From a virus, in IMG/VR virus record IMGVR_UViG_3300030943_000008, positions 5,875 to 69,874 of that record: a stretch of DNA of 64,000 nucleotides; one strand, written 5' to 3'. The notes beneath the pieces were generated by a model. It was not told the origin of the DNA. It saw nothing but the letters and a program-made list of their open reading frames with translations, and made no database searches. Within the stretch, counting starts at the first letter, position 1; each line of letters starts with the position of its first letter. A program made the translations under genes and the position numbers. Below are positions 1 to 64,000 of the stretch, piece by piece.

Positions 1-338
1 AGCAGATCATTTCTATCGTCGGTGCAGTTCTGAGCGTCCTGATGATATCGACCGCGCAACTCACCGACCTGTTCGGACCCGGCGTCGCCAAGACGGTCGT
101 CTCAATCGCGGGCCTCGGCAATACGATCATCTCATCGGTCATGGCGGTCATCACTGGAACCTTGACCCAGGACGCACAGGTCAAACAGGTGCTCGACATG
201 CCCGGTGTTAGCCGCATTGCCATCAACAAGCAGGCCAGCCCGGTGCTGGCTGCCATGGCCATGGATCCTGATATCGATAAGATTTCCCCCACCGAAAGCG
301 ATCGCCTCGCCGTCGCGCAAACCGCCAAGGTTGCGTGA
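1..338 (+). CDS. Membrane protein, 5'-truncated (holin-like candidate)
   Basis: Frame is open from the window edge; two hydrophobic stretches then a polar tail; stop overlaps the next ATG. Confidence 0.5.
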   Translation, partial: QIISIVGAVLSVLMISTAQLTDLFGPGVAKTVVSIAGLGNTIISSVMAVITGTLTQDAQVKQVLDMPGVSRIAINKQASPVLAAMAMDPDIDKISPTESDRLAVAQTAKVA

Positions 339-1366
339 TGCCGACGCTGAACGGACACGGGCTCGGCCGGAAATTTACGCCCGACATCGACGGTCGCGAC
401 CGCACCTATGCGGCAGCGCACGCCGTTTCCGACCTTCCGTCTTTCGTCGATCTGCGGAAGCATCTGCCGCCCGTATTTGATCAGGGCGAGACAAATAGTT
501 GCGGCGCGCAGTCCGGCGCCGCGCTGATGCAGTTCCTGTTCCCCGACGTCGCCGGCGGGTTCAGCCGCAATCAGCTCTACTGGTCCGTGCGCGAGATCGA
601 AGGCGACCTCGACAAGGACAATGGCGTCGACACCCGCAACGTGCTCAAGGCGATGCAGAAGATCGGCGTCGCGCCGGAGCCCGTCTGGCCGTTCGACGTC
701 CACGACATTCTGAAGGCACCGCCCGCCTCTGTGTTTGCCGAAGCGGGAAATTACAAGATCGCCAGCTATGAGCGGCTGGTCGGCGCGACAGACTATCTGA
801 ACTGTCTGGCATCCGGTCTGCCGTTCATCCTCGGGTTCATGGTGCCTGAATCGCTGGACGGCGATGCGGTGGCGAAGTCGGGCATCCTGCCGATTCCAGA
901 CCTCTCGAAGGAAAGCATCGTCGGAGGCCACGATGCATTGTGCGTGGGATATGACCGGGCTTTCAAGTCGACGCCGTTCTTCAAGGCCAGCGGCATTGAC
1001 CCCGCGAAGGTGTCCGACACCGCCCTGCTGATCCGAAATAGCTGGGGATCGAAGTGGTCGCCGAACTTTCGTGGACACTTCTGGTTACCCCTCAGCTATG
1101 CCACGAACCCGACGACAGGTGGAGATGCATGGGTGGCGAAGCGGACAGTCCAGATGGGCGCTGCCGCGCCGGTTGCGCCGGTTGCGCCTGTGGCGGCTCT
1201 CGTGGCCCCGCCAGCGCCACACGCGCCGACCAAGCATCAACTCGATGTGGCCTTCGTCGCCGCGCGTGCGGCCCTCGATAAGACCGGCTATGGTGGATGG
1301 GTATCGGACGCCAAACTGCGCCCGGTCTCCGATGAAATCGCGACTGCCGTCATCAAGGCGGCTTAA
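338..1366 (+). CDS. Papain-like cysteine peptidase, family C1A
   Basis: VDLR..PPVFDQGETNSC (oxyanion Gln, catalytic Cys), GGHDALCVGYD (His), IRNSWG (Asn); Ala/Pro linker and small C-terminal domain. Confidence 0.9.
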   Translation: MPTLNGHGLGRKFTPDIDGRDRTYAAAHAVSDLPSFVDLRKHLPPVFDQGETNSCGAQSGAALMQFLFPDVAGGFSRNQLYWSVREIEGDLDKDNGVDTRNVLKAMQKIGVAPEPVWPFDVHDILKAPPASVFAEAGNYKIASYERLVGATDYLNCLASGLPFILGFMVPESLDGDAVAKSGILPIPDLSKESIVGGHDALCVGYDRAFKSTPFFKASGIDPAKVSDTALLIRNSWGSKWSPNFRGHFWLPLSYATNPTTGGDAWVAKRTVQMGAAAPVAPVAPVAALVAPPAPHAPTKHQLDVAFVAARAALDKTGYGGWVSDAKLRPVSDEIATAVIKAA

Positions 1367-1382
1367 CCCGAAGGAACGTCAG

Positions 1383-1730
1383 ATGTTGAAGAAAATTGCG
1401 ACGATCACGACTCTGGCCGGCGCGCTCGCGCTCGGCGCTTGCGGCACCACCGGCGGCCTGCCGGCCAGCACCACCACGACCGATCCGACCGTTTCGTCCG
1501 TGATTCAGGCTGTGCGCACCGGTTGCGCATACGTGGCGCCGGCCAGCCAAGTGGCATCAATCATCACCACGTTTACGGGCGGCTCCAGTATCGTCGACCT
1601 CGTCGGCACCGTGGCGAACTCGATCTGTTCGGCAGTGACCGCCAAGGGTGCCAGCCGCGGCGTTTCGCCGTCAGTCAATGGTGTGCCGCTGACCGGTCAC
1701 TTCCTGGCTGGCGCGCACCGCCGCCGCTGA
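1383..1730 (+). CDS. Lipoprotein (possibly spanin-related)
   Basis: MLKK plus hydrophobic segment plus lipobox LGA|C; RBS AAGGA upstream. Confidence 0.7.
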   Translation: MLKKIATITTLAGALALGACGTTGGLPASTTTTDPTVSSVIQAVRTGCAYVAPASQVASIITTFTGGSSIVDLVGTVANSICSAVTAKGASRGVSPSVNGVPLTGHFLAGAHRRR

Positions 1731-1740
1731 TCGCTGAACC

Positions 1741-1786
1741 CTGGATACCGCCGTTGACTTTAGTGGCGGTATCCAGACGATGGAGA
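1741..1786. repeat. 12-bp perfect inverted repeat / stem-loop
   Basis: CTGGATACCGCC-N22-GGCGGTATCCAG in intergenic space. Confidence 0.7.
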
Positions 1787-1866
1787 GGGCCTGTCGATGC
1801 AACCTATGCAGATCACCGCCGTTGAAGTCCCGGCCATGACGATGGTGGAGCGCAGGATGTCCGTTC

Positions 1867-2076
1867 ATGACCTTCCCGGAGATTTTCGACTATATCAAGC
1901 AGGCGGGGGTTCCCGGGGTTCTTTTGATTTGGCTGTGGCTGGAACGCGGCGAGCGGATCAGCGCGCAGACCGAGCTCAAGCAGGTTTCGGAAAAGTCGAT
2001 TCTCGCCATCTCGGAAATGAAATCGCTGGTCGGACAACTGACCGCCATCTTCAAACCGAACGGTCCGGGATCATGA
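1867..2076 (+). CDS. Small single-TM protein with coiled tail (holin-like candidate)
   Basis: 69 aa; TM segment GVPGVLLIWLWL followed by an amphipathic helix. Confidence 0.55.
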   Translation: MTFPEIFDYIKQAGVPGVLLIWLWLERGERISAQTELKQVSEKSILAISEMKSLVGQLTAIFKPNGPGS

Positions 2077-2297
2077 GCGCACTTGTCCGGCTCTGGGAGA
2101 ATTTGACGCTGAGGCCGCATCGGACGGAACTCAGCGAACGAGTCGCTGCCGCAGCCGACGAACTGCAGATTGAGGCGCGTGCATTGAAAGAGCAATTGCA
2201 GCCCTACGTTGATTCGGGTGATCCTCTTACCGCGATGATGTTCGATCTTTACGCCAAGCGGAGGATGATCGATGCGGCACCTAAATCTGATTCTTGA
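2073..2297 (+). CDS. Hypothetical protein
   Basis: ATGA overlap with upstream gene; helical 74 aa. Confidence 0.55.
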   Translation: MSALVRLWENLTLRPHRTELSERVAAAADELQIEARALKEQLQPYVDSGDPLTAMMFDLYAKRRMIDAAPKSDS

Positions 2298-2709
2298 ATT
2301 GACGAACGGTGTCGTTGCGATCAATACGTTTTTCCTGCTCTGCTATTTGATGATGTATTTCACGATGCAGTGGCGCCGGCCGCGCGAGATCGCCCCCGTT
2401 CATCTTATCGTGGATCCCGACGTTCGTCGCCACGCCATGGTGCTGGCGACCGCCCTGTTCGTCGATATGACGGGCGCCTTCATCACCAGAGCAATTGTCT
2501 GGTACTGGCGCCGGATCGGAGTAGGCGGCGGTGGGGGGGCGATGAATCAGATCCAGGTGTTCGGGATGTTGATCGGTGCCATTGGGATTGCAGTTGGCGT
2601 TCTGATGATCATCCATGCTCTGGCGCGTCCGCGGTACGGCAATATGGCGTGGCTGTCGGTGGCGTTAGTCGACATCATCTATCTGGTTTCGGCGGTTCTT
2701 CTGCCCTAA
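2272..2709 (+). CDS. Four-TM membrane protein
   Basis: Four hydrophobic segments; RBS GGAGG upstream. Confidence 0.7.
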   Translation: MRHLNLILELTNGVVAINTFFLLCYLMMYFTMQWRRPREIAPVHLIVDPDVRRHAMVLATALFVDMTGAFITRAIVWYWRRIGVGGGGGAMNQIQVFGMLIGAIGIAVGVLMIIHALARPRYGNMAWLSVALVDIIYLVSAVLLP

Positions 2710-2775
2710 AAGTCAAGACTTTTTCGCCTCTTCCATTTGTGCCAAGAACTCTCCCGTCCTGATCACTTTTGACCA

Positions 2776-3348
2776 ATGGGGGATTTCATCTTGAAGCACA
2801 TTCTCGTCCTGGCGGCCGTTCTTTCGATCATTGCCGGCACCGCTGAGGCCCGGCCGCGGCAGACCCGCGCGCCGGTCGCGCCGCCCGAATGTAACGTCAT
2901 CATGCCGTGCGACTTCGGCATGTCGATTTTTGCCCCCTCCAAAGCAGTCGAGAAAATCGACAAGCGGAACAAAAACGCCAAAACCGACGCTTTTTTTTCA
3001 AATCCTTTGCAGCGGATCACAGTCATATCGGCAACGGCAGCCAGTACCGTAGTCGGCGGCCGGCCGGCCGGATGCCCCCACGCCTTCTGCGGATGCGGCG
3101 CCAGCCTGTATCTGTTCGGCCGGATCATCCCGTCGCTGAACCTGGCTGCGAACTGGTTGCGGTTTCCGCGCGCCGCGCCGGCGCCCCGGATGGTGGCGGC
3201 TCGCCGCGGGCATGTGTTCGTGCTCGAGCAGCACATCGCTGGGTCGACATGGCTGGTTCACGACAGCAATTCCGGGCGCGGCCGCACCCGCATGCATGCC
3301 CGGTCGATCGCCGGGTTCGTGATCGTTGATCCGCACGGAGCCGGCTGA
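2776..3348 (+). CDS. Secreted Cys/His protein, CHAP/NlpC-like candidate (Bradyrhizobium-type family)
   Basis: Signal peptide ending AEA; motifs GRPAGCPHAFCGCG, LAANW, RRGHVFV, HDSNSG. Confidence 0.6.
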   Translation: MGDFILKHILVLAAVLSIIAGTAEARPRQTRAPVAPPECNVIMPCDFGMSIFAPSKAVEKIDKRNKNAKTDAFFSNPLQRITVISATAASTVVGGRPAGCPHAFCGCGASLYLFGRIIPSLNLAANWLRFPRAAPAPRMVAARRGHVFVLEQHIAGSTWLVHDSNSGRGRTRMHARSIAGFVIVDPHGAG

Positions 3349-3620
3349 TGTCGAACTGGACCACGGGGGAACTACGGGTTTTACGGGATGCACATGCGAC
3401 CCGACGCCCGGGGATGGTCGAATTGGCCCTGCTGTTGCCCCGACACACTCAGGAGGCCGTTCGGATAAGGTCCGAGATCCTCGGCCTCCGGACGAAGCAA
3501 CGGAACCTTTTGCACTGGCTGCGTATCGCCCATCGTCATTTCTCGCAGCGGGAGGCCGTAGAGAGGGATGCAGGCTCGGTGCGGGCCAATCCCCGACTTC
3601 CTGACGCCATTGCGCCCTGA
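3348..3620 (+). CDS. Hypothetical protein (WT..E..L start, Myb/HTH-like)
   Basis: Translationally coupled ORF of 90 aa. Confidence 0.55.
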   Translation: MSNWTTGELRVLRDAHATRRPGMVELALLLPRHTQEAVRIRSEILGLRTKQRNLLHWLRIAHRHFSQREAVERDAGSVRANPRLPDAIAP

Positions 3621-3753
3621 CGCTGCGCTGGCCCGGCGCGGGACCTTGCGGACTGGATCGAATCCATCCATAACTGCGGTCGGCCCCACCGAGCCCGAAT
3701 AGACCCCGGGTTCCGGCGTCGCCGTCCTTTCTTGGTTGGACCTCCATCGACTG

Positions 3754-3785
3754 GCCCGGCGCTCCCCACAGGCGCCGGGCTTTTT
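3754..3785 (+). terminator. Rho-independent terminator
   Basis: GCCCGGCGC-loop-GCGCCGGGC followed by TTTTT. Confidence 0.8.
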
Positions 3786-3794
3786 CGTGCCGGC

Positions 3795-3829
3795 AAAGAA
3801 AACCGCCGCCTCCCAGCGTGGAGGCGGCG
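3795..3829 (-). terminator. Rho-independent terminator of the leftward operon
   Basis: CGCCGCCTCC-loop-GGAGGCGGCG preceded by an A-rich run; convergent with the + strand terminator. Confidence 0.75.
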
Positions 3830-3851
3830 TCCCGCTGCGGCGGCGGGTGAG

Positions 3852-4325
3852 CTATTTGTCGGCGTCGATCACCGGCATCAGCAGGCTCAGAGTTCCGGGC
3901 GGAATCGGGTTCTGGCCCTCATCGTCGCCGAGTTTCAGGTCCGACAGTTTGATCTTCGGGATGGTGGCGCCGCACGGGGCCTCGATCACCTTCGTATATT
4001 CGGCGTTGAGCTTGGTCAGTTCCGGGGAGCCAGGTTCGATCTGCTTCCCGCCGCCGACTTCCTGCAGGAGCTGCATCCGGGTTTTTTCGGTGGCGTCGGC
4101 CAAGGACCGCAGCGACGTGATGGCCTGTGCGATGGTGAACCGCACCGCGCCGCCGAGGCGGTAAGGAACTGCCACGGGCTTCCCGTCCACCATCTTCTGA
4201 TAGGTGTCGAGGCTGGAAAGGGCGCCGTAGACCTGCAGGCACTTTGCAACGGTCATGGGCGGTTCGGCGCACGCCGGCGTAGCGGCAGCGATCAGGGCGG
4301 CGGTGGCAATCATCAATCGTTTCAT
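3852..4325 (-). CDS. Hypothetical secreted protein
   Basis: Signal peptide MKRLMIATAALIAAATPACA; RBS AAGGA. Confidence 0.75.
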   Translation of the reverse strand: MKRLMIATAALIAAATPACAEPPMTVAKCLQVYGALSSLDTYQKMVDGKPVAVPYRLGGAVRFTIAQAITSLRSLADATEKTRMQLLQEVGGGKQIEPGSPELTKLNAEYTKVIEAPCGATIPKIKLSDLKLGDDEGQNPIPPGTLSLLMPVIDADK

Positions 4326-4392
4326 GGGTGGTTCCTTCAGTGGTACTGCTGACCCCGCAGCGGGTTAGTTTGGATGCCGGAATACGAGAATT

Positions 4393-4599
4393 TCAGATCG
4401 GCTCCAATTGCTTGCGCGTGTAGACCTCGCACTGCTCAAAAACAACGGCCAGCGCGCGGTGAGAATGATGAAGCCGGACGACCTTGTCGGTTCGGACGAA
4501 GGTTGAATCGGCGTGGCGGATGACGAAGCAGGCTGGGCCTACCGTCAGTTTTCCAAGGCGGCGGTTGGCCTCGTCCACCAGAACAGCAACGCGCATCAT
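4393..4599 (-). CDS. Hypothetical protein
   Basis: Coupled ORF in the leftward operon. Confidence 0.5.
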   Translation of the reverse strand: MMRVAVLVDEANRRLGKLTVGPACFVIRHADSTFVRTDKVVRLHHSHRALAVVFEQCEVYTRKQLEPI

Positions 4600-5087
4600 C
4601 GGCGCTTCTCCTTTTTCGGAAACGGGCGCGAAGCCCACTTGGTCTTGCCTTTCGGCATCTTGCCAGCGGATCGGATTGGGGATGACCGCTTCGGCTTCGG
4701 CGGCTTCTCCCGTCGGCGCTGGCGCTTGATCAGAACCCGGTCGGGATGCTGGCCGTGGTCACCAATGTGGTTTGTCTTCACGCGGTGCGCGTTGGCTTCG
4801 CGGTACATGAGCGAATCCGGGTCGTTGGCCGGCGGCATATATTCGACGTGCACGCCCTTGCGGAACACCTTCTCGCGGGCGCCTAGCGCGGGATCGTGGT
4901 CGAGGTGCAGCCCTTTGACCTCGCAGCCCAGCAGTTTGGCCAGGTGCGCCAGCAGTTCGGCCAGCAGGGCGCCGAGGCGGCCCTTGTTGGCCGCCATGAC
5001 GTCGTCGGGCCACATCTCGCCGAGCTGCCGCAGGGCGACGCGGCAGCGGACAGATGTGGGTATCACGGGGCGGAGAAGGCGTGGCAT
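4596..5087 (-). CDS. HNH-like nuclease
   Basis: LHLDHDPAL...ANDPDSL...AHRVKT beta-beta-alpha-metal pattern; basic C-terminus. Confidence 0.65.
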   Translation of the reverse strand: MPRLLRPVIPTSVRCRVALRQLGEMWPDDVMAANKGRLGALLAELLAHLAKLLGCEVKGLHLDHDPALGAREKVFRKGVHVEYMPPANDPDSLMYREANAHRVKTNHIGDHGQHPDRVLIKRQRRREKPPKPKRSSPIRSAGKMPKGKTKWASRPFPKKEKRR

Positions 5088-5343
5088 TAGATTTTACTCC
5101 CGACCCAAATACTGATCGCGACGACTGCCGCGCCAGCATAATAACCGATCCAAAAACTAGTCGGATCCCACGTCATCTCCCGCGCTTTCCGCCGCGCTTC
5201 GTCATCGGCTTGACCTTCGCGATCTGATTGCGGAGGTCAGCCGCCGAGGGTTTCTTTGCGCTTTTCAGGAGGCGCGCCTCCTGCAATGCGCGCTGCTGCA
5301 ACTCTTTCGGGCCTGGTGTCTGTGCCATGGTGCTCTCCTGTGG

Positions 5344-5652
5344 TTAGAACGGGATTTGGTCGACGAGCGGCTCTGCGTTTTTGATGGCACGGCGCAAGGC
5401 CAGCATCGGAGGGCTGTTGTCGGACTTGCTTACGCGCGGGGCCGCCACGTCCTTGGCCGCCTTCCATAGTTCGGTCAGCGCCGTATCGGCCTTGCGTGCA
5501 TCATCACGTAATTTGGCGATCTGCTCACCTTGCCGCATTGTCATCGCCTGCAAATGGCTGGCATTCGCCTGCGCGGTGGACAACTGCGCCGCAGTCGGGC
5601 GCAGCGCGAGTTCGACCAGCTTAGCGAGCACCAGTTCGTTCATGTCAGACAT
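5344..5652 (-). CDS. Coiled-coil hypothetical protein ending DQIPF
   Basis: RBS GGAGG; 102 aa. Confidence 0.65.
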   Translation of the reverse strand: MSDMNELVLAKLVELALRPTAAQLSTAQANASHLQAMTMRQGEQIAKLRDDARKADTALTELWKAAKDVAAPRVSKSDNSPPMLALRRAIKNAEPLVDQIPF

Positions 5653-5667
5653 CGTTCTTTCCTCCGG

Positions 5668-7476
5668 TTATGCGGCGAACAACCAAGCTTGTGCCCGGAG
5701 GTCGCCTTTCTTCTCAATCAGATCCAGCGTGCGCAGTGTACTGAGATAATTTGCCCATGTCCCGGATTTGTGGCTGTAGCCGGCGGTTCCGGCCAATTGT
5801 TCGTGGCTCCACTTGTCCGGGTAGGACGACAGCAGCGGTTCAAGGATGCGCTGCTGCGGGCCGCCAAGCTTGCTGAGCACCGCGCGGTGCAGTGCCTCGA
5901 CGGTGGGAGCCACGGCAGGATCATTGGCAGCCGCGATGCCCTCCGGCGTCAGGACCAGATCGCCCTTGGGCGCCAGCATCCCGCCCGTGCGCAGCAAACT
6001 CAGGTAATTCGCCCATGTGCCGGACTTGTGCGAATAGCCGGCGATGAAAGCGACCTGCGCGTGCGTCGGCGCCGCGCCTGGCATCAGGACGTTCCACCAG
6101 CGGATGGCGTCGACGATCTTCTGCTGCGGGCCGGGGAGCGATCCCGTTCCCCGCATCTGCTGGAACATCGAGGCGCGGGATGCCATGTTTTCTGCTTCGT
6201 TCCATTTCGGTTTCACCGCGACCAGATCCGGCTGGCCGCGCTCGGTGATCTTGTCGTCGTGCTTGATCAATCCGGCGACCGGCGTTACCCGGATTCCTTG
6301 ACGGACCTTCTCGCTGGCCGTCGCAGCGTCGCTCGCCATCTCGGTAAGACGGTTCGCTTCGGTGCGGTGCTTGTCGACGACCATCTCGATATCGTGGATC
6401 AGATCGAACATCACACCGCGGATGTGGCCGCGGCCGCTACTGATGCCCGTCAAGTGGCCATCGGCATGGCCGCGTTCATAACCATGCTGTTCGGCGGCAG
6501 CGATGATGTCACCGTCCAGCGCGGCCGCGGGCACCTTGGTGGCGGCCTCTTTCTCAAGCTGGGCGATCCGCGCGCGCAGCGCCGCTGGGTCGTTGGCGAC
6601 CTTCTCTTTTGCGACCTTTTCAAGTAGGCCCTTGATGGCACCGGGATCGATCGGCGTCAGCTTCGGGCCATCGTCCGGATCGCTGTCGGGCGCAGAACTT
6701 GAATCGAACGTCTTGGGCCACGCAAATTTGACGCGCTCAAGAACATGCTCGCGCGGTGCCCAAACCCATCCCTCGCCAGGCGCGAGACCGGATAGCGATT
6801 TGATGACCTCCTGGCCGGCGCCGTCGTCCGCCTGATCGGCGATCCAGTCCTTCACCGCGTTGCGGTCCTGCGGCGCCGTCACCATCATCGCGATCAGTGT
6901 GTGCGCCTGCGTCAGCGAGTCCTTGTGAAGCTTGGCCGGACGCTGCGAAATCATGGTGATGCGCAAGCCCTTGGAGCGCCCCAGCGACAGCAAGTTGTTC
7001 GTCGCGTGCAGCATCGCCGGCGCGCTGCCGCCGCTCCGCGCCCCGCCCTGCGGCGCGAACAGATGGGCTTCGTCCAGGACGAACACCAGCGGCCCGCGGT
7101 TCTTGCGCAGCAGCGTCTCGGCGAAGTCGGTAAACCATTGGGAGCGCGCCTCGACGGTCATCTGCGAGGTGTCGAACACGAAGCTGTCCGATGACGTTCC
7201 GACGATCTCGCCCCACGTATTGCCATCTCGGCGTTGCAGCGGAAAATCCGCGTGCTCCCCGCCGACGATGTAAATGTCGAAGCCCTTGGTCTTGCCGTCG
7301 GCTTTCAGGCGCAGGCCCCAGCCGACGCCGGTCGGGTCAATGTTGCAGACCCGCATCCCGGCTTTGAGCGCGGGTTCGATGATCTGGCTTTTGGCGACCG
7401 ACGTCTTGCCGCTGCCGTTCATGCCGAGGATGGCGATGTGCTTTTTGAGGGCCGCTTCCGGGATGGGCTGCTTCAC
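5668..7476 (-). CDS. HerA/FtsK-like (DUF87) P-loop ATPase with duplicated C-terminal HTH-like domain
   Basis: Walker A GMNGSGKT, Walker B VLDEAH, GRSKG, SQRPA motif; repeat AGYSHKSGTWANYLS present twice. Confidence 0.85.
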   Translation of the reverse strand: MKQPIPEAALKKHIAILGMNGSGKTSVAKSQIIEPALKAGMRVCNIDPTGVGWGLRLKADGKTKGFDIYIVGGEHADFPLQRRDGNTWGEIVGTSSDSFVFDTSQMTVEARSQWFTDFAETLLRKNRGPLVFVLDEAHLFAPQGGARSGGSAPAMLHATNNLLSLGRSKGLRITMISQRPAKLHKDSLTQAHTLIAMMVTAPQDRNAVKDWIADQADDGAGQEVIKSLSGLAPGEGWVWAPREHVLERVKFAWPKTFDSSSAPDSDPDDGPKLTPIDPGAIKGLLEKVAKEKVANDPAALRARIAQLEKEAATKVPAAALDGDIIAAAEQHGYERGHADGHLTGISSGRGHIRGVMFDLIHDIEMVVDKHRTEANRLTEMASDAATASEKVRQGIRVTPVAGLIKHDDKITERGQPDLVAVKPKWNEAENMASRASMFQQMRGTGSLPGPQQKIVDAIRWWNVLMPGAAPTHAQVAFIAGYSHKSGTWANYLSLLRTGGMLAPKGDLVLTPEGIAAANDPAVAPTVEALHRAVLSKLGGPQQRILEPLLSSYPDKWSHEQLAGTAGYSHKSGTWANYLSTLRTLDLIEKKGDLRAQAWLFAA

Positions 7477-7811
7477 GATTGCACGTCCTTTTCAAATTGC
7501 TTGAGCGCCTGAGAGATCAGGGGCCATTTGGAAATGAAGATATTGGCGAGGGCGATCATGTCGCCGGTGGCATATCCGGCATCGTCCCGTCCTTCTTGTG
7601 CTTGGCGAAGATGCCGTTCCAGTTCGGCTGTGGTGGCCGACCCGGCAAAGTTCTCCCGTGCGCGCAGATCGGATGCGATGGCGGACAGCACCTGGTAGCG
7701 ATGGGCCATGGCGAGCGGCTGGCCACAGCTCTGCGCGGCGCGGCGCTCCGCCGCCGATAACTCGTCGACGACGTGGCGTTTCTGGGCAGTGGTGTACAGG
7801 CGCAGGGTCAT
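7473..7811 (-). CDS. Hypothetical protein
   Basis: Coupled ORF, 112 aa. Confidence 0.6.
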   Translation of the reverse strand: MTLRLYTTAQKRHVVDELSAAERRAAQSCGQPLAMAHRYQVLSAIASDLRARENFAGSATTAELERHLRQAQEGRDDAGYATGDMIALANIFISKWPLISQALKQFEKDVQS

Positions 7812-8143
7812 GTTTCTTCCTTCGGTTGACGGCAGACCCAGACCATGGCGTTCACGCCGCTGGCATTCGGTCGGACGATATTGGCGGGCATGATCTCGCC
7901 GGTGGCGCGGAGCTCGCTGAGGCGCGGGCGGACAGAAAATTCGGAACGGCCCATCTTGGCGGCAACCTGGTCAGCAGTCAGACCGCTTGGCCACTCGACA
8001 CGCAGGGCCGTCAGGACTTGTTCGCGCAGGGTCAGCACCTTCGGTGCCATCAGGCGCGCAGCGGCCGCGCTGGTGGTCGGCTCCTTATGGCCAGCGGTCT
8101 CTGGATAGACCGGAGGCGGCGTGTAATCGAACAGGTCAGGCAT
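7808..8143 (-). CDS. Winged-helix DNA-binding protein
   Basis: GLTADQVAAKMGRSEFSVRPRLSELRATGEI; RBS GGAGG. Confidence 0.75.
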   Translation of the reverse strand: MPDLFDYTPPPVYPETAGHKEPTTSAAAARLMAPKVLTLREQVLTALRVEWPSGLTADQVAAKMGRSEFSVRPRLSELRATGEIMPANIVRPNASGVNAMVWVCRQPKEET

Positions 8144-8696
8144 AACATTCCTCCCCATCTTTGCATGCGCATCGCTCGTCCGGCGTTGAATACCAGCCAG
8201 TTTTGTCGCACCACCACGTGTGCTGGCAAAGGTAGTCGCCGCGGACCATATCCTTGCATTCAGAGCACCAGACCGCATCGACGTCGGCTCCGTTGTGTTC
8301 AAGCCAGCAAAGGATGTCGGTATCGGCATCAAGTTGAATTTGCTTTGGAGGAAGGTTGAGGCGGCGCGTTCGATTACGCTTCCTGATCATCCGGGTGCGA
8401 CGACCACGCCAAGGCGGCTTATCCCTGGCGTCCACCCATTGAGCCGGTTCTTCCTTAACTTCGACACTGCCCGAGACGTGGTAAATTCCCGAAACAGGGA
8501 CGGGTCCGCCGCCGCCGCCGCTTTGATGGAAAAGGTAGTATCCGTAGGACCGCGACCATTCGACGTCGTATTCGGTCCGGTAAACATACGTTTTGCCGTC
8601 GCGATTGTCGGACTTTTCCTCAATGACGGTTACGCTATGAATGACAGGCCTCCCGGAGGCTGGCCGAAAGAAATGAGTGACCACGGCTCTCGTCAT
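8136..8696 (-). CDS. Hypothetical protein with Cys-rich C-terminus
   Basis: RBS GAGGA; CSEC...C...C...CAC. Confidence 0.6.
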   Translation of the reverse strand: MTRAVVTHFFRPASGRPVIHSVTVIEEKSDNRDGKTYVYRTEYDVEWSRSYGYYLFHQSGGGGGPVPVSGIYHVSGSVEVKEEPAQWVDARDKPPWRGRRTRMIRKRNRTRRLNLPPKQIQLDADTDILCWLEHNGADVDAVWCSECKDMVRGDYLCQHTWWCDKTGWYSTPDERCACKDGEECYA

Positions 8697-9223
8697 GACG
8701 ATTTCCTCTTCGGTGGATGCATCCGATGCAGTTCGGCCCACGTCACTCCGACCAGGCTGAGGCAATATTCGAGGACGGCGACCTTCGAGGCTTCAAATTC
8801 CTCTTTTCCCATGGCGGCGTTCGATTGCGATTTCGCGTCATAAACGAACACGACATTTCCGCTCAACAGGATCACCGCGAAGGGGCTGCGCGACCGCAGG
8901 TTCATTGCCAGCGATCGGGCATGCCCGTCGGTGTCGCAAACGAAGTTCTTTTCGTCGCAATAGCCGCACTCGACCAGCGCCTTCGCGCGCAGCGCCTCGA
9001 CCGACGGATATTTTGCGGCGATCTTCTCCGGGAGCGACAACCACAGATCCCGGAGCTGGGCGAAATAATGCGACTGGCTGGCCGCCGACCGTTCCTCATG
9101 GACCAGCAGCGGATAGGCGCGCCCGACCTCGAACTGCTCGTCGCACTGCCGCTGGTGGCGCGGCAGCGGGACCATGTTCTGGCCGTTCCAGATCATCGTA
9201 ATCGGCCGGACGCGGCTGCTCAT
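8693..9223 (-). CDS. NinB/DUF1367-like recombination accessory protein
   Basis: RSAASQSHYFA...KSQS..M.KEEF pattern; next to exonuclease and ERF. Confidence 0.6.
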   Translation of the reverse strand: MSSRVRPITMIWNGQNMVPLPRHQRQCDEQFEVGRAYPLLVHEERSAASQSHYFAQLRDLWLSLPEKIAAKYPSVEALRAKALVECGYCDEKNFVCDTDGHARSLAMNLRSRSPFAVILLSGNVVFVYDAKSQSNAAMGKEEFEASKVAVLEYCLSLVGVTWAELHRMHPPKRKSS

Positions 9224-9393
9224 CGGATGTGATCCGTCACGTCGTAGTTTGCGGCGGGCACTTCCAGACCATCAATGAACAGCCGCTCGCCGAGATGGAT
9301 GGCGGCGCGGACGCGCATGTGGCCATATTCGACCGTCAGCGCGTCGTCGAGTTCGGCGATGATATCGCCGCTGGCGTTGCGGAGAAACTTCAT
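9220..9393 (-). CDS. Small hypothetical protein
   Basis: ATGA overlaps at both ends. Confidence 0.5.
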   Translation of the reverse strand: MKFLRNASGDIIAELDDALTVEYGHMRVRAAIHLGERLFIDGLEVPAANYDVTDHIR

Positions 9394-10088
9394 CCGGCGA
9401 CTCCCATCCGCTTCAACTGCTCGACCAGCTTTCCCTTTTCGTGATTGAATCGTTCCACCTCGTTGGACAATTCGCGGATGTAGACCTCGTCCCGATAGAC
9501 GCGGATGTCGAGCGCAGGCATGGACCGGTGGCAGTAGATCGTCAGATCCCACCAGTCCCGCTCACAAATCCACAGGCTCCCTTGAATTTGCGCCCGGTGT
9601 TCCGGCGGCATCGGTGCCGGGCGTTGCAGCATCGGGATCAGGACTTCGGCTTTCGCCGTCTTGATCTCAAGGCCGCCGTCAAATCCCAAAAGGGAATCGG
9701 GACTGGCGCCGCACAATTTCGTTCCTGAAAAATTTCGCACGAACCCGACCCGCCGCGGCTCGACACCCTTGCGCCTGCAATAGGACTGTCGCGCTTCATC
9801 CTCCAGCGCATTACCGCGCTCCATGGCGATTGATCGGAAACCTTCTTCGCCTGGCTGGCCGGTGATGATTTCAGCCGCTAACCGATGCATCAGTTTCGTG
9901 CGCGTGATCGACGCTCCGCCGTCCTTTCCGCTCGCCATGACAGTCGCGAGAACGGACGCAGTGGGGATGCCGAGACGGGCCTCGAACCACTCCGGGGAAC
10001 CCTGTTCAACGTCGATGATCAGCAGTTCGGACTTCGGCGCCGGCGGGGCCTTCTTGGCGGCTGCCGCCGGCTTCGTGCTCTTTGCCAT
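9390..10088 (-). CDS. Lambda-exonuclease / YqaJ family 5'-3' exonuclease
   Basis: QGSPEWFEARLG.PTAS, MERG..LE..AR, ASPD, LEIK, QIQ motifs. Confidence 0.9.
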   Translation of the reverse strand: MAKSTKPAAAAKKAPPAPKSELLIIDVEQGSPEWFEARLGIPTASVLATVMASGKDGGASITRTKLMHRLAAEIITGQPGEEGFRSIAMERGNALEDEARQSYCRRKGVEPRRVGFVRNFSGTKLCGASPDSLLGFDGGLEIKTAKAEVLIPMLQRPAPMPPEHRAQIQGSLWICERDWWDLTIYCHRSMPALDIRVYRDEVYIRELSNEVERFNHEKGKLVEQLKRMGVAG

Positions 10089-10090
10089 GG

Positions 10091-11005
10091 TCAGGCCTTC
10101 CGCTGCTGGTTGGCATGAAACTGCTGGCAATCCTTCTTGGCGACCTCAAACAGATCGGCGGGAAGGTCGGCCAATTTCTTGATGGTGTAGTGCTCAAGGA
10201 ACTTCGCTTTCGGGACACCGCACCATTCGACGAGATCGCGCATTACGATGATCTGTTCTTCGCTGATCGTCTTGCGTTCTTCGACCTCGGCGAACCCGCC
10301 GCCGGCAGCCGGCTTCATATTGCGCTCAATGTGCCCGTCGGTGTCGGCATCTTCGAGCGCCTCGCTGACGATGTTGAGCAGCGCGATCGTGCAATATCGC
10401 TTGCCGTAGGACATAGACGATCCCCAGCCCTGCACGTTGTTCTTGCTGCCCGAGGTTTCCGCCGGAAGCGGGAACGCCGTCGATCGCTGGTGGCCGCCGA
10501 TGTGATCCAGGAAGCCGCGCACCATGATGCGCGCGCCGTCGAGCGCTGGTTCTGTGGCGAACGATAGCGTAAACCCATGCCGCTCGAGCAGCGGCTTGAG
10601 CACCTTCATGATGTTGTTGAAAGTGGCGTACGGTGTCGACTGCTGGACCTTTCCGCTGCGCCCGCCGGCGGCATCCTTCTCGCGTATCTCGATCTTGCCG
10701 TCCCGCTTGATCGCCGGCAGGTCGCGTTGCAGCGCCACGAATGCGGCGTTGAACGCCTTCATGGCGTCGCGGTCCTCTATCTGGCGTTGCATGTCGAGCA
10801 GCGCCTGCATCTTGGCGACATCGGTGCGCGGGTCCGCCGCGGCGCGCGCAATGATGGCGAGGAAGTTGGTCGGCTCCGGGCCGGCCACCACGGCGTGGTC
10901 GGCTGGCGCGGCGACTTCCTGGCTGCGCCTTACCGGCATCGGCCCGCCTTCGCGCCCAGCGGCAACCCGGACGCGATCCTTGGTCTGCGGGGTGATGTCC
11001 TTCAC
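10091..11005 (-). CDS. ERF-family single-strand annealing protein
   Basis: QGWGSSMSYGKRY...DTDG signature. Confidence 0.9.
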   Translation of the reverse strand: MKDITPQTKDRVRVAAGREGGPMPVRRSQEVAAPADHAVVAGPEPTNFLAIIARAAADPRTDVAKMQALLDMQRQIEDRDAMKAFNAAFVALQRDLPAIKRDGKIEIREKDAAGGRSGKVQQSTPYATFNNIMKVLKPLLERHGFTLSFATEPALDGARIMVRGFLDHIGGHQRSTAFPLPAETSGSKNNVQGWGSSMSYGKRYCTIALLNIVSEALEDADTDGHIERNMKPAAGGGFAEVEERKTISEEQIIVMRDLVEWCGVPKAKFLEHYTIKKLADLPADLFEVAKKDCQQFHANQQRKA

Positions 11006-11325
11006 AACCGCGTTCCTTCCGGTGCCTCGACCTCGACCTGCGGATAACCGCTGTTCGGCGAGCGAATGAAAACGGCCTCGATAGACCGACTGCCAGCGTC
11101 GTCGAGCGGCCGCTCCGGATGATCCAGCATCGCGGCCAGCAGTGCGTTCTGGTTCTTCGGGATGTAGGCGACGAACTCGCCGTGGATCCAGACCTGAATC
11201 GCGTTCGGATCGAAGCGATTGGTCGATTCGCGGATGAGCGTCGCGGGGACGCCGGGCTGCAGCGCCTTGACCAGAGCCTCGGTCTTGCGGTGCTCCATGC
11301 CGACCATCGAAAAAGCTTTCTTCAT
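11002..11325 (-). CDS. HIRAN domain protein
   Basis: VGMEH..LIRE..NRFDPNAIQV...VAYIPK. Confidence 0.8.
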   Translation of the reverse strand: MKKAFSMVGMEHRKTEALVKALQPGVPATLIRESTNRFDPNAIQVWIHGEFVAYIPKNQNALLAAMLDHPERPLDDAGSRSIEAVFIRSPNSGYPQVEVEAPEGTRL

Positions 11326-11359
11326 AATCTCAGTTCTCCTGTTGTGGTTTGTCGAATGG

Positions 11360-11575
11360 TTACGCGATTTCCAAAAGAAGGTTGAAGCAGCCCTGAACCT
11401 CGTGCTCGCCGCAGCCTTCGCACTCGTAGTTCTCGGCATCCGGCTCGACGCCGGATGCTTCGAGGCCGCACGCCAGACAGAAGCCGGGATTATCCAGCGT
11501 CATGTTCTGGCGCTCGCACGCGTCCAGCACCGCTTCATCGGTGATGTCCGCGTGCCATTTCTTGCGGGGCATCAT
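11360..11575 (-). CDS. Small zinc-ribbon protein
   Basis: GFCLACG...EPDA..YECEGCG. Confidence 0.7.
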   Translation of the reverse strand: MMPRKKWHADITDEAVLDACERQNMTLDNPGFCLACGLEASGVEPDAENYECEGCGEHEVQGCFNLLLEIA

Positions 11576-11952
11576 GCCAGGCGCTCCGACACCTTGGGCG
11601 CTTTCGTCTCGCCCATGATGAACTGCACGTCGACCACGTCGCCATCCTTGAGCGACGCCCAGTGCTCGATGATGTAGGCATGGGCAACCGCGAACGTGCG
11701 GTCGCCCCAATAGTATGGATCGTTGCTGGCTTTGCTGCCGTCGCCGGACAGCCGGGTGATCAGGATGTTGGGCTTCCCGTCGCAGGGATAGCCGACGCGG
11801 CGGAGAAGCCATCGCTGGTCACGGCTGATGTAGGTTGCTGCGGTTGCGTCGATGATGTCATCAGACGGTTTCGGCGCTACCGGGTTCATATCCACCGCGA
11901 GGATCGCGATGAACGTCATTTCGTCCCGCAGTTCAAGAGCCTTGGCTCGCAT
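11572..11952 (-). CDS. Hypothetical protein
   Basis: RBS AGGAGG; 126 aa. Confidence 0.65.
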   Translation of the reverse strand: MRAKALELRDEMTFIAILAVDMNPVAPKPSDDIIDATAATYISRDQRWLLRRVGYPCDGKPNILITRLSGDGSKASNDPYYWGDRTFAVAHAYIIEHWASLKDGDVVDVQFIMGETKAPKVSERLA

Positions 11953-12178
11953 CTGTCGCCTCCTGTGATTTTGCCAGCGCGGCCGCGAGCGCGGTGCGGG
12001 CACGGTTGAGCCGGGATTTCACGGTGCCGAGCGGCAGACCGAAAAGCTCGGCCGCGGCGGCATAGCCTCCGTCCAAAGACGCAGTGAGAATCTCGACGTG
12101 GTCCTTGGTCAGCCTGGCCGAGCAGGATGCAATCTGCTCGGCCGTGACGGTGCTGGCTGTGCGATAGGCGCGCGTCAC
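11933..12178 (-). CDS. Stand-alone sigma70 region 4-type HTH protein
   Basis: YAAAAELFGLPLGTVKSRLNRAR. Confidence 0.75.
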   Translation of the reverse strand: MTRAYRTASTVTAEQIASCSARLTKDHVEILTASLDGGYAAAAELFGLPLGTVKSRLNRARTALAAALAKSQEATDASQGS

Positions 12179-13095
12179 CGGGTCACGCCTTTGTTGCGTG
12201 TCCCGATCTCGGCGCCGGCCATCTTCTGCCGGTAGTTGCCGACCTTCGCCCAGCCGCGCAGCGCCTTCTCGACCTCGGCGTCGGTGAAGAACGTGAACAG
12301 CTTGATCTTGTCCTCGTCCGTGATGGCGTCGCGGTCGGTCAGCAGCGCGTAGTTTTCCTTCGCGACCGTCAGCGTGACGCCTGCACCGGATTCGTCGTTT
12401 CCGCGGACCCGCGCCATGTCGGCCGGCCGTGCCAAAGTAGCGATGCGGGCTTCCTCCGCACGGGCGAAAGCGGTCTCGGCTTCGACCTGTGCGATGGTTG
12501 CCTGTGCCTGCATTTCCTCTGCGGCTTCGTGCTTCTGTTCGACGATCTCCGGCTTGCGGGCTCGCTCGGCGGCGGCCAACTTTTCCACCGCTTCCGCCGC
12601 AAGCTTGTCGGCCTGCCGCTGCGCTTCTGCCGCCAGCCGGGCCTGCTCTGCCGCGACCCTAGCGCGCTCGGCTTGCTCATGCGCCAGCTTGCGGTCCTGA
12701 AAATCGTTGATGCGTGCCTGCAGGATATCCGAGGCGCCGGCAGCGGCCTTGCGGTCGTTCTTGTTGCGGCGACCAATCTTGTCGCGGAAGCCGAAGAACA
12801 TGGCATCGACGGCCTGCGCGGCGCGCATGTAAGGGTCTTTTTCACTTTCTCGAACGCTCTCGAAACGCCGGTCCAGATCGCGAAATTCCTTGATGACGGT
12901 GCCGCAGTTGAGCGCTGCCTGATCGTCCTCGATCAGCTTGGGCAGGTCGCGCGCCTTGGCGAGCAGTCCCTCGAGTTTCTCGATATCGGGCGCATAGATC
13001 CGCATCATTTCGTCCGCGATCATCTGCGCGGTCGGGATGATCGGGAACGGCGGGTTGTTGTCGGTGCGCAGGATGGCGCGGTCCGTATCGGTCAT
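12175..13095 (-). CDS. Long coiled-coil phage protein of recombination modules
   Basis: DNNPP N-terminus, Ala/Glu-rich coil, AGAEI C-terminus. Confidence 0.7.
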   Translation of the reverse strand: MTDTDRAILRTDNNPPFPIIPTAQMIADEMMRIYAPDIEKLEGLLAKARDLPKLIEDDQAALNCGTVIKEFRDLDRRFESVRESEKDPYMRAAQAVDAMFFGFRDKIGRRNKNDRKAAAGASDILQARINDFQDRKLAHEQAERARVAAEQARLAAEAQRQADKLAAEAVEKLAAAERARKPEIVEQKHEAAEEMQAQATIAQVEAETAFARAEEARIATLARPADMARVRGNDESGAGVTLTVAKENYALLTDRDAITDEDKIKLFTFFTDAEVEKALRGWAKVGNYRQKMAGAEIGTRNKGVTR

Positions 13096-13238
13096 TTCTT
13101 GGTCCTTTTCATTTTTCGGATGTGACGCGCAAAGCCGCGCGACGGGCGGAAGGTCGTTCCCAAAAGCGTTGCAGTGGCCTTACGCATTTCGCGATTGAGC
13201 CAAGCAACATTCTTGCGAGCATTAGAGAAACTGCGCAT
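13092..13238 (-). CDS. Small basic protein
   Basis: 48 aa, Arg/Lys-rich, coupled to the next gene. Confidence 0.4.
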   Translation of the reverse strand: MRSFSNARKNVAWLNREMRKATATLLGTTFRPSRGFARHIRKMKRTKK

Positions 13239-13240
13239 TG

Positions 13241-13384
13241 TCACCACCCGATCAGGCCGACGCCAGCCGCAGCTGCGCCGATCAATCCGGCGAACACGCC
13301 CGCGACGGCCAGAACGGAAACCGCCACGTAGAGGCAAATCCTCTGCGTGGCGTGTGCAATTTTATCGATTTTCAGGATATTCAT
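13241..13384 (-). CDS. Small membrane peptide, first gene of the leftward operon
   Basis: RBS GGAGG; one long hydrophobic segment. Confidence 0.55.
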   Translation of the reverse strand: MNILKIDKIAHATQRICLYVAVSVLAVAGVFAGLIGAAAAGVGLIGW

Positions 13385-13427
13385 TTTGGCCTCCGACCGC
13401 TCCCCGAATGGGACTCGACGCTCGACC

Positions 13428-13496
13428 AATCTAGGGCAAACTATCCCCAAGTCAACACCCTTGAGATATTTTTCTACGCCTGATATAAATTTCCCA
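13428..13496. promoter_or_regulatory. Divergent promoter switch with operator-like site
   Basis: Leftward TTGACT-N16-TAGATT with GGGCAAACTATCCC (13434-13447) in the spacer; rightward TTGAGA-N17-TATAAA ending 6 nt before ATG 13496. Confidence 0.65.
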
Positions 13497-13771
13497 TGTC
13501 AGAAACAGCAATGCGCGCCAATCTCATCGCTCTCGCTCAGGCTTATGCCGAGAATACCGGCAGATCGCTTGCGAGCGTCAGCAAAGAAGTCCATGGGAAC
13601 CAGGCGTTCCTGCTCAGATTCGCGAACAGCGAAATCTCGGTGCGGCTGGATACCTATTTCAAGATCATCAACCGCATCCGGAAGGGCTGGCCGGATCATG
13701 CGCCGTGGCCGGTGACGTCGGCGATCCCGAAATTGGGGAAAATTATCGACGGACCAGTGGATGATGACTAG
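13496..13771 (+). CDS. Cro-like HTH regulator
   Basis: RSLASVSKEVHGNQAFLLRF helix pattern with W P..PWP tail; located at the divergence point. Confidence 0.65.
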   Translation: MSETAMRANLIALAQAYAENTGRSLASVSKEVHGNQAFLLRFANSEISVRLDTYFKIINRIRKGWPDHAPWPVTSAIPKLGKIIDGPVDDD

Positions 13772-13803
13772 CCACAGATTTCTGAATCATTTACAAATCG
13801 GGA

Positions 13804-14013
13804 ATGGCAAATTTTTCCGACGATCAGGAACAGGTGGTTTGGTTGAGCATCCCGGTCTCACGCGAGACTGCGGAAATGTTGATCGACCTCGCTGATAATT
13901 GCCACGCCGAGCCGCAGGCTATTGCAGCATCCTTGCTCCGAGACATTCTCGCTGACGACGCCGAAGCCCACCGCCCAGAATGGTCGATCATCGATATCCG
14001 GCATCTGCATTGA
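13804..14013 (+). CDS. Small ribbon-helix-helix-like protein
   Basis: Beta strand (WLSIPVS) followed by two helices. Confidence 0.45.
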   Translation: MANFSDDQEQVVWLSIPVSRETAEMLIDLADNCHAEPQAIAASLLRDILADDAEAHRPEWSIIDIRHLH

Positions 14014-14038
14014 ACCCTGAAACCCCAAGGAGACCACG

Positions 14039-14527
14039 ATGGCACGTCCGAAAAAGACCGCTCCGGCGGCAGAGAAGAAACCCCGCGGTCGCGCGGCCGG
14101 CGGTGGCTCCAAGAAAACGGAAGCCGCGACCGTCACCGAAGCAATCAAGATGATTCCGGCCAAGAAGCTGGCGGCGCTGATGGCGTCGGGGCGGAAGTCG
14201 TATCAGGAAACCCGTTCTATCTCCGGCGAGTTCGGCGCCGAGGTCAAGGAAGCGGCGGAGAACGACCATCTGCACAAGAAGGCCTTCGCGGTGACGCGGT
14301 CACTTGATCGGATGGAGCCCGAGAAATTGACCGATTTCTTCGCGCACTTCGACTATTACTGCGATAGCACCGGCCTACGGAAGCGCGCCGGCTCGGTGAT
14401 GCGAATGCCGCTGAACGACGGCCCCGGCGAGACTGCGGCTGCGGCCAGTGACTTCGAGGAAGGCGACCCCGCCGATCGCACCGGAAGCGTTCTGCCGTTC
14501 GCCGGCAACGGCTCCCGTCCGCATTAA
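14039..14527 (+). CDS. Basic DNA-binding protein, possibly distant GapR-like
   Basis: RBS AAGGAG; basic N-terminus and helical core. Confidence 0.6.
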   Translation: MARPKKTAPAAEKKPRGRAAGGGSKKTEAATVTEAIKMIPAKKLAALMASGRKSYQETRSISGEFGAEVKEAAENDHLHKKAFAVTRSLDRMEPEKLTDFFAHFDYYCDSTGLRKRAGSVMRMPLNDGPGETAAAASDFEEGDPADRTGSVLPFAGNGSRPH

Positions 14528-14542
14528 CGTCAGGCCACGATC

Positions 14543-15040
14543 ATGAGCGCCGTCGAACAACCGTTGCCCGGCTTCGACGGCGCTTTGATTCCGGGGCCTG
14601 TGTTCTTTTCCATGACGCTGCTGGGGGATCCCGGCCACAAGGGCCGCCATCGATCCCGGATCGTTTATCCCCGAGGCGGGAAGCCCTTCGTCCACATCTA
14701 CCCTGACCCCGCTACCGAGGCGACGGAGAAGGTTCTGGCTGAGGTCGCCCGGCTGCGGATGCGCGCCAGGCCGCCCTCTGAGCGCCCCCTGTGCGTCCTT
14801 GTGATCGCAGATCGGCGCATCCCCGCCAGTTGGTCGCCGCGTGATCGCCAGGCAGCCATAGAGGGCAGACTGATGCCGACGCCGCGTCCCGATATTGACA
14901 ACCACGCCAAGCTTTTGGATTCCTTGAATGGCATCGTTTACCGGGACGATGCGCAGATTTGCGACCTGCGCGCGATCAAACGGTATTCCGCCAGCCCGGC
15001 TTACACGGTTGAGGTCCGCGAATTTTTGCCGCCGATCTAA
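14543..15040 (+). CDS. rusA: RusA-family Holliday junction resolvase
   Basis: PDIDN..K..DSLNG..YRDDAQI motif. Confidence 0.88.
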   Translation: MSAVEQPLPGFDGALIPGPVFFSMTLLGDPGHKGRHRSRIVYPRGGKPFVHIYPDPATEATEKVLAEVARLRMRARPPSERPLCVLVIADRRIPASWSPRDRQAAIEGRLMPTPRPDIDNHAKLLDSLNGIVYRDDAQICDLRAIKRYSASPAYTVEVREFLPPI

Positions 15041-15177
15041 AATCTTCGGTTCCTTGTGCCGACCCCCTGCGCCGACCACCAGCCGTAGCAGTTTGCCAGA
15101 AATAATTATCTCTCGCCATCGTGGACATCCGCCCCGGACTCGCTATAGCGTCGGGCCAGATCAGGAAATTCAAAATC

Positions 15178-15870
15178 ATGATAGGCAATCGCCGCGACTC
15201 AGATCGCGCACTTCGCGTGCCGCGGAATGTCCGCAACAAGATGGACGGCGTGAAGTTCTTGCTGTCGCTGAAGGACGAGGAAGCAAAGCTGGCGATCCTG
15301 GACGCGCAGTACCGCGGCGTTCTGGACCAGCTCGCCTTTGGCAACGAGGGCGCCCGGCAGACAGAGCGCGCCAAGCTGCCGCAGATGACGGACGACACGA
15401 TTGCTTTTTTCGTCGAGCAGATCGCGCGCGTTTTGAAACCGTCGGGCCATCTGTTGTTCTGGACCGACAAATTCTCGATCGGGAGCGGCCATCATCTCCG
15501 CTATTTCCGCCGCACGCCGCAGATGCAGATCGTCGACCTGATCCACTGGAACAAACTGCACTTCGGGATGGGGCGGCGATCGCGCGGCGTCTCGGAATAT
15601 CTGCTGGTGATCCAAAAGCGGCCGACGCTGGCGAAGAACATCTGGACCGACAATTCGATACGGGACTCGTGGGCGGAGTCCGCGAATAGCAACATCCACC
15701 CGCACGCCAAGCCGTTCGCGCTGATGGAGCGGCTGATCCGCGCGACGACAAAATCTGGGGATTTGGTGATTGATCCGTGCGCGGGAGGTTACGGTACCTT
15801 GGAAGCGTGCCGCCTTACGAACCGCCAGTTCGCCGGATGCGACATCTTCATGGAAGGGGAAACGACGTGA
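15178..15870 (+). CDS. N6A/N4C DNA methyltransferase (beta class)
   Basis: Motif IV variant DAQY; HPHAKP..LMERLI; motif I VIDPCAGGYGT. Confidence 0.82.
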   Translation: MIGNRRDSDRALRVPRNVRNKMDGVKFLLSLKDEEAKLAILDAQYRGVLDQLAFGNEGARQTERAKLPQMTDDTIAFFVEQIARVLKPSGHLLFWTDKFSIGSGHHLRYFRRTPQMQIVDLIHWNKLHFGMGRRSRGVSEYLLVIQKRPTLAKNIWTDNSIRDSWAESANSNIHPHAKPFALMERLIRATTKSGDLVIDPCAGGYGTLEACRLTNRQFAGCDIFMEGETT

Positions 15871-16073
15871 CATCATCCGTATCAGGCATTCATGCCATCC
15901 CGGATCACCTGTTCTGGTTGATCGGAAAGGGCAGGCAACAGCCCTCCGAACCGCTCTATGCCATCCAAATCATAGATCCGGAATCTGGCGTCGTGATCGC
16001 GGAAAGGGAAGGAGAGACGCTGGATATCGCGATCGCGGCCGCGCTGGCCGATCTCAAGAAGGACGCCTCCTGA
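15867..16073 (+). CDS. Hypothetical protein
   Basis: GTGA overlap; 68 aa. Confidence 0.55.
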   Translation: MTSSVSGIHAIPDHLFWLIGKGRQQPSEPLYAIQIIDPESGVVIAEREGETLDIAIAAALADLKKDAS

Positions 16074-16273
16074 TGGGCAGAGATTACCGGGCCTCAGAAC
16101 TCGCTCAGCGCGGCAAAGCCCGCCGTGCCTTGGCATTGGAGCGCATCGACGCCGAAGGCCCTCAGGCGCCCCGCCAGGCTGCCGCAGGGGCTACTTCATT
16201 CCCGGTCAAGGTGACTGATCCCGCTACGGCCGAACTGATCGCGGCGGCGCTCGCAAAGAGGGGGAAATCCTGA
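16073..16273 (+). CDS. Hypothetical protein
   Basis: TGATG coupling at both ends. Confidence 0.55.
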   Translation: MGRDYRASELAQRGKARRALALERIDAEGPQAPRQAAAGATSFPVKVTDPATAELIAAALAKRGKS

Positions 16274-16836
16274 TGGCACCGTATCCATATGACGACGGCC
16301 TCGACGTCGAAGGATATCCGATCAGTTCCGTGCGTGGGCTTTCTTACGTCCGCGGCTCCGAGGATGACGCCGGCGATGCGCAGATGAATCCAGTCGGCCG
16401 GTCGCTTGCCCCGGTGGTGCAGCGTGCTCGCCATTTCAGCGAGATCACCGGCAGTTGCGATAGCCCGATAGAAGATCAGATGGGCGCCGCTCTGCTGATG
16501 GTTTTTGCCCGTAACAGCCAGAATCTTGTGCTGCAGAAAAATGCGGGCGACGATTCCGCTGCGTTGATCCTGGTCCCGCAGTTCGCATGGTCCTTTTACC
16601 GATCTGATTGGGCGGTCTATTCGCCACAGACGGGCGCTGCGGTGCTCGTCGAGTGCGACGGCAAGGATTTCCACTCATCGGAGGAACAGCGCGCCCACGA
16701 CGCCCGGAAGGACGCCGCGGCGGCCCTGCGAGGGTACCGGACAATTCGGTTCGCCGGATCGCAGATACACGCCGACGCAGACGGCTGCGCTGATCGCGTA
16801 TTTGAAATCGTGTCCCGTGGGACAGTGGGACAATGA
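16273..16836 (+). CDS. DUF559/Vsr-like endonuclease
   Basis: SPIE..., YRSDW, VECDGKDFH, D.RKD, GYRTIRFAGSQI. Confidence 0.8.
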   Translation: MAPYPYDDGLDVEGYPISSVRGLSYVRGSEDDAGDAQMNPVGRSLAPVVQRARHFSEITGSCDSPIEDQMGAALLMVFARNSQNLVLQKNAGDDSAALILVPQFAWSFYRSDWAVYSPQTGAAVLVECDGKDFHSSEEQRAHDARKDAAAALRGYRTIRFAGSQIHADADGCADRVFEIVSRGTVGQ

Positions 16837-17136
16837 GCGAAAACAGCACCCCCATTTGCGATTTGATCGAGGCGCTATTGTCCCAAGGACTGTCCCCGGG
16901 ACAGGTGCTCGAACAGGCTCGTAAAATTGAGGTCGTGCTGTTTCGACCCGCTAGGTCTAGTGGGTCAATTGAGGAACGGCGCGAGCGGGAGCGGGTGCGC
17001 AAAGCTGACTATCGGGCGAAGATGTCCCAAAATGTCCCGGGGACAGGATTGAACGCTCTATCTATCTCTAAGAGTAAGATAGTAGATAAGAAAGAAGTAG
17101 AAGATAGAGCCGACTGTCCCACTGTCCCACGGGACA
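16811..17136. repeat. Putative replication origin with iterons
   Basis: 12 TGTCCC/GGGACA hexamers in four clusters flanking an A-rich tract (about 17057-17108). Confidence 0.75.
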
Positions 17137-17582
17137 AAAAAAGGACAACAGGGACGGCTCTCCCCAATGGTTGGCTGCCCGATGCTGCCGATTATGCCTA
17201 CGGCGCGAAGATTGGATTGACCAATCCGGAGGTCGATGCGCTTGCCGAGGATATGCGGCTTTGGGCGAAAGCGAATGCCAACCGCGCGGTCGGACGTAAG
17301 GCAGATTGGCGGTCGACATTCCATGGTTGGATGCGCCGCGAAGCGCCAAAAATTGTAAGACAGAGAGGATTTTCCAATGGGAACGCAGGTTACGGTAATC
17401 GAACCGATCCCACAGCCGGACGTGCGACGGCCCGCGAAGCTCAGCATGTTGCCACAGTGGGTAGCGCAGCGCTCCGCTACCTTGAAGAAGGAAAGTCAGC
17501 CCGATCGGGAGGGGGTGCGGCGAATAGTGCCGGTGCTGCCGGCCTCTTTGATCTTGGACCGGGCGCAAAAGATCGCGGTTGA
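16833..17582 (+). CDS. Replication initiator protein
   Basis: RERKADYRAK-type segment, internal iterons, LPNGWLP...KADWRSTFHGWMR C-terminal domain. Confidence 0.75.
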   Translation: MSENSTPICDLIEALLSQGLSPGQVLEQARKIEVVLFRPARSSGSIEERRERERVRKADYRAKMSQNVPGTGLNALSISKSKIVDKKEVEDRADCPTVPRDKKRTTGTALPNGWLPDAADYAYGAKIGLTNPEVDALAEDMRLWAKANANRAVGRKADWRSTFHGWMRREAPKIVRQRGFSNGNAGYGNRTDPTAGRATAREAQHVATVGSAALRYLEEGKSARSGGGAANSAGAAGLFDLGPGAKDRG

Positions 17583-18009
17583 AAGCCATGTGCGGGAACT
17601 GAACGCTGTCTTGGCGATGACGCCGGAGGAAGATACGGCGCACGGTGAGCTCACGATGATGACGGTTACGAAGATGATGCTGGTCCTGCCGAGCCGGGAG
17701 ACTGGCGACCTGGCCGGCGAGGCGCGCGGTGAGGCCTACATGGCGGCGCTCGAAGATGTGCCGAGCTGGGCCGTGCAGGAGGCTATGCGGCACTGGCACC
17801 GCGGCGAGTGCGGCGCGAAATACGATTACAAATGGCAGCCAGCGCCGGCCACGTTGCGCGAACTGGCGATGGTCGAGGTCTATCGCGTGATGGGCGTTCG
17901 CCGCCAGCTCAATGATCTGCTGCTGGCTGAACCGTTGATCGTGTTCGACGAAGAACACTGCAAGCGCATGATGGCGCTGGTTAGAAATCCATCGACAAGG
18001 ACCATGTGA
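17377..18009 (+). CDS. Putative helicase loader / replication accessory protein
   Basis: AYMAALEDVPSWAV..A..W...W.PAPATL motif; follows the initiator with a 206-nt overlap. Confidence 0.6.
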   Translation: MGTQVTVIEPIPQPDVRRPAKLSMLPQWVAQRSATLKKESQPDREGVRRIVPVLPASLILDRAQKIAVESHVRELNAVLAMTPEEDTAHGELTMMTVTKMMLVLPSRETGDLAGEARGEAYMAALEDVPSWAVQEAMRHWHRGECGAKYDYKWQPAPATLRELAMVEVYRVMGVRRQLNDLLLAEPLIVFDEEHCKRMMALVRNPSTRTM

Positions 18010-18365
18010 TGCCCCGCGATTTCAGCGATCCATGGGATCCAGAGGACGTGTTTGATCGCGCTGCGGCGGCTGAGTATCGCCGGGAGCGGGCGGCGAAGAT
18101 GGAAGCGGCTGAGGCGGAAGCCCGCGCTGAGAAGGCCAGAGAGGCTGCCCAAGCCACAGAGGTGGCCACCAGGCGCGTTGCGCACGGGGAGCGCATGATC
18201 AGGGCGGAATACGAAGCGAAGGGTCTGGAGCCTCCTGAGGGCTCGCTGGTGTCGCTTTCGCTGCTGCTGTCTATGGGCTGGCGGATATCGGAGGAATCCG
18301 GGGTTCCGAAGCTGGTCCGGCCGGTCATTGAGAAGCGCCGGACGCGGGCCGATTACGGCACATAA
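18006..18365 (+). CDS. Hypothetical protein
   Basis: Coupled ORF. Confidence 0.6.
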   Translation: MMPRDFSDPWDPEDVFDRAAAAEYRRERAAKMEAAEAEARAEKAREAAQATEVATRRVAHGERMIRAEYEAKGLEPPEGSLVSLSLLLSMGWRISEESGVPKLVRPVIEKRRTRADYGT

Positions 18366-18384
18366 AATTCCCGAAAAATTCCCC

Positions 18385-18412
18385 TTGCGTATCGGGGAAA
18401 ATTTGCCATTCT
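18385..18412 (+). promoter_or_regulatory. Sigma70-like promoter with operator-like site
   Basis: TTGCGT-N16-CATTCT containing GGGAAAATTTGCCA (18395-18408). Confidence 0.45.
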
Positions 18413-18465
18413 GAATTTGTTCAACAGGGCGCCGATACAGCCCGCCAGCGAAAGCGGATAGAACT

Positions 18466-18666
18466 ATGATCGACCAATCCCCCAAAGCAAAAATTGTGAC
18501 GTTTGAAGGCCACGAGATCACGCCGCTGATCCGCATCACCGTCTTGGCCGGTCAGACCTTCCGAGGCGTGAAGCATTTCGCTGAACGGTCCTATGACGTG
18601 GCCCCGTCGCTGGCGGCGCATGTGGTCGCCAAAGGTTCGGCGCGCATCGAGAAGGAGATTCTGTGA
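18466..18666 (+). CDS. Hypothetical protein
   Basis: 66-aa ORF after the promoter. Confidence 0.5.
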   Translation: MIDQSPKAKIVTFEGHEITPLIRITVLAGQTFRGVKHFAERSYDVAPSLAAHVVAKGSARIEKEIL

Positions 18667-18947
18667 TGGCCCGCATGACTGAAAAGCAAAAAAGATTTCG
18701 GCGCGCGATTGATCAGAGTACCGCAGCAGACCGGCTGATGTGGATTATCAAAAGGGCTTCCACCTATCGTTTTGATCGGGAGGACATGTTGCTGGCCCAC
18801 TTCGAGTTGTCATACGACTGGGCGCATGAGGAAAACGCTGACGTCGACTTTTATCTTCGGCACGCGGCTACCATAAAGCCGACCCCCGATAGCGTTGCAG
18901 CCAGGATCATCGCTGCGCGCGCGGTATCTGTTGCGGAGGTTGCGTAA
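18663..18947 (+). CDS. Hypothetical protein
   Basis: RBS AAGGAG; coupled. Confidence 0.55.
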   Translation: MMARMTEKQKRFRRAIDQSTAADRLMWIIKRASTYRFDREDMLLAHFELSYDWAHEENADVDFYLRHAATIKPTPDSVAARIIAARAVSVAEVA

Positions 18948-19216
18948 TGTCAGCCTTCAGCAACGACCTACTGATCGACCAGCAGACCGGCGAGCTGGAT
19001 CTGGATTATATCCTGCAACAGGCCAGCGCCCGTGCGCGCGCTGACCGTGATGGTAACGATCCGCCGCTGCAGTGGATTCGATCGCACTACCTCGAACTGT
19101 GCGATCGTGGGGCCATTCTGCGCCGGCGCTGGCGAGCCGCGCACGGCCTGCCCGACGACACCAAATACGTGACCGTGCAGATGCCCGCTTGGGGTGCCTC
19201 GGGCGATGTATTCTGA
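18947..19216 (+). CDS. Hypothetical protein
   Basis: RBS GGAGG; TAATG coupling. Confidence 0.6.
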   Translation: MSAFSNDLLIDQQTGELDLDYILQQASARARADRDGNDPPLQWIRSHYLELCDRGAILRRRWRAAHGLPDDTKYVTVQMPAWGASGDVF

Positions 19217-19228
19217 AAAGGAAAACAC

Positions 19229-19501
19229 ATGACTGTCGACGAACTGCGCGCGATCCATGATGAACTTGGGCTTGGCGTGAAGCTATTCGCCCGCGCGATC
19301 GGCATGACGGGCAACAGCGGGACGGTGGGCCGCAAACTGCGCCGCATCATGATCAGCGAACAGGATGTCCCGCACGGAATAGCCAACGGAGCGCATGCCG
19401 CGCTCCGCCTTCATCGGAAAAAGGAGAAAAACCATGGACCACAAACTGAAGATCGAACTGGCGGCGCCGAACTTCTTCGCGATCCCGCTGTCGAAAGTTG
19501 A
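19229..19501 (+). CDS. HTH (XRE-like) protein
   Basis: MTVDELRAIHDELGLG..FARAIG. Confidence 0.65.
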   Translation: MTVDELRAIHDELGLGVKLFARAIGMTGNSGTVGRKLRRIMISEQDVPHGIANGAHAALRLHRKKEKNHGPQTEDRTGGAELLRDPAVES

Positions 19502-19664
19502 GATCGAAAATGAACCTGGCACCGGCCGCACATATTTTCTGTTCAAGGGCGCTATCGTTGCGGTCGCGCGGCTTGCCGGAGACGCGGCGGCAGAACTTCC
19601 TGAAGCTTCTGCGGTTGCGGCCGGCCACCGGCTCTCATCTCGCGCAGCGCCTGCAGGGCGTTGA
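19434..19664 (+). CDS. Hypothetical protein
   Basis: RBS AAGGAG; overlaps both neighbours. Confidence 0.45.
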   Translation: MDHKLKIELAAPNFFAIPLSKVEIENEPGTGRTYFLFKGAIVAVARLAGDAAAELPEASAVAAGHRLSSRAAPAGR

Positions 19665-19950
19665 GCGGGTTCTCCTGCTCGAGCAGCCCGGCACGGACCA
19701 GGGCATCGGCGTAGGAGCCCAGAATCATCCCGACGGCATAGCGGCCCTCGGTGGTCAGTACCGTCAGGCGCGGCCTTGCAGCGCCGAAGGGATGGCCGCG
19801 CAGGAAGCCGGCTTTCATGAGGGCGGCGCGCACATGCTGGGTCTGATCTGTGGTGACGTCGAGCGCAGCGTCAATATGGGCGATCAGCATCTCGCGCTGG
19901 GCCGGGGAAAGCAGTCTCACTACGGCTTCGGAAGGCATTTGCGTCTCCAC
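19552..19950 (-). CDS. Hypothetical protein, possibly winged helix
   Basis: LSPAQREML...ALMKAGFL...LTTEGR pattern. Confidence 0.6.
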   Translation of the reverse strand: METQMPSEAVVRLLSPAQREMLIAHIDAALDVTTDQTQHVRAALMKAGFLRGHPFGAARPRLTVLTTEGRYAVGMILGSYADALVRAGLLEQENPLNALQALREMRAGGRPQPQKLQEVLPPRLRQAARPQR

Positions 19951-19984
19951 TGATCAATTTGTGAGACAGCTATAGCAAAATAAA

Positions 19985-20013
19985 TTGGCTTTGGGGAAAA
20001 TTTTCTATATAAT
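19985..20013 (+). promoter_or_regulatory. Sigma70-like promoter with operator-like site
   Basis: TTGGCT-N17-TATAAT with GGGAAAATTTTCTA in the spacer. Confidence 0.65.
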
Positions 20014-20150
20014 CGCGACAGACAGCCAGCAGATGCAATGAGCGAATCTTGACCCCCACCCGCCGCATGGCGCGGCATAGGAGATGACACGGTGAACGAC
20101 AATTTCGAAGGCGACCGATACGCGCGCTGATCAGTAAGGAGCGCTGAGCT

Positions 20151-20342
20151 ATGGACGAGATTCAAGAAGCTATCGAACAGGCGGCCGGTGCGGATGATGG
20201 CGCGATCAACCACTTATATTCCGACACGAGGACAACGCCATCACCCCGCCGGATATCTGGCGCCCGCGAAGTTATAAAGCGGTTTCTGCAAAACGTTCCG
20301 GAACACTTGACGGTTTCGGATTTATTGAACGCAATCGAATAA
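20151..20342 (+). CDS. Hypothetical protein
   Basis: RBS AAGGAG. Confidence 0.6.
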   Translation: MDEIQEAIEQAAGADDGAINHLYSDTRTTPSPRRISGAREVIKRFLQNVPEHLTVSDLLNAIE

Positions 20343-20353
20343 AGGAGAACAAC

Positions 20354-20590
20354 ATGAGTTACGAGGCATGGGGCGACGGAGACGACGGTCTGGACGGCTA
20401 CGTCACCAACGAGGTTGCAGAAGAACGATTCATTGCCGGAGCGCAAGCGATGCGCGAGATGCTGGCGCGGTTTGTTGAGCAAGGCGGCGACAGAACGACG
20501 GCCAACTCGATCCGCCTGAACTGGCATCCCGACTGGGGAGATGATCCCGGCAAGCTCAATGGCGACATTCCGCGCGACTGCTGGTCCTGA
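20354..20590 (+). CDS. Hypothetical protein
   Basis: RBS AAGGAG. Confidence 0.65.
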   Translation: MSYEAWGDGDDGLDGYVTNEVAEERFIAGAQAMREMLARFVEQGGDRTTANSIRLNWHPDWGDDPGKLNGDIPRDCWS

Positions 20591-20604
20591 TACCCACTCC
20601 GAGA

Positions 20605-20823
20605 ATGATGATGACGCACCCGATGTCTATGCCGTGGCTAGACTGGCGCTCAATAAAAGACGAGCCGCACAACTACGATGTGATCCTATACCTTGACGCC
20701 GATGGCGTAGCTTGGACAGGCAACCACCCTGAAGGATGCGCTCGCGGCATGTGGGCCAAGGATGGCGGCGGTTCGTCGGAGTTTCGCGAACCGATAATGT
20801 GGGCTGAGATCCCACTTCCTTAG
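20605..20823 (+). CDS. DUF551-like small protein
   Basis: WRSIKDEP...PIMWAEIPLP pattern. Confidence 0.5.
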   Translation: MMMTHPMSMPWLDWRSIKDEPHNYDVILYLDADGVAWTGNHPEGCARGMWAKDGGGSSEFREPIMWAEIPLP

Positions 20824-21006
20824 TCGTAACCGGAGACATCAGATGCATTGGATCATTGAGCCGGGACACCCAGAGAAAACACGAGCCAGGATCTGCGCAA
20901 TAATTCTTTCTTTCGCACCGCTGATCATGGCTGGAGTACTATACTGGCGTTCGTGACCGAGGATCATTATGAGGTGGCAAGGGCCGCTTTGGCTTCCTGA
21001 CCGCCC

Positions 21007-21036
21007 TTGCCGTTGAGGCAGATTATCCCTTATAGT
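21007..21036 (+). promoter_or_regulatory. Sigma70-like promoter with operator-like site
   Basis: TTGCCG-N18-TATAGT with AGGCAGATTATCCC in the spacer. Confidence 0.5.
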
Positions 21037-21216
21037 GCCCACTGTCGCAAAATTGCTCCGATGACGAACACGGAACCGCAGAACAGGGCAATGGAAACGA
21101 ACTCGGCCAAGTCGAAAATGAAAGCGCGGAACATGGTGGTTCTCCGAGGCTGATGCGGGAACCATAGCCGCAAAGTCTTAAGGCAAAGTTAATCGGTCGA
21201 TTAAAAGGAGATGAAA

Positions 21217-21474
21217 ATGGCGAACACGTTTGAAGGCAAGCCGGATGCCCGGCAGAGCGACAGCACTACCGAGCCGGTTAGCAGATTCCGTCCGGTGTAT
21301 CGGGCGCTGACCGACGAGGAAAAGGCGCTGCATGACGAGATCAAGGCCAAGGCCATTGAAATCGAGGCGCTGTTCGAGCGGACACGCAGTTCGGCTGGCG
21401 GCCGCTATACCGCCTTGGCAATTACCTCTTTAGAACTGTCCGTCATGTGGGCGGTCAAGGCGCTGACGTCATGA
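21217..21474 (+). CDS. Acb2/Tad1-like helical hairpin protein (candidate cyclic-nucleotide sponge)
   Basis: YRALTDEEK..H..IK...GRY.ALAITSLE.SVMWAVKA; RBS AAGGAG. Confidence 0.7.
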   Translation: MANTFEGKPDARQSDSTTEPVSRFRPVYRALTDEEKALHDEIKAKAIEIEALFERTRSSAGGRYTALAITSLELSVMWAVKALTS

Positions 21475-21671
21475 GCGCCGCCTTCATCATTGCCGGCCTG
21501 ATCTTCGCGTTCGGCATTCTGGCGTTCTTCGCCGCGATTGCGGTCTACATGAGCTATCCGGCCCCGAGCGTGCAGGGCGATGCGTCTGCGCCTTGGGTCT
21601 GGCTGATCGGCTGCTGGATACTGGCCGCTATCGTCGCGTCGAGCCATTACTGGCCGCATGTAGCCTGGTGA
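21471..21671 (+). CDS. Two-TM membrane protein
   Basis: Two hydrophobic segments. Confidence 0.6.
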   Translation: MSAAFIIAGLIFAFGILAFFAAIAVYMSYPAPSVQGDASAPWVWLIGCWILAAIVASSHYWPHVAW

Positions 21672-21675
21672 TCCC

Positions 21676-22188
21676 ATGAAAGCCGTCACCGTCCCGAAAA
21701 AGAAACCGAAGCCGCCGACCGGGAACCCAAAGCAAGGGAACACCCGCAAGGGCGTTCCAAACCGCCGGACGTTCGAGGCTGTCGAGAAGGCGCGGATCGA
21801 GGCGGAGAACGCAGCGGCCGGGCATTCCGGTTCCGGCCGTGCCGAGGCGATGAAGAAGAAACTGGGCAAGGACGTGCTCGAGGAGTTCATGCACCTGTTC
21901 GCTGGAATGGCGGCGGCGCATCAGCCGCTCCCGGACGGCATGGCGGTGCCACCGGGCCGTAAGCCGGACGAGGTCAAGTTCCTCGTCTACGCGAAGCTGA
22001 CGGTCGACACCGCCAAGGCGCTGGCCGATTTTCAGAGTCCGAAGTTCAAGGCCATCATGGTCAGCGCGGCGCCGGATCAGCAACCGAACCAGCCCATGCG
22101 GACGGTCGGCGGGGACAACGTGGTTCCGCTCAACGACCCGATCGCGATGGCGCGGGTTTATCAACGGCTGGTGAAGGGGTCGCAGTGA
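21676..22188 (+). CDS. Probable terminase small subunit
   Basis: G..RKGVPNRRT N-terminal motif, AKALADFQSPKF motif; upstream of TerL. Confidence 0.65.
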   Translation: MKAVTVPKKKPKPPTGNPKQGNTRKGVPNRRTFEAVEKARIEAENAAAGHSGSGRAEAMKKKLGKDVLEEFMHLFAGMAAAHQPLPDGMAVPPGRKPDEVKFLVYAKLTVDTAKALADFQSPKFKAIMVSAAPDQQPNQPMRTVGGDNVVPLNDPIAMARVYQRLVKGSQ

Positions 22189-22550
22189 TGTTGTGGCAAT
22201 TTCTGGCGCTTCTCGCCGTTCACTGGTTTGGCGATTTTGTCCTGCAGACGCATTGGCAGGCGACCAACAAGAGCAAGCGGAACGATGCGCTGGCGGCGCA
22301 TGTCACCGTCTATACGCTCGTTCTTTCGTTGGGCGTGGATATTCTTTTTCCGGGCGTGTCGTGGTCGACATGGGGCGGATTTGTGATTGCCAACGGCGCG
22401 CTCCATTTTGTGACGGACTGGCTGACCAGTCGCGCAACTTCCCGGCTGTGGGAGAAGGGCGACATCCATAATTTCTTCGCCATGGTGGGGCTCGACCAGC
22501 TTATCCATCAGGCGACGCTCGCTGGCACGATGGTCTGGTTCTTCCAATGA
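22188..22550 (+). CDS. DUF3307 membrane protein
   Basis: HWFGDFVLQ...H...HFVTD...GLDQLIH. Confidence 0.85.
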   Translation: MLWQFLALLAVHWFGDFVLQTHWQATNKSKRNDALAAHVTVYTLVLSLGVDILFPGVSWSTWGGFVIANGALHFVTDWLTSRATSRLWEKGDIHNFFAMVGLDQLIHQATLAGTMVWFFQ

Positions 22551-22831
22551 AGAAATCCCGTTCCCGCCAAGTCGACGCCACGCTGATCGCGACGCCGCAC
22601 CCGAGAGTGTTGCCGCGGCAGACCCGCGAGCCGCCGCAGTTCGGAACCATCGCCAAGACTTGCGACAACTGCCAGTATTTCGATCCACCGACACCAACCG
22701 CCCGTAACGGGGATTGCCGCAACGGGATATCCGGCCGGTTCACCACGCGCAGAATCGACGGCTGCGCCTATGGGTTCTATCCGTCGATCACGAAGTTCCC
22801 GCTCAAAGCGGGACCAGGGGGAGTCCGATGA
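22547..22831 (+). CDS. Cys-rich hypothetical protein
   Basis: CDNCQYF..GDCR..C. Confidence 0.55.
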   Translation: MKKSRSRQVDATLIATPHPRVLPRQTREPPQFGTIAKTCDNCQYFDPPTPTARNGDCRNGISGRFTTRRIDGCAYGFYPSITKFPLKAGPGGVR

Positions 22832-23082
22832 CAGACGATCCGAGGAAACTCTATGAATACCTCAGTCGCGCTCAACGAGCGCTGGCCGACGAGATACGCA
22901 TCAATCCCGATCGATCGTGGTCGGAAACCCTGATGCCGCGGTATAAGGCATATCTGCGCAAGTTCGGGATGAAGGAAGAGGTCGCGCCGATCGAATCTTG
23001 GTTTGAGGGAAGCATCGAACTCACTGAGGCGGTGCTGCGCAGTGCGGGTTTTGCGGTGTCCGACATCACGGAACCGGCCTGA
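22828..23082 (+). CDS. Hypothetical protein
   Basis: RBS GGGGAG; coupled. Confidence 0.55.
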   Translation: MTDDPRKLYEYLSRAQRALADEIRINPDRSWSETLMPRYKAYLRKFGMKEEVAPIESWFEGSIELTEAVLRSAGFAVSDITEPA

Positions 23083-23327
23083 TGCCCGAGCCACGTTTCA
23101 GCGACAATGGCCTACAGCGCTTCACCCTGGACTGCGCCAGAGGCCGTCCGGGGGCCGCCAGTGAGCGCCATGCCGGCGGGCTGGTCTGGTGGCCCACCAT
23201 CAACTGCGGATCGACCAGCGAGCGGATTCCGACCGATGACGCGCCGTTCCCGACCCAGACGCAGGCCAAGGACGCTGCCCGCGAGTTCAAGCAACGATGC
23301 CGCGACGAATTGGGAGAGACCGAATGA
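23082..23327 (+). CDS. Hypothetical protein
   Basis: Coupled ORF. Confidence 0.5.
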   Translation: MPEPRFSDNGLQRFTLDCARGRPGAASERHAGGLVWWPTINCGSTSERIPTDDAPFPTQTQAKDAAREFKQRCRDELGETE

Positions 23328-23557
23328 TGATGATCCGCTCCATCGCGCTCGCCACCGGCATGATAATGGTCATCCTCATGGGCTACCTGGCCCTGATGTT
23401 GGTCATGAAGCCGATCTGCCCGGCCAATTCCAAGGCCGTCGCCCACCGAGCGGGATGGCGGTGCATCGCCCTGCCGATGCCGTCCGCACGCGTGATCCTG
23501 CCATGGATTCCGTCCGATCAAAGCATCATGCCGGCCCGATGGGTCTGGGGTAGGTAA
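23324..23557 (+). CDS. Small membrane protein
   Basis: N-terminal TM segment; coupled to TerL. Confidence 0.5.
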   Translation: MMMIRSIALATGMIMVILMGYLALMLVMKPICPANSKAVAHRAGWRCIALPMPSARVILPWIPSDQSIMPARWVWGR

Positions 23558-26340
23558 TGCTCCACGCCGATTTCGACTTCAAGAAACCGGACTATGCCAA
23601 GGCGTTCAAGCAGCGGATGGACTTCCTGACGTCGATGCGAAGCGACCCGGCTTCGATCCCCCAGATCAAGGCGTATTACGCGCAGAACCCTGCCGATTTT
23701 ATCAGCGACTTCGGCGTCACCTACGACCCCCGCAATGCCGACATCGGGCTGCCGACGCTGCTGCCGTTCGTGCTTTTCGAGAAGCAGCGGGAATGGATCG
23801 ATTGGGTGCTGGACCGCTGGCGGGCGCGCCGGCCTGGTCTCTGCGAGAAATCACGCGACATGGGCGTGACATGGGAAGCGATTGCGCTGTCCTGCACGCT
23901 GGGCATTTTCACCGATGGCCTGTCGATCGGCTTCGGCTCCCGCAAATCCGAATACGTCGACGAGATCGGCAACATGAAGGCCATCCTGCCGAAGGGCCGG
24001 ATGTTCATGGAGCATCTGCCGGAGGAATTTCGCGGGGGATTCGTGTCGTGGCGAGACGCACCCAAGATGCGGATCACGATTCCTGATACCGGGTCGCTGA
24101 TCTCGGGTGAAGGCGGCGACGACGTCGGCCGCGGCGATCGCAAGGCACAACCGTTGACCGCCAATATTCTCACCCCATTCGGCTGGCGCAAAATGGGAGA
24201 TTTGAAGCCGGGCGATAAGGTGATTGGAAAGAACGGGCGGTCTACCAAAGTCCTGTCGGTTCATCCTCAGGGCGTCGTGCCTCTCTACCGGATAACGTTC
24301 GATGACGGTGCATCCACCGATTGCTGTGACAATCACCTATGGCAGGTCACGACCTATAAGCAGCGCAAAAACGATCGCCGCCGTAAACAGCCGACTGGTG
24401 AACATTCCGTTCTTTCAACAAAGCAAATGGTTGAAGCTGGAATTACGGTGCCTCGCCGTGATGGTCAAAAAGAATATCAATTCCAGATACCGATCTGCGA
24501 TCCCGTCCAATATGCGGAAAAAAAATTACCGCTTCACCCATACCTTCTTGGCGTCCTATTGGGCGACGGATCTATTGCGCACCTATCGCGAACGGCTCCG
24601 GAGGTTACGACTGCGGACGCTGAATTGTTGGTCCATTTGACGGGCGTTCTCCCCGATCACGTTGTCTTGCGTCCGTCTGGAAAACATAAGTGGCGCCTTT
24701 CCGATGTTCGCGGCGCGCGTGGGCGTGGTCATAAATCGGAGATCAGGAAGGCGCTGGATGATCTAGGTTTGGCTGGCGCGAAATCCGGTATGAAATTCAT
24801 CCCGGACATTTACCTGCGGGGTTCGATTGAGCAGCGAGTCGCATTGCTCCGTGGTCTGATTGATACAGACGGATGGATTCGGAATAACGGAAGCACAGGC
24901 TTTGTCTCGACTTCCGATAGATTGGTGAAAGACGTTAAAGAGTTGGTTCAGTCTCTTGGTGGGCTAGCTTATGAGAGCCGCGTCAGGGCTGGTTTGCGTA
25001 GATACCCAAACGGGTATGAAGCCCAATTCGACGGGTGCTCAAATTTAATAATCGCAACGCCGATGTGCCCCGCTCTCTTGTCCCGTAAAGCGGTCAGGTG
25101 GAAGCCGCGAACAGAGATGAAACTGACCCGATCAATTATTGAGATCGTCCCGATAGATCCTGCGTCGGCACAGTGCATCGTCGTCGATGCCGACGATCAC
25201 CTTTATTTGACGGAAGGCCACGTCGTTACGCACAACACCATCTATTTTTTCGACGAGGAAGCGCATCACCCCCGCCAGGACCTAGTCGCGGCCTCGCTAT
25301 CGCAGACCACGAACTGCCTGATCAGCATGTCGTCGGTGCGCGGGATGAACAATCTGTTCGCGCAGAAGCGCTGGGGCGGCAAGATCGACGTGTTCATCTT
25401 CGACTGGCACGACGATCCCCGGAAGGATGACGCCTGGTACGCGCAGCAGTGCGAGGATCTGGACCCGGTCGTCGTCGCGCAGGAGATCGACCGCGACTAT
25501 TCGGCGTCGGTCAGCGGAATTGTAATCCCGGGCGCGTGGGTGCGGAGCTGCATTGATGCGAAGCAGGTCCTTGGAATCGCGCCATCGGGCCGCAAGGGGA
25601 TCGCGTTCGACGTAGCCGACGAAGGCGAGGACAAGAACGCCGTCGTGCATGCCGAGGGAACCGAAATCCTGATGTCGGAGGAATGGAGCGGCAAGGGGTC
25701 CGACATCTTCGCCGAAGTCGAGTATGTGTTCGACCTTTGCGATGATCTGGGGCTGCGCGAGTTCCGGTATGATTCCGACGGCATCGGCGCCGGCGTGCGC
25801 GGCGATGCACGGGTGATCAACGAGCGGCGGACGGCCAACCGGCAGGGCCAGGTGCGCGCCGTGGCCTATCGCGGGTCGGGCGCGGTGATCGAACCCGAGG
25901 GCATCGTCGAGGGCACGATGGGCCGCAACGAGGATGGCGAACAGGGCCGGACCAATCAGGACTATTTCGGGAATCACAAGGCGCAGGCTTGGTGGTCGCT
26001 GCGGAATCGGGTGAAGAAAACCCACCGCTGGGTCCAGTTCGTCAAAAGCGGCGGCAAAGAAGGCGCGATCTGCGCGGCCGACGATATCGTGTCGATCAGC
26101 AGCGCCTGCAAGAATCACATGAAACTGGTGGCGGAACTCAGCCAGGCGACGTTCAAGACCAACGAGGTCGGGAAGATCATCATTCAGAAAAAACCGGCCA
26201 AAAGTAAAATGAAGTCGCCGAACCTGGCCGACGCGGCGGTGATCCACTTCGCCCCGATGGAAACGGTGGGCTTCGACATCGACGCGGGTATTCTGCAGCA
26301 GGTCGCGGCCGCCGGTGGTCGCCATGGACGGAGGCGGTGA
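23557..26340 (+). CDS. terL: Terminase large subunit containing an intein
   Basis: KSRDMGVT Walker A-like, GRGDR, YFFDE Walker B, FDVADEGEDKNA nuclease motif, KSPNLADA. Confidence 0.93.
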   Translation: MLHADFDFKKPDYAKAFKQRMDFLTSMRSDPASIPQIKAYYAQNPADFISDFGVTYDPRNADIGLPTLLPFVLFEKQREWIDWVLDRWRARRPGLCEKSRDMGVTWEAIALSCTLGIFTDGLSIGFGSRKSEYVDEIGNMKAILPKGRMFMEHLPEEFRGGFVSWRDAPKMRITIPDTGSLISGEGGDDVGRGDRKAQPLTANILTPFGWRKMGDLKPGDKVIGKNGRSTKVLSVHPQGVVPLYRITFDDGASTDCCDNHLWQVTTYKQRKNDRRRKQPTGEHSVLSTKQMVEAGITVPRRDGQKEYQFQIPICDPVQYAEKKLPLHPYLLGVLLGDGSIAHLSRTAPEVTTADAELLVHLTGVLPDHVVLRPSGKHKWRLSDVRGARGRGHKSEIRKALDDLGLAGAKSGMKFIPDIYLRGSIEQRVALLRGLIDTDGWIRNNGSTGFVSTSDRLVKDVKELVQSLGGLAYESRVRAGLRRYPNGYEAQFDGCSNLIIATPMCPALLSRKAVRWKPRTEMKLTRSIIEIVPIDPASAQCIVVDADDHLYLTEGHVVTHNTIYFFDEEAHHPRQDLVAASLSQTTNCLISMSSVRGMNNLFAQKRWGGKIDVFIFDWHDDPRKDDAWYAQQCEDLDPVVVAQEIDRDYSASVSGIVIPGAWVRSCIDAKQVLGIAPSGRKGIAFDVADEGEDKNAVVHAEGTEILMSEEWSGKGSDIFAEVEYVFDLCDDLGLREFRYDSDGIGAGVRGDARVINERRTANRQGQVRAVAYRGSGAVIEPEGIVEGTMGRNEDGEQGRTNQDYFGNHKAQAWWSLRNRVKKTHRWVQFVKSGGKEGAICAADDIVSISSACKNHMKLVAELSQATFKTNEVGKIIIQKKPAKSKMKSPNLADAAVIHFAPMETVGFDIDAGILQQVAAAGGRHGRRR
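24145..25236 (+). mobile_element. 364-aa intein with LAGLIDADG homing endonuclease (Ala1, class 3 signature)
   Basis: Starts AQPL..ILTP.GW; HLW in block B; LLGDG and LIDTDG; QCI in block F; ends VTHN followed by Thr; codon usage shifts. Confidence 0.92.
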
Positions 26341-26678
26341 TGAACGGAATTAATAGGCGCGGACAGAAGGTCATCTGTGTTTTGGAAATCGAATTGGCAG
26401 GCGCGGGTGGTTTCGTCTATCCCGGTCCTTATCCGAAAGAAAATCAGGCCTATACGGTCGCTGATTTTATCGATAATGGCGCCCTGCTGATAACCAATAA
26501 TCTCGGACCAGATATTGCGCCAGCCGTGGTGCTTGTCGAAATCCCGTGTCCGCAGGTCAGGAGGCGTCCTGGCAAACTCATCGGCTGGCTGCTCGCCTGC
26601 TTCCGCCCGGCCTTCGAGGGAAAGACCGACATCAGCGTGTTCGCGCCGGCGCCGGTGCGCGAGATGGAGCCGGTTTGA
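26340..26678 (+). CDS. Hypothetical protein
   Basis: Coupled ORF; ends ACFRP...TDISVF. Confidence 0.6.
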   Translation: MNGINRRGQKVICVLEIELAGAGGFVYPGPYPKENQAYTVADFIDNGALLITNNLGPDIAPAVVLVEIPCPQVRRRPGKLIGWLLACFRPAFEGKTDISVFAPAPVREMEPV

Positions 26679-26869
26679 TGGGCGACCTTGTCCGATTCCC
26701 GCAGGAGCGGTGCCGCTGGCCGGCGCCGAGCGACCAGCACGAACCGCCGGCGACCATCATGATCCTGCCGGTGGTGCGGATCGAGCGGAAGCCGATCAGT
26801 CCCAGATCAACTCCGGCGGGACGATCACCGGTGGTGCCGGCGGTGATCCCTGCCGCTGACGGCGCTTGA
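26678..26869 (+). CDS. Hypothetical protein
   Basis: MGDLVRFP...IMILPVVRIER; RBS GGAG. Confidence 0.5.
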   Translation: MGDLVRFPQERCRWPAPSDQHEPPATIMILPVVRIERKPISPRSTPAGRSPVVPAVIPAADGA

Positions 26870-27152
26870 ACACCAAGGGCTGGCCTAGCCCGCGCGCCGA
26901 TCGGGCCCGAGCTCGCCGCTCCGCCCGCGTCATCATCCACCAGCCAGGGTTCGCCGCCATATAGGCCGCCCAGACCTCCGGCATCATGTCGGCCTTGATG
27001 GCGTTGCACTTCGAGCAGCAGATCACTACCGCGCGGCCGCCGCGCGACTGCGGCACTATATGGTCACGGGTCGGCTGCAGCGCGACGCTGCCCAAGTCCA
27101 TCAGGCGCCCGCAATACGGGCATGCCTTTCCGTGGTGGGATTTCCGGTTCAT
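26796..27152 (-). CDS. HNH endonuclease
   Basis: CPYC...TRDHIVPQSRGG...CCSKCNAIK. Confidence 0.85.
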   Translation of the reverse strand: MNRKSHHGKACPYCGRLMDLGSVALQPTRDHIVPQSRGGRAVVICCSKCNAIKADMMPEVWAAYMAANPGWWMMTRAERRARARSARGLGQPLVFKRRQRQGSPPAPPVIVPPELIWD

Positions 27153-27188
27153 TGCCTGGCCAGCATAGCTTGAAAATTATTATCAGGC

Positions 27189-27217
27189 TAGACAATAGGG
27201 CAAACTTTCCCTACAAA
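27189..27217 (+). promoter_or_regulatory. Sigma70-like promoter with palindromic operator
   Basis: TAGACA-N17-TACAAA with TAGGGCAAACTTTCCCTA (27196-27213). Confidence 0.6.
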
Positions 27218-27252
27218 CGGTTCGTCGATCCAGACAGCAAAGGGGAAATAGA

Positions 27253-27936
27253 ATGCAGGCTTTCCACAACAATGTTGCCATCAAGACCGCGATCATGACC
27301 GGCCTCGCGGTGCATCGCGCCGCTGACGAGATCATTCAAGGAAAGTACTGGGAGAACGGCAAGGGCTGCGCCGTGGGCTGCACGCTCGAAACCATCCGAG
27401 TGATGAAGGGGCTGCGCGACATCGATCATTCGAGCCACGCGCTGGCGGAAACTGAAACCGGTATCCCGCGCATCCTATGGCGGCTGGAAGATCGGATTTT
27501 CGAGGGGCTGCCGAACGCCGTGGCGAAAGATTGGCCCGAGCGGTTCACGGACGCGATTCGCACCGGTGCAGACCTGACGATGATCTGGCCGCGCTTTGCG
27601 CTGTGGCTCCTGACCGAGGAACTGCCGCAGTTCACGAAGCATGCGGCCAGCACCGCTGCTCTGGCCGAGGTCGGCGCGCTCTATCGCGAATGGTGCGATA
27701 GCGGCAAGAACCCGGCTCGTGAGCGGTGGGTGGGCGCAAGGAAGAACGCCGCCGCCTACGCCTACGCCGCCGCCGCCGCCTACGCCGCCGCCTACGCCGC
27801 CGCCGCCTACGCCGCCGCCGCCGCCGCCTACGCCGCCGCCTACGCCGCCGCCTACGCCGCCGCCGATTATGACGCTCACTATGCGGCCTATGGCCGACAG
27901 GCTGCGAAGCTCGTGAAACTGCTCAAGGCTGCGTAA
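27253..27936 (+). CDS. Hypothetical protein with Ala/Tyr low-complexity tract
   Basis: RBS AGGGG; GKGCAVGC motif; 39-codon A/Y tract. Confidence 0.8.
   Translation: MQAFHNNVAIKTAIMTGLAVHRAADEIIQGKYWENGKGCAVGCTLETIRVMKGLRDIDHSSHALAETETGIPRILWRLEDRIFEGLPNAVAKDWPERFTDAIRTGADLTMIWPRFALWLLTEELPQFTKHAASTAALAEVGALYREWCDSGKNPARERWVGARKNAAAYAYAAAAAYAAAYAAAAYAAAAAAYAAAYAAAYAAADYDAHYAAYGRQAAKLVKLLKAA
27748..27864 (+). repeat. (GCC)n-TAC coding microsatellite
   Basis: 117 nt made only of GCC and TAC codons. Confidence 0.95.
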
Positions 27937-27939
27937 ACC

Positions 27940-27979
27940 GCACCGGGCGGCGCGGAGGTTCTTTCCCGCCGCCCGGTGC
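27940..27979 (+). terminator. 13-bp stem-loop (weak terminator or processing site)
   Basis: GCACCGGGCGGCG...CGCCGCCCGGTGC with a poor U tract. Confidence 0.55.
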
Positions 27980-27996
27980 AATTTCAGGAGTAACCA

Positions 27997-28179
27997 ATGG
28001 CCGACACCATCAACGTGACCATCAATTTCGATGCTGCCAAATTTGTAGAGAAGATGCGGCAGGCTTTTGGAGATCAGGGCATGACGACGGATGATGCGTC
28101 GTTCAATCTAGTTATCGCCCGGATGATCGCCAGCGCGCTGGACGAACCCGGGGTCCTCACGGTCGAGCCCGCCAAATGA
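27997..28179 (+). CDS. Hypothetical protein
   Basis: RBS AGGAG. Confidence 0.6.
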   Translation: MADTINVTINFDAAKFVEKMRQAFGDQGMTTDDASFNLVIARMIASALDEPGVLTVEPAK

Positions 28180-28204
28180 ACACCCCCTCCCCACCGCCGA
28201 CATT

Positions 28205-28684
28205 GTGGCCGTCGCGATCGTCGCGGCCAGCCGGGAACTCGGCGCGGACCCGATTCGGGTGGCATCCGGAGACCAGAACCTCTCCCGGCCAGGTGTGACC
28301 TTCGAGATATCCCGGGCGCGCGCCTATGCGGCGCTGACGCTGCGCCGGGCATTCCCGGACCTGAGAGGGCCGGCGATCGCCCGGATGGTCGGAGCGCACC
28401 ATCGCGACGTCTACATGCCAAATCTGGTCAAGGCGGTCGATACCGGAAAGCATCGGTGGTGGTCAGAAGCGGTTCTGGCGACCGTTCGCGCGGCGGTGGC
28501 CGAGCATATGGCACCGGAACCCGATAGGAGCCCCGCTGGCGCGCCCGCCCTATCACCGGCACCGAAGCCAGTGGCGCTGGCCCCGCGCCAGCCTCGCCCT
28601 GCGGCGACGCCGGGAAAGCGCGATCTAACTCAAATGCTGCGGGACGCCGTCGAGCGGACGCAGGCAATGACCCCGAAGGAGTAA
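28205..28684 (+). CDS. Hypothetical HTH-like protein (start possibly frameshifted from ATG 28176)
   Basis: RARAYA..L...P..IARMVG, DnaA C-terminal-like pattern. Confidence 0.55.
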   Translation: MAVAIVAASRELGADPIRVASGDQNLSRPGVTFEISRARAYAALTLRRAFPDLRGPAIARMVGAHHRDVYMPNLVKAVDTGKHRWWSEAVLATVRAAVAEHMAPEPDRSPAGAPALSPAPKPVALAPRQPRPAATPGKRDLTQMLRDAVERTQAMTPKE

Positions 28685-28686
28685 AA

Positions 28687-28953
28687 ATGTTGTTCAAACG
28701 CAAGACCGTCTCGGCTGACCCGGCTCCGTTCGCGCCGACGGCCGACCACACGTCCCACTGCCATCCCTTTTCGATCGAAAGGGCCTTCGGTCAGGCGCGT
28801 CCGCATACGCTCATCATGAGGATCAACCCGTTCACCGGCGATGAGGTCGACGACAACTGCATGCTGTGCGGGAACGGAACAGACATGGTCCGTCCGATGA
28901 TCGTGCCGCGGCCGCTCCCGCCACAAACCAGCGACGAAGCCAGTGGAGATTGA
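28687..28953 (+). CDS. Hypothetical protein
   Basis: RBS AAGGAG; CMLC. Confidence 0.55.
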   Translation: MLFKRKTVSADPAPFAPTADHTSHCHPFSIERAFGQARPHTLIMRINPFTGDEVDDNCMLCGNGTDMVRPMIVPRPLPPQTSDEASGD

Positions 28954-28954
28954 C

Positions 28955-29101
28955 ATGAAGCTCGACCGGACCATCGTTTTGAGCTTCGCCGCCATCATGA
29001 TCAGTTTGGCGTCGCTCGCGGTGACTTGCATCAATTACAGCGAATCCGCGCGCCTCGATGCGGTAGAGGAAGCGCGATATCAGAGGAAACACCGGCCATG
29101 A
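28955..29101 (+). CDS. Small membrane protein
   Basis: RBS GGAG; one TM segment; 48 aa. Confidence 0.45.
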   Translation: MKLDRTIVLSFAAIMISLASLAVTCINYSESARLDAVEEARYQRKHRP

Positions 29102-29460
29102 AACTTGACCGCAACATCAACGGCACCGGCCGCGGCAAGTACGGGCTGATCAAGAACCGACGCGTCGAAGAAATCCGAGACGCGGCGAAGGCCGGTGACA
29201 CATCCGCCGTCCAGGAGCACGGGAAAGTCGTGCTGGCCTTGGGTGTGCTGGCTGAGGCCGGTATCATCGAATGGGGCGAACCCGGCACCGAGTCCGAGTT
29301 CTTCGTGATCAAGCTGCGGGATAAGTACGCGAACCCCGCGCTGGTCGGATATGCAAACCGAGTGCTTGATGATGGCGATGACCCCGAATATGCCTTTGAG
29401 ATAGCGAAATTAGCCCACCGTTGCGGCACGCACAGCCCCTTCTGTAAAAAGCCGGATTGA
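29098..29460 (+). CDS. Hypothetical protein
   Basis: RBS GAGG; FFVIKLRDKYA..AL..YA motif. Confidence 0.65.
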   Translation: MKLDRNINGTGRGKYGLIKNRRVEEIRDAAKAGDTSAVQEHGKVVLALGVLAEAGIIEWGEPGTESEFFVIKLRDKYANPALVGYANRVLDDGDDPEYAFEIAKLAHRCGTHSPFCKKPD

Positions 29461-29464
29461 GACG

Positions 29465-29863
29465 ATGACCGCTGACACCCGCGCAGCCGGACTGCAGGAA
29501 GCCGCCGACATTATCGAAGGAATGCGAATGATCGGCGCTGGGAAGCTGGATCCTCGCCATAGCGGGCAGCGCGGCATCGACCGGGCTGATGCGCTCGGGG
29601 AGGCTTACCGCGCCATCCGCGCCCGCACGAGGCGGCCAGTCGGGGCTATTGACGCCAGCCGGTGGCCAAAAGTCGAGGGCGAGCGGGTCCTGATCTATGT
29701 CGTCCACCCGAACGCGAAGATGGAACCTGACGAAGCGATTCGCCGCGCGACCTGGGAAGGCTGGTTCTCCGGCCACTGGACGAACTTCAATCACGGCGGC
29801 TGGACGTGGCACGGGATGATTGGGGATGTTACCCACGTCGCGCCGATGCCGTCGGCGCCGTAG
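29465..29863 (+). CDS. DUF551-like protein
   Basis: Ends VTHVAPMPSAP. Confidence 0.55.
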   Translation: MTADTRAAGLQEAADIIEGMRMIGAGKLDPRHSGQRGIDRADALGEAYRAIRARTRRPVGAIDASRWPKVEGERVLIYVVHPNAKMEPDEAIRRATWEGWFSGHWTNFNHGGWTWHGMIGDVTHVAPMPSAP

Positions 29864-29874
29864 GGGAAAGCGTC

Positions 29875-30162
29875 ATGGGCGTCAACATTTACCTGCAAAG
29901 TCGCAATCTTGGCGATCACCCCGAATGGGACGCTTTTCGCTATGCTGGCGACAAAGAATTTTCTGGAGTGATCAGCAGGTGTCCGCACATTGAAGAAAAC
30001 TGGTCATCGGAGCCGGATTGCGAATCCTACATTCGCCCGACTGATTTTTCATCGTTGAGGAAAGCTATTGCAGAACGCGAATGGCCCAACCCTGGTCGCT
30101 TCGAAAAGCTCGCTGATCTTTTAGAGCGAGACTCGGAATACTGGGTCTATTTTTCGTATTGA
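29875..30162 (+). CDS. Hypothetical protein
   Basis: MGVNIY start; YIRPTDF; lower GC. Confidence 0.6.
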   Translation: MGVNIYLQSRNLGDHPEWDAFRYAGDKEFSGVISRCPHIEENWSSEPDCESYIRPTDFSSLRKAIAEREWPNPGRFEKLADLLERDSEYWVYFSY

Positions 30163-30187
30163 AAACCGCCCACCAAGGAGGGATCAA

Positions 30188-30511
30188 TTGTCACAGATCG
30201 CACCATCACCGCGCCACGGCGCTGCTTACGAGGTCGCCCTTGATGCGATCGGCGGGCCTCTTGAGGTCGGCAATTGCTTGAGCAACGGCGCATATCGGGA
30301 CTACCGCGCGAAATTGGATGCTCTCTTGGCATGGTCAGAGCAGCAGCCGGATACGGAGGTCGTCATGGTCTATCGCTGGGGCGTCGAGCGGGTTGATGCG
30401 GATCTGCGCGCCAGGCTGGCGCTCTACGAAAATGCCCGTGCCGTGGCCGAGGCGCGGGCCAGCCTGCCGATGCCGACCAAAGCCTTGACCGGGAACGATC
30501 CGTTCCGATAA
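30188..30511 (+). CDS. Hypothetical protein
   Basis: RBS AAGGAGG; TTG start. Confidence 0.55.
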   Translation: MSQIAPSPRHGAAYEVALDAIGGPLEVGNCLSNGAYRDYRAKLDALLAWSEQQPDTEVVMVYRWGVERVDADLRARLALYENARAVAEARASLPMPTKALTGNDPFR

Positions 30512-30540
30512 GGATTGCCTTGCCGACGAGGGAATGCGCT

Positions 30541-30573
30541 GGCGCCCCGGCTCGGATGTACAGCCGGGGCGCC
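30541..30573. repeat. 12-bp inverted repeat
   Basis: GGCGCCCCGGCT-N9-AGCCGGGGCGCC, intergenic. Confidence 0.65.
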
Positions 30574-30659
30574 GATCCACTCTCAGACGGAACCCAGCCA
30601 TGGTCCTCGAAATCCACATCCGCCATTTCTACCCGTTCAACCTCATCAAGGAGATCAAG

Positions 30660-30926
30660 ATGATTAGCGCAGAAGTTCAGGCACTGCTCGACCAGGCCAA
30701 GAAGAACACCAGCCTTGTGGCGTCCGTCGACCTTGGGCTCAAAGCCGAAGCGCAGCAGATCGCCGATCTGCAGGCGCAGGTTGCCGCGCTGCCGACCGGA
30801 ACCGCCCTCAGCGACGAGGACAAGGCCGCCATCGTGGAAGCGACCGCCGACCTCGCCGCGTCGAATGCGACCCTGCAGGCCGATATCCCGGCGAATACGG
30901 AATCGCCGGAAGCACCCGCCACCTGA
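30660..30926 (+). CDS. Small coiled-coil protein
   Basis: RBS AAGGAG; strongly biased codons; followed by a terminator. Confidence 0.7.
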   Translation: MISAEVQALLDQAKKNTSLVASVDLGLKAEAQQIADLQAQVAALPTGTALSDEDKAAIVEATADLAASNATLQADIPANTESPEAPAT

Positions 30927-30961
30927 TCTGCCGTACATCGGACCATGTCCGAATGTGCTCG

Positions 30962-30988
30962 AAAGCCGCCCCTCACCGGGCGGCTTTT
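30962..30988 (+). terminator. Rho-independent terminator
   Basis: AAAGCCGCCC-ctcacc-GGGCGGCTTTT. Confidence 0.8.
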
Positions 30989-31049
30989 GCGTTCCGGCTT
31001 GATTTGTGCTCTTGATAAATTCAAGAGGAATCAAGATTGGAGTTTCCTG

Positions 31050-31343
31050 ATGTCGATTGTTCTTCAAAAAATGCCGGTCGGTTATCCTTACGGGGTTAGT
31101 CAACATGATCCTGATGGGGCGTATGTCTGGGGTGGCGGAGAAAGCACCAACGGGAAATACCAAATTGTTGTGGCTGGACCGCTTCACGGGACGCTAGATC
31201 AATATCGGGATGCGCTGACCGAATGGCTGGAGACGCCAGTTTCCATCGTTCTGAGTGCGCCGCTCGCTCGTCCTGAACCTGATGAAAATCCGCAACGCGA
31301 ATTTTTGAGCATCATTCTCCAACCGGCGGCGAGGACGAACTGA
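31050..31343 (+). CDS. Hypothetical protein
   Basis: RBS GGAG; coupled to the portal gene. Confidence 0.55.
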   Translation: MSIVLQKMPVGYPYGVSQHDPDGAYVWGGGESTNGKYQIVVAGPLHGTLDQYRDALTEWLETPVSIVLSAPLARPEPDENPQREFLSIILQPAARTN

Positions 31344-33814
31344 TGGCATGGGGCGGAAAGCGCGAAGGCGCAGGACGGAAGCCGGCCAGCACCACCGGCA
31401 AGAAGCCAAACCCGCGCAAGGAGCGCGCACCGGCCGTGCCGAAGCTCAATAGCCGCGCCACCGCCGCGCCACCCGAGACTATCCCGGCTGAACCCGCCCG
31501 TCCGTTTGACGCCCGCGCGCTGGCGATGATGCTCCCCGAGATTCAGGCGATCAGCGAGAAATACGCGCGGAACAAGAAAGCGCGGAACCCGGACCAGAAC
31601 CCGTTCCGGCTGCCTAAGTTTCCGAAGTCGGCGATTCCGCCCGGCGGCGGTATGGCGATGGATAACGCGCTGGTGAGCAATACCAACTTCGCCGGCGATC
31701 AATGGCTGAATGGCGGGGACGGATTCGCAGAGGAAGGGCTGGTATTCCTCGGATACCCGTACCTGTCGCAACTCGCGGAGCGCACCGAATACCGCAACGC
31801 ATCGGAGACGATCGCGGACGACGCGACCCGCAAGTGGATCGACTTCGACGTCACAGGCGACGAAACCGAACAGCAGCGCCAGCGCGCCAAGGATCCGACC
31901 GGCTTCGACGAGCGCATGGCCGACCCGGACCAGCGCAAGAAGCGCATCACCGACGCTGGCAAACTCGACAAGATCAAGGCGCTCAAGGACGATCAGGAAC
32001 GTCTCGAGGTTCAGGCCAGGTTTTACGACATGAGCCGCGGCGACGGGTTTTTCGGCCGCATGCACCTTTACTGCGGCATCGGCGAGGGCGTGTGGGACAA
32101 TCCGGCTGAACTGGCGTCGTCGCTTGGCAATAGCCGTGACGCCATGAGCAAAGGAAAGGTCGCGATCGGCTCGTTCAAGGAGCTCAAGGCTATCGAACCG
32201 GTCTGGACCTACCCGCAGATGTACAATTCGAACAATCCGCTGGCGCCGGATTTCTACAACCCGCAGCGGTGGTATGTGCTCGGCCGCGAGATCGATGCAT
32301 CTCGGATGATGACGTTCATCGGACATCCGGTGCCCGACCTCCTGAAACCCGCCTATGCGTTCGGCGGCCTGTCGCTGTCGCAGATGTTGAAACCATACGT
32401 CGACATCTGGCTGACCACCCGGCAATCCGTCGCGGACCTGATTCACAGCTTTTCCGTCATGGTGCTGATGACGGACCTTTCGACAATCCTGCAGCCCGGC
32501 AACGCCGGCGCGCTGATGGCTCGCATCGCGCTGTTCAATATGCTGAGGGACAACCAAGGCGCATTCGTCATCAACAAGGCGACAGAGGATTTCAAGAACG
32601 TGTCGGCGTCGCTGGGTGGTCTGCACGAGCTGCAAGCGCAGGCGCAGGAGCATTTGTGCTCGGCAACCCGCATCCCTTTGGTCAAATACACCGGGATTTC
32701 GCCGTCAGGCTTGAATGCCTCGTCGGAAGGCGAGATCGCCGTCTACGATGACACGATCAGCGCATACCAGAACCGCTTCATGCGGCCGAACTTGGTCAAG
32801 GTGGTCAATTTCCAGCAATTGTCGCTTTGGGGCGAGATCGACCCGGAAATCACCATCACGTTCAACCCTCTCCGCGCCCTGACGCTGGCCGAAAAAGGCC
32901 AAAAACAGAAGGACGACGCCGACCGGGATATCAAATACATCGACGCTGGCGTTCTGGCCCCCGAGGAAGTACGGCGGATCATCATCGACGACCCAGATCT
33001 GCCGTATGCGGGGCTGGATCCGGACGACGTTCCGGAGCCGCCTGCCGAGGAAGGTCTGCTAGGCGCCGGCGCGGGTGGTGCCGCGACTGAGTTCGAAAAG
33101 AACGCAGATGGCGATTCCGATCAGGGGGGCGGGGCTACCGATGCCGGCCTCCCTTTCGGCTCTGATGCGGCTTTCAACGAATCGGATCATCCGCGGGCAG
33201 CGAACGGCGAGTTCGGTTCCGGTGGCAGTGCCGCACAATCCAGCGAATTGCATGAGGCCTCGCCGACTGAGAAGAAAGCCGCACGCGCGTCGCGACTGCT
33301 GGAACGTCTCGGCGTCGGTGCGGAAACCGATGGCGCGGCGACTGCGCTGACCAGCTCGGTTGACGATCTGGAAAGTCACGCAGAAATCCTGTCATCCGAT
33401 GACGATGACGAGGACTTGTCTGCGGAGCGCCGCGACGCTGCTGCAGCCATCGGTAAAGCGGAAGCCGATTTGGTCAGCTATACGCGCCGCCTGGCTGCTG
33501 GCATTGCGCAGATTGCCGGCCTCGGCAAGGTTCGGTTGCCGGACGTGCCCCTCGGTTCCGTGCCTGACGATCTCAATGGCGCCGATCTGGCGGCGCTTCA
33601 CAAGGCGGCCAGCGGGATCGATGCGGCCGCGATTGACGATGATATCCGGGATGCTCGGACATCGCTGCAGGATGCCGTCGAAACCGGCGATGAGGACGAG
33701 GTTTCCGAGGCGCTGGACGGTCTCGCCAGCGTGCTTCAAACGGGAATGCTGAAAAGCTTTGGCGCGCTCAAGGCGATGGCGGAAATAATGGAAAAGGCGC
33801 GCCAGAGGCAATAG
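31343..33814 (+). CDS. Portal protein (DUF1073 type) with C-terminal cargo extension
   Basis: FLGYPYLSQL, YNSNNPL.PDFY.P, KPAYAFGGLS, RIPLVK..GISPSGLNASSEGE; about 210 extra aa after FNESDHPR. Confidence 0.9.
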   Translation: MAWGGKREGAGRKPASTTGKKPNPRKERAPAVPKLNSRATAAPPETIPAEPARPFDARALAMMLPEIQAISEKYARNKKARNPDQNPFRLPKFPKSAIPPGGGMAMDNALVSNTNFAGDQWLNGGDGFAEEGLVFLGYPYLSQLAERTEYRNASETIADDATRKWIDFDVTGDETEQQRQRAKDPTGFDERMADPDQRKKRITDAGKLDKIKALKDDQERLEVQARFYDMSRGDGFFGRMHLYCGIGEGVWDNPAELASSLGNSRDAMSKGKVAIGSFKELKAIEPVWTYPQMYNSNNPLAPDFYNPQRWYVLGREIDASRMMTFIGHPVPDLLKPAYAFGGLSLSQMLKPYVDIWLTTRQSVADLIHSFSVMVLMTDLSTILQPGNAGALMARIALFNMLRDNQGAFVINKATEDFKNVSASLGGLHELQAQAQEHLCSATRIPLVKYTGISPSGLNASSEGEIAVYDDTISAYQNRFMRPNLVKVVNFQQLSLWGEIDPEITITFNPLRALTLAEKGQKQKDDADRDIKYIDAGVLAPEEVRRIIIDDPDLPYAGLDPDDVPEPPAEEGLLGAGAGGAATEFEKNADGDSDQGGGATDAGLPFGSDAAFNESDHPRAANGEFGSGGSAAQSSELHEASPTEKKAARASRLLERLGVGAETDGAATALTSSVDDLESHAEILSSDDDDEDLSAERRDAAAAIGKAEADLVSYTRRLAAGIAQIAGLGKVRLPDVPLGSVPDDLNGADLAALHKAASGIDAAAIDDDIRDARTSLQDAVETGDEDEVSEALDGLASVLQTGMLKSFGALKAMAEIMEKARQRQ

Positions 33815-33830
33815 ACATCCCGGATGATTA

Positions 33831-33844
33831 GGGATAATTTGCCC
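33831..33844. promoter_or_regulatory. Operator-like site after the portal gene
   Basis: GGGATAATTTGCCC downstream of TAGACA (33812-33817). Confidence 0.55.
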
Positions 33845-33880
33845 CGGCGTCGATCCGGCGCGGATTGATCAGGGGAAGTC

Positions 33881-34192
33881 ATGAGCACCGAAGCAACGGA
33901 CATTTTCATTTCAGCACCCGACGAGAAAACCCGAGAGATTGTTCGCGAACAGATTGCCCGGTTTATGGACGAGCGTTTTCCACTGCTGCCGATCAAGATC
34001 GTCGCCGCCCTCCGCGCGCCAGTAGCCGGGGCCGATGCCGGGACCGTTGCGCGTTGCGAACCCTGCGACGGCACAGGAGATTTCCAGGGCGGCAGACGAA
34101 CGATGCAGAAGCCGAAATGTAAGCGGTGTAAGGGCACTGGTGTTGCCGTGCCATCGACGGAGCGAGACACTGTTACGGGTGGCGGGTCATGA
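33881..34192 (+). CDS. Protein with DnaJ-type CxxCxGxG zinc finger
   Basis: CEPCDGTG...CKRCKGTG. Confidence 0.65.
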   Translation: MSTEATDIFISAPDEKTREIVREQIARFMDERFPLLPIKIVAALRAPVAGADAGTVARCEPCDGTGDFQGGRRTMQKPKCKRCKGTGVAVPSTERDTVTGGGS

Positions 34193-34425
34193 CCATCGTC
34201 CGACCGAAAACCACAACGCTGCAGGCATGGCAATTCGGATCTTCGACCCCGCCGGTGTGGGTGATGGATGCTTTGAAAGGGATCGGCGACGATATATTCG
34301 TCGTCCGGCGCAGCGGGAAACAGCTTTTGGTACTGGGAGAATGGCTCCTGAAGCACCCAGACGAGCGCGACCTGATCTGGTGCACAGACGCAGAGTTCAA
34401 GCGGGATTACGAGGTGACGACATGA
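34189..34425 (+). CDS. Small conserved phage protein (RKKPVVIEA/GDW/F..TYE-like family)
   Basis: RPK...QAWQF...GEWLLK...C...F...YE. Confidence 0.6.
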   Translation: MTIVRPKTTTLQAWQFGSSTPPVWVMDALKGIGDDIFVVRRSGKQLLVLGEWLLKHPDERDLIWCTDAEFKRDYEVTT

Positions 34426-34658
34426 TTACCGATCAGATGGTGGAGAGGGCTGCCGAGGCCCTTTGGGCAGCCAACAGCAAGGACCGCTTTGGGAAATGGA
34501 ATGGCTTGGGCGGCGAGTGGAAAGACAAGTGGCGCGATGATGCCCGCGCCGCGCTCACCGGCGCCCTTGGTGACGCTGTCGTGGTGCCGCCGCGGCACGA
34601 AAGCTTGGGCGACCCGGTCTGGGGCACCGACCCGTCGCTTGCTGATCCGGATGCTTGA
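34422..34658 (+). CDS. Hypothetical protein
   Basis: MITDQMVERAAEAL...ARAAL. Confidence 0.6.
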   Translation: MITDQMVERAAEALWAANSKDRFGKWNGLGGEWKDKWRDDARAALTGALGDAVVVPPRHESLGDPVWGTDPSLADPDA

Positions 34659-34927
34659 TCATGGCGGAGAACATCACGCGGCAGATGAAGGCGTTCCTCG
34701 AAGCGCGCCGGGACTTCCTGATGAACAACCGGCCGGCCTGCGTGGGATCGAATCAAAATCCGTGGCAGCCTGGCATTCAAATGATACCGGGTCGATTCGT
34801 TGGACTGACGTGTGAAAGCGCGCCGCCGGTGCGCCTCATCTGCCAGGGGACACCAGCCCAATGGATGTGCTCTAAATGCAAGCGATCGTGGACGCAGGAA
34901 CCGGAGCCGAAAGATGATGCAACGTAG
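34655..34927 (+). CDS. Zn-ribbon hypothetical protein
   Basis: WMCSKC. Confidence 0.45.
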   Translation: MIMAENITRQMKAFLEARRDFLMNNRPACVGSNQNPWQPGIQMIPGRFVGLTCESAPPVRLICQGTPAQWMCSKCKRSWTQEPEPKDDAT

Positions 34928-35783
34928 TCCGTACCTGATTGATGGACCGGCTGTGATCTCGTTCAGCGGCGGCAGGACGTCGGGCTACATGCTGTTCAAG
35001 ATCGTCGAGGCTTACGGCGGCGAACTGCCCAGCGACATCGTGGTTGCATTTGCCAACACCGGGAAAGAGCGCGAGGAAACGTTGCGGTTCGTGCACGAAT
35101 GCGGCGTGCGGTTCGGCGTCCGCATCCGTTGGCTGGAATGGCGCGACATCAGCGTTGGCTACGAGGAAGTCGGTTACAACAGCGCCAGCCGCATGGGCGA
35201 GCCGTTCGACGCGCTGATCCGGAAGAAGAAGCGCCTGCCGAACTGGCAAGAGCGGTGGTGCACGTCGTTCCTGAAACTAAAACCGTTGTTCGGCCTGGCC
35301 GCGACATTTGGGTGGGCTGCGGGGCAATACGCCGAGGTGGTTGGGCTGCGCAACGACGAAGGCCTGCGGATATTCAAGGGCATGGCGAACGCGGAAAAGA
35401 ACGGGCACCGGATGCTCTATCCGCTGGCGCGCGCCAAAGTCGACAAGGCGACTGTCATGGAGTTCTGGTCCCGGATGGACTTCGACCTCGGGCTCGAACC
35501 GCATGAAGGCAATTGCGACCTGTGCTTCATGAAAGGGCGCGGGATCAAGAAGCGGATCATTCGCGCGCGCCCCGATCTCGCCGGCTGGTGGTCCGACAAG
35601 GAAAGCCAGCAGAAGGGAAAGCAGGAACGCGGCTGGTTCGACCGGCGCGACAGCATTGCTGGTTTGGCGGAGGAAGTCCGCCGCGCGCCCGATTTCTTCG
35701 ACGAATCTGATGGCTACGAGCATGATGTAGAATGCGGGCTGCATTGCGAACCGCAACAGGGCGAATCTCATGAGAAAGCGTAA
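34914..35783 (+). CDS. PAPS-reductase/DndC-like PP-loop protein
   Basis: ISFSGGRTS PP-loop, FANTGKE, RWCT..LK, GLRNDE, GNCDLCF.K. Confidence 0.85.
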   Translation: MMQRSPYLIDGPAVISFSGGRTSGYMLFKIVEAYGGELPSDIVVAFANTGKEREETLRFVHECGVRFGVRIRWLEWRDISVGYEEVGYNSASRMGEPFDALIRKKKRLPNWQERWCTSFLKLKPLFGLAATFGWAAGQYAEVVGLRNDEGLRIFKGMANAEKNGHRMLYPLARAKVDKATVMEFWSRMDFDLGLEPHEGNCDLCFMKGRGIKKRIIRARPDLAGWWSDKESQQKGKQERGWFDRRDSIAGLAEEVRRAPDFFDESDGYEHDVECGLHCEPQQGESHEKA

Positions 35784-36816
35784 GGGCGAGAAGGTACTGC
35801 GCGCGGTGTTCCCCAATGCGGGGATTCAGGCGGAATACCGCCGCCGCCTTGACGCGATGATCAATGATATGGCGGCCTCCTATCAATATTGGATCGCCGC
35901 GGCCTATCGCGCCAACGAGACCAGTATTGCGATGGACGCAAAACAGGTTCGCGTGACGGCGGTTGAAACGCAGATTGGTACGAACGCCCGTGGGCGCGTC
36001 TGGTTTTCCTTTGTTGACGGCGAAATGTTACGCGGCAAAAATGGCGTTGGCAGAACATGGAACTCGCGCGTTGCGGCGGAGACAGCCGGTATCAAAGCGG
36101 CTGGCGCGCAGGCCATCGTCACCGAGGCGATAAAGCACGGCAGCCGGTTTGATTTTGAGACGCTGATGTCGCTTCCCGTCCCGGAAACGCCTGTGGGCAG
36201 CCTGCAGGAACGGCTATCCACCCTCGGCGCGCAATGGTCGGCGCGCATCGATGCCGCGGCGCCGAAGCTGGCCGAATGGTTTCGCCAGGCAGTCAGCACC
36301 CGTTCCGGCGCGGCCCTCAAGAAAATCCTCAAGGAAGGCGGGATGTCCGTCGAATTTCAGATGACGCCTGCGATGCGGAACGTCGCGCAGGCGAGCGTCG
36401 CGGAAAATGTGGCGTTGATCCGCTCTATCGGCGAAAAATATCATTCGCAGGTTGAAGGGATGGTGATGCGATCCGTCACCACCGGGCGCGACCTCGGCGG
36501 ATTGGTCAAGGAACTGGAGCATGAACTCGGTCTGACGCGGAAACGCGCGGCCTTCATAGCCTTAGATCAAAACAACAAAATGACGGCTAACTTCACGACG
36601 GTGCGGCAGATCGAAGTCGGCATTACCGATGCTATCTGGTTGCATAGCCACGCCGGGAAAGTCCCGCGCCCGACGCATCTTGCGAATAACGGAAAACGCT
36701 ATTCTGTCGCAGCCGGCTGGTATGATCCCGATCCGAAGGTAAAACGCTTCATCCGCCCTGGTGAGTTGCCCCGGTGCAGGTGTACCTCCCGCTCCGTAGT
36801 GAAAGGCTTCACCTGA
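35770..36816 (+). CDS. MuF / SPP1 gp7-like head morphogenesis protein with internal insertion
   Basis: PNAGI, RAAFIALDQNNK, WLHS...PRPTH, PGELPRCRC. Confidence 0.88.
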   Translation: MRKRKGEKVLRAVFPNAGIQAEYRRRLDAMINDMAASYQYWIAAAYRANETSIAMDAKQVRVTAVETQIGTNARGRVWFSFVDGEMLRGKNGVGRTWNSRVAAETAGIKAAGAQAIVTEAIKHGSRFDFETLMSLPVPETPVGSLQERLSTLGAQWSARIDAAAPKLAEWFRQAVSTRSGAALKKILKEGGMSVEFQMTPAMRNVAQASVAENVALIRSIGEKYHSQVEGMVMRSVTTGRDLGGLVKELEHELGLTRKRAAFIALDQNNKMTANFTTVRQIEVGITDAIWLHSHAGKVPRPTHLANNGKRYSVAAGWYDPDPKVKRFIRPGELPRCRCTSRSVVKGFT

Positions 36817-37367
36817 TGAAACTGATTTTGTGCGACCGCAACGCCAATCTTTGCAGCCACTGGCGTCAGTGGTTCGGCGGAGTGCCAGACGTATCCATAG
36901 TTCAAGGGGATTTCTTCGCGCAGTATGCCGATGCTGCGGTGAGCCCAGCGAATAGTTTCGGGTTCATGGATGGCGGTATCGATCAGGCGTTCTTGGATCA
37001 TTGGGGCTACGATCTGCAGGACAGGATTCAGGATTGGATCAAAGAGAACGGCGAAATCCTCGTTGGCCAAGCCATCACCGTGCCCGTTTTGAAAAAGGAA
37101 TGGTGTGCGGTCGCTCGCGTGATTTCCGCGCCGACCATGCGGACGCCGCGCCGGATCGTGGATGCCGATGCTGTCCGGCTTTCCACGCGCGCCGCGCTGC
37201 GCGAGGCAACGCGGATCGGTGCAACGTCGATCCTGATGACCGGAATGGGTGCCGGCGCTGGCGCAGTTCCGGCCCATATCTGCGCCGAGCAGATGCGCAA
37301 AGGGTGGGGCGACGTGTTCGAGCCGAAGCCGTTCCCGAAGTCGTGGCGTGAAGCGGCGGCGATGTGA
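36816..37367 (+). CDS. Macrodomain (ADP-ribose binding/hydrolase) protein
   Basis: GDFF, DAAVSPANSFGFMDGGID, APTMR.P, GMGAGAG; TGATG-coupled to MuF. Confidence 0.92.
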   Translation: MKLILCDRNANLCSHWRQWFGGVPDVSIVQGDFFAQYADAAVSPANSFGFMDGGIDQAFLDHWGYDLQDRIQDWIKENGEILVGQAITVPVLKKEWCAVARVISAPTMRTPRRIVDADAVRLSTRAALREATRIGATSILMTGMGAGAGAVPAHICAEQMRKGWGDVFEPKPFPKSWREAAAM

Positions 37368-37387
37368 TGATTAATTCGAGGGTAACC

Positions 37388-38272
37388 ATGGGTGATCGAC
37401 CGCTGGCTATAGATTTGTTCACCGGCCTTCATGGTTGGTCTGAGGGGCTTGTCGCCGAGGGGTATCGGGTTGTCGGTTTCGACATTGAGGATATGTGCGG
37501 ACAGTTCGGTCAGAAGCGACCGGACCACGTCAGCCTGGTTATCCAAGACGTTCTTACGCTGCACGGATCGCAATTCAAGGATGCGGCGCTGATCGTCGCG
37601 TCGCCGCCGTGTCAGGCATATTCATGGATGGCGATGCCGTGGAAACTGGCGAAGGCCAAGGCGGCGGCGATTCGCGCGGATACGACCGGCCAATCGCTGG
37701 CTGATCTGAATCGGCTGTTCAACGCCTGCTTTCGAATCCAGAAGGAAGCCAGCATTGCGGCGGGGCGGCACATTCCGATGGTGATCGAGAACGTCCGGGG
37801 AGCTCAGCCATGGGTGGGCCGCGCGCGGTATAATTTCGGGTCGTTTTATCTGTGGGGCGACGTGCCGGCGCTGATGCCGATGACGGTGAAGGCCACAAAG
37901 GTGCCAGGCTTTCGCTTCGATGGCTCTGGAAAGACTTTCCAGAGCGCGAGCGTTGCGGAACATTCCGACGCCACAAAGGTGCCAAGCGCGGACGGCGGAA
38001 GGCGCACTGACAAGGGCAAAGGCGCGCGGTTCACGTCGCGGGACTGCGGGATCGAAGGCCGTAAAATGCCCGGCATCGAATTGAGTGAGGTGGGATTCAA
38101 CGTCGCGGCCGCGCGGCAATACGCGCATTTGGTTGAGGGGGCTGAATATGTGAGGACAGCCGACGACAAGCGCCAGCACATCGGCATCAACCGCAAAATG
38201 GCCTCTGCCATGATCGCCAAGATCCCGCTTCCCTTGAGCCGTCACATCGCGGCAACCTACCGAGAGACCTGA
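37388..38272 (+). CDS. C5-cytosine DNA methyltransferase-like protein
   Basis: IDLFTGLHG (motif I), ASPPCQ (IV), IENV (VI). Confidence 0.82.
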   Translation: MGDRPLAIDLFTGLHGWSEGLVAEGYRVVGFDIEDMCGQFGQKRPDHVSLVIQDVLTLHGSQFKDAALIVASPPCQAYSWMAMPWKLAKAKAAAIRADTTGQSLADLNRLFNACFRIQKEASIAAGRHIPMVIENVRGAQPWVGRARYNFGSFYLWGDVPALMPMTVKATKVPGFRFDGSGKTFQSASVAEHSDATKVPSADGGRRTDKGKGARFTSRDCGIEGRKMPGIELSEVGFNVAAARQYAHLVEGAEYVRTADDKRQHIGINRKMASAMIAKIPLPLSRHIAATYRET

Positions 38273-38291
38273 TCACAACGGGAGAATCCTG

Positions 38292-38711
38292 ATGTCTCGT
38301 ATCGTGCGCAATTTCGAGGAAGTCGTGTCTGAGTGTTCACGGTCCGAGATTTTCAGGGAAAGGCGGTTCATCCTTTCGGCGATCGCCTGCACGGTGGTGC
38401 TGATTTTGGCGGCGACCGCCGTGTTTGCCCGTGACCGCGGCCAGTTCGCGCAGAGCAGCCCCGAAATCAAGCAATGGTTCGACAGCCTGCGCGACAAGAA
38501 GGGAACGCCGTGCTGCGACACCAGCGACGGCTTCCGCGTCGAGGATCCGGACTGGCGCAACGTCGGGGATGCCTACGAGGTCAAGATTGATGGCGAATGG
38601 CGCCGGATGACCGACGACCAACTGGTCACCACGCCGAACCGCATCGGCTATGCCATGGTCTGGATATTCCACGGGCGGATTATCTGCTTCATGCCGGGAG
38701 CACGGGGATGA
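38292..38711 (+). CDS. Secreted Cys-containing protein (rhizobial-type family)
   Basis: Signal/TM segment; WFDSL...CCDTSDG...ICFMPG. Confidence 0.7.
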   Translation: MSRIVRNFEEVVSECSRSEIFRERRFILSAIACTVVLILAATAVFARDRGQFAQSSPEIKQWFDSLRDKKGTPCCDTSDGFRVEDPDWRNVGDAYEVKIDGEWRRMTDDQLVTTPNRIGYAMVWIFHGRIICFMPGARG

Positions 38712-38793
38712 AAGGCAACCATGCCCGGCAAGTCGCGCTCGCCGCCAACGTGATGGTGTGGCTGCTGATCCTGCGCGTTGCGGGCTTGATCTG

Positions 38794-39117
38794 ATGGCAT
38801 TGCGGCCGATTCCATCTAGAGATTTGATCGGGCAGCTTGCGGCCGCCATGCGAATCCTTGGATTCCGCCCCACCCATACGAGCCCGAGTGGATCGCGATA
38901 TCTCGGCTATCCCGGCACGCCGTTCCAGATCAGGATATCCGACCATAGATAGAGCGGTTTCAATAAAACCCGCCAAGCGCAAGCGGTCCGGTCGGTGGTC
39001 GTCCGGCCCGTTCCTGCCGCCGAGGTGAGCGCGCTGGCACTTGATCTGGCGGTGCGCTTCTTGGTGCAGGTCGACGAGAGGCGTGGATATTTCCGTGCGC
39101 CGCGCCCTCGCCCGTGA
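38794..39117 (+). pseudogene. ORF interrupted by an in-frame TAG (38950-38952)
   Basis: SGSRY...IRISDHR* then continues in frame for 54 codons. Confidence 0.55.
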
Positions 39118-39129
39118 TATGCGAAATCC

Positions 39130-39384
39130 ATGAGCACCACAGCCGAATCGCAACCGTGCATACTGGACATTCCGATCAACGCGCTGGCGCCGGATTTCTT
39201 TTGGACTCGGATGGCGGCGGCAGGCGTATCAATTGAGGAAGGCGAGGCGTATCGAGCCGGCCTGCTTTCCCGTGACGATGAAGCCCGGATAGAATGGCGG
39301 GTGCAGATGTCCCGTAACCGCCTGCGGGATGCTGAGGTCCCCGGCGTTCAGTTTTGGATGTCGCACCGAAGGATGGTTTCGTAA
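39130..39384 (+). CDS. Hypothetical protein
   Basis: 84-aa ORF coupled to the next gene. Confidence 0.5.
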   Translation: MSTTAESQPCILDIPINALAPDFFWTRMAAAGVSIEEGEAYRAGLLSRDDEARIEWRVQMSRNRLRDAEVPGVQFWMSHRRMVS

Positions 39385-39599
39385 TGCCGATTGACCAGCC
39401 CCCAGCAATCATTCAGCCGGCTCAACCCGGGAAAAAGTTCTCCGTTAATGCCGGTGTCGGCGGGTGGTGGGCTCACATCGAAGGCCATGCATATCCGTTT
39501 GGCGCATGGCGTATGGACCGTGGCCCTTATCCGTTCCGATGGATGGCCGCCATTCAGTTTCCGATCGAGCGATTGACCAAAGACGGACCACGCCGATGA
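39384..39599 (+). CDS. Hypothetical protein
   Basis: TAATG and ATGA coupling. Confidence 0.5.
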   Translation: MPIDQPPAIIQPAQPGKKFSVNAGVGGWWAHIEGHAYPFGAWRMDRGPYPFRWMAAIQFPIERLTKDGPRR

Positions 39600-41350
39600 C
39601 CGACTTTAAGGAAAGCGACCACCCGCGCGCTCCAGACGGCAAGTTTGGATCTGGTGGCGGCGGAAGTTCATCCACGTCAAAACCATCGGTGTCTTTTTCG
39701 GCCCCTCTGGATACTGAGGAACGGCAGGCCCTGTCCGATTATGCCGGGCAAGCTTACGTAGACGTTAATGAATCGCTGCGGACTGGCGCGAAGATGACGC
39801 CGGAAAATCGCCTGTTAGTGGAGACTATGGACGACGCATTTGAAAAGGCGTCAACCGACCACGAGATGACTGTCTACCGATCAGTGGTATCGGGATTTTG
39901 GCAACCGCTCGTAGGCAATGTGAAGCCTGGCGATGTCGTGACCGACAAATCGTACACATCAACAACCACAAATCCAGAAGGAGTGAAGCGGTTCGGGTCT
40001 CATACGGTTGAGATCAAAGTTCCAAAGGGCGCGAAAGCAATCCCGATGGATGGTATTTCCAAATACGAGCACGAGTCGGAAGTCGTGTTAGGACGGGGGA
40101 CACAATTTGAAGTCGTAAGCACGACCCCACAAAAAACAGTCCTTCGGGTTATCCCGGCCGGCACAATTGGAAAAGACGAGACGATGACCGCTGTTCTTGC
40201 CGCGAACTCTGCGATTCCGGCCAGCTTGCGCAAGAAGGCCTACGACTCGTCCGCGCTGGCGGGGATTACCAAGCATGCAGCCGGCGTCCTGCACGTCGCG
40301 CCCGATGGCGATATTCTGCTGCTGCGCCGTGCCGGCGAGCCGGGCAAGGACAATTTCGTCGGACATTGGGCGTTGCCAGGCGGCGGCGTTGACGATGGTG
40401 AGACCCCCGAGCAGGGCGCCGTCCGCGAGAACCGCGAGGAAATGGGCGTCGACGTCGATCCCGCGAAGCTCAAGCCGCTGGACCGCACCAAGACGCCGAA
40501 CGGCATGGCCTTCCACACGTTCGCGCATCCGGCCGCGACCAAATTTTCCCCGACGCTGAACGACGAGCACAGCGGCGCCGGCTGGTTCGGTTTGCATGAG
40601 CTGCCGCGGCCGCTGCATCCCGCCGTCGAAAAGACGCTCCGCGATCAGGTCGGCGTCAAGGACGACATGTCACCAGAGGATGCGAAGACGGCCGGAGAGG
40701 GTCTGGCGTCGTGGGCGGCAGAACCGGGCGAAGATTTTCCGGCAACTGATTCGGCGCTGCTGCTGGCGCTTGATCGAGACTCCGTCCGAGAGACGGATAG
40801 CAGCGGGCGCCTGCACATCGAAACAGCGAATATCTGCAAGGCATGCGTTTCGCCCTATCGAGGGTCGGAAATCCCCGGATGGAAAGACCTCGGGCTCGAT
40901 CCTGATGAAGTCTATCAACTGCTTCGTGATCCGGATGAGCTGCGAAAGTCTGTGGCGAGCGCGAACGGCATTCAGTTGCTGCGCAAGCACATTCCGGTCA
41001 GCGCAGAAGATCACCAGCCATGGGATGTTGTTGGCGCGGTGGGTACGAATGCAAAGTGGGTTGATCCATACATTCAAAACGGCCTGACGGTGTGGCCTGC
41101 CGCCGATATCGCCAGCGTTCTGTCCGGCAAGAAGAAAATGCTGAGTCCGGGGTATCACTACAAGCCGGACCTGACGCCAGGCGTTTTTGAGGGCGTGAAA
41201 TACCAAATTGTGATGCGGAATATTATCTTCAATCACCTCGCCATCGTCGAGGATGGGAGACAGGGAAGCGACATCGTGATCGGTGACTCAGATCCGTTCG
41301 CGGCGGGATGGGAGATCGTCGAGGCTGCGATTTTGGCTTTGCGCCCGTAA
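39596..41350 (+). CDS. Fusion: ESDHPR tag + ADP-ribosyltransferase + Nudix hydrolase + DUF2213 prohead protease
   Basis: Y.DVNESLR, VYRS, YTSTT, ESEVVL (R-S-ExE ART); GGGVDDGETPEQGAVRENREEMG (Nudix box); NICKA.VSPY.G.EIP, LSPGY, NHLAIVEDGRQG (DUF2213). Confidence 0.9.
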   Translation: MTDFKESDHPRAPDGKFGSGGGGSSSTSKPSVSFSAPLDTEERQALSDYAGQAYVDVNESLRTGAKMTPENRLLVETMDDAFEKASTDHEMTVYRSVVSGFWQPLVGNVKPGDVVTDKSYTSTTTNPEGVKRFGSHTVEIKVPKGAKAIPMDGISKYEHESEVVLGRGTQFEVVSTTPQKTVLRVIPAGTIGKDETMTAVLAANSAIPASLRKKAYDSSALAGITKHAAGVLHVAPDGDILLLRRAGEPGKDNFVGHWALPGGGVDDGETPEQGAVRENREEMGVDVDPAKLKPLDRTKTPNGMAFHTFAHPAATKFSPTLNDEHSGAGWFGLHELPRPLHPAVEKTLRDQVGVKDDMSPEDAKTAGEGLASWAAEPGEDFPATDSALLLALDRDSVRETDSSGRLHIETANICKACVSPYRGSEIPGWKDLGLDPDEVYQLLRDPDELRKSVASANGIQLLRKHIPVSAEDHQPWDVVGAVGTNAKWVDPYIQNGLTVWPAADIASVLSGKKKMLSPGYHYKPDLTPGVFEGVKYQIVMRNIIFNHLAIVEDGRQGSDIVIGDSDPFAAGWEIVEAAILALRP

Positions 41351-42105
41351 ACCCATCCATTGGGCAATTCTTCATGAGGCTTCAGTCTCTTTGTTGAAGT
41401 GCCGTCGTTTATCCATCGGGTGCCCATCGCTACAGTTTTTATTATGTCGCTGTTGATATTGAAGCGGCCTCTTTTCCAGCCTGCTGGAATTTTGTCGTCA
41501 GAGTTAATTCGACGATCGTTTTTTCCATCATTTATCCAAAAAACGGCTGTCACGGTCAGGGATGCTTTCAAGGCAGCGGTGGAACGTTCTTCGGGGGTGG
41601 TTTGGCTCATTCTGGTGACGGCCCCCTTTTGACCTGCGATTTTTCTTCTCGCTGCGCCGAGGTTCTGTTGGCGCGACAACGCGCGTTCGCGTCGAGCTTC
41701 TGGCGAATGCCTTCGGTGGGCGTCACTGATCGCCTTACTGACTTGGAGTCGTTTTTCCGGTGAGTATGAAGCGGCCAACTCCCTCGCTGATTCCGAAGTC
41801 ATTCCATCCCCGCCAGGAGAAATGTTCGTCAGAGGTCCGTGCCCCGTTTTTCTTCGCCCAATAGCTGCGATGAATGCGCTTTCAATTTCTAGCGCTTCGA
41901 TCTCCGTGACGCCCTCTCTTATGAAAACGAATGGCACATAGCCCATCTCTTCCACGGTTCTCTTCAAAAAGGCGTTCTTCATGTGGTTGTGCCGTGAGGG
42001 GACCAAGGTACTTTGGATTCTAGTTCCGCATCCTTTGCCGACATATCGAGGAATGGCGTTTTCGTCGAAGAGGATGTAGACATAGAAGATCGCTGGATCG
42101 GACAT
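41233..42105 (-). CDS. GIY-YIG homing endonuclease
   Basis: FYVYILF...YVGKG..R, E..FI, LTNISPGGDG; two WINDG repeats; antisense and lower GC. Confidence 0.85.
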   Translation of the reverse strand: MSDPAIFYVYILFDENAIPRYVGKGCGTRIQSTLVPSRHNHMKNAFLKRTVEEMGYVPFVFIREGVTEIEALEIESAFIAAIGRRKTGHGPLTNISPGGDGMTSESARELAASYSPEKRLQVSKAISDAHRRHSPEARRERALSRQQNLGAARRKIAGQKGAVTRMSQTTPEERSTAALKASLTVTAVFWINDGKNDRRINSDDKIPAGWKRGRFNINSDIIKTVAMGTRWINDGTSTKRLKPHEELPNGWVYGRKAKIAASTISHPAANGSESPITMSLPCLPSSTMAR

Positions 42106-42307
42106 GGCAAAACTCAACGTTAAGGAAATTCGGGATAATCTCCGGCTTAGTCAGCCGGAATTTGCGGCGCGCTTTGGTTTTAATCTCGGAACGCTCCGAC
42201 AGTGGGAGCAAGGCCGGCGCCAACCTGATAGCGCTGCCAGGGTGCTGCTTTCCGTCATCTCCCACGCTCCGAATGTCGTCGATGAGGCACTATCTATAGG
42301 CACGTGA
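42104..42307 (+). CDS. XRE-family HTH protein (HigA-like, no toxin seen)
   Basis: IRDNLRLSQPEFAARFG..LGTLRQWEQGRRQP. Confidence 0.85.
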   Translation: MAKLNVKEIRDNLRLSQPEFAARFGFNLGTLRQWEQGRRQPDSAARVLLSVISHAPNVVDEALSIGT

Positions 42308-42399
42308 GATGCAGTGCGTCATAGACATACTATGAAATTGCAGCGAAATCAGTCAAATCTTGCGCGAACTCGAATCTTGTCCACGAAGGCTGCTGATAA

Positions 42400-43428
42400 A
42401 TGACTGCGCTCCGGGATGCATTGCGCAAGAAATATCGAAGCCCGAAGGATGCACTTCAGGCGCTTGGCCTCGACGAGGCACTTTTGACCCCTCAGGAGAA
42501 CATCATGGCGAAGCCGACCCGAATTGGCGCATTGGTCCTGTCCAGTACCGCCGCCGCCGTTGCCCCGCTGCTGGCGATGGATTCCAAGGTCACGCTTCCG
42601 AAGGACCTATTCGCGGGTCTGACATCCAAGAACATCAAGGCCAACAAGGCGGCGCTGCTCGCCGGCGTCCGGCTGGCGCTGGACGGCAAGCTTCGTAAGG
42701 GCCTGGCGCTCGATGCCTCCATGGCCGGCCTCGCCAAGGCCATCGACGCTTTCGAGGACATGGACGACGCGGTCGACGAAGCCGGCGAGAATGATCTGGA
42801 GAAGGTCGCCTCGGTCGATCCGGTCGCCGCCGAAATCCTGAAGGAAAAGAAGGACGACGACGGCGTGTTCGACTCTGCCGACCTGATGGCCTTCCTGAAG
42901 GGCAAGGGCATGTCGGACGAAGATATTGCCGCCGCCTGCGCGATGCTCCCGGCTGCTGGCGCCGTCGACGAAGCCGAGACCCCCGAAGAAAAGGCCACCC
43001 GCGAGAAGAAAGAAGCGGAAGCCGCCGCAGCGAAGGACGCCGAGATGAAGGACATGGTCACGAAGCCGGCGATGGATGCTGCGCTGGCCGCCATCCGCAC
43101 CGCCACCATCAAGGAAGTGCGCGACACCGAGCGCGGCATCCGCCAGGCGCTCGCCGATGTCGCGCCATACGTTGGGGAAATCCCGGCGTCGATGGCCTTC
43201 GACAGCGCCGCCGACGTCCGCCGCCACGCGCTGACCATGCTTGGCGTCGAGGGCGCCAAGACGATCCACGCTGACGCCCTGGCCCCGGTGCTGGCCGCGC
43301 AGCGCAAGATCGGCCACCGCACCTCCGAGCAGTCTGTCCGCGAAATGCCGATGGGCATGGATAGCGCCAGCATCGACAGCGCCACCAAGTACGCGCCCGG
43401 CCTGGCTCACATCGAAATCGGCGGCTGA
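42400..43428 (+). CDS. Capsid scaffolding protein (likely start ATG 42505)
   Basis: Acidic/helical, multiple AMD/ALD/AFD motifs; RBS AGGAG before 42505; lies between protease and capsid genes. Confidence 0.75.
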   Translation: MTALRDALRKKYRSPKDALQALGLDEALLTPQENIMAKPTRIGALVLSSTAAAVAPLLAMDSKVTLPKDLFAGLTSKNIKANKAALLAGVRLALDGKLRKGLALDASMAGLAKAIDAFEDMDDAVDEAGENDLEKVASVDPVAAEILKEKKDDDGVFDSADLMAFLKGKGMSDEDIAAACAMLPAAGAVDEAETPEEKATREKKEAEAAAAKDAEMKDMVTKPAMDAALAAIRTATIKEVRDTERGIRQALADVAPYVGEIPASMAFDSAADVRRHALTMLGVEGAKTIHADALAPVLAAQRKIGHRTSEQSVREMPMGMDSASIDSATKYAPGLAHIEIGG

Positions 43429-43487
43429 TCGCAACCCATCCCGAGGCAGGACCGCCTCCACTGAGATTTTTCTAACAGGAGAACGAA

Positions 43488-44432
43488 ATGTCGAACGGAT
43501 GGCAGCAGCAGGTTTACGGTAATCCGGCGATCGGCGTCGCGGGTCAGCGTTGCAGCGAAAACCCCCTGAGCAGCTTCGACGTCGGTCCGGGCGGCTTGGT
43601 CGCTGGTCCGAATGGCGTCACCGTTGGCCGCTTCGCATGGGTCGTGCCTCCGCTGGACCCGAACGGCACCCCGACGATTGCGAACAACTTCGGTTCCGGT
43701 CCGGTGGCTGGTTTCGTGATGCGCAACCTGCAGGGCACGCAGCCGAACTTCCTGGCCTATGCGGGCATGACCATCCTGCCGGGCTACGAGATGGCCCTGC
43801 AGATCGCTGGCGACTTCCTGGTGAAGAATGAGGGCGCCACAGCGGTGGTTCCCGGCATGAAGGCCTATGCCGACCTTGCGACCGGAGCGGTCAGCTTTGC
43901 GGCCACCGGTTCGCCGGCTGTCGGCGGCGCCGCCACCGGCACCATCGCGGCGGGCACCGGTTCGTTCACTGGTTCCATTGCCGGCGACGTCATGACCATC
44001 ACGGCGGTCGGATCCGGCTTGGCTGTCCCGGGCGGCATTCTGTCCGGCACCAACGTCGCGACCGGGACCGCGATCGTCAGCCAGTTGAGCGGAACGGCTA
44101 ACGGCGTTGGCACCTATCGGGTCAGCATTCCGAATCAGACTGTGGCTTCGGCCACGATCTCCGAGACCTATGGCTTGTTCACCGCGGTGAGCGGCCTGAC
44201 CGGCAACTTCGAGGTCGGCGACGTGCTTTCGGGTTCTGGCGTCACCGCTGGCACTGTCATCACCGGTCTCGGAACCGGAACGGGTGGTCTCGGCACCTAT
44301 TACGTCTCGCCGACGCAGACCGCCGGCAGCACCGCCATTTCGGCGACCGGTAACGTGGAGACCAAGTGGTTCGCTCGGTCGTCGGGTCTCGTTGGCGACG
44401 TGGTGAAGATCAGCTCATACCCGCTGGGCTGA
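43488..44432 (+). CDS. Head decoration / minor capsid protein with two inserted beta modules
   Basis: LVAGPNGVTVGRFAW, GFVMR, GDF, ETKWFARS; upstream of MCP. Confidence 0.8.
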   Translation: MSNGWQQQVYGNPAIGVAGQRCSENPLSSFDVGPGGLVAGPNGVTVGRFAWVVPPLDPNGTPTIANNFGSGPVAGFVMRNLQGTQPNFLAYAGMTILPGYEMALQIAGDFLVKNEGATAVVPGMKAYADLATGAVSFAATGSPAVGGAATGTIAAGTGSFTGSIAGDVMTITAVGSGLAVPGGILSGTNVATGTAIVSQLSGTANGVGTYRVSIPNQTVASATISETYGLFTAVSGLTGNFEVGDVLSGSGVTAGTVITGLGTGTGGLGTYYVSPTQTAGSTAISATGNVETKWFARSSGLVGDVVKISSYPLG

Positions 44433-44482
44433 TAGGCAGCCGGTCGGAAAATACCAGCAAAGTTTGAACAGGAGCGACATCG

Positions 44483-45589
44483 ATGAACCGGCAAGAAGCG
44501 CGAGCAGAATGGCAGAAGGTCAAAGGCGCCTATGAGGCGGCTGGCGTCATCCTGCCGGGTGTCACGATGTTCACCCCGGACGAATTTCGGAACAGCACCC
44601 TTTCCATCAACGATCTGGCGATGGACGCGGCCGGCACGCTGGTGACGGACCCGAACTCGGCAATCCCCGCCATTCTGACCACGTCGATCGATCCCGAAGT
44701 GATCCGCATCGCGTTCGCGCCGACCCAGATGGGCGAAATCCTCGGCGGCGAGCAGAAGGTCGGCGACTGGCTCGACGAAACCCGGCTGTTCCCGGTCATC
44801 GAAGATACCGGCGAAGTTTCGAGCTACGACGACTATTCGAACAACGGCATGGCTGGCATCAACTTCAACTACCCGGCCCTGCAGTCCTACCTGTTCCAGA
44901 CCATCCTGCATTACGGCGAACGCGAGACCGCGCGCGCCGGCCTGATGCGAATCAACTATGTCGGCGATCTCAACCGCGCCGCCGCCAATATGCTGAACCG
45001 GTTCGCCAACCTGACCTATGCGTTCGGCGTCCAGGGGCTGCAGAATTACGGCCTCATCAACAACCCGTACCTGTCGAGCTTCATCACGCCGATCGTCAAG
45101 GCGTGGGGCGGCACCAGCTGGTTCGATCAGGGCTCGCCAGCCGCGACCGCCAACGAGGTCTACAACGACATCGTCGCCCTGGTGAACAAGGCCATCGCGC
45201 AGACCAACGGCACGGTCGACCTCAAGGCCAGCATGACGCTGGCGATGTCGCCGGGATCGGAAGTCGCGCTGACCTTCACGAACAGTTTCGGCGTCAACGT
45301 GACCGACCTGCTCAAGAAGAACTTCCCGAACATGAAGATCAAGACCGCCGTCCAATACGGCGCCACCACGACCTTCAACACGCAGGGCTATTCGCCGGTC
45401 GGCAACGTCGTGCAGTTGATCATCGACGAGATCGACGGCCAGAAGGTCGCGAAGCCGGCGTTTAACGAAAAGATGCGCGCGCACAAGATCATCCCGGAAC
45501 TGTCGAGCTGGAAGCAGAAGCTCACCGGCGGAACGTGGGGGGTTATAATGCGCCTGCCCCTCGGCAGCGTGGGCATGATCGGCGTCTGA
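44483..45589 (+). CDS. Major capsid protein (DUF2184 type)
   Basis: LAMDA, NSAIPA.LT, GDW, GEVSSYDD, YGERE, NYGLIN, EKMRAH, GTWG. Confidence 0.92.
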   Translation: MNRQEARAEWQKVKGAYEAAGVILPGVTMFTPDEFRNSTLSINDLAMDAAGTLVTDPNSAIPAILTTSIDPEVIRIAFAPTQMGEILGGEQKVGDWLDETRLFPVIEDTGEVSSYDDYSNNGMAGINFNYPALQSYLFQTILHYGERETARAGLMRINYVGDLNRAAANMLNRFANLTYAFGVQGLQNYGLINNPYLSSFITPIVKAWGGTSWFDQGSPAATANEVYNDIVALVNKAIAQTNGTVDLKASMTLAMSPGSEVALTFTNSFGVNVTDLLKKNFPNMKIKTAVQYGATTTFNTQGYSPVGNVVQLIIDEIDGQKVAKPAFNEKMRAHKIIPELSSWKQKLTGGTWGVIMRLPLGSVGMIGV

Positions 45590-45626
45590 CGCGCTCTATC
45601 GCGTTTAGGGAAAAAAGTGTACAGAA

Positions 45627-45659
45627 CATCGGTCCCGGCAATCGGGGCCGATGTTTTTT
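45627..45659 (+). terminator. Rho-independent terminator after MCP
   Basis: CATCGGTCCCG-gcaat-CGGGGCCGATG followed by TTTTTT. Confidence 0.8.
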
Positions 45660-45668
45660 CATGAGGGA

Positions 45669-46310
45669 ATGACGACAATGGCGACAGCAGCAGAGAAGCG
45701 CGCGGCACGGGAAGCGGCACAGCATCAGGCAGCGGAGCGCGCGCCAGCGGTGGCCGCCGCAAACGCCGCGGCTGCACAAGATCCGGGTTCGGTGCGATCC
45801 GCCGATGTGATCAAGCCGCAATCGGCCGGCGGCAAGGTAACGGTGGCGTGCAAGCTCGGCATCGGCTGGTTTGATCTGCAGATTTATCAGCCCAAGAAGG
45901 TGCAGGAAAACACGCAGACAGGCCCGCGCGAGATCACGCAGTTCTTTCCGGTGCCGGGCGTCGTCCGCATCCGCGGCACGGCCTACCCGCGCGGAACGCC
46001 GCCGGAAGGCTTCCCGGCCCGGCCCGAAATGGTCGGCGGGTACGCATTGACGCGCGGCGTCGATGAACATTTCTGGGATACGTGGGTTGAGCAACAGAAG
46101 AAGAGCCCGTATGTGCTCAACAAGATGATCTTCGCGTATGAGCGCGAGTCCGACGTCAAGGGGCTGGCGCTCGACCACAAGGATGCGATGAGCGGGCTTG
46201 AACCGCTCAACCCGAAGAAAGACCCGCGGGCGCCGAAGTCGACGAACAAGTCCGTCACGGACGTCGAGACAGAAGAATCCCGCGCCGCTAAGATGGGCCA
46301 GCAGGCCTGA
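45669..46310 (+). CDS. Virion-associated protein of Bcep781-like head-tail region
   Basis: VTVACKL, GGYALT.GVD..FW..W, SGLEPLNP. Confidence 0.75.
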   Translation: MTTMATAAEKRAAREAAQHQAAERAPAVAAANAAAAQDPGSVRSADVIKPQSAGGKVTVACKLGIGWFDLQIYQPKKVQENTQTGPREITQFFPVPGVVRIRGTAYPRGTPPEGFPARPEMVGGYALTRGVDEHFWDTWVEQQKKSPYVLNKMIFAYERESDVKGLALDHKDAMSGLEPLNPKKDPRAPKSTNKSVTDVETEESRAAKMGQQA

Positions 46311-46340
46311 TTCCCAACCATCAGGACAAGGAACGCACCA

Positions 46341-46982
46341 ATGACCGAACGCCGCCTCGTAAAGGTCGCCTGCACGATCCCGAACGGCCTGACGATCCAT
46401 TTGCCGGGCATCAGCCACGACGACGGCACCGGAAAGCAGATCGCTTCCATGGGTCAGAAGATCACCCTCAAGGGACCCGGCGCGCTTGCGCTGGGCGTCA
46501 ACCAGCCGACCAGCGACGAATCCATCCTGACTGTGGTCGACGAGGAAGTCATGAATGCGTGGCTTGCGCACAACGCCCTCAGTCCGATGGTCACCGGCGG
46601 TGCCGTCTACATCGTCGGACCCGTCGATCAGCCCGAGGAAGAGCCGTTTGATCCGGCTGCGCAGGAGCCCGAAACCTCGATCCAGCAGGTCGAACTTGGC
46701 GCTGCCGTGGGCGACACAGGCAAGGACGATGGGGACGCTGGCGGCGGACAGAAGGACGACGGCAAAGGTGAGAAGCCCGCGCCCGAGCATTTCAGCGCAG
46801 ATCGCGCCAAGGAAATCGGCGGCTATCCGAATGGTGCGGTGCTGGCGTCGGTGGCGCTGCCCGGCGTCGACTGGGTCAGCGAAGTCGACGGCAACATGAC
46901 CGATCCGGATAGCGGCGAGGCCGAGGGCTGGGTTGAGCGCGAGGCTGCTGATCCTGAATCCGACGACGAAGGTCAGTTCTAA
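46341..46982 (+). CDS. Paralog of the preceding protein with acidic extension
   Basis: VKVACTIPNGL...T.VD...AW. Confidence 0.65.
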   Translation: MTERRLVKVACTIPNGLTIHLPGISHDDGTGKQIASMGQKITLKGPGALALGVNQPTSDESILTVVDEEVMNAWLAHNALSPMVTGGAVYIVGPVDQPEEEPFDPAAQEPETSIQQVELGAAVGDTGKDDGDAGGGQKDDGKGEKPAPEHFSADRAKEIGGYPNGAVLASVALPGVDWVSEVDGNMTDPDSGEAEGWVEREAADPESDDEGQF

Positions 46983-47498
46983 ATGAGCACCCCGACCCAG
47001 CCGATCACGTTCGTCTACGCAGACTGGGTCGGGATGTTTCCCGAGTTCTCCGCCGTATCGCCGGCGATGGGGCAGATTTATTTCGATATCGCCGATGCCT
47101 ATTTCGCGAACAGCATCTTCAACCCGGCGTTCGGCTGCGGCGATCCGGAATCCATCGCGCGCATGACCCGGCTGTCCTACATGGTGACGGCGCATATCGC
47201 GTGGCTGCTGGCGCCGCGGGACCTGAACGGCAATCCGTCGGCGACCGGCCAGCCAGCCTCCCCGCTGGTGGGCCGCATCAATTCAGCGACGGAAGGATCC
47301 GTCTCGCTCGGCATCGAACTCACTGGCGGCGGATCGCCCTCGGAGGCGTTTTTCACGCAGACGAAATATGGTTTTCTTTTTTGGCAGGCCACTGCGCAAT
47401 ACCGCACCGCGCAATATCTCGCCAACCCGACCTATGTGGCCGGCACCGGCGTGCCGTTCGGGCTGGGCTATCGCGGGCGCCGCGGTGGCGGTTTCTAA
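46983..47498 (+). CDS. Head-tail adaptor (DUF4054)
   Basis: FPEF, AHIA.L, LVGRINSATEGSVS, QTKYG..FWQAT. Confidence 0.85.
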   Translation: MSTPTQPITFVYADWVGMFPEFSAVSPAMGQIYFDIADAYFANSIFNPAFGCGDPESIARMTRLSYMVTAHIAWLLAPRDLNGNPSATGQPASPLVGRINSATEGSVSLGIELTGGGSPSEAFFTQTKYGFLFWQATAQYRTAQYLANPTYVAGTGVPFGLGYRGRRGGGF

Positions 47499-47520
47499 TG
47501 AAATAAGGTAGATTCAAGGG

Positions 47521-48156
47521 ATGAAAACATCCCCTGAAATCATGCGAAGCGCTGGCGTCTACGAGATTTGCATCAAGCGCGGAGCCAAGCCACCCCAATT
47601 TTATATTGGACAGGCAACCATCCTGCGGAAGCGGCGGACGGTTCATCTTCGGGCGCTCGCCGCTGGGAAACACGGAAATTCTAGACTTCAACGGGCCTAC
47701 AATAAATATGGCCCAGAATCGTTGAGCTTTCGCCCGTTGCTGGTCTGTGAGCGCAAGAAAGAAACGCTCGACATGTACGAGAAGGCCATTCTCGATAGCT
47801 ACCAGAGAGACGCAATCTTCAATATGTGCCTCGAATGCGTCGGGTCCAAGCTTGGTGTCAAAATGTCGGATGCCACGAAAAGGAAGATCGGTGCCGCCAA
47901 TAAGGGAGCGTTCCGATCGCAAAGTCACAGGGATGCCGTCCGCCTGTCGAACCAGACTCGTATCGTTAGTGCTGAAACCAGAAAGAAGATGGCAATAGCG
48001 CGAACTGGAAACAAAAACTGTTTGGGGCGAAAGCTGACTGACGAGCATAAAGCCAACGTAGGGGCGGGACTCAAGGGGATGAAAAAGACCAAGGAAGAAC
48101 TTGAACGACGGGGCGCCACTAGGAGAAAGAATGCCGAATCTCGAGGGTATTATTGA
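47521..48156 (+). CDS. GIY-YIG homing endonuclease with NUMOD3-like repeats
   Basis: GVYEI...FYIGQA..R...H...H.N..LQRAYNKYG; SDATKRKIG and SAETRKKMA repeats. Confidence 0.88.
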   Translation: MKTSPEIMRSAGVYEICIKRGAKPPQFYIGQATILRKRRTVHLRALAAGKHGNSRLQRAYNKYGPESLSFRPLLVCERKKETLDMYEKAILDSYQRDAIFNMCLECVGSKLGVKMSDATKRKIGAANKGAFRSQSHRDAVRLSNQTRIVSAETRKKMAIARTGNKNCLGRKLTDEHKANVGAGLKGMKKTKEELERRGATRRKNAESRGYY

Positions 48157-48158
48157 TC

Positions 48159-48605
48159 ATGGCTACGATCACGGGCGGAGATAAACTGGCGACCATCCTT
48201 CGAGCATTGGTGGAAAAATCCACCAATGCATCGTCTGTAAAAGTTGGATTTTTATCTGGGGCGTCTTATCCCGATGGGACGCCTGTCGCTATGGTCGCTG
48301 CCGTGCAAAACTTCGGCGCCCCGCGCGCCGGCATTCCGCCGCGGCCGTTCTTCAGCAATATGATCGCCGAGAAAAGCCCGGAATGGGGCCCTGCGCTGGG
48401 CGCGCTGCTGATCGACAACGAGTTCGATGCTTTCCGCGCGCTGCAACTGGCCGGCGAGGGAATTTCTGGACAATTGGTGCAGTCGATTCAGGACACCAAC
48501 AGCCCACCTCTCGCGCAATCGACCATTGACGCCAAGGGATTTTCTAAAACCTTGATCGACACGGGACAACTTTGGCAATCTGTGGCATACGAGGTGAAGG
48601 AATAG
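48159..48605 (+). CDS. Neck / tail completion protein
   Basis: VGFL...YPDG, IPPRPFF, PPLA.STI..KGF.K.LIDTG. Confidence 0.85.
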   Translation: MATITGGDKLATILRALVEKSTNASSVKVGFLSGASYPDGTPVAMVAAVQNFGAPRAGIPPRPFFSNMIAEKSPEWGPALGALLIDNEFDAFRALQLAGEGISGQLVQSIQDTNSPPLAQSTIDAKGFSKTLIDTGQLWQSVAYEVKE

Positions 48606-48667
48606 TCCCGGGCCGGCGTATCAGGCCTTTTCATCGCTAACGGCGGGAGCCGGAAGGAAAACCTGAC

Positions 48668-49651
48668 ATGACGCGCGTAACTCTCTGGTCCTCATCCGCT
48701 GGCGATATCCCGGCAAACCTGGCTTTCACGAACAATTTCAGCGCGACGACGGATCCGTCGGTCGGCAACGATTCGACGCAGCGGTATTCGGTCGGTTCGG
48801 TTTGGATCAACACGACCACCGATCAGGCGTTCATCTGCACCGATGCGACCGCTGGCGCGGCCGTGTGGGCGCCGTCGACCACGGGTGGCACGCAGGGCCA
48901 GGTAATCGCGCCTTCGGCGGCGACGGCGTCCAGCGCCGGTTCTGCGGCCCTGCTGCGCGGCGGTGCGGGCGGATCGACCTCGGGGGCCGGTGGTGCCGCC
49001 AACGTCACCGGTGGGGCCGCTACGGCGGGCAACTCGGCGGGCGGCGCGACCACACAAACCGGCGGCGCAGGGTCCGGTAGCGGGGCGGGCGGGGCGGCCG
49101 GGCAGACGGGAGGCGTCGGCGGCGCGACGGGCGCGGGCGGTGCGGCTTCGGTCACCGGTGGTGCCGGCGGCGCAACATCGGGCACGGGCGGCGCGGCAAA
49201 CCTCACGGGCGGCGCCGGATCGGCCGGCAACGCGAACGGCGGATCGGTCGTGATCTCTGGTGGTGCCGGAAATGGCACCGGCGTGGCTGGGTCGATTCGC
49301 GAGCTCGGCCTCGTCATGAAAGCGCAGGGCGCTGAAGCCTCCCTGAACGCCACAGGAACTCTGACCGCAGCGCAGATGATCACAGGCATCATCACGTCGA
49401 CGACCGCGGCCGCGGTTTCGGCCACGTTGCCACTTGCGACCGCAATGGATACCGCGATCCCCGATTCCGCGGCGAACGATTCGTTTGATTTCTCCGTGAT
49501 CAATACGGGGGCATCAAATGCGTTTACCATCCTGACGGCCGCCGGGTGGGCGGCATTTGTCGGTTCAGTTGTCGTGGCACTCAGCACTTCGGCGCACTTC
49601 CGTGCCCGCAAGACTGCCGTCGGCGCGTGGACGCTCTATCGCATCTCCTGA
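48668..49651 (+). CDS. Glycine-rich virion fibre/decoration protein
   Basis: N-terminal TDP..D....YSVGSVWINT module; central (TGGAG)n repeats; C-terminal beta domain. Confidence 0.65.
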   Translation: MTRVTLWSSSAGDIPANLAFTNNFSATTDPSVGNDSTQRYSVGSVWINTTTDQAFICTDATAGAAVWAPSTTGGTQGQVIAPSAATASSAGSAALLRGGAGGSTSGAGGAANVTGGAATAGNSAGGATTQTGGAGSGSGAGGAAGQTGGVGGATGAGGAASVTGGAGGATSGTGGAANLTGGAGSAGNANGGSVVISGGAGNGTGVAGSIRELGLVMKAQGAEASLNATGTLTAAQMITGIITSTTAAAVSATLPLATAMDTAIPDSAANDSFDFSVINTGASNAFTILTAAGWAAFVGSVVVALSTSAHFRARKTAVGAWTLYRIS

Positions 49652-49707
49652 CGATGCTGACGGGCTTGCGCAGGCGCGCAGGCCCGTCCTTTCCGTGAGG
49701 CGCGGCC

Positions 49708-50310
49708 ATGAACCTTCATTCCATCGTTTCGCCGATCATCGGCGCCGTGAACCCGCTTATCCCGGTCGCTGTGCGAATCAGCATCGGACAGGGTGATACG
49801 CAGCCCGATGGCAGCCGCCCGCCGCTGTATGCCACGCCTGGTGCGTTCACGGGCTCAATTGACAGGACGACGCTGACCGTCACGGCTGTCGCTGTGGGTG
49901 TCCTGCAGCCAGGCCAGATGCTGGCTGAGGTGACGCCGGGCGGCTTGGCCGCAGCGACGTCGATCACCGCGCAACTGACCGGCGACGATGGAGGAATCGG
50001 AACCTATTCGGTAAACCGGACCCAGACCGTCGCATCCGAAGACTTCGTTACCGTCATGACGATCATGGCGCAGATGCAGCCCCTGACGTGGGGCGATCTA
50101 CAGCAACTCGACGGTGTCAACCTCGGTGGATCTGCCAATGCGCTATACGTCAGCGGCGACCTGAACGGCATCGTGCGCGTTCGTCTCAAGGGCGGAGATT
50201 TAGTCACGCTCACCGATGGTAGCGTGTGGCTGGTCCGGCAATCGCTCGAGGGATGGAGTCTCACGGCTGGCTGGACAAAATGTGTCATAACGTTGCAGGC
50301 GGGAGCATAA
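49708..50310 (+). CDS. Head closure protein with one inserted beta module
   Basis: MNLH.IV...I.AVNP, QPLT..DL..LDG.N, GGDLV, W.K..ITLQ. Confidence 0.75.
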   Translation: MNLHSIVSPIIGAVNPLIPVAVRISIGQGDTQPDGSRPPLYATPGAFTGSIDRTTLTVTAVAVGVLQPGQMLAEVTPGGLAAATSITAQLTGDDGGIGTYSVNRTQTVASEDFVTVMTIMAQMQPLTWGDLQQLDGVNLGGSANALYVSGDLNGIVRVRLKGGDLVTLTDGSVWLVRQSLEGWSLTAGWTKCVITLQAGA

Positions 50311-50312
50311 TC

Positions 50313-50411
50313 ATGCCATGGCAAGTTTGGGCAGTAATCGGTGCGATCTGTTTAATTTTTCTCTGTGGTTTGATCTATATTCGGCTATCGGCCGGCGCAG
50401 TCGGGGATTGA
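50313..50411 (+). CDS. Tiny membrane peptide
   Basis: RBS GGAG; 32 aa, hydrophobic. Confidence 0.35.
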   Translation: MPWQVWAVIGAICLIFLCGLIYIRLSAGAVGD

Positions 50412-50452
50412 TCGCCAAGCATAGGAAACATGAAAATGAGTAGGGAATCAAG

Positions 50453-50815
50453 ATGAACCGTTTTTCAAGGTTGATTGCGGTCGCCGCGATGGCGCTGTTC
50501 GTTACCAGCGCGCAGGCGCAGATCACCGTTCCGGGACTCCCGATTGTGCCGTTGGGATATTGCCAATTGACGTCGCTTGCCGCGTCCACCGGACTATCAG
50601 CATGCTCGGGTGGCATCCCGGCAGGCGCTCGGATGGCATTCATCCAAGCCGAGGCGACCGCCATTCGGTATCGAGACGATGCGGTGGCACCAACCGCCTC
50701 CGTTGGCATGCCTGTGGCTGCTGGCGGATCGTTTTTCTATGTCGGAACCTTGAGTAAGGTGCTGATCATCGAGCAGACATCCCCCGCGAAACTGAATGTT
50801 CTTTTTTACAGATAG
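50453..50815 (+). CDS. Hypothetical protein with signal-like N-terminus
   Basis: AQA cleavage site; IRYRDD..PTASVGMP motif. Confidence 0.65.
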   Translation: MNRFSRLIAVAAMALFVTSAQAQITVPGLPIVPLGYCQLTSLAASTGLSACSGGIPAGARMAFIQAEATAIRYRDDAVAPTASVGMPVAAGGSFFYVGTLSKVLIIEQTSPAKLNVLFYR

Positions 50816-50823
50816 GAGAAAAC

Positions 50824-51081
50824 ATGCCCCTCAAGATTGTAAGCCAAAATTATTCTATTCGTCTCCGTGGAGATGGCGTCAGCACATCCATCTCCGTGGA
50901 TTTCTACGATCAGATCGCAGGTGACAGAACGATTCACAACAAGACGCCAGATGGCGTTCTTGTGGGAAATTCAGACGCGTCTGGGGTTTTTTCAGGAACG
51001 GTTGTCACCTTCACTTGGGCGACACCGCCATCAAACGGATCAATAGACAATCCGTCCGTACTTTTTACTTTTCCCAACTAG
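50824..51081 (+). CDS. Small beta-rich protein
   Basis: RBS AGGAG; GDGVSTS...TFTWATPP. Confidence 0.6.
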   Translation: MPLKIVSQNYSIRLRGDGVSTSISVDFYDQIAGDRTIHNKTPDGVLVGNSDASGVFSGTVVTFTWATPPSNGSIDNPSVLFTFPN

Positions 51082-52077
51082 ATGACCATGAACGCGACGA
51101 TCTCACCGAATCGAACCGATATCCTGTCGGCGCTGAGGTCGTTCCTTCTCGCGGTGCTGCCGGACGGCACCGACGTGATCCTCGCGATTGAAAACCGGGT
51201 GCCGGAGCCGACCGGCCCGAATTTCGCGATCATGAGCCCGATCCGGTTTCAGCGTCTTTCGACGAACGTGGACGGAAATGCCGACGTGCTGTTTTCTGGC
51301 ACGATTGCGCCGGCGCCGGCATCGTTCACCGGAGCCATCGCGCCCGCGCCAGCTAACCCCAGCCTGCCGGCATCTGGCATCATGACCGTGTCCGCGGTGG
51401 CGAGCGGGACGCTCCTGGTCGGCGGGGCACTGTCGGGAACGAAGGTCGCGGCCGGCACCACGATCACCCGGCAGATATCCGGCGCGCCCGGCGGCGCCGG
51501 TATCTATGGGGTCTCGATCAGCCAGGCGACCCCCGGCACCACGATTGCACAGGCTTGCGGGCTGATGACCGTCACGTCGGTGGTGCGCGGCTCCGTGCTG
51601 GTTGGCGCGGCGGTGTTTGGCGTCGACGTCACGGCGGGGACGAGGATTACCGCGCGCGGGACCGGCGCAGGCGGGACGGGCACCTATGCGGTCAACCTCA
51701 GCCAGGCGGTCACCAGCCAGCTGATGTCGTCCGGCTCGAAGTCGATGACCCAGAGCAGCAAGGTCACGGTCCAGATCGATTTCCACAGCATTGACGGCTC
51801 GTCGGCCGACATGGCGCAGACGGTTTCGACGACGTTTCGCGACGCCATGGCGGTGCAATTTTTCGCCGGGCTGGACTATCCGCTCAATCAGGCGTCGCCG
51901 TTCTACGCCGATGATCCGCGGCTGATGCCGTTCCTGAACGAAAATTCGCAATATGAGCGCCGATGGGTCGTCGAGGCAGAGTTGCAGGCGAACCAGATTG
52001 TGGCATCGCCGCAGCAGTTCTTCGATGTGGTCGATTTGGAAGTTATCAGCGTCGATGCGGTCTATCCGCCTGCCTGA
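51082..52077 (+). CDS. Tail terminator / neck protein with two inserted beta modules
   Basis: NRVPEP, RLSTN, VQIDF, P.YADDPR.MPF.N...QYE.RW. Confidence 0.8.
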   Translation: MTMNATISPNRTDILSALRSFLLAVLPDGTDVILAIENRVPEPTGPNFAIMSPIRFQRLSTNVDGNADVLFSGTIAPAPASFTGAIAPAPANPSLPASGIMTVSAVASGTLLVGGALSGTKVAAGTTITRQISGAPGGAGIYGVSISQATPGTTIAQACGLMTVTSVVRGSVLVGAAVFGVDVTAGTRITARGTGAGGTGTYAVNLSQAVTSQLMSSGSKSMTQSSKVTVQIDFHSIDGSSADMAQTVSTTFRDAMAVQFFAGLDYPLNQASPFYADDPRLMPFLNENSQYERRWVVEAELQANQIVASPQQFFDVVDLEVISVDAVYPPA

Positions 52078-52156
52078 CCTCGCGCGGCTGTGCAGCGCGG
52101 GATTTTGATGTATAAGCGACTCGCGCCCGCACGGCTTTCCTCGGGGAGAAATTTCG

Positions 52157-54358
52157 ATGACGTCTATCCCGGCAAATGAACTGGTCAATATTTCCCCGAG
52201 CGTGCTCGGTGCCGGTGGCGATGGCGTCAACATCATCGGCCTCGTTTTGACCAACAGCGCCCGCGCGCCGGTCGGCAGCGTGATTGCCTTCCCGGATGGC
52301 GCATCGGTCTCGAACTATTTCGGGCCCGGATCAATCGAAGCGCAGGTCGCGAACGGCGGGACGAACTTCGGCACCGGCTATTTCGGCGGCTTCACGGGAT
52401 CGTCCAAACAGCCCGGCTCCATCCTTTTTGCCCAGTACAATCAGACGGCGGTGGCCGCCTATCTGCGAGGCGGTAGCGTCGCGGCCCTGTCGCTGGCGCA
52501 GCTGCAGGCCATCAACGGCACCCTCACGGTCACCGTGGACAGCGTCCCGCTGACCGCCCCGGCACTGAACCTTGCGGGCGCGACCAGCTTTTCCAACGGC
52601 GCGGCCATCATTCAAAGCGCGCTGCAGGCGTCGGCTCCGGCTGGCGCTTCTTTCACGGGATCCATCGGCGGCGTCGTCACCGGATCGATCGGCGCGACCT
52701 TCACCTCGACCGGTTCCGGCACCAATATGACCGCCTCGGCAGTGGTCGGCGTGCTGCGGCCTGGCTGCCAGATCAGCGGCACTGGCGTCCCGGCCGGCAC
52801 CTACATCGTCTCGCAGACCTCGGGCACCACGGGCGCCGCCGGCGTCTATGTGACCAACAACGTCACGACCTCGGTCGCGGCCGCATTGACGGCCACCAGC
52901 AACGTGCTCGACGTCACCGCCGTGACCTCCGGGACGCTGCAGGCCACGGACGTGATTTCCGGCACCAACGTGACCGTTGGCACCGTCATCGGCTCGCAGC
53001 TCACCGGCTCGCCGGGCGGCATCGGTACCTATGCGATCGGCACCTATCAGCAGGCCGCCAGCACTACCATCACGTCGCTTTCCAGCACCCTCAACGTCAC
53101 GGCGGTAAGTTCGGGTTCCATCATCGTCGGTGCGCTGCTAGCGGGCACCAACATCACGGCGAACACGCTGGTGACGTCGCAGAAAACCGGCACAGGCGGC
53201 GTCGGTACCTACGGGCTGTCGAAGTCGTCCACGACGGTCTCGGAGACCATCACCACCACGGCGGTTGCGCCGCTGGTGACCTATGACAGTCTGTCCGGCG
53301 CATTCATCGTCACCTCCGGCACCACGGGCGCGACTTCGACGGTCAGCTATGGCAGCGGCACCACGGCGGATGCGCTGAATCTCGGCGCGTCCGATGGTGC
53401 GGTACTATCGCAGGGCGCGGCCGCAGCAGTACCGGCGGCATTCATGGATGCGCTGATCGTCCAAAACCCGAACTGGGCCACGTTTTTCACGACGTTCGAC
53501 CCCGACGTTTCTGGCAGTTCCGTCAAGCAGGCCTTCGCGGCATGGAAGAATAGCCAGAACAACCGCTATGCCTACCTCGGGTGGGATCTTGATGTGACGC
53601 CGACCAACACGCTGCCGGCCACCACCAGCCTCGGCGCCGTGCTGGCCGCCAACCAGGACTCCGGGACATGCCTGCTGGACGGTGACCCCGCGTCTGGTTG
53701 GAATCTTGCCGCCGCCGTCGCGCTCGCCGCCTTCATCGCCGGCGCCGCCGCATCGATCGACTTCACGCAAACCCGTGGCCGAATCAGTTTCGCCTACAAG
53801 GCGCAGGCCGGACTATTGGCTACCGTCACGACGCCGAAGATCGCCAATAACTTGGCGGGCGATACGCAGACCAATGGCAGCCGCGGCAACGGCTACAATT
53901 TCTATGGTGCCTATGGCAACGCGAACGCGAACTTCACATGGTTTCAGCGCGGCTTCGTCACCGGACCGTTCAAGTGGCTGGACAGCTACATCAACCAGAT
54001 TTGGCTGAACAACGCGCTGCAGAACGCGCTGTTGGTTCTGCAACAGAACTCGCTGTCGATCCCGTACAGCAATGATGGCAATGCGCTGATCGAATCGGCG
54101 CTCGCGGACCCGATTCAGGCTGGCTTGAATTTCGGCGCGTTCGGCCCCGGCAACCTGTCGTCGACGCAGATCGCGCAGGTCAATGCATCGGCCGGCGCCA
54201 AGATCGCCAGCACGCTGCAGACACAGGGCTACTATCTGCAAATCCTGCCTGCGACCGCGCAGACCCGCGCCGGCCGGACCAGCCCGCCTGCGAAATTCTG
54301 GTACATCGATCAGGGCAGCGTCCAGGCAATCAGCCTTTCCAGCGTCGCGCTGAGCTAA
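52157..54358 (+). CDS. Contractile tail sheath (DUF3383) with three inserted beta modules
   Basis: IPANELVNISPSVL, AAYLRGG, NWATF, GYNFYG, WLDSYINQIWL, WY.D.GSVQ. Confidence 0.9.
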   Translation: MTSIPANELVNISPSVLGAGGDGVNIIGLVLTNSARAPVGSVIAFPDGASVSNYFGPGSIEAQVANGGTNFGTGYFGGFTGSSKQPGSILFAQYNQTAVAAYLRGGSVAALSLAQLQAINGTLTVTVDSVPLTAPALNLAGATSFSNGAAIIQSALQASAPAGASFTGSIGGVVTGSIGATFTSTGSGTNMTASAVVGVLRPGCQISGTGVPAGTYIVSQTSGTTGAAGVYVTNNVTTSVAAALTATSNVLDVTAVTSGTLQATDVISGTNVTVGTVIGSQLTGSPGGIGTYAIGTYQQAASTTITSLSSTLNVTAVSSGSIIVGALLAGTNITANTLVTSQKTGTGGVGTYGLSKSSTTVSETITTTAVAPLVTYDSLSGAFIVTSGTTGATSTVSYGSGTTADALNLGASDGAVLSQGAAAAVPAAFMDALIVQNPNWATFFTTFDPDVSGSSVKQAFAAWKNSQNNRYAYLGWDLDVTPTNTLPATTSLGAVLAANQDSGTCLLDGDPASGWNLAAAVALAAFIAGAAASIDFTQTRGRISFAYKAQAGLLATVTTPKIANNLAGDTQTNGSRGNGYNFYGAYGNANANFTWFQRGFVTGPFKWLDSYINQIWLNNALQNALLVLQQNSLSIPYSNDGNALIESALADPIQAGLNFGAFGPGNLSSTQIAQVNASAGAKIASTLQTQGYYLQILPATAQTRAGRTSPPAKFWYIDQGSVQAISLSSVALS

Positions 54359-54375
54359 CCGGAGACGATCACGCC

Positions 54376-54807
54376 ATGGATATCGGGGCATCAAACGCTA
54401 ATCTGACGATTACGATCCCACCGTTGTTCACGGTGCCGCAGCAAATTCAGGGCTTCGCGGCGGACGACGTCTACGACCTCGACGAAATCGAATCCGTCGA
54501 GACATTGATGGGCGTCGATGGCGTGCTGTCCGGCGGTTTCGTGTGGAAGCCGCAGCAGCAGAGCATCACGCTGCAGGCCGATTCGGCCTCGAACGCGATC
54601 TTTGATCAGTGGTGGACCGCCATGGTGGCGGCCAAGACCACTTACGTGGCAGCCGGCGTGCTGACGCTGCCGCAGATCGGCCTCAAGTTCATCCAAACGA
54701 CCGGCTATCTGACCCGCTACAAGCTGCCCGGCGCCAAGAAACTGATTCAGCCGCGCCGCTACGAAATCACATGGAACTTAGTCGTTCCGGCGCCGTCGGG
54801 TACCTGA
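54376..54807 (+). CDS. Tail tube protein
   Basis: QGFAADD, MGVDG.LSGG, LQADS.S..FD; follows the sheath. Confidence 0.85.
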   Translation: MDIGASNANLTITIPPLFTVPQQIQGFAADDVYDLDEIESVETLMGVDGVLSGGFVWKPQQQSITLQADSASNAIFDQWWTAMVAAKTTYVAAGVLTLPQIGLKFIQTTGYLTRYKLPGAKKLIQPRRYEITWNLVVPAPSGT

Positions 54808-54808
54808 C

Positions 54809-55279
54809 GTGAGTGGCCGAAAGACTGAGCTCGTCCGCGTCCCGGAATGGGGCGGGCGGGACGCCGGGAAAATCTTCAAGATCACTGAGATGGCGGCCGG
54901 GCCGGCGGAGAAGTGGGCGCTCCGCTTTATCCTTGCGCTCAAGGGCACCACGGCGGCGATCCCGGAAAGTCTGGCACCCTACGGTATGATCGCGATCGCG
55001 ATCCGCGGCATCAACTCGTTCCTCGCCTCCGACGTCGATTATTCGAAGCTGGAACCCCTGCTCGACGAAATGTTCTCCTGCATTGAGATCGTGCGCGACA
55101 TCGCCCATCCGACCGTCGCGTCCGCGCTGATAAGCGACGACGATATTGAGGAAGTCCGAACAAGAGGCTGGCTGCGCTCGGAGGTGCTGCGCCTCCATAC
55201 GGGTTTTTCCTTTCTCGACGCCCTCTCTGTCTGGTGGGAGATGTCGAGATCACAGATGGAAGATACGCCGAATACGTGA
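54809..55279 (+). CDS. Tail assembly chaperone (short form)
   Basis: GRDAGK.F.ITEM, DIEEV.T...LR.EV..LH.GF; between tube and TMP. Confidence 0.8.
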   Translation: MSGRKTELVRVPEWGGRDAGKIFKITEMAAGPAEKWALRFILALKGTTAAIPESLAPYGMIAIAIRGINSFLASDVDYSKLEPLLDEMFSCIEIVRDIAHPTVASALISDDDIEEVRTRGWLRSEVLRLHTGFSFLDALSVWWEMSRSQMEDTPNT

Positions 55280-55449
55280 ACGTGCCGCCCCTGATCGGGC
55301 AGGCTATTTCGGGCGATGCCGGGCTTCTGACGGCCCTCAACACCACCCTCGGTCTCGAGGACTTGCACGACATCCTTGAGGTCAAGACGGTCGACGCACA
55401 TAATGCGCGGGTGGCGGCCAAGATACGCGCCAAGAACCGGGAGTCGTGA
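55201..55449 (+). CDS. Tail chaperone -1 frameshift extension (G-T type)
   Basis: Slippery G GGT TTT at 55201-55207; -1 frame open to TGA 55449 with LEDLHDILEV. Confidence 0.75.
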   Translation, partial: GFFLSRRPLCLVGDVEITDGRYAEYVNVPPLIGQAISGDAGLLTALNTTLGLEDLHDILEVKTVDAHNARVAAKIRAKNRES

Positions 55450-55452
55450 TCC

Positions 55453-57084
55453 ATGTCGGGAACTGTGATCGACAGCCTGGTTATTTCCCTCTCGCTTGAT
55501 ACCGATAAGTTCACGGACGACCAGCGCAAGGCCATCAACGCGCTGCGCGGGTTTCAGGATGCTGCGCACCGCGGCGCCAACGAGGCGGAGTCCAACACCA
55601 AGAAGATGGGCAACGCGATTTCGGACCTGAAGCGCGAGGCGCTCGGGCTGGTGTCGGTGTTCCTCGGCGGCCGTGGCGTGAAGGAGTTCTTCGGCTACGT
55701 CACCAATTTGGACGCGGCGACCGGCCGGCTGTCCAAGACGATGGCGACGAACGTCGAGGAAGTGTCCGCTTGGCAGGGCGCCGTGAAGCAGGCCGGCGGC
55801 ACCGCCGAGGGCGCCAGCAGCGCACTGGCGGGTCTTTCGGGCGAGATGAGCACTTTCCAGTTGACCGGCCAGTCCGCGATGCTGCCTGTGCTGTCGCGGC
55901 TCGGATTGTCGCTCTACGACCAGCAGGGGAAGCTCAAGACATCGACGCAGCTTTGGCTGGAACTGGCTGACAGCGTCAAGGGCATGGATCCGCGCCAAGC
56001 GCAGGCCTTCCTGCAGATGATCCCCGGCGCCAACCAGGACATGATCAACTTCGCGCTGCTCGGGCGTAAAGCGATGGAAGGATATCTTCGAGACTCGCGA
56101 TCAGCGGGAATTACGACACGTGAGGCGGCAGCGGCCGCGATTGAATATGAGCGAAACATTTCCTTGCTAGAACAGTCTGCGACTGGATTAGGCCGAACGC
56201 TCGTAAATCTTTTGACTCCGGCTCTGTCGAAAACCGCCAACTCGATGAGCAAACTATTTTCTGCATGGCAGGTTGATCCCAAAAGTCCTGAGGGTGTGGA
56301 AAATGCACCAAAGTCTAGGGATAATTTGGTTAAGAGATTTGGAAGCCCACGAAAATTTGTAAACGATTTAGGTGAGTTTTTTGGGATGGGAAAAGGCGTT
56401 GGGGACCGCGCCTACGGGCCTGAAGGCAATGATGAAAAGGATACGGCGCGAGCAGTTCTATCTGCCAAAATGCGTGCTGACGCCATGCGGAAAGCAGCGA
56501 CTGCGGCCGACCCGACTTCTTCCGGCGCAAGGATGCCAGGATACGAAACGTCGGCGACTGAAGTCGAGCGTATGATCCGCGCCGCGGCGATCAAGCGCGG
56601 CATCGATCCTGAAACCGCCATGTCGGTGGCCAAAAGCGAGGGTTTTTTCAATTATAAGAGCACGGTGCCGGGGGAAGACTCGACGGGTCCGTTCCAGCTT
56701 TATCATGGGGCCAAAGGCGGCGGCGGGCTGGGGACCGCGTTCAAGAAGCAGACCGGCCTCGACGCGCACGATCCCTCGACGGTGCCGCAGCAGATCGACT
56801 TCGCACTGGACTACGCAAAATCGAACGGCTGGGGGGCCTGGTACGGTTGGAAGGGTCTTCCCTACGCCGGCATCGGCGGCCCGCGGCCAGGCGCAGGCGC
56901 AGCGGCCCGTGGGATGCCCGGCAGCAGCGGTCCAGCCGGCAACACATCGTCGGCAACCGTCACCATCGGCACCGTGCAGGTAAACGCGCCAAATGCTAAG
57001 GATGCGACAGGAATCGCGCAGGAAATCGAACCGGCGCTGTCGCGCGCCGTCACGGCCGGTGCCGCAAACTTTGGGCAGAACTGA
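55453..57084 (+). CDS. Tape measure protein with C-terminal lysozyme-like domain
   Basis: VIDSLVISLSLD start; helical body; AKSEG...STGPFQL...GWGAWYG. Confidence 0.85.
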   Translation: MSGTVIDSLVISLSLDTDKFTDDQRKAINALRGFQDAAHRGANEAESNTKKMGNAISDLKREALGLVSVFLGGRGVKEFFGYVTNLDAATGRLSKTMATNVEEVSAWQGAVKQAGGTAEGASSALAGLSGEMSTFQLTGQSAMLPVLSRLGLSLYDQQGKLKTSTQLWLELADSVKGMDPRQAQAFLQMIPGANQDMINFALLGRKAMEGYLRDSRSAGITTREAAAAAIEYERNISLLEQSATGLGRTLVNLLTPALSKTANSMSKLFSAWQVDPKSPEGVENAPKSRDNLVKRFGSPRKFVNDLGEFFGMGKGVGDRAYGPEGNDEKDTARAVLSAKMRADAMRKAATAADPTSSGARMPGYETSATEVERMIRAAAIKRGIDPETAMSVAKSEGFFNYKSTVPGEDSTGPFQLYHGAKGGGGLGTAFKKQTGLDAHDPSTVPQQIDFALDYAKSNGWGAWYGWKGLPYAGIGGPRPGAGAAARGMPGSSGPAGNTSSATVTIGTVQVNAPNAKDATGIAQEIEPALSRAVTAGAANFGQN

Positions 57085-57785
57085 TGGCGAATGTCCCGAA
57101 TGTCCCCGGAGTGCCTTCGCTGTCCAGCTACAGCGGCGGCGGCGCGGTGCTGGCGCTGACCGATTCCCTCCTGCTGCTGAGCGCCATCCTGCCGTCTACG
57201 TGGGGCATCTACATCGACGGAACGCCGGTGATTACGCCGGCGAACCAGCTCACGCAATTGCTGGCCCCGACGCTCGCGACTGTTTCGCAGATCGCTTCGC
57301 TGGTCGGCTTGCCGAACATCGTCCCGGTGATCGCCTCTACGGTTGACTTCGAGTATGCGGCGCGGTCGCCGATTTCAAATTACCAGCAGCAGGCGGGCGC
57401 GTTCCAAAGCTATAACAAGGTGCAGTTGCCGGCCGAGATCACGGTCAAGATTGCGTGCGGCGGGGCCGCATCGCAGCGCGCTTCGTTCCTGAATACGCTC
57501 GAATCTTTGCGGACATCGACCACGCTGGTTGATATCGTGACGCCTGAGCAGGTGTTCCAAAGCTACAACTGCACGCAATATGACTATCGGCGCCGGGCCG
57601 AGAACGGCGTCACGCTGATCGTCGCCGATGTGCGGTTCGAGCTAGTTCCGGTGACCGCCACGGCCCAGTTTTCGAATACGCAGCAGCCAGGAAATGCCGG
57701 TCAGCAGTCGGTCGGAAACGTACAGCCGCAGGACGCACCGGCTTCCTTCTCTGATCGTTTCAATGCCGTCGGAGGGGTGAACTGA
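57084..57785 (+). CDS. Tail tube initiator / Dit-like baseplate protein
   Basis: GAFQSYNKV..P, IVTPE, YDYRR...GV. Confidence 0.75.
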   Translation: MANVPNVPGVPSLSSYSGGGAVLALTDSLLLLSAILPSTWGIYIDGTPVITPANQLTQLLAPTLATVSQIASLVGLPNIVPVIASTVDFEYAARSPISNYQQQAGAFQSYNKVQLPAEITVKIACGGAASQRASFLNTLESLRTSTTLVDIVTPEQVFQSYNCTQYDYRRRAENGVTLIVADVRFELVPVTATAQFSNTQQPGNAGQQSVGNVQPQDAPASFSDRFNAVGGVN

Positions 57786-58105
57786 TGCAGACAATCCCAC
57801 TCCGTCCGCTGCCAAACCAAACGCTGCAAGCGCAGGTCAACGGGCAGCCATGCACCATCGATGTCGTCCAGATGGCCTATGGCCTGTTCATGACGCTATT
57901 CGTCAGCAACACGCCGATCATCTATAACGTGATCTGCCTGAACCGGAATAGAATCGTGCGTTCGGCATATCTCGGGTTCACGGGCGATTTCTGCTTCTAC
58001 GATACGCAAGGTGACACCGATCCGGTTTACACCGGTCTCGGTGATGCGGACGCCCGCTACCAGCTCGTCTACCTCGACCCGACCGAACTGCCGGCGGAGG
58101 CTTGA
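57785..58105 (+). CDS. Baseplate protein
   Basis: IPL.P.PNQ, YLGF.GD..F.DTQG..DP.YTGLG. Confidence 0.75.
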   Translation: MQTIPLRPLPNQTLQAQVNGQPCTIDVVQMAYGLFMTLFVSNTPIIYNVICLNRNRIVRSAYLGFTGDFCFYDTQGDTDPVYTGLGDADARYQLVYLDPTELPAEA

Positions 58106-58108
58106 CGG

Positions 58109-59053
58109 ATGAGTTTCGTCGAAAGGCAGATCACGGTCGCCATCAAGCTTGCGACGAACACGCAGACAAACCAGCCGAACAAATTCTCGGAGAGCGGGAC
58201 CGACACCGTGACACTGATCGGATCACGAACCAGCGTCCGGGTTACAAACTCGGGATCCCCGGTCGGTGGTCGCGCACAGGTCCGGATATGGGGGCTGACG
58301 CCAAGCATCATGAACCAGCTCGCCACCCTCGGATTGGTGGTCAATCTCGTCCCGCGAAATACCGTCACGGTATCAGCGGGCGACAAAGGCGGCTCTCCAT
58401 CCGTTGTTTTCTCCGGAACGATCTGGGCGTCATACGGGGATTACACCTCACAGCCCGACGTACCCTTCATCCTAGAATGCCTGTCGGCCGGCGCCGAGGC
58501 TGTTGTTCCGGCCACGGCTTCCAGTTTCTCAGGAATGACGGATGTCGCCACGATTATGAGTGGAATCGCGCGGCAGATGAACATGGGGTTCGAAAATAAC
58601 GGCGTCTCGGTCCAGATATCGAATCCCTACTATTCTGGTTCAGCGCGCGAGCAGGCGCGGAAGTGCGCCGAGCAAGCCGGCATCAATTGGGGAATCGATG
58701 CCAAGGGGCTTTCAATCTGGCCCCGAGGCGGAAATCGAAATACGCCGAACGTTCCGGTGATCTCGCCGGCAACAGGCATGGTTGGATACCCGGCGTTCAC
58801 GCAGCAGGGCATCATCGTGCGCACGCTGTTCAATCCGCAAATTTCGTTCGGAAGCCTGATCAGGGTCGAGAGCGACTTGCTCACAGGCTTGAAGGCTGCG
58901 CAGGGCGCGCAAAATGCAACGTCGTTTCCGAGCCAATGGGCGATTAATAAACTCGACCTGGCTCTTGATGCCTACGTGCCGAAAGGCGACTGGATGTCGA
59001 CGATTTACGCTTATAATCCCGGCTACGCAAAATCGATCATTCCACCTCCATAG
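58109..59053 (+). CDS. Baseplate hub protein
   Basis: IWGL...MNQL, AGD, FENNGV, TGMVGYP. Confidence 0.8.
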   Translation: MSFVERQITVAIKLATNTQTNQPNKFSESGTDTVTLIGSRTSVRVTNSGSPVGGRAQVRIWGLTPSIMNQLATLGLVVNLVPRNTVTVSAGDKGGSPSVVFSGTIWASYGDYTSQPDVPFILECLSAGAEAVVPATASSFSGMTDVATIMSGIARQMNMGFENNGVSVQISNPYYSGSAREQARKCAEQAGINWGIDAKGLSIWPRGGNRNTPNVPVISPATGMVGYPAFTQQGIIVRTLFNPQISFGSLIRVESDLLTGLKAAQGAQNATSFPSQWAINKLDLALDAYVPKGDWMSTIYAYNPGYAKSIIPPP

Positions 59054-59061
59054 GACGACAT

Positions 59062-59772
59062 ATGGCAACGGACCCGACCTCAAATAGCGGAAGCGTCGGA
59101 GCTGGTCAGCAGTATCCGTCCGACTCGAACAGCGAGTTTGACGTGATCTGCTTCATTGTTCGCCAGATGATGTCGACGCTGGAAACCATGAAACTCGTCA
59201 AGATCACAGCGGTGCACGGTGGCGGCGGAGCCATCGCCAAGGCAGGCACTGTCGACGTCCAGCTTTTGGTCAATCAACTTGATGGTGCCGGGAACGCCAC
59301 CCCGCACGGCATCGTCTACGGCATTCCGTGGTGGCGGCTGCAGGGCGGCACCGGCGCGGTGATCTGCGACCCGGTGGTGGGCGATATCGGCTATGTGCTG
59401 TGCGCCGACCGCGACATTTCGAACGTCAAGACAGCGGTTGAAGCCGGGAAATCGGCGCAAACCAATCCGGGGTCGTTCCGGAAATACAGCGTCTCTGACG
59501 GGATTTACGTTGGCGGCTGCCTGAACGGCGTTCCGACGCAATATCTAGCTTTCACCGCGGATGGCATCCTGTGGACCGATGCGGCCGGAAACGTGCTAAA
59601 GAGCACTTCGGCAGGATTCGAGATGACACCGGCCGGTGGCATATTCAAGGTGAACGGACAGATTCAGGCGACCGGCGAGGTAACGGCGAAATTCGGTACC
59701 GGGGCGTTCGTCACTCTGTCGCAGCATCGGACGGCCACACTCAATACTACGCCGCCAGTTCCAGGGACCTGA
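59062..59772 (+). CDS. Baseplate spike protein (gpV/Gp138-like)
   Basis: RLQGG...VICDP.VGDIG...ADRDIS, NPGS.R..S.SDG. Confidence 0.85.
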   Translation: MATDPTSNSGSVGAGQQYPSDSNSEFDVICFIVRQMMSTLETMKLVKITAVHGGGGAIAKAGTVDVQLLVNQLDGAGNATPHGIVYGIPWWRLQGGTGAVICDPVVGDIGYVLCADRDISNVKTAVEAGKSAQTNPGSFRKYSVSDGIYVGGCLNGVPTQYLAFTADGILWTDAAGNVLKSTSAGFEMTPAGGIFKVNGQIQATGEVTAKFGTGAFVTLSQHRTATLNTTPPVPGT

Positions 59773-59775
59773 TCA

Positions 59776-60159
59776 ATGGCGAGTACGCTGCTTTTGGACG
59801 CCGTGTCGTGGGATATTTTGCTCGATAGCAATTCGAATATTGCGGTCGCGGAAGAGCCCTACGCGCTTGCGCAAGACGCAGCCAGCGCGATCAAGACGTT
59901 TCTCGGCGAGGTGTACTGGGATACGACTATCGGCGTCCCGTATCTGACGCAAATACTTGGTAAGAATCCGCCGCTGCCGCTGTTGAAGCAGCAACTCGTC
60001 ATAGCTGCGCTGACTGTTCCGGGCGTGATCTCGGCGCAGGTTTTCATTAATTCGCTGTCGGATCGCTTGATCTCCGGACAGGTGCAGGTCACGAATACGG
60101 AAACCGGCGAGGTCTCGGTCGCGCCGTTCGCGGCTACCAACCCACAAGGAATCGGCTGA
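59776..60159 (+). CDS. Baseplate wedge initiator (gp25-like)
   Basis: WD..LD..NIA, F.GE..DT..GVPY, VPGV. Confidence 0.8.
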
Positions 60160-61802
60160 TGACCGTCGGCACCAACGTTCCAAGCGTTACCTTCGGACCG
60201 ATCGGCTTCGTGACGCCGGATGGTCCCGCGATCTTGGCTGGCGAGCAGCAGGACATCAATGCGGCATTCAACAACACGCTGAATTACCAACTCACGACGC
60301 CGCAGGGGCAGTTAGCAGTCAGCTACGCGGCGGTGATCCAAAACGTATATCAGATTTTCTGCTACTACACGCAACAGGTCGACCCCGCTTATTCGTCGGG
60401 CCGGATGCAGGACGCGATCTGTCGCATCTACGACCTTGAGCGCGATCCGTCCGAGCCGACCGTTCTGCAGATCAACTGCACGGGCGGCAATGTGCTGCTG
60501 CCTGCCGGTTCGCAGATCAAGGATACTTCTGGAAATCTCTATCGCAGCACTGACGACATCACGATCCCGGTAACTGGATCAATCGTCGGATCGTTCTCAT
60601 GCACGCTCCCGGGGCCGGTGCCGGTGCCAAGCGCAAATTCGGTTTCGATCTATCAGGCGATTCCCGGATGGGACACCGTCACGGTAGTGTCGGGCATTCA
60701 GGGCGTTGACGTCGAAAGTCGCCAATCCCTTGAGTTGCGCCGGCAGGATTCAGTTGCTGGAAACAGTTTCGGTGCCATCGGATCCATCATCGGTGCAGTC
60801 GCTAAGGTGCCTGGTGTGCTGGACTATTATGGATACAACAACAACACGGCAGCACCGGTCACCATCAAGGGCGTGACGATTTCGGCATATTCGATCTACA
60901 TCTGCGTGGCAGGCGGATCAATGCAGGATGTCGGGACCGCGATTCTGAGCAAGAAGGGCGGCGGTGCGCCGATGGTCGGTAACACCACAGTAGTGGTCTA
61001 CGATGAAAATCCGCTCTACGCGGAGCCGATCCCGTACACGATCATTTACCAAATTCCGGCGCCGCTGCAGACGTTGTGGCGGGTTCTGATCGTCACCGGT
61101 CCGACCGTTCCGTCGAACGCTGCCCAACTCGTGCAGGACGCCTTGATCGCCGCGGTGACGGGGCAGAGCACCGTGCAGCCGACTCCGCCGAAGGCGCGCA
61201 TCGGCGCCGTCATCTACGCGTCGAGCTATGTCGGGGCCATCAATGCGCTAGGAACATGGGCGCAGGTCGCATCCATCACGATAGGCTCCGCGAACACCCC
61301 CGGAGCCGTCGTGGTCGGACATATCGCCGGTACGCTGCTGACCGTTACGGCGGTGACATCAGGCACAATTGCGGTCGGCCAGGCGCTAACTGATCCGCTG
61401 GGCCTGATCCTGAACGGAACGTCGATCGCGTCGTTTGGCACCGGCAGCGGTGGGATCGGAACCTACAACCTCAACCAATCCCAAACCGTTGCGGGAGCGA
61501 CTTTCACGGGTACCGGATCGGGAACGAATTTGACCGTTACGGCGGTCACTGGGGTGATCGGCATTGGCAATGTGATCTCGGGCACCGGTGTCACGTCCGG
61601 GACGACGATCGTGTCACAGACCTCTGGCACCACCGGCGGCGCCGGCGTCTACGTGACTTCCGTGGCAACCACCTCGTCCGGAGCCGCGATTACCGCGAAC
61701 TCGCCGGTCAGCGCCTCAGCGGCCGACAGAACCAACGTCAACGTTCGCGGCGATCAGATACCGCAGATCACTGCTGCGAATATCTCGGTGGGACTATCCT
61801 GA
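60159..61802 (+). CDS. Baseplate J-like protein with two inserted beta modules
   Basis: TPQGQLA, GRMQDAI.RIY, IYQAI.GWD, G..VES...E.RR. Confidence 0.88.
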
Positions 61803-62467
61803 TGTCGGGGCCTCCGTATCCACACCCGAAGCCGGCGCCTGGGTCGAACGCTATCGGCTCTTTCATCATCGGCGTGAGTCCGATCGGAACGATCCCGCCG
61901 TTTGATGTCTGGGAAACGGTGATCTCCCAGTATGCAAATTCGCCCACGTTGACGGATCTGATCCAGTCATTCAATGCGGCAATGGACCAGACGCAAAACT
62001 TCGATGCCTTTTATGATCAGATATGGAATGTCATCTCAGCACAGGGCTACGGTCTTGATATTTGGGGCCGGATCGTCGGTGTCGTTCGCGCTCTCTCGGT
62101 GCCTGGTGATCAGGAATATTTTGGGTTTGCGGAAGCCGGTATTAACGTCTCCGGATTTAACCAGCAGCCATTCTATTCGGGCGCCACACTGACGAACAAT
62201 TTTGACCTGGCAGACGATGCTTTCCGCGTGCTAATCTTAGCAAAGGCGTTTGCGAACGTCTGCGATGGATCGATCCCGGCCACCAACAGTCTTTTGCTAT
62301 CACTTTTCCCGGGACGGGGAGCGTGCTATGTGCGGGATAACCAAGATATGACGGTCGACTATGTTTTCACGTTCGTGCTGCAGCCCGTCGAACTTGCTAT
62401 CTTGTCGCAAACTGGCGTTCTTCCGACCGCAACCGGCGTTGACTACGATATCCAGCAAATCATCTGA
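61802..62467 (+). CDS. Baseplate wedge protein (DUF2612)
   Basis: ISQYANSP, AQGYGLDIWGRIVG, L.D..FR.LILAKA..N. Confidence 0.88.
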   Translation: MSGPPYPHPKPAPGSNAIGSFIIGVSPIGTIPPFDVWETVISQYANSPTLTDLIQSFNAAMDQTQNFDAFYDQIWNVISAQGYGLDIWGRIVGVVRALSVPGDQEYFGFAEAGINVSGFNQQPFYSGATLTNNFDLADDAFRVLILAKAFANVCDGSIPATNSLLLSLFPGRGACYVRDNQDMTVDYVFTFVLQPVELAILSQTGVLPTATGVDYDIQQII

Positions 62468-62479
62468 GGAAATTTTGCC

Positions 62480-63670
62480 ATGCAGCTGACTGACATCCCG
62501 GCAAAATTCCCGATACCGTTTGCCAACGCTGCCGGCGGCGGTTTCATCCGACCGATCCCGACCGCGTCGCAGATCGGTGTCAATGCGGGATACGCGTCCC
62601 TGACTGACGGATTTCCGCCACTAAACTTTACGCCTGTGGCGGCCGGTGGCGTCCCGCCGTTCGGCCAGGACATGAACGGCATCCTGAATCAGGCCACAGC
62701 GTGGAATCGCTGGGCAAGCGCAGGCGGGAACAACATCTACGATTCAGGGTTTGCGTCATCAATCGGAGGGTATCCAGCCTATTCGACTTTGATGTCAGCT
62801 GTCGTTCCTGGAAACATGTGGATGTCGATCGTCGATAATAACTCGACCGATCCTGATTCCATGAGTTCGTCAGGATGGGTCGTTGCTCCGGGCACCGCGG
62901 GGACTGGCACCGTCACATGGCGAGCCGATTCTAATATTCCCTACGGTTGGATTGCGCTTAATAACGGAAACATCGGCAACGCAGCATCCAACGCACTTAA
63001 TCTCGCGAGTTCTACGGCGTTATTTGCCTTCCGATATTTCTGGAACAACTTCAGCAATACGCAATGCCCGACGCTCACAAGCGCGGGCTCTTCAGTCGCT
63101 CGCGGCGCTAATGCCGATGCTGATTTCAATGCAAACAAGCGAATTGTAGTGCTGGATTTTCGCTGCACAACTCCGAAAGGTGTCGACACGATGGGCAGCG
63201 GAGTCCCATCCGGACTCCTGTCTGGCGTTCCTTCGCAGAACGGTTTGAGCGCGTCGACGCCAGGCGCTATCTTTGGTGAAAATACGCACGTCCTGTCGGT
63301 CGTTGAACTGGCTGCGCATCTTCATAACGGCTCGCTGACGACGGGAGCCGAATCCGCGGTACACATTCACTCCCTCAGCGGCGTTACCGATGGAATGAAC
63401 GCCGGTGACCCGCATTCTCACTCGTCAAATGCAAATACAAATAATAGTGGAATGAGCGGCGGCGGCGGTTCGCAGATAGGAACGTCTCCGGCCGGAGCCA
63501 CCATTTCGGCCTCCAGCGTTAACCATGGTCACTCCTACGCGACCACAACAACGGCTGAATCTGCTCCGCACGCGCATAGTTCGTTATTCGCTACGGATCC
63601 AACGGGTAGTGGCAATGCGCATAACACGACTGATCGGTCGATGCTTGGCTTTATCCTGATGAAATTGTGA
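62480..63670 (+). CDS. Tail fibre protein with collar domain and HxH motifs
   Basis: DGFPPL...AGG.PP.GQDMNGIL N-terminus; IPYGWI collar; GENTH.L...EL.AH.H; five HxH motifs; lower GC distally. Confidence 0.8.
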   Translation: MQLTDIPAKFPIPFANAAGGGFIRPIPTASQIGVNAGYASLTDGFPPLNFTPVAAGGVPPFGQDMNGILNQATAWNRWASAGGNNIYDSGFASSIGGYPAYSTLMSAVVPGNMWMSIVDNNSTDPDSMSSSGWVVAPGTAGTGTVTWRADSNIPYGWIALNNGNIGNAASNALNLASSTALFAFRYFWNNFSNTQCPTLTSAGSSVARGANADADFNANKRIVVLDFRCTTPKGVDTMGSGVPSGLLSGVPSQNGLSASTPGAIFGENTHVLSVVELAAHLHNGSLTTGAESAVHIHSLSGVTDGMNAGDPHSHSSNANTNNSGMSGGGGSQIGTSPAGATISASSVNHGHSYATTTTAESAPHAHSSLFATDPTGSGNAHNTTDRSMLGFILMKL

Positions 63671-63677
63671 GATTGCC

Positions 63678-64000
63678 ATGACGTTCAAGGTAGCAAAATC
63701 AACGATCACGGAAAGATTCGGTGATCAATATTCGACTTTGGTTTCTGCCTATTCGGGGGAGATCAAGGAATGGCGAGATCGAGAAGTCTTGGTGAAGCAG
63801 GACAAGGAAAACGGGGTTCCGATTGAGGACGCGCATGCCTCATTTCCCCCACCGATCGCGCACCCATTGATCGTTGCGGCCATCAACGAATCCGGAGATC
63901 CGGATTTCATCGTTGATGACGATACGCCGACTGCCGATGATCTTTTGCCGTATAAGAAGGATGTACTCCTATCAATGCTGCAACAAGCGGAGGATTTTGT
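63678..64000 (+). CDS. Hypothetical protein, 3'-truncated (possible fibre chaperone)
   Basis: Open frame from ATG 63678 to the window end. Confidence 0.5.
   Translation, partial: MTFKVAKSTITERFGDQYSTLVSAYSGEIKEWRDREVLVKQDKENGVPIEDAHASFPPPIAHPLIVAAINESGDPDFIVDDDTPTADDLLPYKKDVLLSMLQQAEDF

Follow-up and report, generated by a model that had tools for sequence, protein, structure and literature searches.

A widespread short motif ahead of putative cargo domains on phage portal and prohead protease proteins

Why do two head genes of one virus, one for the portal and one for a prohead protease, carry nearly the same 18-residue tag, each time next to a domain that is not part of the protein core? 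The question arose from a first-pass annotation of 64,000 nucleotides (the window) of a 69,874-bp IMG/VR viral contig. It proposed that the tag, which heads cargo domains on head proteins, is a modular signal for head retention or ejection that protease cleavage would expose, and that it may also serve as a recombination handle.

Phage effectors that are fused to head proteins, or packed with them, have already been predicted by comparative genomics. Domains such as ART, NUDIX, 2H, InPase and PBECR have been described as fusions to the portal, to MuF or to a capsid-processing serine peptidase (Iyer et al. 2017, PMC5512222; Iyer et al. 2022, PMC9503650). These fusions lie in head-gene context, are predicted to be packaged and injected, and have the peptidase, of assemblin-like fold, at the C-terminus. 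The architecture of the fusion in the window is alike. No junction motif is named in the portions of the main text of the two papers considered here, whereas the header described below marks swap points between modules. Nor was the motif found described in the other literature text searched; the alignments in the supplements of the two papers may show it. In the MuF polymorphic toxins of temperate phages a conserved carrier bears a variable C-terminal toxin, commonly an ART (Jamet et al. 2017, PMC5576092; for Bxa, PMC11699363). There the carrier is MuF, with no demarcation motif reported in the parts of those accounts drawn on here; in the window the portal and the protease take that part, and MuF has neither cargo nor motif. 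What marks the cargo? How does it leave its carrier, and how is new cargo gained? A header of this kind could address all three.

The two motif copies and their gene neighbourhood

The genes and domains concerned are as follows.

23557-26340: terminase, in the head module of the contig
31343..33814, plus strand: portal gene, 823 aa, with a Pfam Phage_portal_3 core at aa 139-529 (nt 31757-32929; E 1e-67)
33173..33226, plus strand: motif copy 1, FNESDHPRAANGEFGSGG, portal aa 611-628, between an acidic/Gly-rich linker and the portal C-terminal extension
33227..33811, plus strand: portal C-terminal extension past the motif, aa 629-823 (195 aa), acidic, no family match
35770..36816, plus strand: MuF-like head morphogenesis gene
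39596..41350, plus strand: fusion gene, 584 aa, with motif, ADPrib_exo_Tox, NUDIX and DUF2213 in that order
39605..39658, plus strand: motif copy 2, FKESDHPRAPDGKFGSGG, fusion aa 4-21, at the N-terminus of the ART-NUDIX-protease fusion
39707-40144, plus strand: ADPrib_exo_Tox domain of the fusion, aa 38-183 (Pfam)
40277-40642, plus strand: NUDIX domain of the fusion, aa 228-349 (Pfam)
40787-41290, plus strand: DUF2213 prohead protease domain of the fusion, aa 398-565 (Pfam; head maturation protease in PHROGs)
42400..43428, plus strand: scaffold-like C-terminal half of the protease-scaffold family as a separate ORF (phrog_2229 positions 188-426), no motif
44483..45589, plus strand: major head protein (phrog_264), no motif

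When recomputed, the two 18-residue cores were identical at 14 of 18 positions, as had been claimed. With its flanks, the portal copy (33161-33241) translates as SDAAFNESDHPRAANGEFGSGGSAAQS and the fusion copy (39590-39700) as TPMTDFKESDHPRAPDGKFGSGGGGSS. The start codon of the fusion gene (ATG at 39596) and the TGA stop of the ORF before it (39354-39599) overlap as ATGA, so the fusion motif begins at residue 4. A six-frame search with HPR...G.[FWY] found these two sites only, both in the 64-kb window and in the whole contig. A degenerate DNA pattern matched twice in the window against 0.00 expected (100 shuffles), and a profile of the motif recovered the two copies from the contig at E 9.8e-16 and 9.5e-15. 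The two tags are alike as copies of a widespread motif and not by chance.

The portal, MuF, protease fusion, scaffold part, major head protein and terminase together make up the head morphogenesis module in which the motif genes lie. The fusion combines effector domains (ADPrib_exo_Tox and NUDIX) and a virion head domain (DUF2213) in one polypeptide, and its DUF2213 domain has invariant His465, Ser517 and His547. The portal also carries an extra domain without family assignment, the 195-aa extension. A word-indexed search with this extension at near lengths returned only itself, and its Atlas structural model matched only helical folds (TM 0.50 or less), with no recognisable enzymatic fold in that comparison. 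Polymorphic toxins have a cognate immunity gene beside the variable domain. A Macro-domain gene, whose product could reverse ADP-ribosylation, is present here at 36774-37367; it lies 2.2 kb upstream of the ART fusion and is not adjacent to it.

Consensus and spread of the motif

The motif is [FW]xExxHPRxx[ND]Gx[FW]G followed by a Gly-rich linker. The fuller consensus, about 20-25 aa, is D-A-[ED]-[WF]-x-E-[SGA]-x-H-P-R-x-x-[ND]-G-[KQR]-[FW]-G, then a Gly/Ser-rich linker. Its net charge is acidic. A 30-column profile matched 3131 cluster representatives at E<=1e-3, 317 of them at E<=1e-10; a single protein may hold as many as 18 copies. Scores from a scan of bacterial genomes were bimodal, and 57 of the 103 scored matches were true copies. 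The hosts of phages and prophages with the motif include Proteobacteria, Actinomycetota, Firmicutes, Bacteroidota, Planctomycetota, candidate-phyla bacteria and others.

Conservation extends to positions that the search pattern had not forced. Among 112 ORF matches from a pattern scan of IMG/VR there is S at +3 in 60, A at +8 in 73, N/D at +10 in 99 and G at +16 to +18 in 76-86. The x-x-D that had been noticed before both window copies is general only in part: of 112 viral-contig copies, 50 have D at position -3 and 61 have E/D at position -1. In 594 copies collected without forcing the positions, the aromatic residue is W/F/Y in 587 and the Glu is E in 571; S/G/A/T follows [FW]-x-E in 446. 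AF2 run on the motif alignment predicted a small ordered knuckle (pLDDT 85 at residues 11-20) with a helical turn and an R..F bridge, and disorder on both sides.

Curated resources do not cover the region: neither Pfam nor NCBIfam has a model over portal aa 600-640 or fusion aa 1-37, and the motif profile gave only a chance 11-residue match in the PDB (E 1.2). By tblastn against cultured phages, a search too insensitive for short motif regions, a 37-aa query had no matches and a 73-aa query had 8 records at E<=10. In each of four cultured phages or prophages the portal bears the only copy. The portal of phage Mu is processed at its C-terminus; the motif is absent from the Mu portal, F and I proteins. 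A lead from an actinophage protein with 6 copies (P0123) was set aside, as only a cargo domain is common to it and to the 'structural protein' gp205 of Rhodococcus phage E3 and Bixzunavirus genes, and these lack the motif. Overall, this is a widespread short linear motif for which we found no prior description.

Three further ideas about its activity were discarded: self-cleavage at Asn/Asp-Gly because N and D alternate and the positions of candidate nucleophiles vary, DNA binding because the motif is net acidic, and motif-motif recruitment because many genomes have one copy.

Position of the motif and exchange of modules

The domains on the two sides of the tag differ. In viral contigs, 46 of 72 upstream segments belong to portal families, 2 to MuF and 1 to DUF2213. 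Effector families dominate downstream, where none of the 113 segments is from a portal family; Zeta_toxin (11), ADPrib_exo_Tox (9), LPD3 (8), Topoisom_I (Topo IB, 5), PBECR1 (5) and DUF2213 (5) are found there. This catalogue and the allele breakpoints described below bear out the proposal that the tag is modular and stands ahead of non-core (cargo) domains on head proteins.

Among the matches listed, 63 of 120 database proteins contain a portal family. In a set of 226 proteins at least 142 aa follow the last copy in 95%, and just 3 proteins have fewer than 60 aa there. Copies are a median 262 aa apart, and the first copy lies within 37 aa of the N-terminus in a quarter. Pfam domains are separated by linkers that hold the motif, and stand-alone proteins of the head module carry it close to the N-terminus. 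N-terminal placement of the kind seen in phage T4 (below) is found in the protease fusion, while the portal copy and most database copies are internal. The 116 ORFs adjoining the motif at 30 loci include MuF (15), DUF2213 (11) and Major_capside (9). The unit is a header, a linker and a domain, with the carrier always upstream or absent.

Is the cargo of this unit exchanged? Alleles were compared in 14 pairs with at least 0.82 upstream identity, all from related loci and not from the window itself. Downstream identity is 0.27 or less in 6 of the 14 pairs, which represent 3 independent events (L025/L016 vs L098, L013 vs L019 and L050 vs L010/L073/L080; upstream 0.91-0.97, downstream 0.21-0.27). 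Between near-identical portals, identity drops 12-15 residues into the motif. A 197-aa module of L050, present as an indel, is bracketed by two motif copies that have a 26-nt identical run. Both the replacement of cargo and the insertion of a module have their breakpoints precisely at the header's 3' edge. Since portal families are upstream only, effectors lie downstream and the breaks fall at the motif, we read it as the header of swappable cargo modules in polyvalent proteins delivered by the head, and as the junction at which they are joined on.

The suggestion of a recombination handle fits L050 and does not fit the window. The two window copies have 38 of 54 nt in common, and no identical stretch exceeds 6 nt; of their 14 common residues, 9 use different codons. 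There is therefore no usable DNA homology between them, and selection acts on the peptide.

Polymorphic toxins have demarcation motifs, VENN in CdiA and the DPxGL region in Rhs. Like these, the header in the related loci is placed where close, near-identical alleles switch to unrelated C-terminal domains. It differs in that its sequence is unrelated, delivery would be by phage capsid and not by a secretion system, and it is also N-terminal and multi-copy. The general framework for such toxins is that of Zhang et al. (2012, PMC3482391).

What the motif may do

With about as much confidence as doubt, we propose that exchangeable cargo modules in head-carried proteins have the motif as their N-terminal header. 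These proteins would be effector fusions to the portal, MuF or prohead protease, proteins of the head module that stand alone, and giant polyvalent proteins in which each domain has its own header. The peptide itself would be recognised in the procapsid or virion and, in the most likely sequence, the module would be cut free around the invariant [FW]-x-E and small residue, which we take to resemble the cleavage sites of assemblin-like-fold prohead proteases (T4, phiKZ). Such a cut would leave x-HPR...G-F-G-linker as a uniform N-terminus on every cargo, and this common end may help to load the cargo, to position it or to let it leave together with the DNA. The cargo so marked in the present phage would be the 195-aa extension of the portal and the ART-NUDIX(-protease) unit. 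More generally, the header would define module boundaries in thousands of unannotated proteins and predict that orphan domains, such as the portal tail, are delivered cargo.

The capsid targeting sequence of phage T4 heads the internal proteins and Alt, and is removed by the gp21 prohead protease after Glu. Like it, the header is a short peptide on proteins predicted to be packed in the head, including an ADP-ribosyltransferase, with a hydrophobic residue, any residue and then Glu where the cut is presumed. The two would not be expected to be alike in sequence. The T4 tag is lineage-specific and occurs at N-termini only, whereas the header is internal as often as N-terminal and occurs in many phage lineages.

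Several observations sit poorly with this proposal. The motif is absent between cargo and protease in the window fusion and in other motif-cargo-DUF2213 proteins, so a cut at the header would leave the cargo attached to the protease. Nor does the motif occur in the scaffold or the major head protein, which are expected protease substrates. Two loci (L010 and L103), in the order portal, unknown ORF and major head protein, have no recognisable protease. Four cultured phages or prophages have a single copy, and the portal extension of the window has no recognisable enzymatic fold; these points also tell against the proposal. A complex prediction of the window DUF2213 domain with a 40-aa motif peptide, made without control runs, scored 0.01 against a mark of 0.32 and speaks neither for nor against cleavage. 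The motif is near-invariant while the surrounding portal, capsid and protease families vary, which is hard to fit to a single phage-encoded receptor.

This invariance invites a broader claim, which we think fairly unlikely: that the motif is a near-universal portable cargo header of tailed phages, enough by itself to have a domain carried in the capsid and released into the infected cell. The motif would then be the capsid counterpart of a secretion signal, and its near-invariance across phages of most bacterial phyla would reflect recognition by something conserved in the route of packaging and ejection, or in the host, and not by a lineage-specific protein. A header that is sufficient alone would offer a practical way to tag proteins for loading into phage heads.

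Could the motif be a processing site and nothing else, at which a prohead protease (DUF2213 or another assemblin-like fold) separates polyvalent domains? Peptidase processing of polyvalent proteins was proposed by Iyer et al. (2017, PMC5512222). The motif lies in inter-domain linkers at roughly one copy per domain, a small residue usually follows [FW]-x-E, and DUF2213, with its invariant His-Ser-His, is the commonest recognisable protease nearby. However, N-terminal copies have just 2-5 residues ahead (MANWDE, MTDFKE), so cleavage there frees nothing, and an invariant site of 18 aa is far longer than typical protease sites. These points, together with the observations against cleavage given above, make a role confined to processing improbable.

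We likewise consider it doubtful that the motif is simply a cargo-loading (capsid-targeting) peptide that docks cargo to the inner surface of the procapsid, the scaffold or the portal with no need of cleavage, in the manner of the T4 capsid targeting sequence and of encapsulin peptides. The order of header, Gly-rich linker and cargo, the N-terminal copies on stand-alone head-module proteins and the predicted knuckle flanked by disorder would all suit such docking. Cargo-loading peptides of encapsulins are usually C-terminal and bind the shell protein. Like the header, they are short conserved peptides with a flexible Gly-rich linker; they are destined for the interior of an HK97-fold shell, as the header would be. 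Yet most copies belong to portals, MuF or proteases, proteins that get into the procapsid unaided, and invariance across different portal and capsid families is unlike a co-evolving docking site.

A signal that acts after injection is a less probable alternative still. It would be read by a universal host component, for example as an N-degron that a cut just ahead of the invariant F/W would expose, or as a refolding or hand-off signal, and would set the fate of the effectors in the newly infected cell. Each effector domain has its own copy, and near-invariance across phages of many bacterial phyla fits a partner found in all bacteria better than any phage protein; the N-degron version, however, presupposes where the cut would fall.

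That the motif is mainly a DNA-level recombination handle with no peptide function is very improbable: the allele breakpoints and the identical run in L050 speak for it, but the window copies have diverged at the DNA level and the residue pattern is kept across phyla of very different base composition, which indicates purifying selection on the peptide.

Two motif copies in the head genes of the phage

The contig is 69,874 bp long with a G+C content of 60%, and the window covers most of it. Two of its genes carry an 18-residue copy of the motif [FW]xExxHPRxx[ND]Gx[FW]G with its Gly-rich linker:

31343-33814, portal ORF; Phage_portal_3 at aa 139-529 (E 1e-67), with phrog_146 concordant
33173-33226, portal motif copy (aa 611-628, by translation), FNESDHPRAANGEFGSGG
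39596-41350, protease fusion; ADPrib_exo_Tox at aa 38-183, NUDIX at aa 228-349 and DUF2213 at aa 398-565

An acidic, Gly-rich linker of about 80 residues separates the portal core from the motif copy, after which the protein runs on for another 195 residues. The translated N-terminus of the fusion is MTDFKESDHPRAPDGKFGSGG. Its DUF2213 part is a head maturation protease by PHROGs. The start codon of the fusion and the stop codon of the preceding ORF overlap in the sequence ATGA. The resemblance between the two tags, reported in the first-pass annotation, is borne out, with 14 residues common to both 18-mers. A six-frame search of the whole contig for HPR...G.[FWY] found no site beyond these two, and the degenerate DNA pattern occurs twice in the window, where 100 shuffles give an expectation of 0.00. 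No homologue of the acidic 195-residue portal extension was found by sequence search or Atlas structure comparison; matches to its Atlas model are limited to helical proteins, with TM of 0.50 or less. Judged from sequence, the header marks the portal extension and the ADP-ribosyltransferase (ART)-NUDIX unit as predicted head-carried cargo.

Fusions of ART, NUDIX and other effectors to portal, MuF and capsid-processing peptidase proteins are described in passages of Iyer et al. (2017, PMC5512222; 2022, PMC9503650), and MuF toxins in passages of Jamet et al. (2017, PMC5576092). The domain architectures are already known; the conserved header is new, as are its occurrence once per module and its use as the swap point. 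The motif was not found named in the article texts searched, and family and profile searches found no Pfam model, NCBIfam model or PDB chain that covers it.

The motif family and the unit that it heads

The portal core ends in the same motif in Pseudomonas phage Orisa03, Burkholderia phage vB_E159, Xanthomonas phage PhiXhv-5 and a Helicobacter prophage, each of which has one copy per genome. A scan of IMG/VR with the degenerate pattern gave at least 112 stretches, with 112 ORF matches (105 without duplicates). Across all 112 ORF matches listed, conservation extends to positions that the pattern left free, and the extended consensus of the matches listed is D-A-[ED]-[WF]-x-E-S-[KD]-H-P-R-A-x-[ND]-G-[KQ]-F-G-S-G-G-G. 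A 30-column profile of the motif, A3, was searched against 1.84 billion cluster representatives. It matched 3131 proteins at E<=1e-3, of which 317 also passed E<=1e-10; single-copy proteins are under-represented in these counts because one copy scores only about 40-54 bits. There are up to 18 copies per protein, as in a 7334-aa example. Although the profile did not force these residues, the first position is W, F or Y in 587 of 594 copies and Glu stands two residues past it in 571 of 594. Directly after the Glu, 446 of the same 594 have S, G, A or T.

The same pattern was scanned over 596 Gb of bacterial genomes. Among the matches listed, 103 were scorable, and the score on non-forced positions split them cleanly into 57 true copies and 46 chance matches. 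The hosts of true copies, again among the matches listed, include Proteobacteria, Actinomycetota, Firmicutes (including Negativicutes), Bacteroidota, Planctomycetota, Verrucomicrobia, Elusimicrobia, Gemmatimonadota, Saccharibacteria and others. The two window tags are members of a motif family, not a coincidence.

The first-pass annotation had placed the tag ahead of cargo, and a catalogue of the domains on either side agrees: cargo families lie downstream and portal families upstream only. The 105 viral ORFs from the IMG/VR matches listed were cut at the motif, giving 72 upstream segments of at least 60 aa and 113 downstream segments. Among these matches, the upstream segments hit Phage_portal_3 (38), Phage_portal_2 (6), Portal_Mu (1), Phage_portal (1), MuF (2) and DUF2213 (1). 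No portal family was found in the 113 downstream segments of the matches listed, which instead hit Zeta_toxin (11), ADPrib_exo_Tox (9), LPD3 (8), DUF2213, Topoisom_I and PBECR1 (5 each) and a few others; about half had no family match. In the best 120 database proteins a portal family is present in 63 and ADPrib_exo_Tox in 33.

Measured over 226 proteins, the stretch after the last copy is at least 142 residues long in 95% and shorter than 60 in only 3. From one copy to the next the median distance is 262 residues (5th percentile 127), and the first copy is within 37 residues of the N-terminus in a quarter. By Pfam coordinates, the motif sits in inter-domain linkers about 10-30 residues past one domain, and the next recognised domain, where present, starts about 35-120 residues beyond it. 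This position and spacing define the unit as a header, a Gly-rich linker and one domain. The genes adjoining motif ORFs are head genes: at the 30 loci whose downstream sequence reaches 4.5 kb or more, the 116 neighbouring ORFs of at least 200 aa (of 196 of at least 150 aa) include MuF (15), DUF2213 (11), Major_capside (9) and Peptidase_S78_2 (2). AF2 on the motif alignment predicted, with modest confidence (mean pLDDT 71.6; residues 11-20 at 85), a knuckle that has a helical turn at E-x-x and the Arg bridged to the second aromatic residue.

Some motif proteins have further features. A subset of small ones (loci L011, L042, L046, L068, L086 and L091; database proteins P0170 and P0181) begins with an alternating, His-rich leader (type x-H-I-H-I-Y-L-H-x-H-D) 3-6 residues ahead of the motif. 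This leader could act as a strand-like anchor or provide a metal site. In locus L049 (1226-1861, +) and protein P0096 (aa 830-863) the motif directly follows a DUF2213 domain, which places it at the head of the region that resembles a scaffold in ordinary family members. In P0123, which has six motif copies, a cargo domain (aa 90-279) shares 42-48% identity with part of Rhodococcus phage E3 gp205 (L238), annotated as a virion 'structural protein', and with Bixzunavirus genes located near the capsid genes, for example Mycobacterium phage Astraea gp103 (L239). No motif was found in E3 gp205 or these Bixzunavirus genes.

Exchange at the motif and its possible action

Fourteen pairs of ORFs from different contigs were compared, each at least 82% identical over the 150 residues upstream of the motif. 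In 6 of the 14, representing three independent events, downstream identity is only 0.21-0.27. For the locus pairs L025 and L098, and L013 and L019, protein and DNA identity continues through the motif and collapses 12-15 residues past its first aromatic. Locus L050 (10467-11111, -) differs from the near-identical lambda-type portals L010, L073 and L080 by an extra 197-aa module, inserted or deleted, which is bracketed by two motif copies with a run of 26 identical nt common to both. A demarcation motif of polymorphic toxins behaves in the same way. The tag had also been suggested to be a recombination handle between head genes. L050 agrees with this, but the window copies do not: they are identical at 38 of 54 nt with a longest run of 6 nt, and their codons differ at 9 of the 14 common residues. 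These comparisons indicate that selection conserves the peptide and that recombination between the two window copies would not be possible.

The motif is very probably a cargo header placed at module junctions. How it acts is a more tentative matter. We propose that each cargo module would be released at its header, which would then stay on it as an N-terminal mark, a mechanism that we rate as possible but somewhat short of an even chance. Processing at the motif is favoured by its location between domains and by its invariant aromatic-x-Glu with a small residue next, which resembles the prohead protease sites of T4 and phiKZ. The DUF2213 domain of the window also has an invariant His-Ser-His (H465, S517 and H547 of the fusion), the catalytic arrangement of assemblin. 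Against a pure cleavage site, as few as 2-5 residues precede N-terminal copies, there are motif-cargo-protease fusions with no motif between cargo and protease, the motif is absent from the scaffold and major head protein, and two lineages with lambda-type portals have no recognisable protease between the portal and capsid genes. A simple docking peptide fits poorly with most copies being on proteins that need no help to enter the head, and with a motif that is invariant while the portal, capsid and protease families around it change.

Other features of the genome

The following ORFs were also noted:

23557-26340 (+), large terminase ORF, 927 aa, unusually long
41233-42117 (-), 294-aa ORF between 39596-41350 and 42400-43428
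47521-48156 (+), second homing-endonuclease-like ORF (phrog_314, E 2e-18), within the structural gene block

The protease-scaffold is a single gene in relatives (phrog_2229, 428 aa; one 431-aa gene in Orisa03). In the window it is split, with phrog_2229 positions 8-185 ending the ART-NUDIX-protease ORF and positions 188-426 forming the separate ORF 42400-43428. The N-terminus of the 294-aa ORF is presumably GIY-YIG-like; the ORF has no Pfam match, and its PHROGs matches are only of unknown function.

Three non-structural genes (34812-35783, 36774-37367 and 37364-38272, all +) are interleaved with those for the portal, MuF and protease. In this order they are PAPS-reductase-like (phrog_424), Macro-domain and C5 cytosine methyltransferase-like genes. 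By analogy, the Macro protein could reverse the ADP-ribosylation that the packaged ART would cause while still in the producing cell; a hydrolase adjoining Bxa is presented as a counterpart for undoing ADP-ribosylation in a passage of PMC11699363.

In the terminase ORF about 190 residues precede the terminase match, and the P-loop region also matches primase and helicase-loader PHROGs. Contig positions 1-100 are repeated at 69712-69811, starting 163 nt from the end, but identity does not hold over all 163 nt. The contig is recorded as linear and 79% complete.
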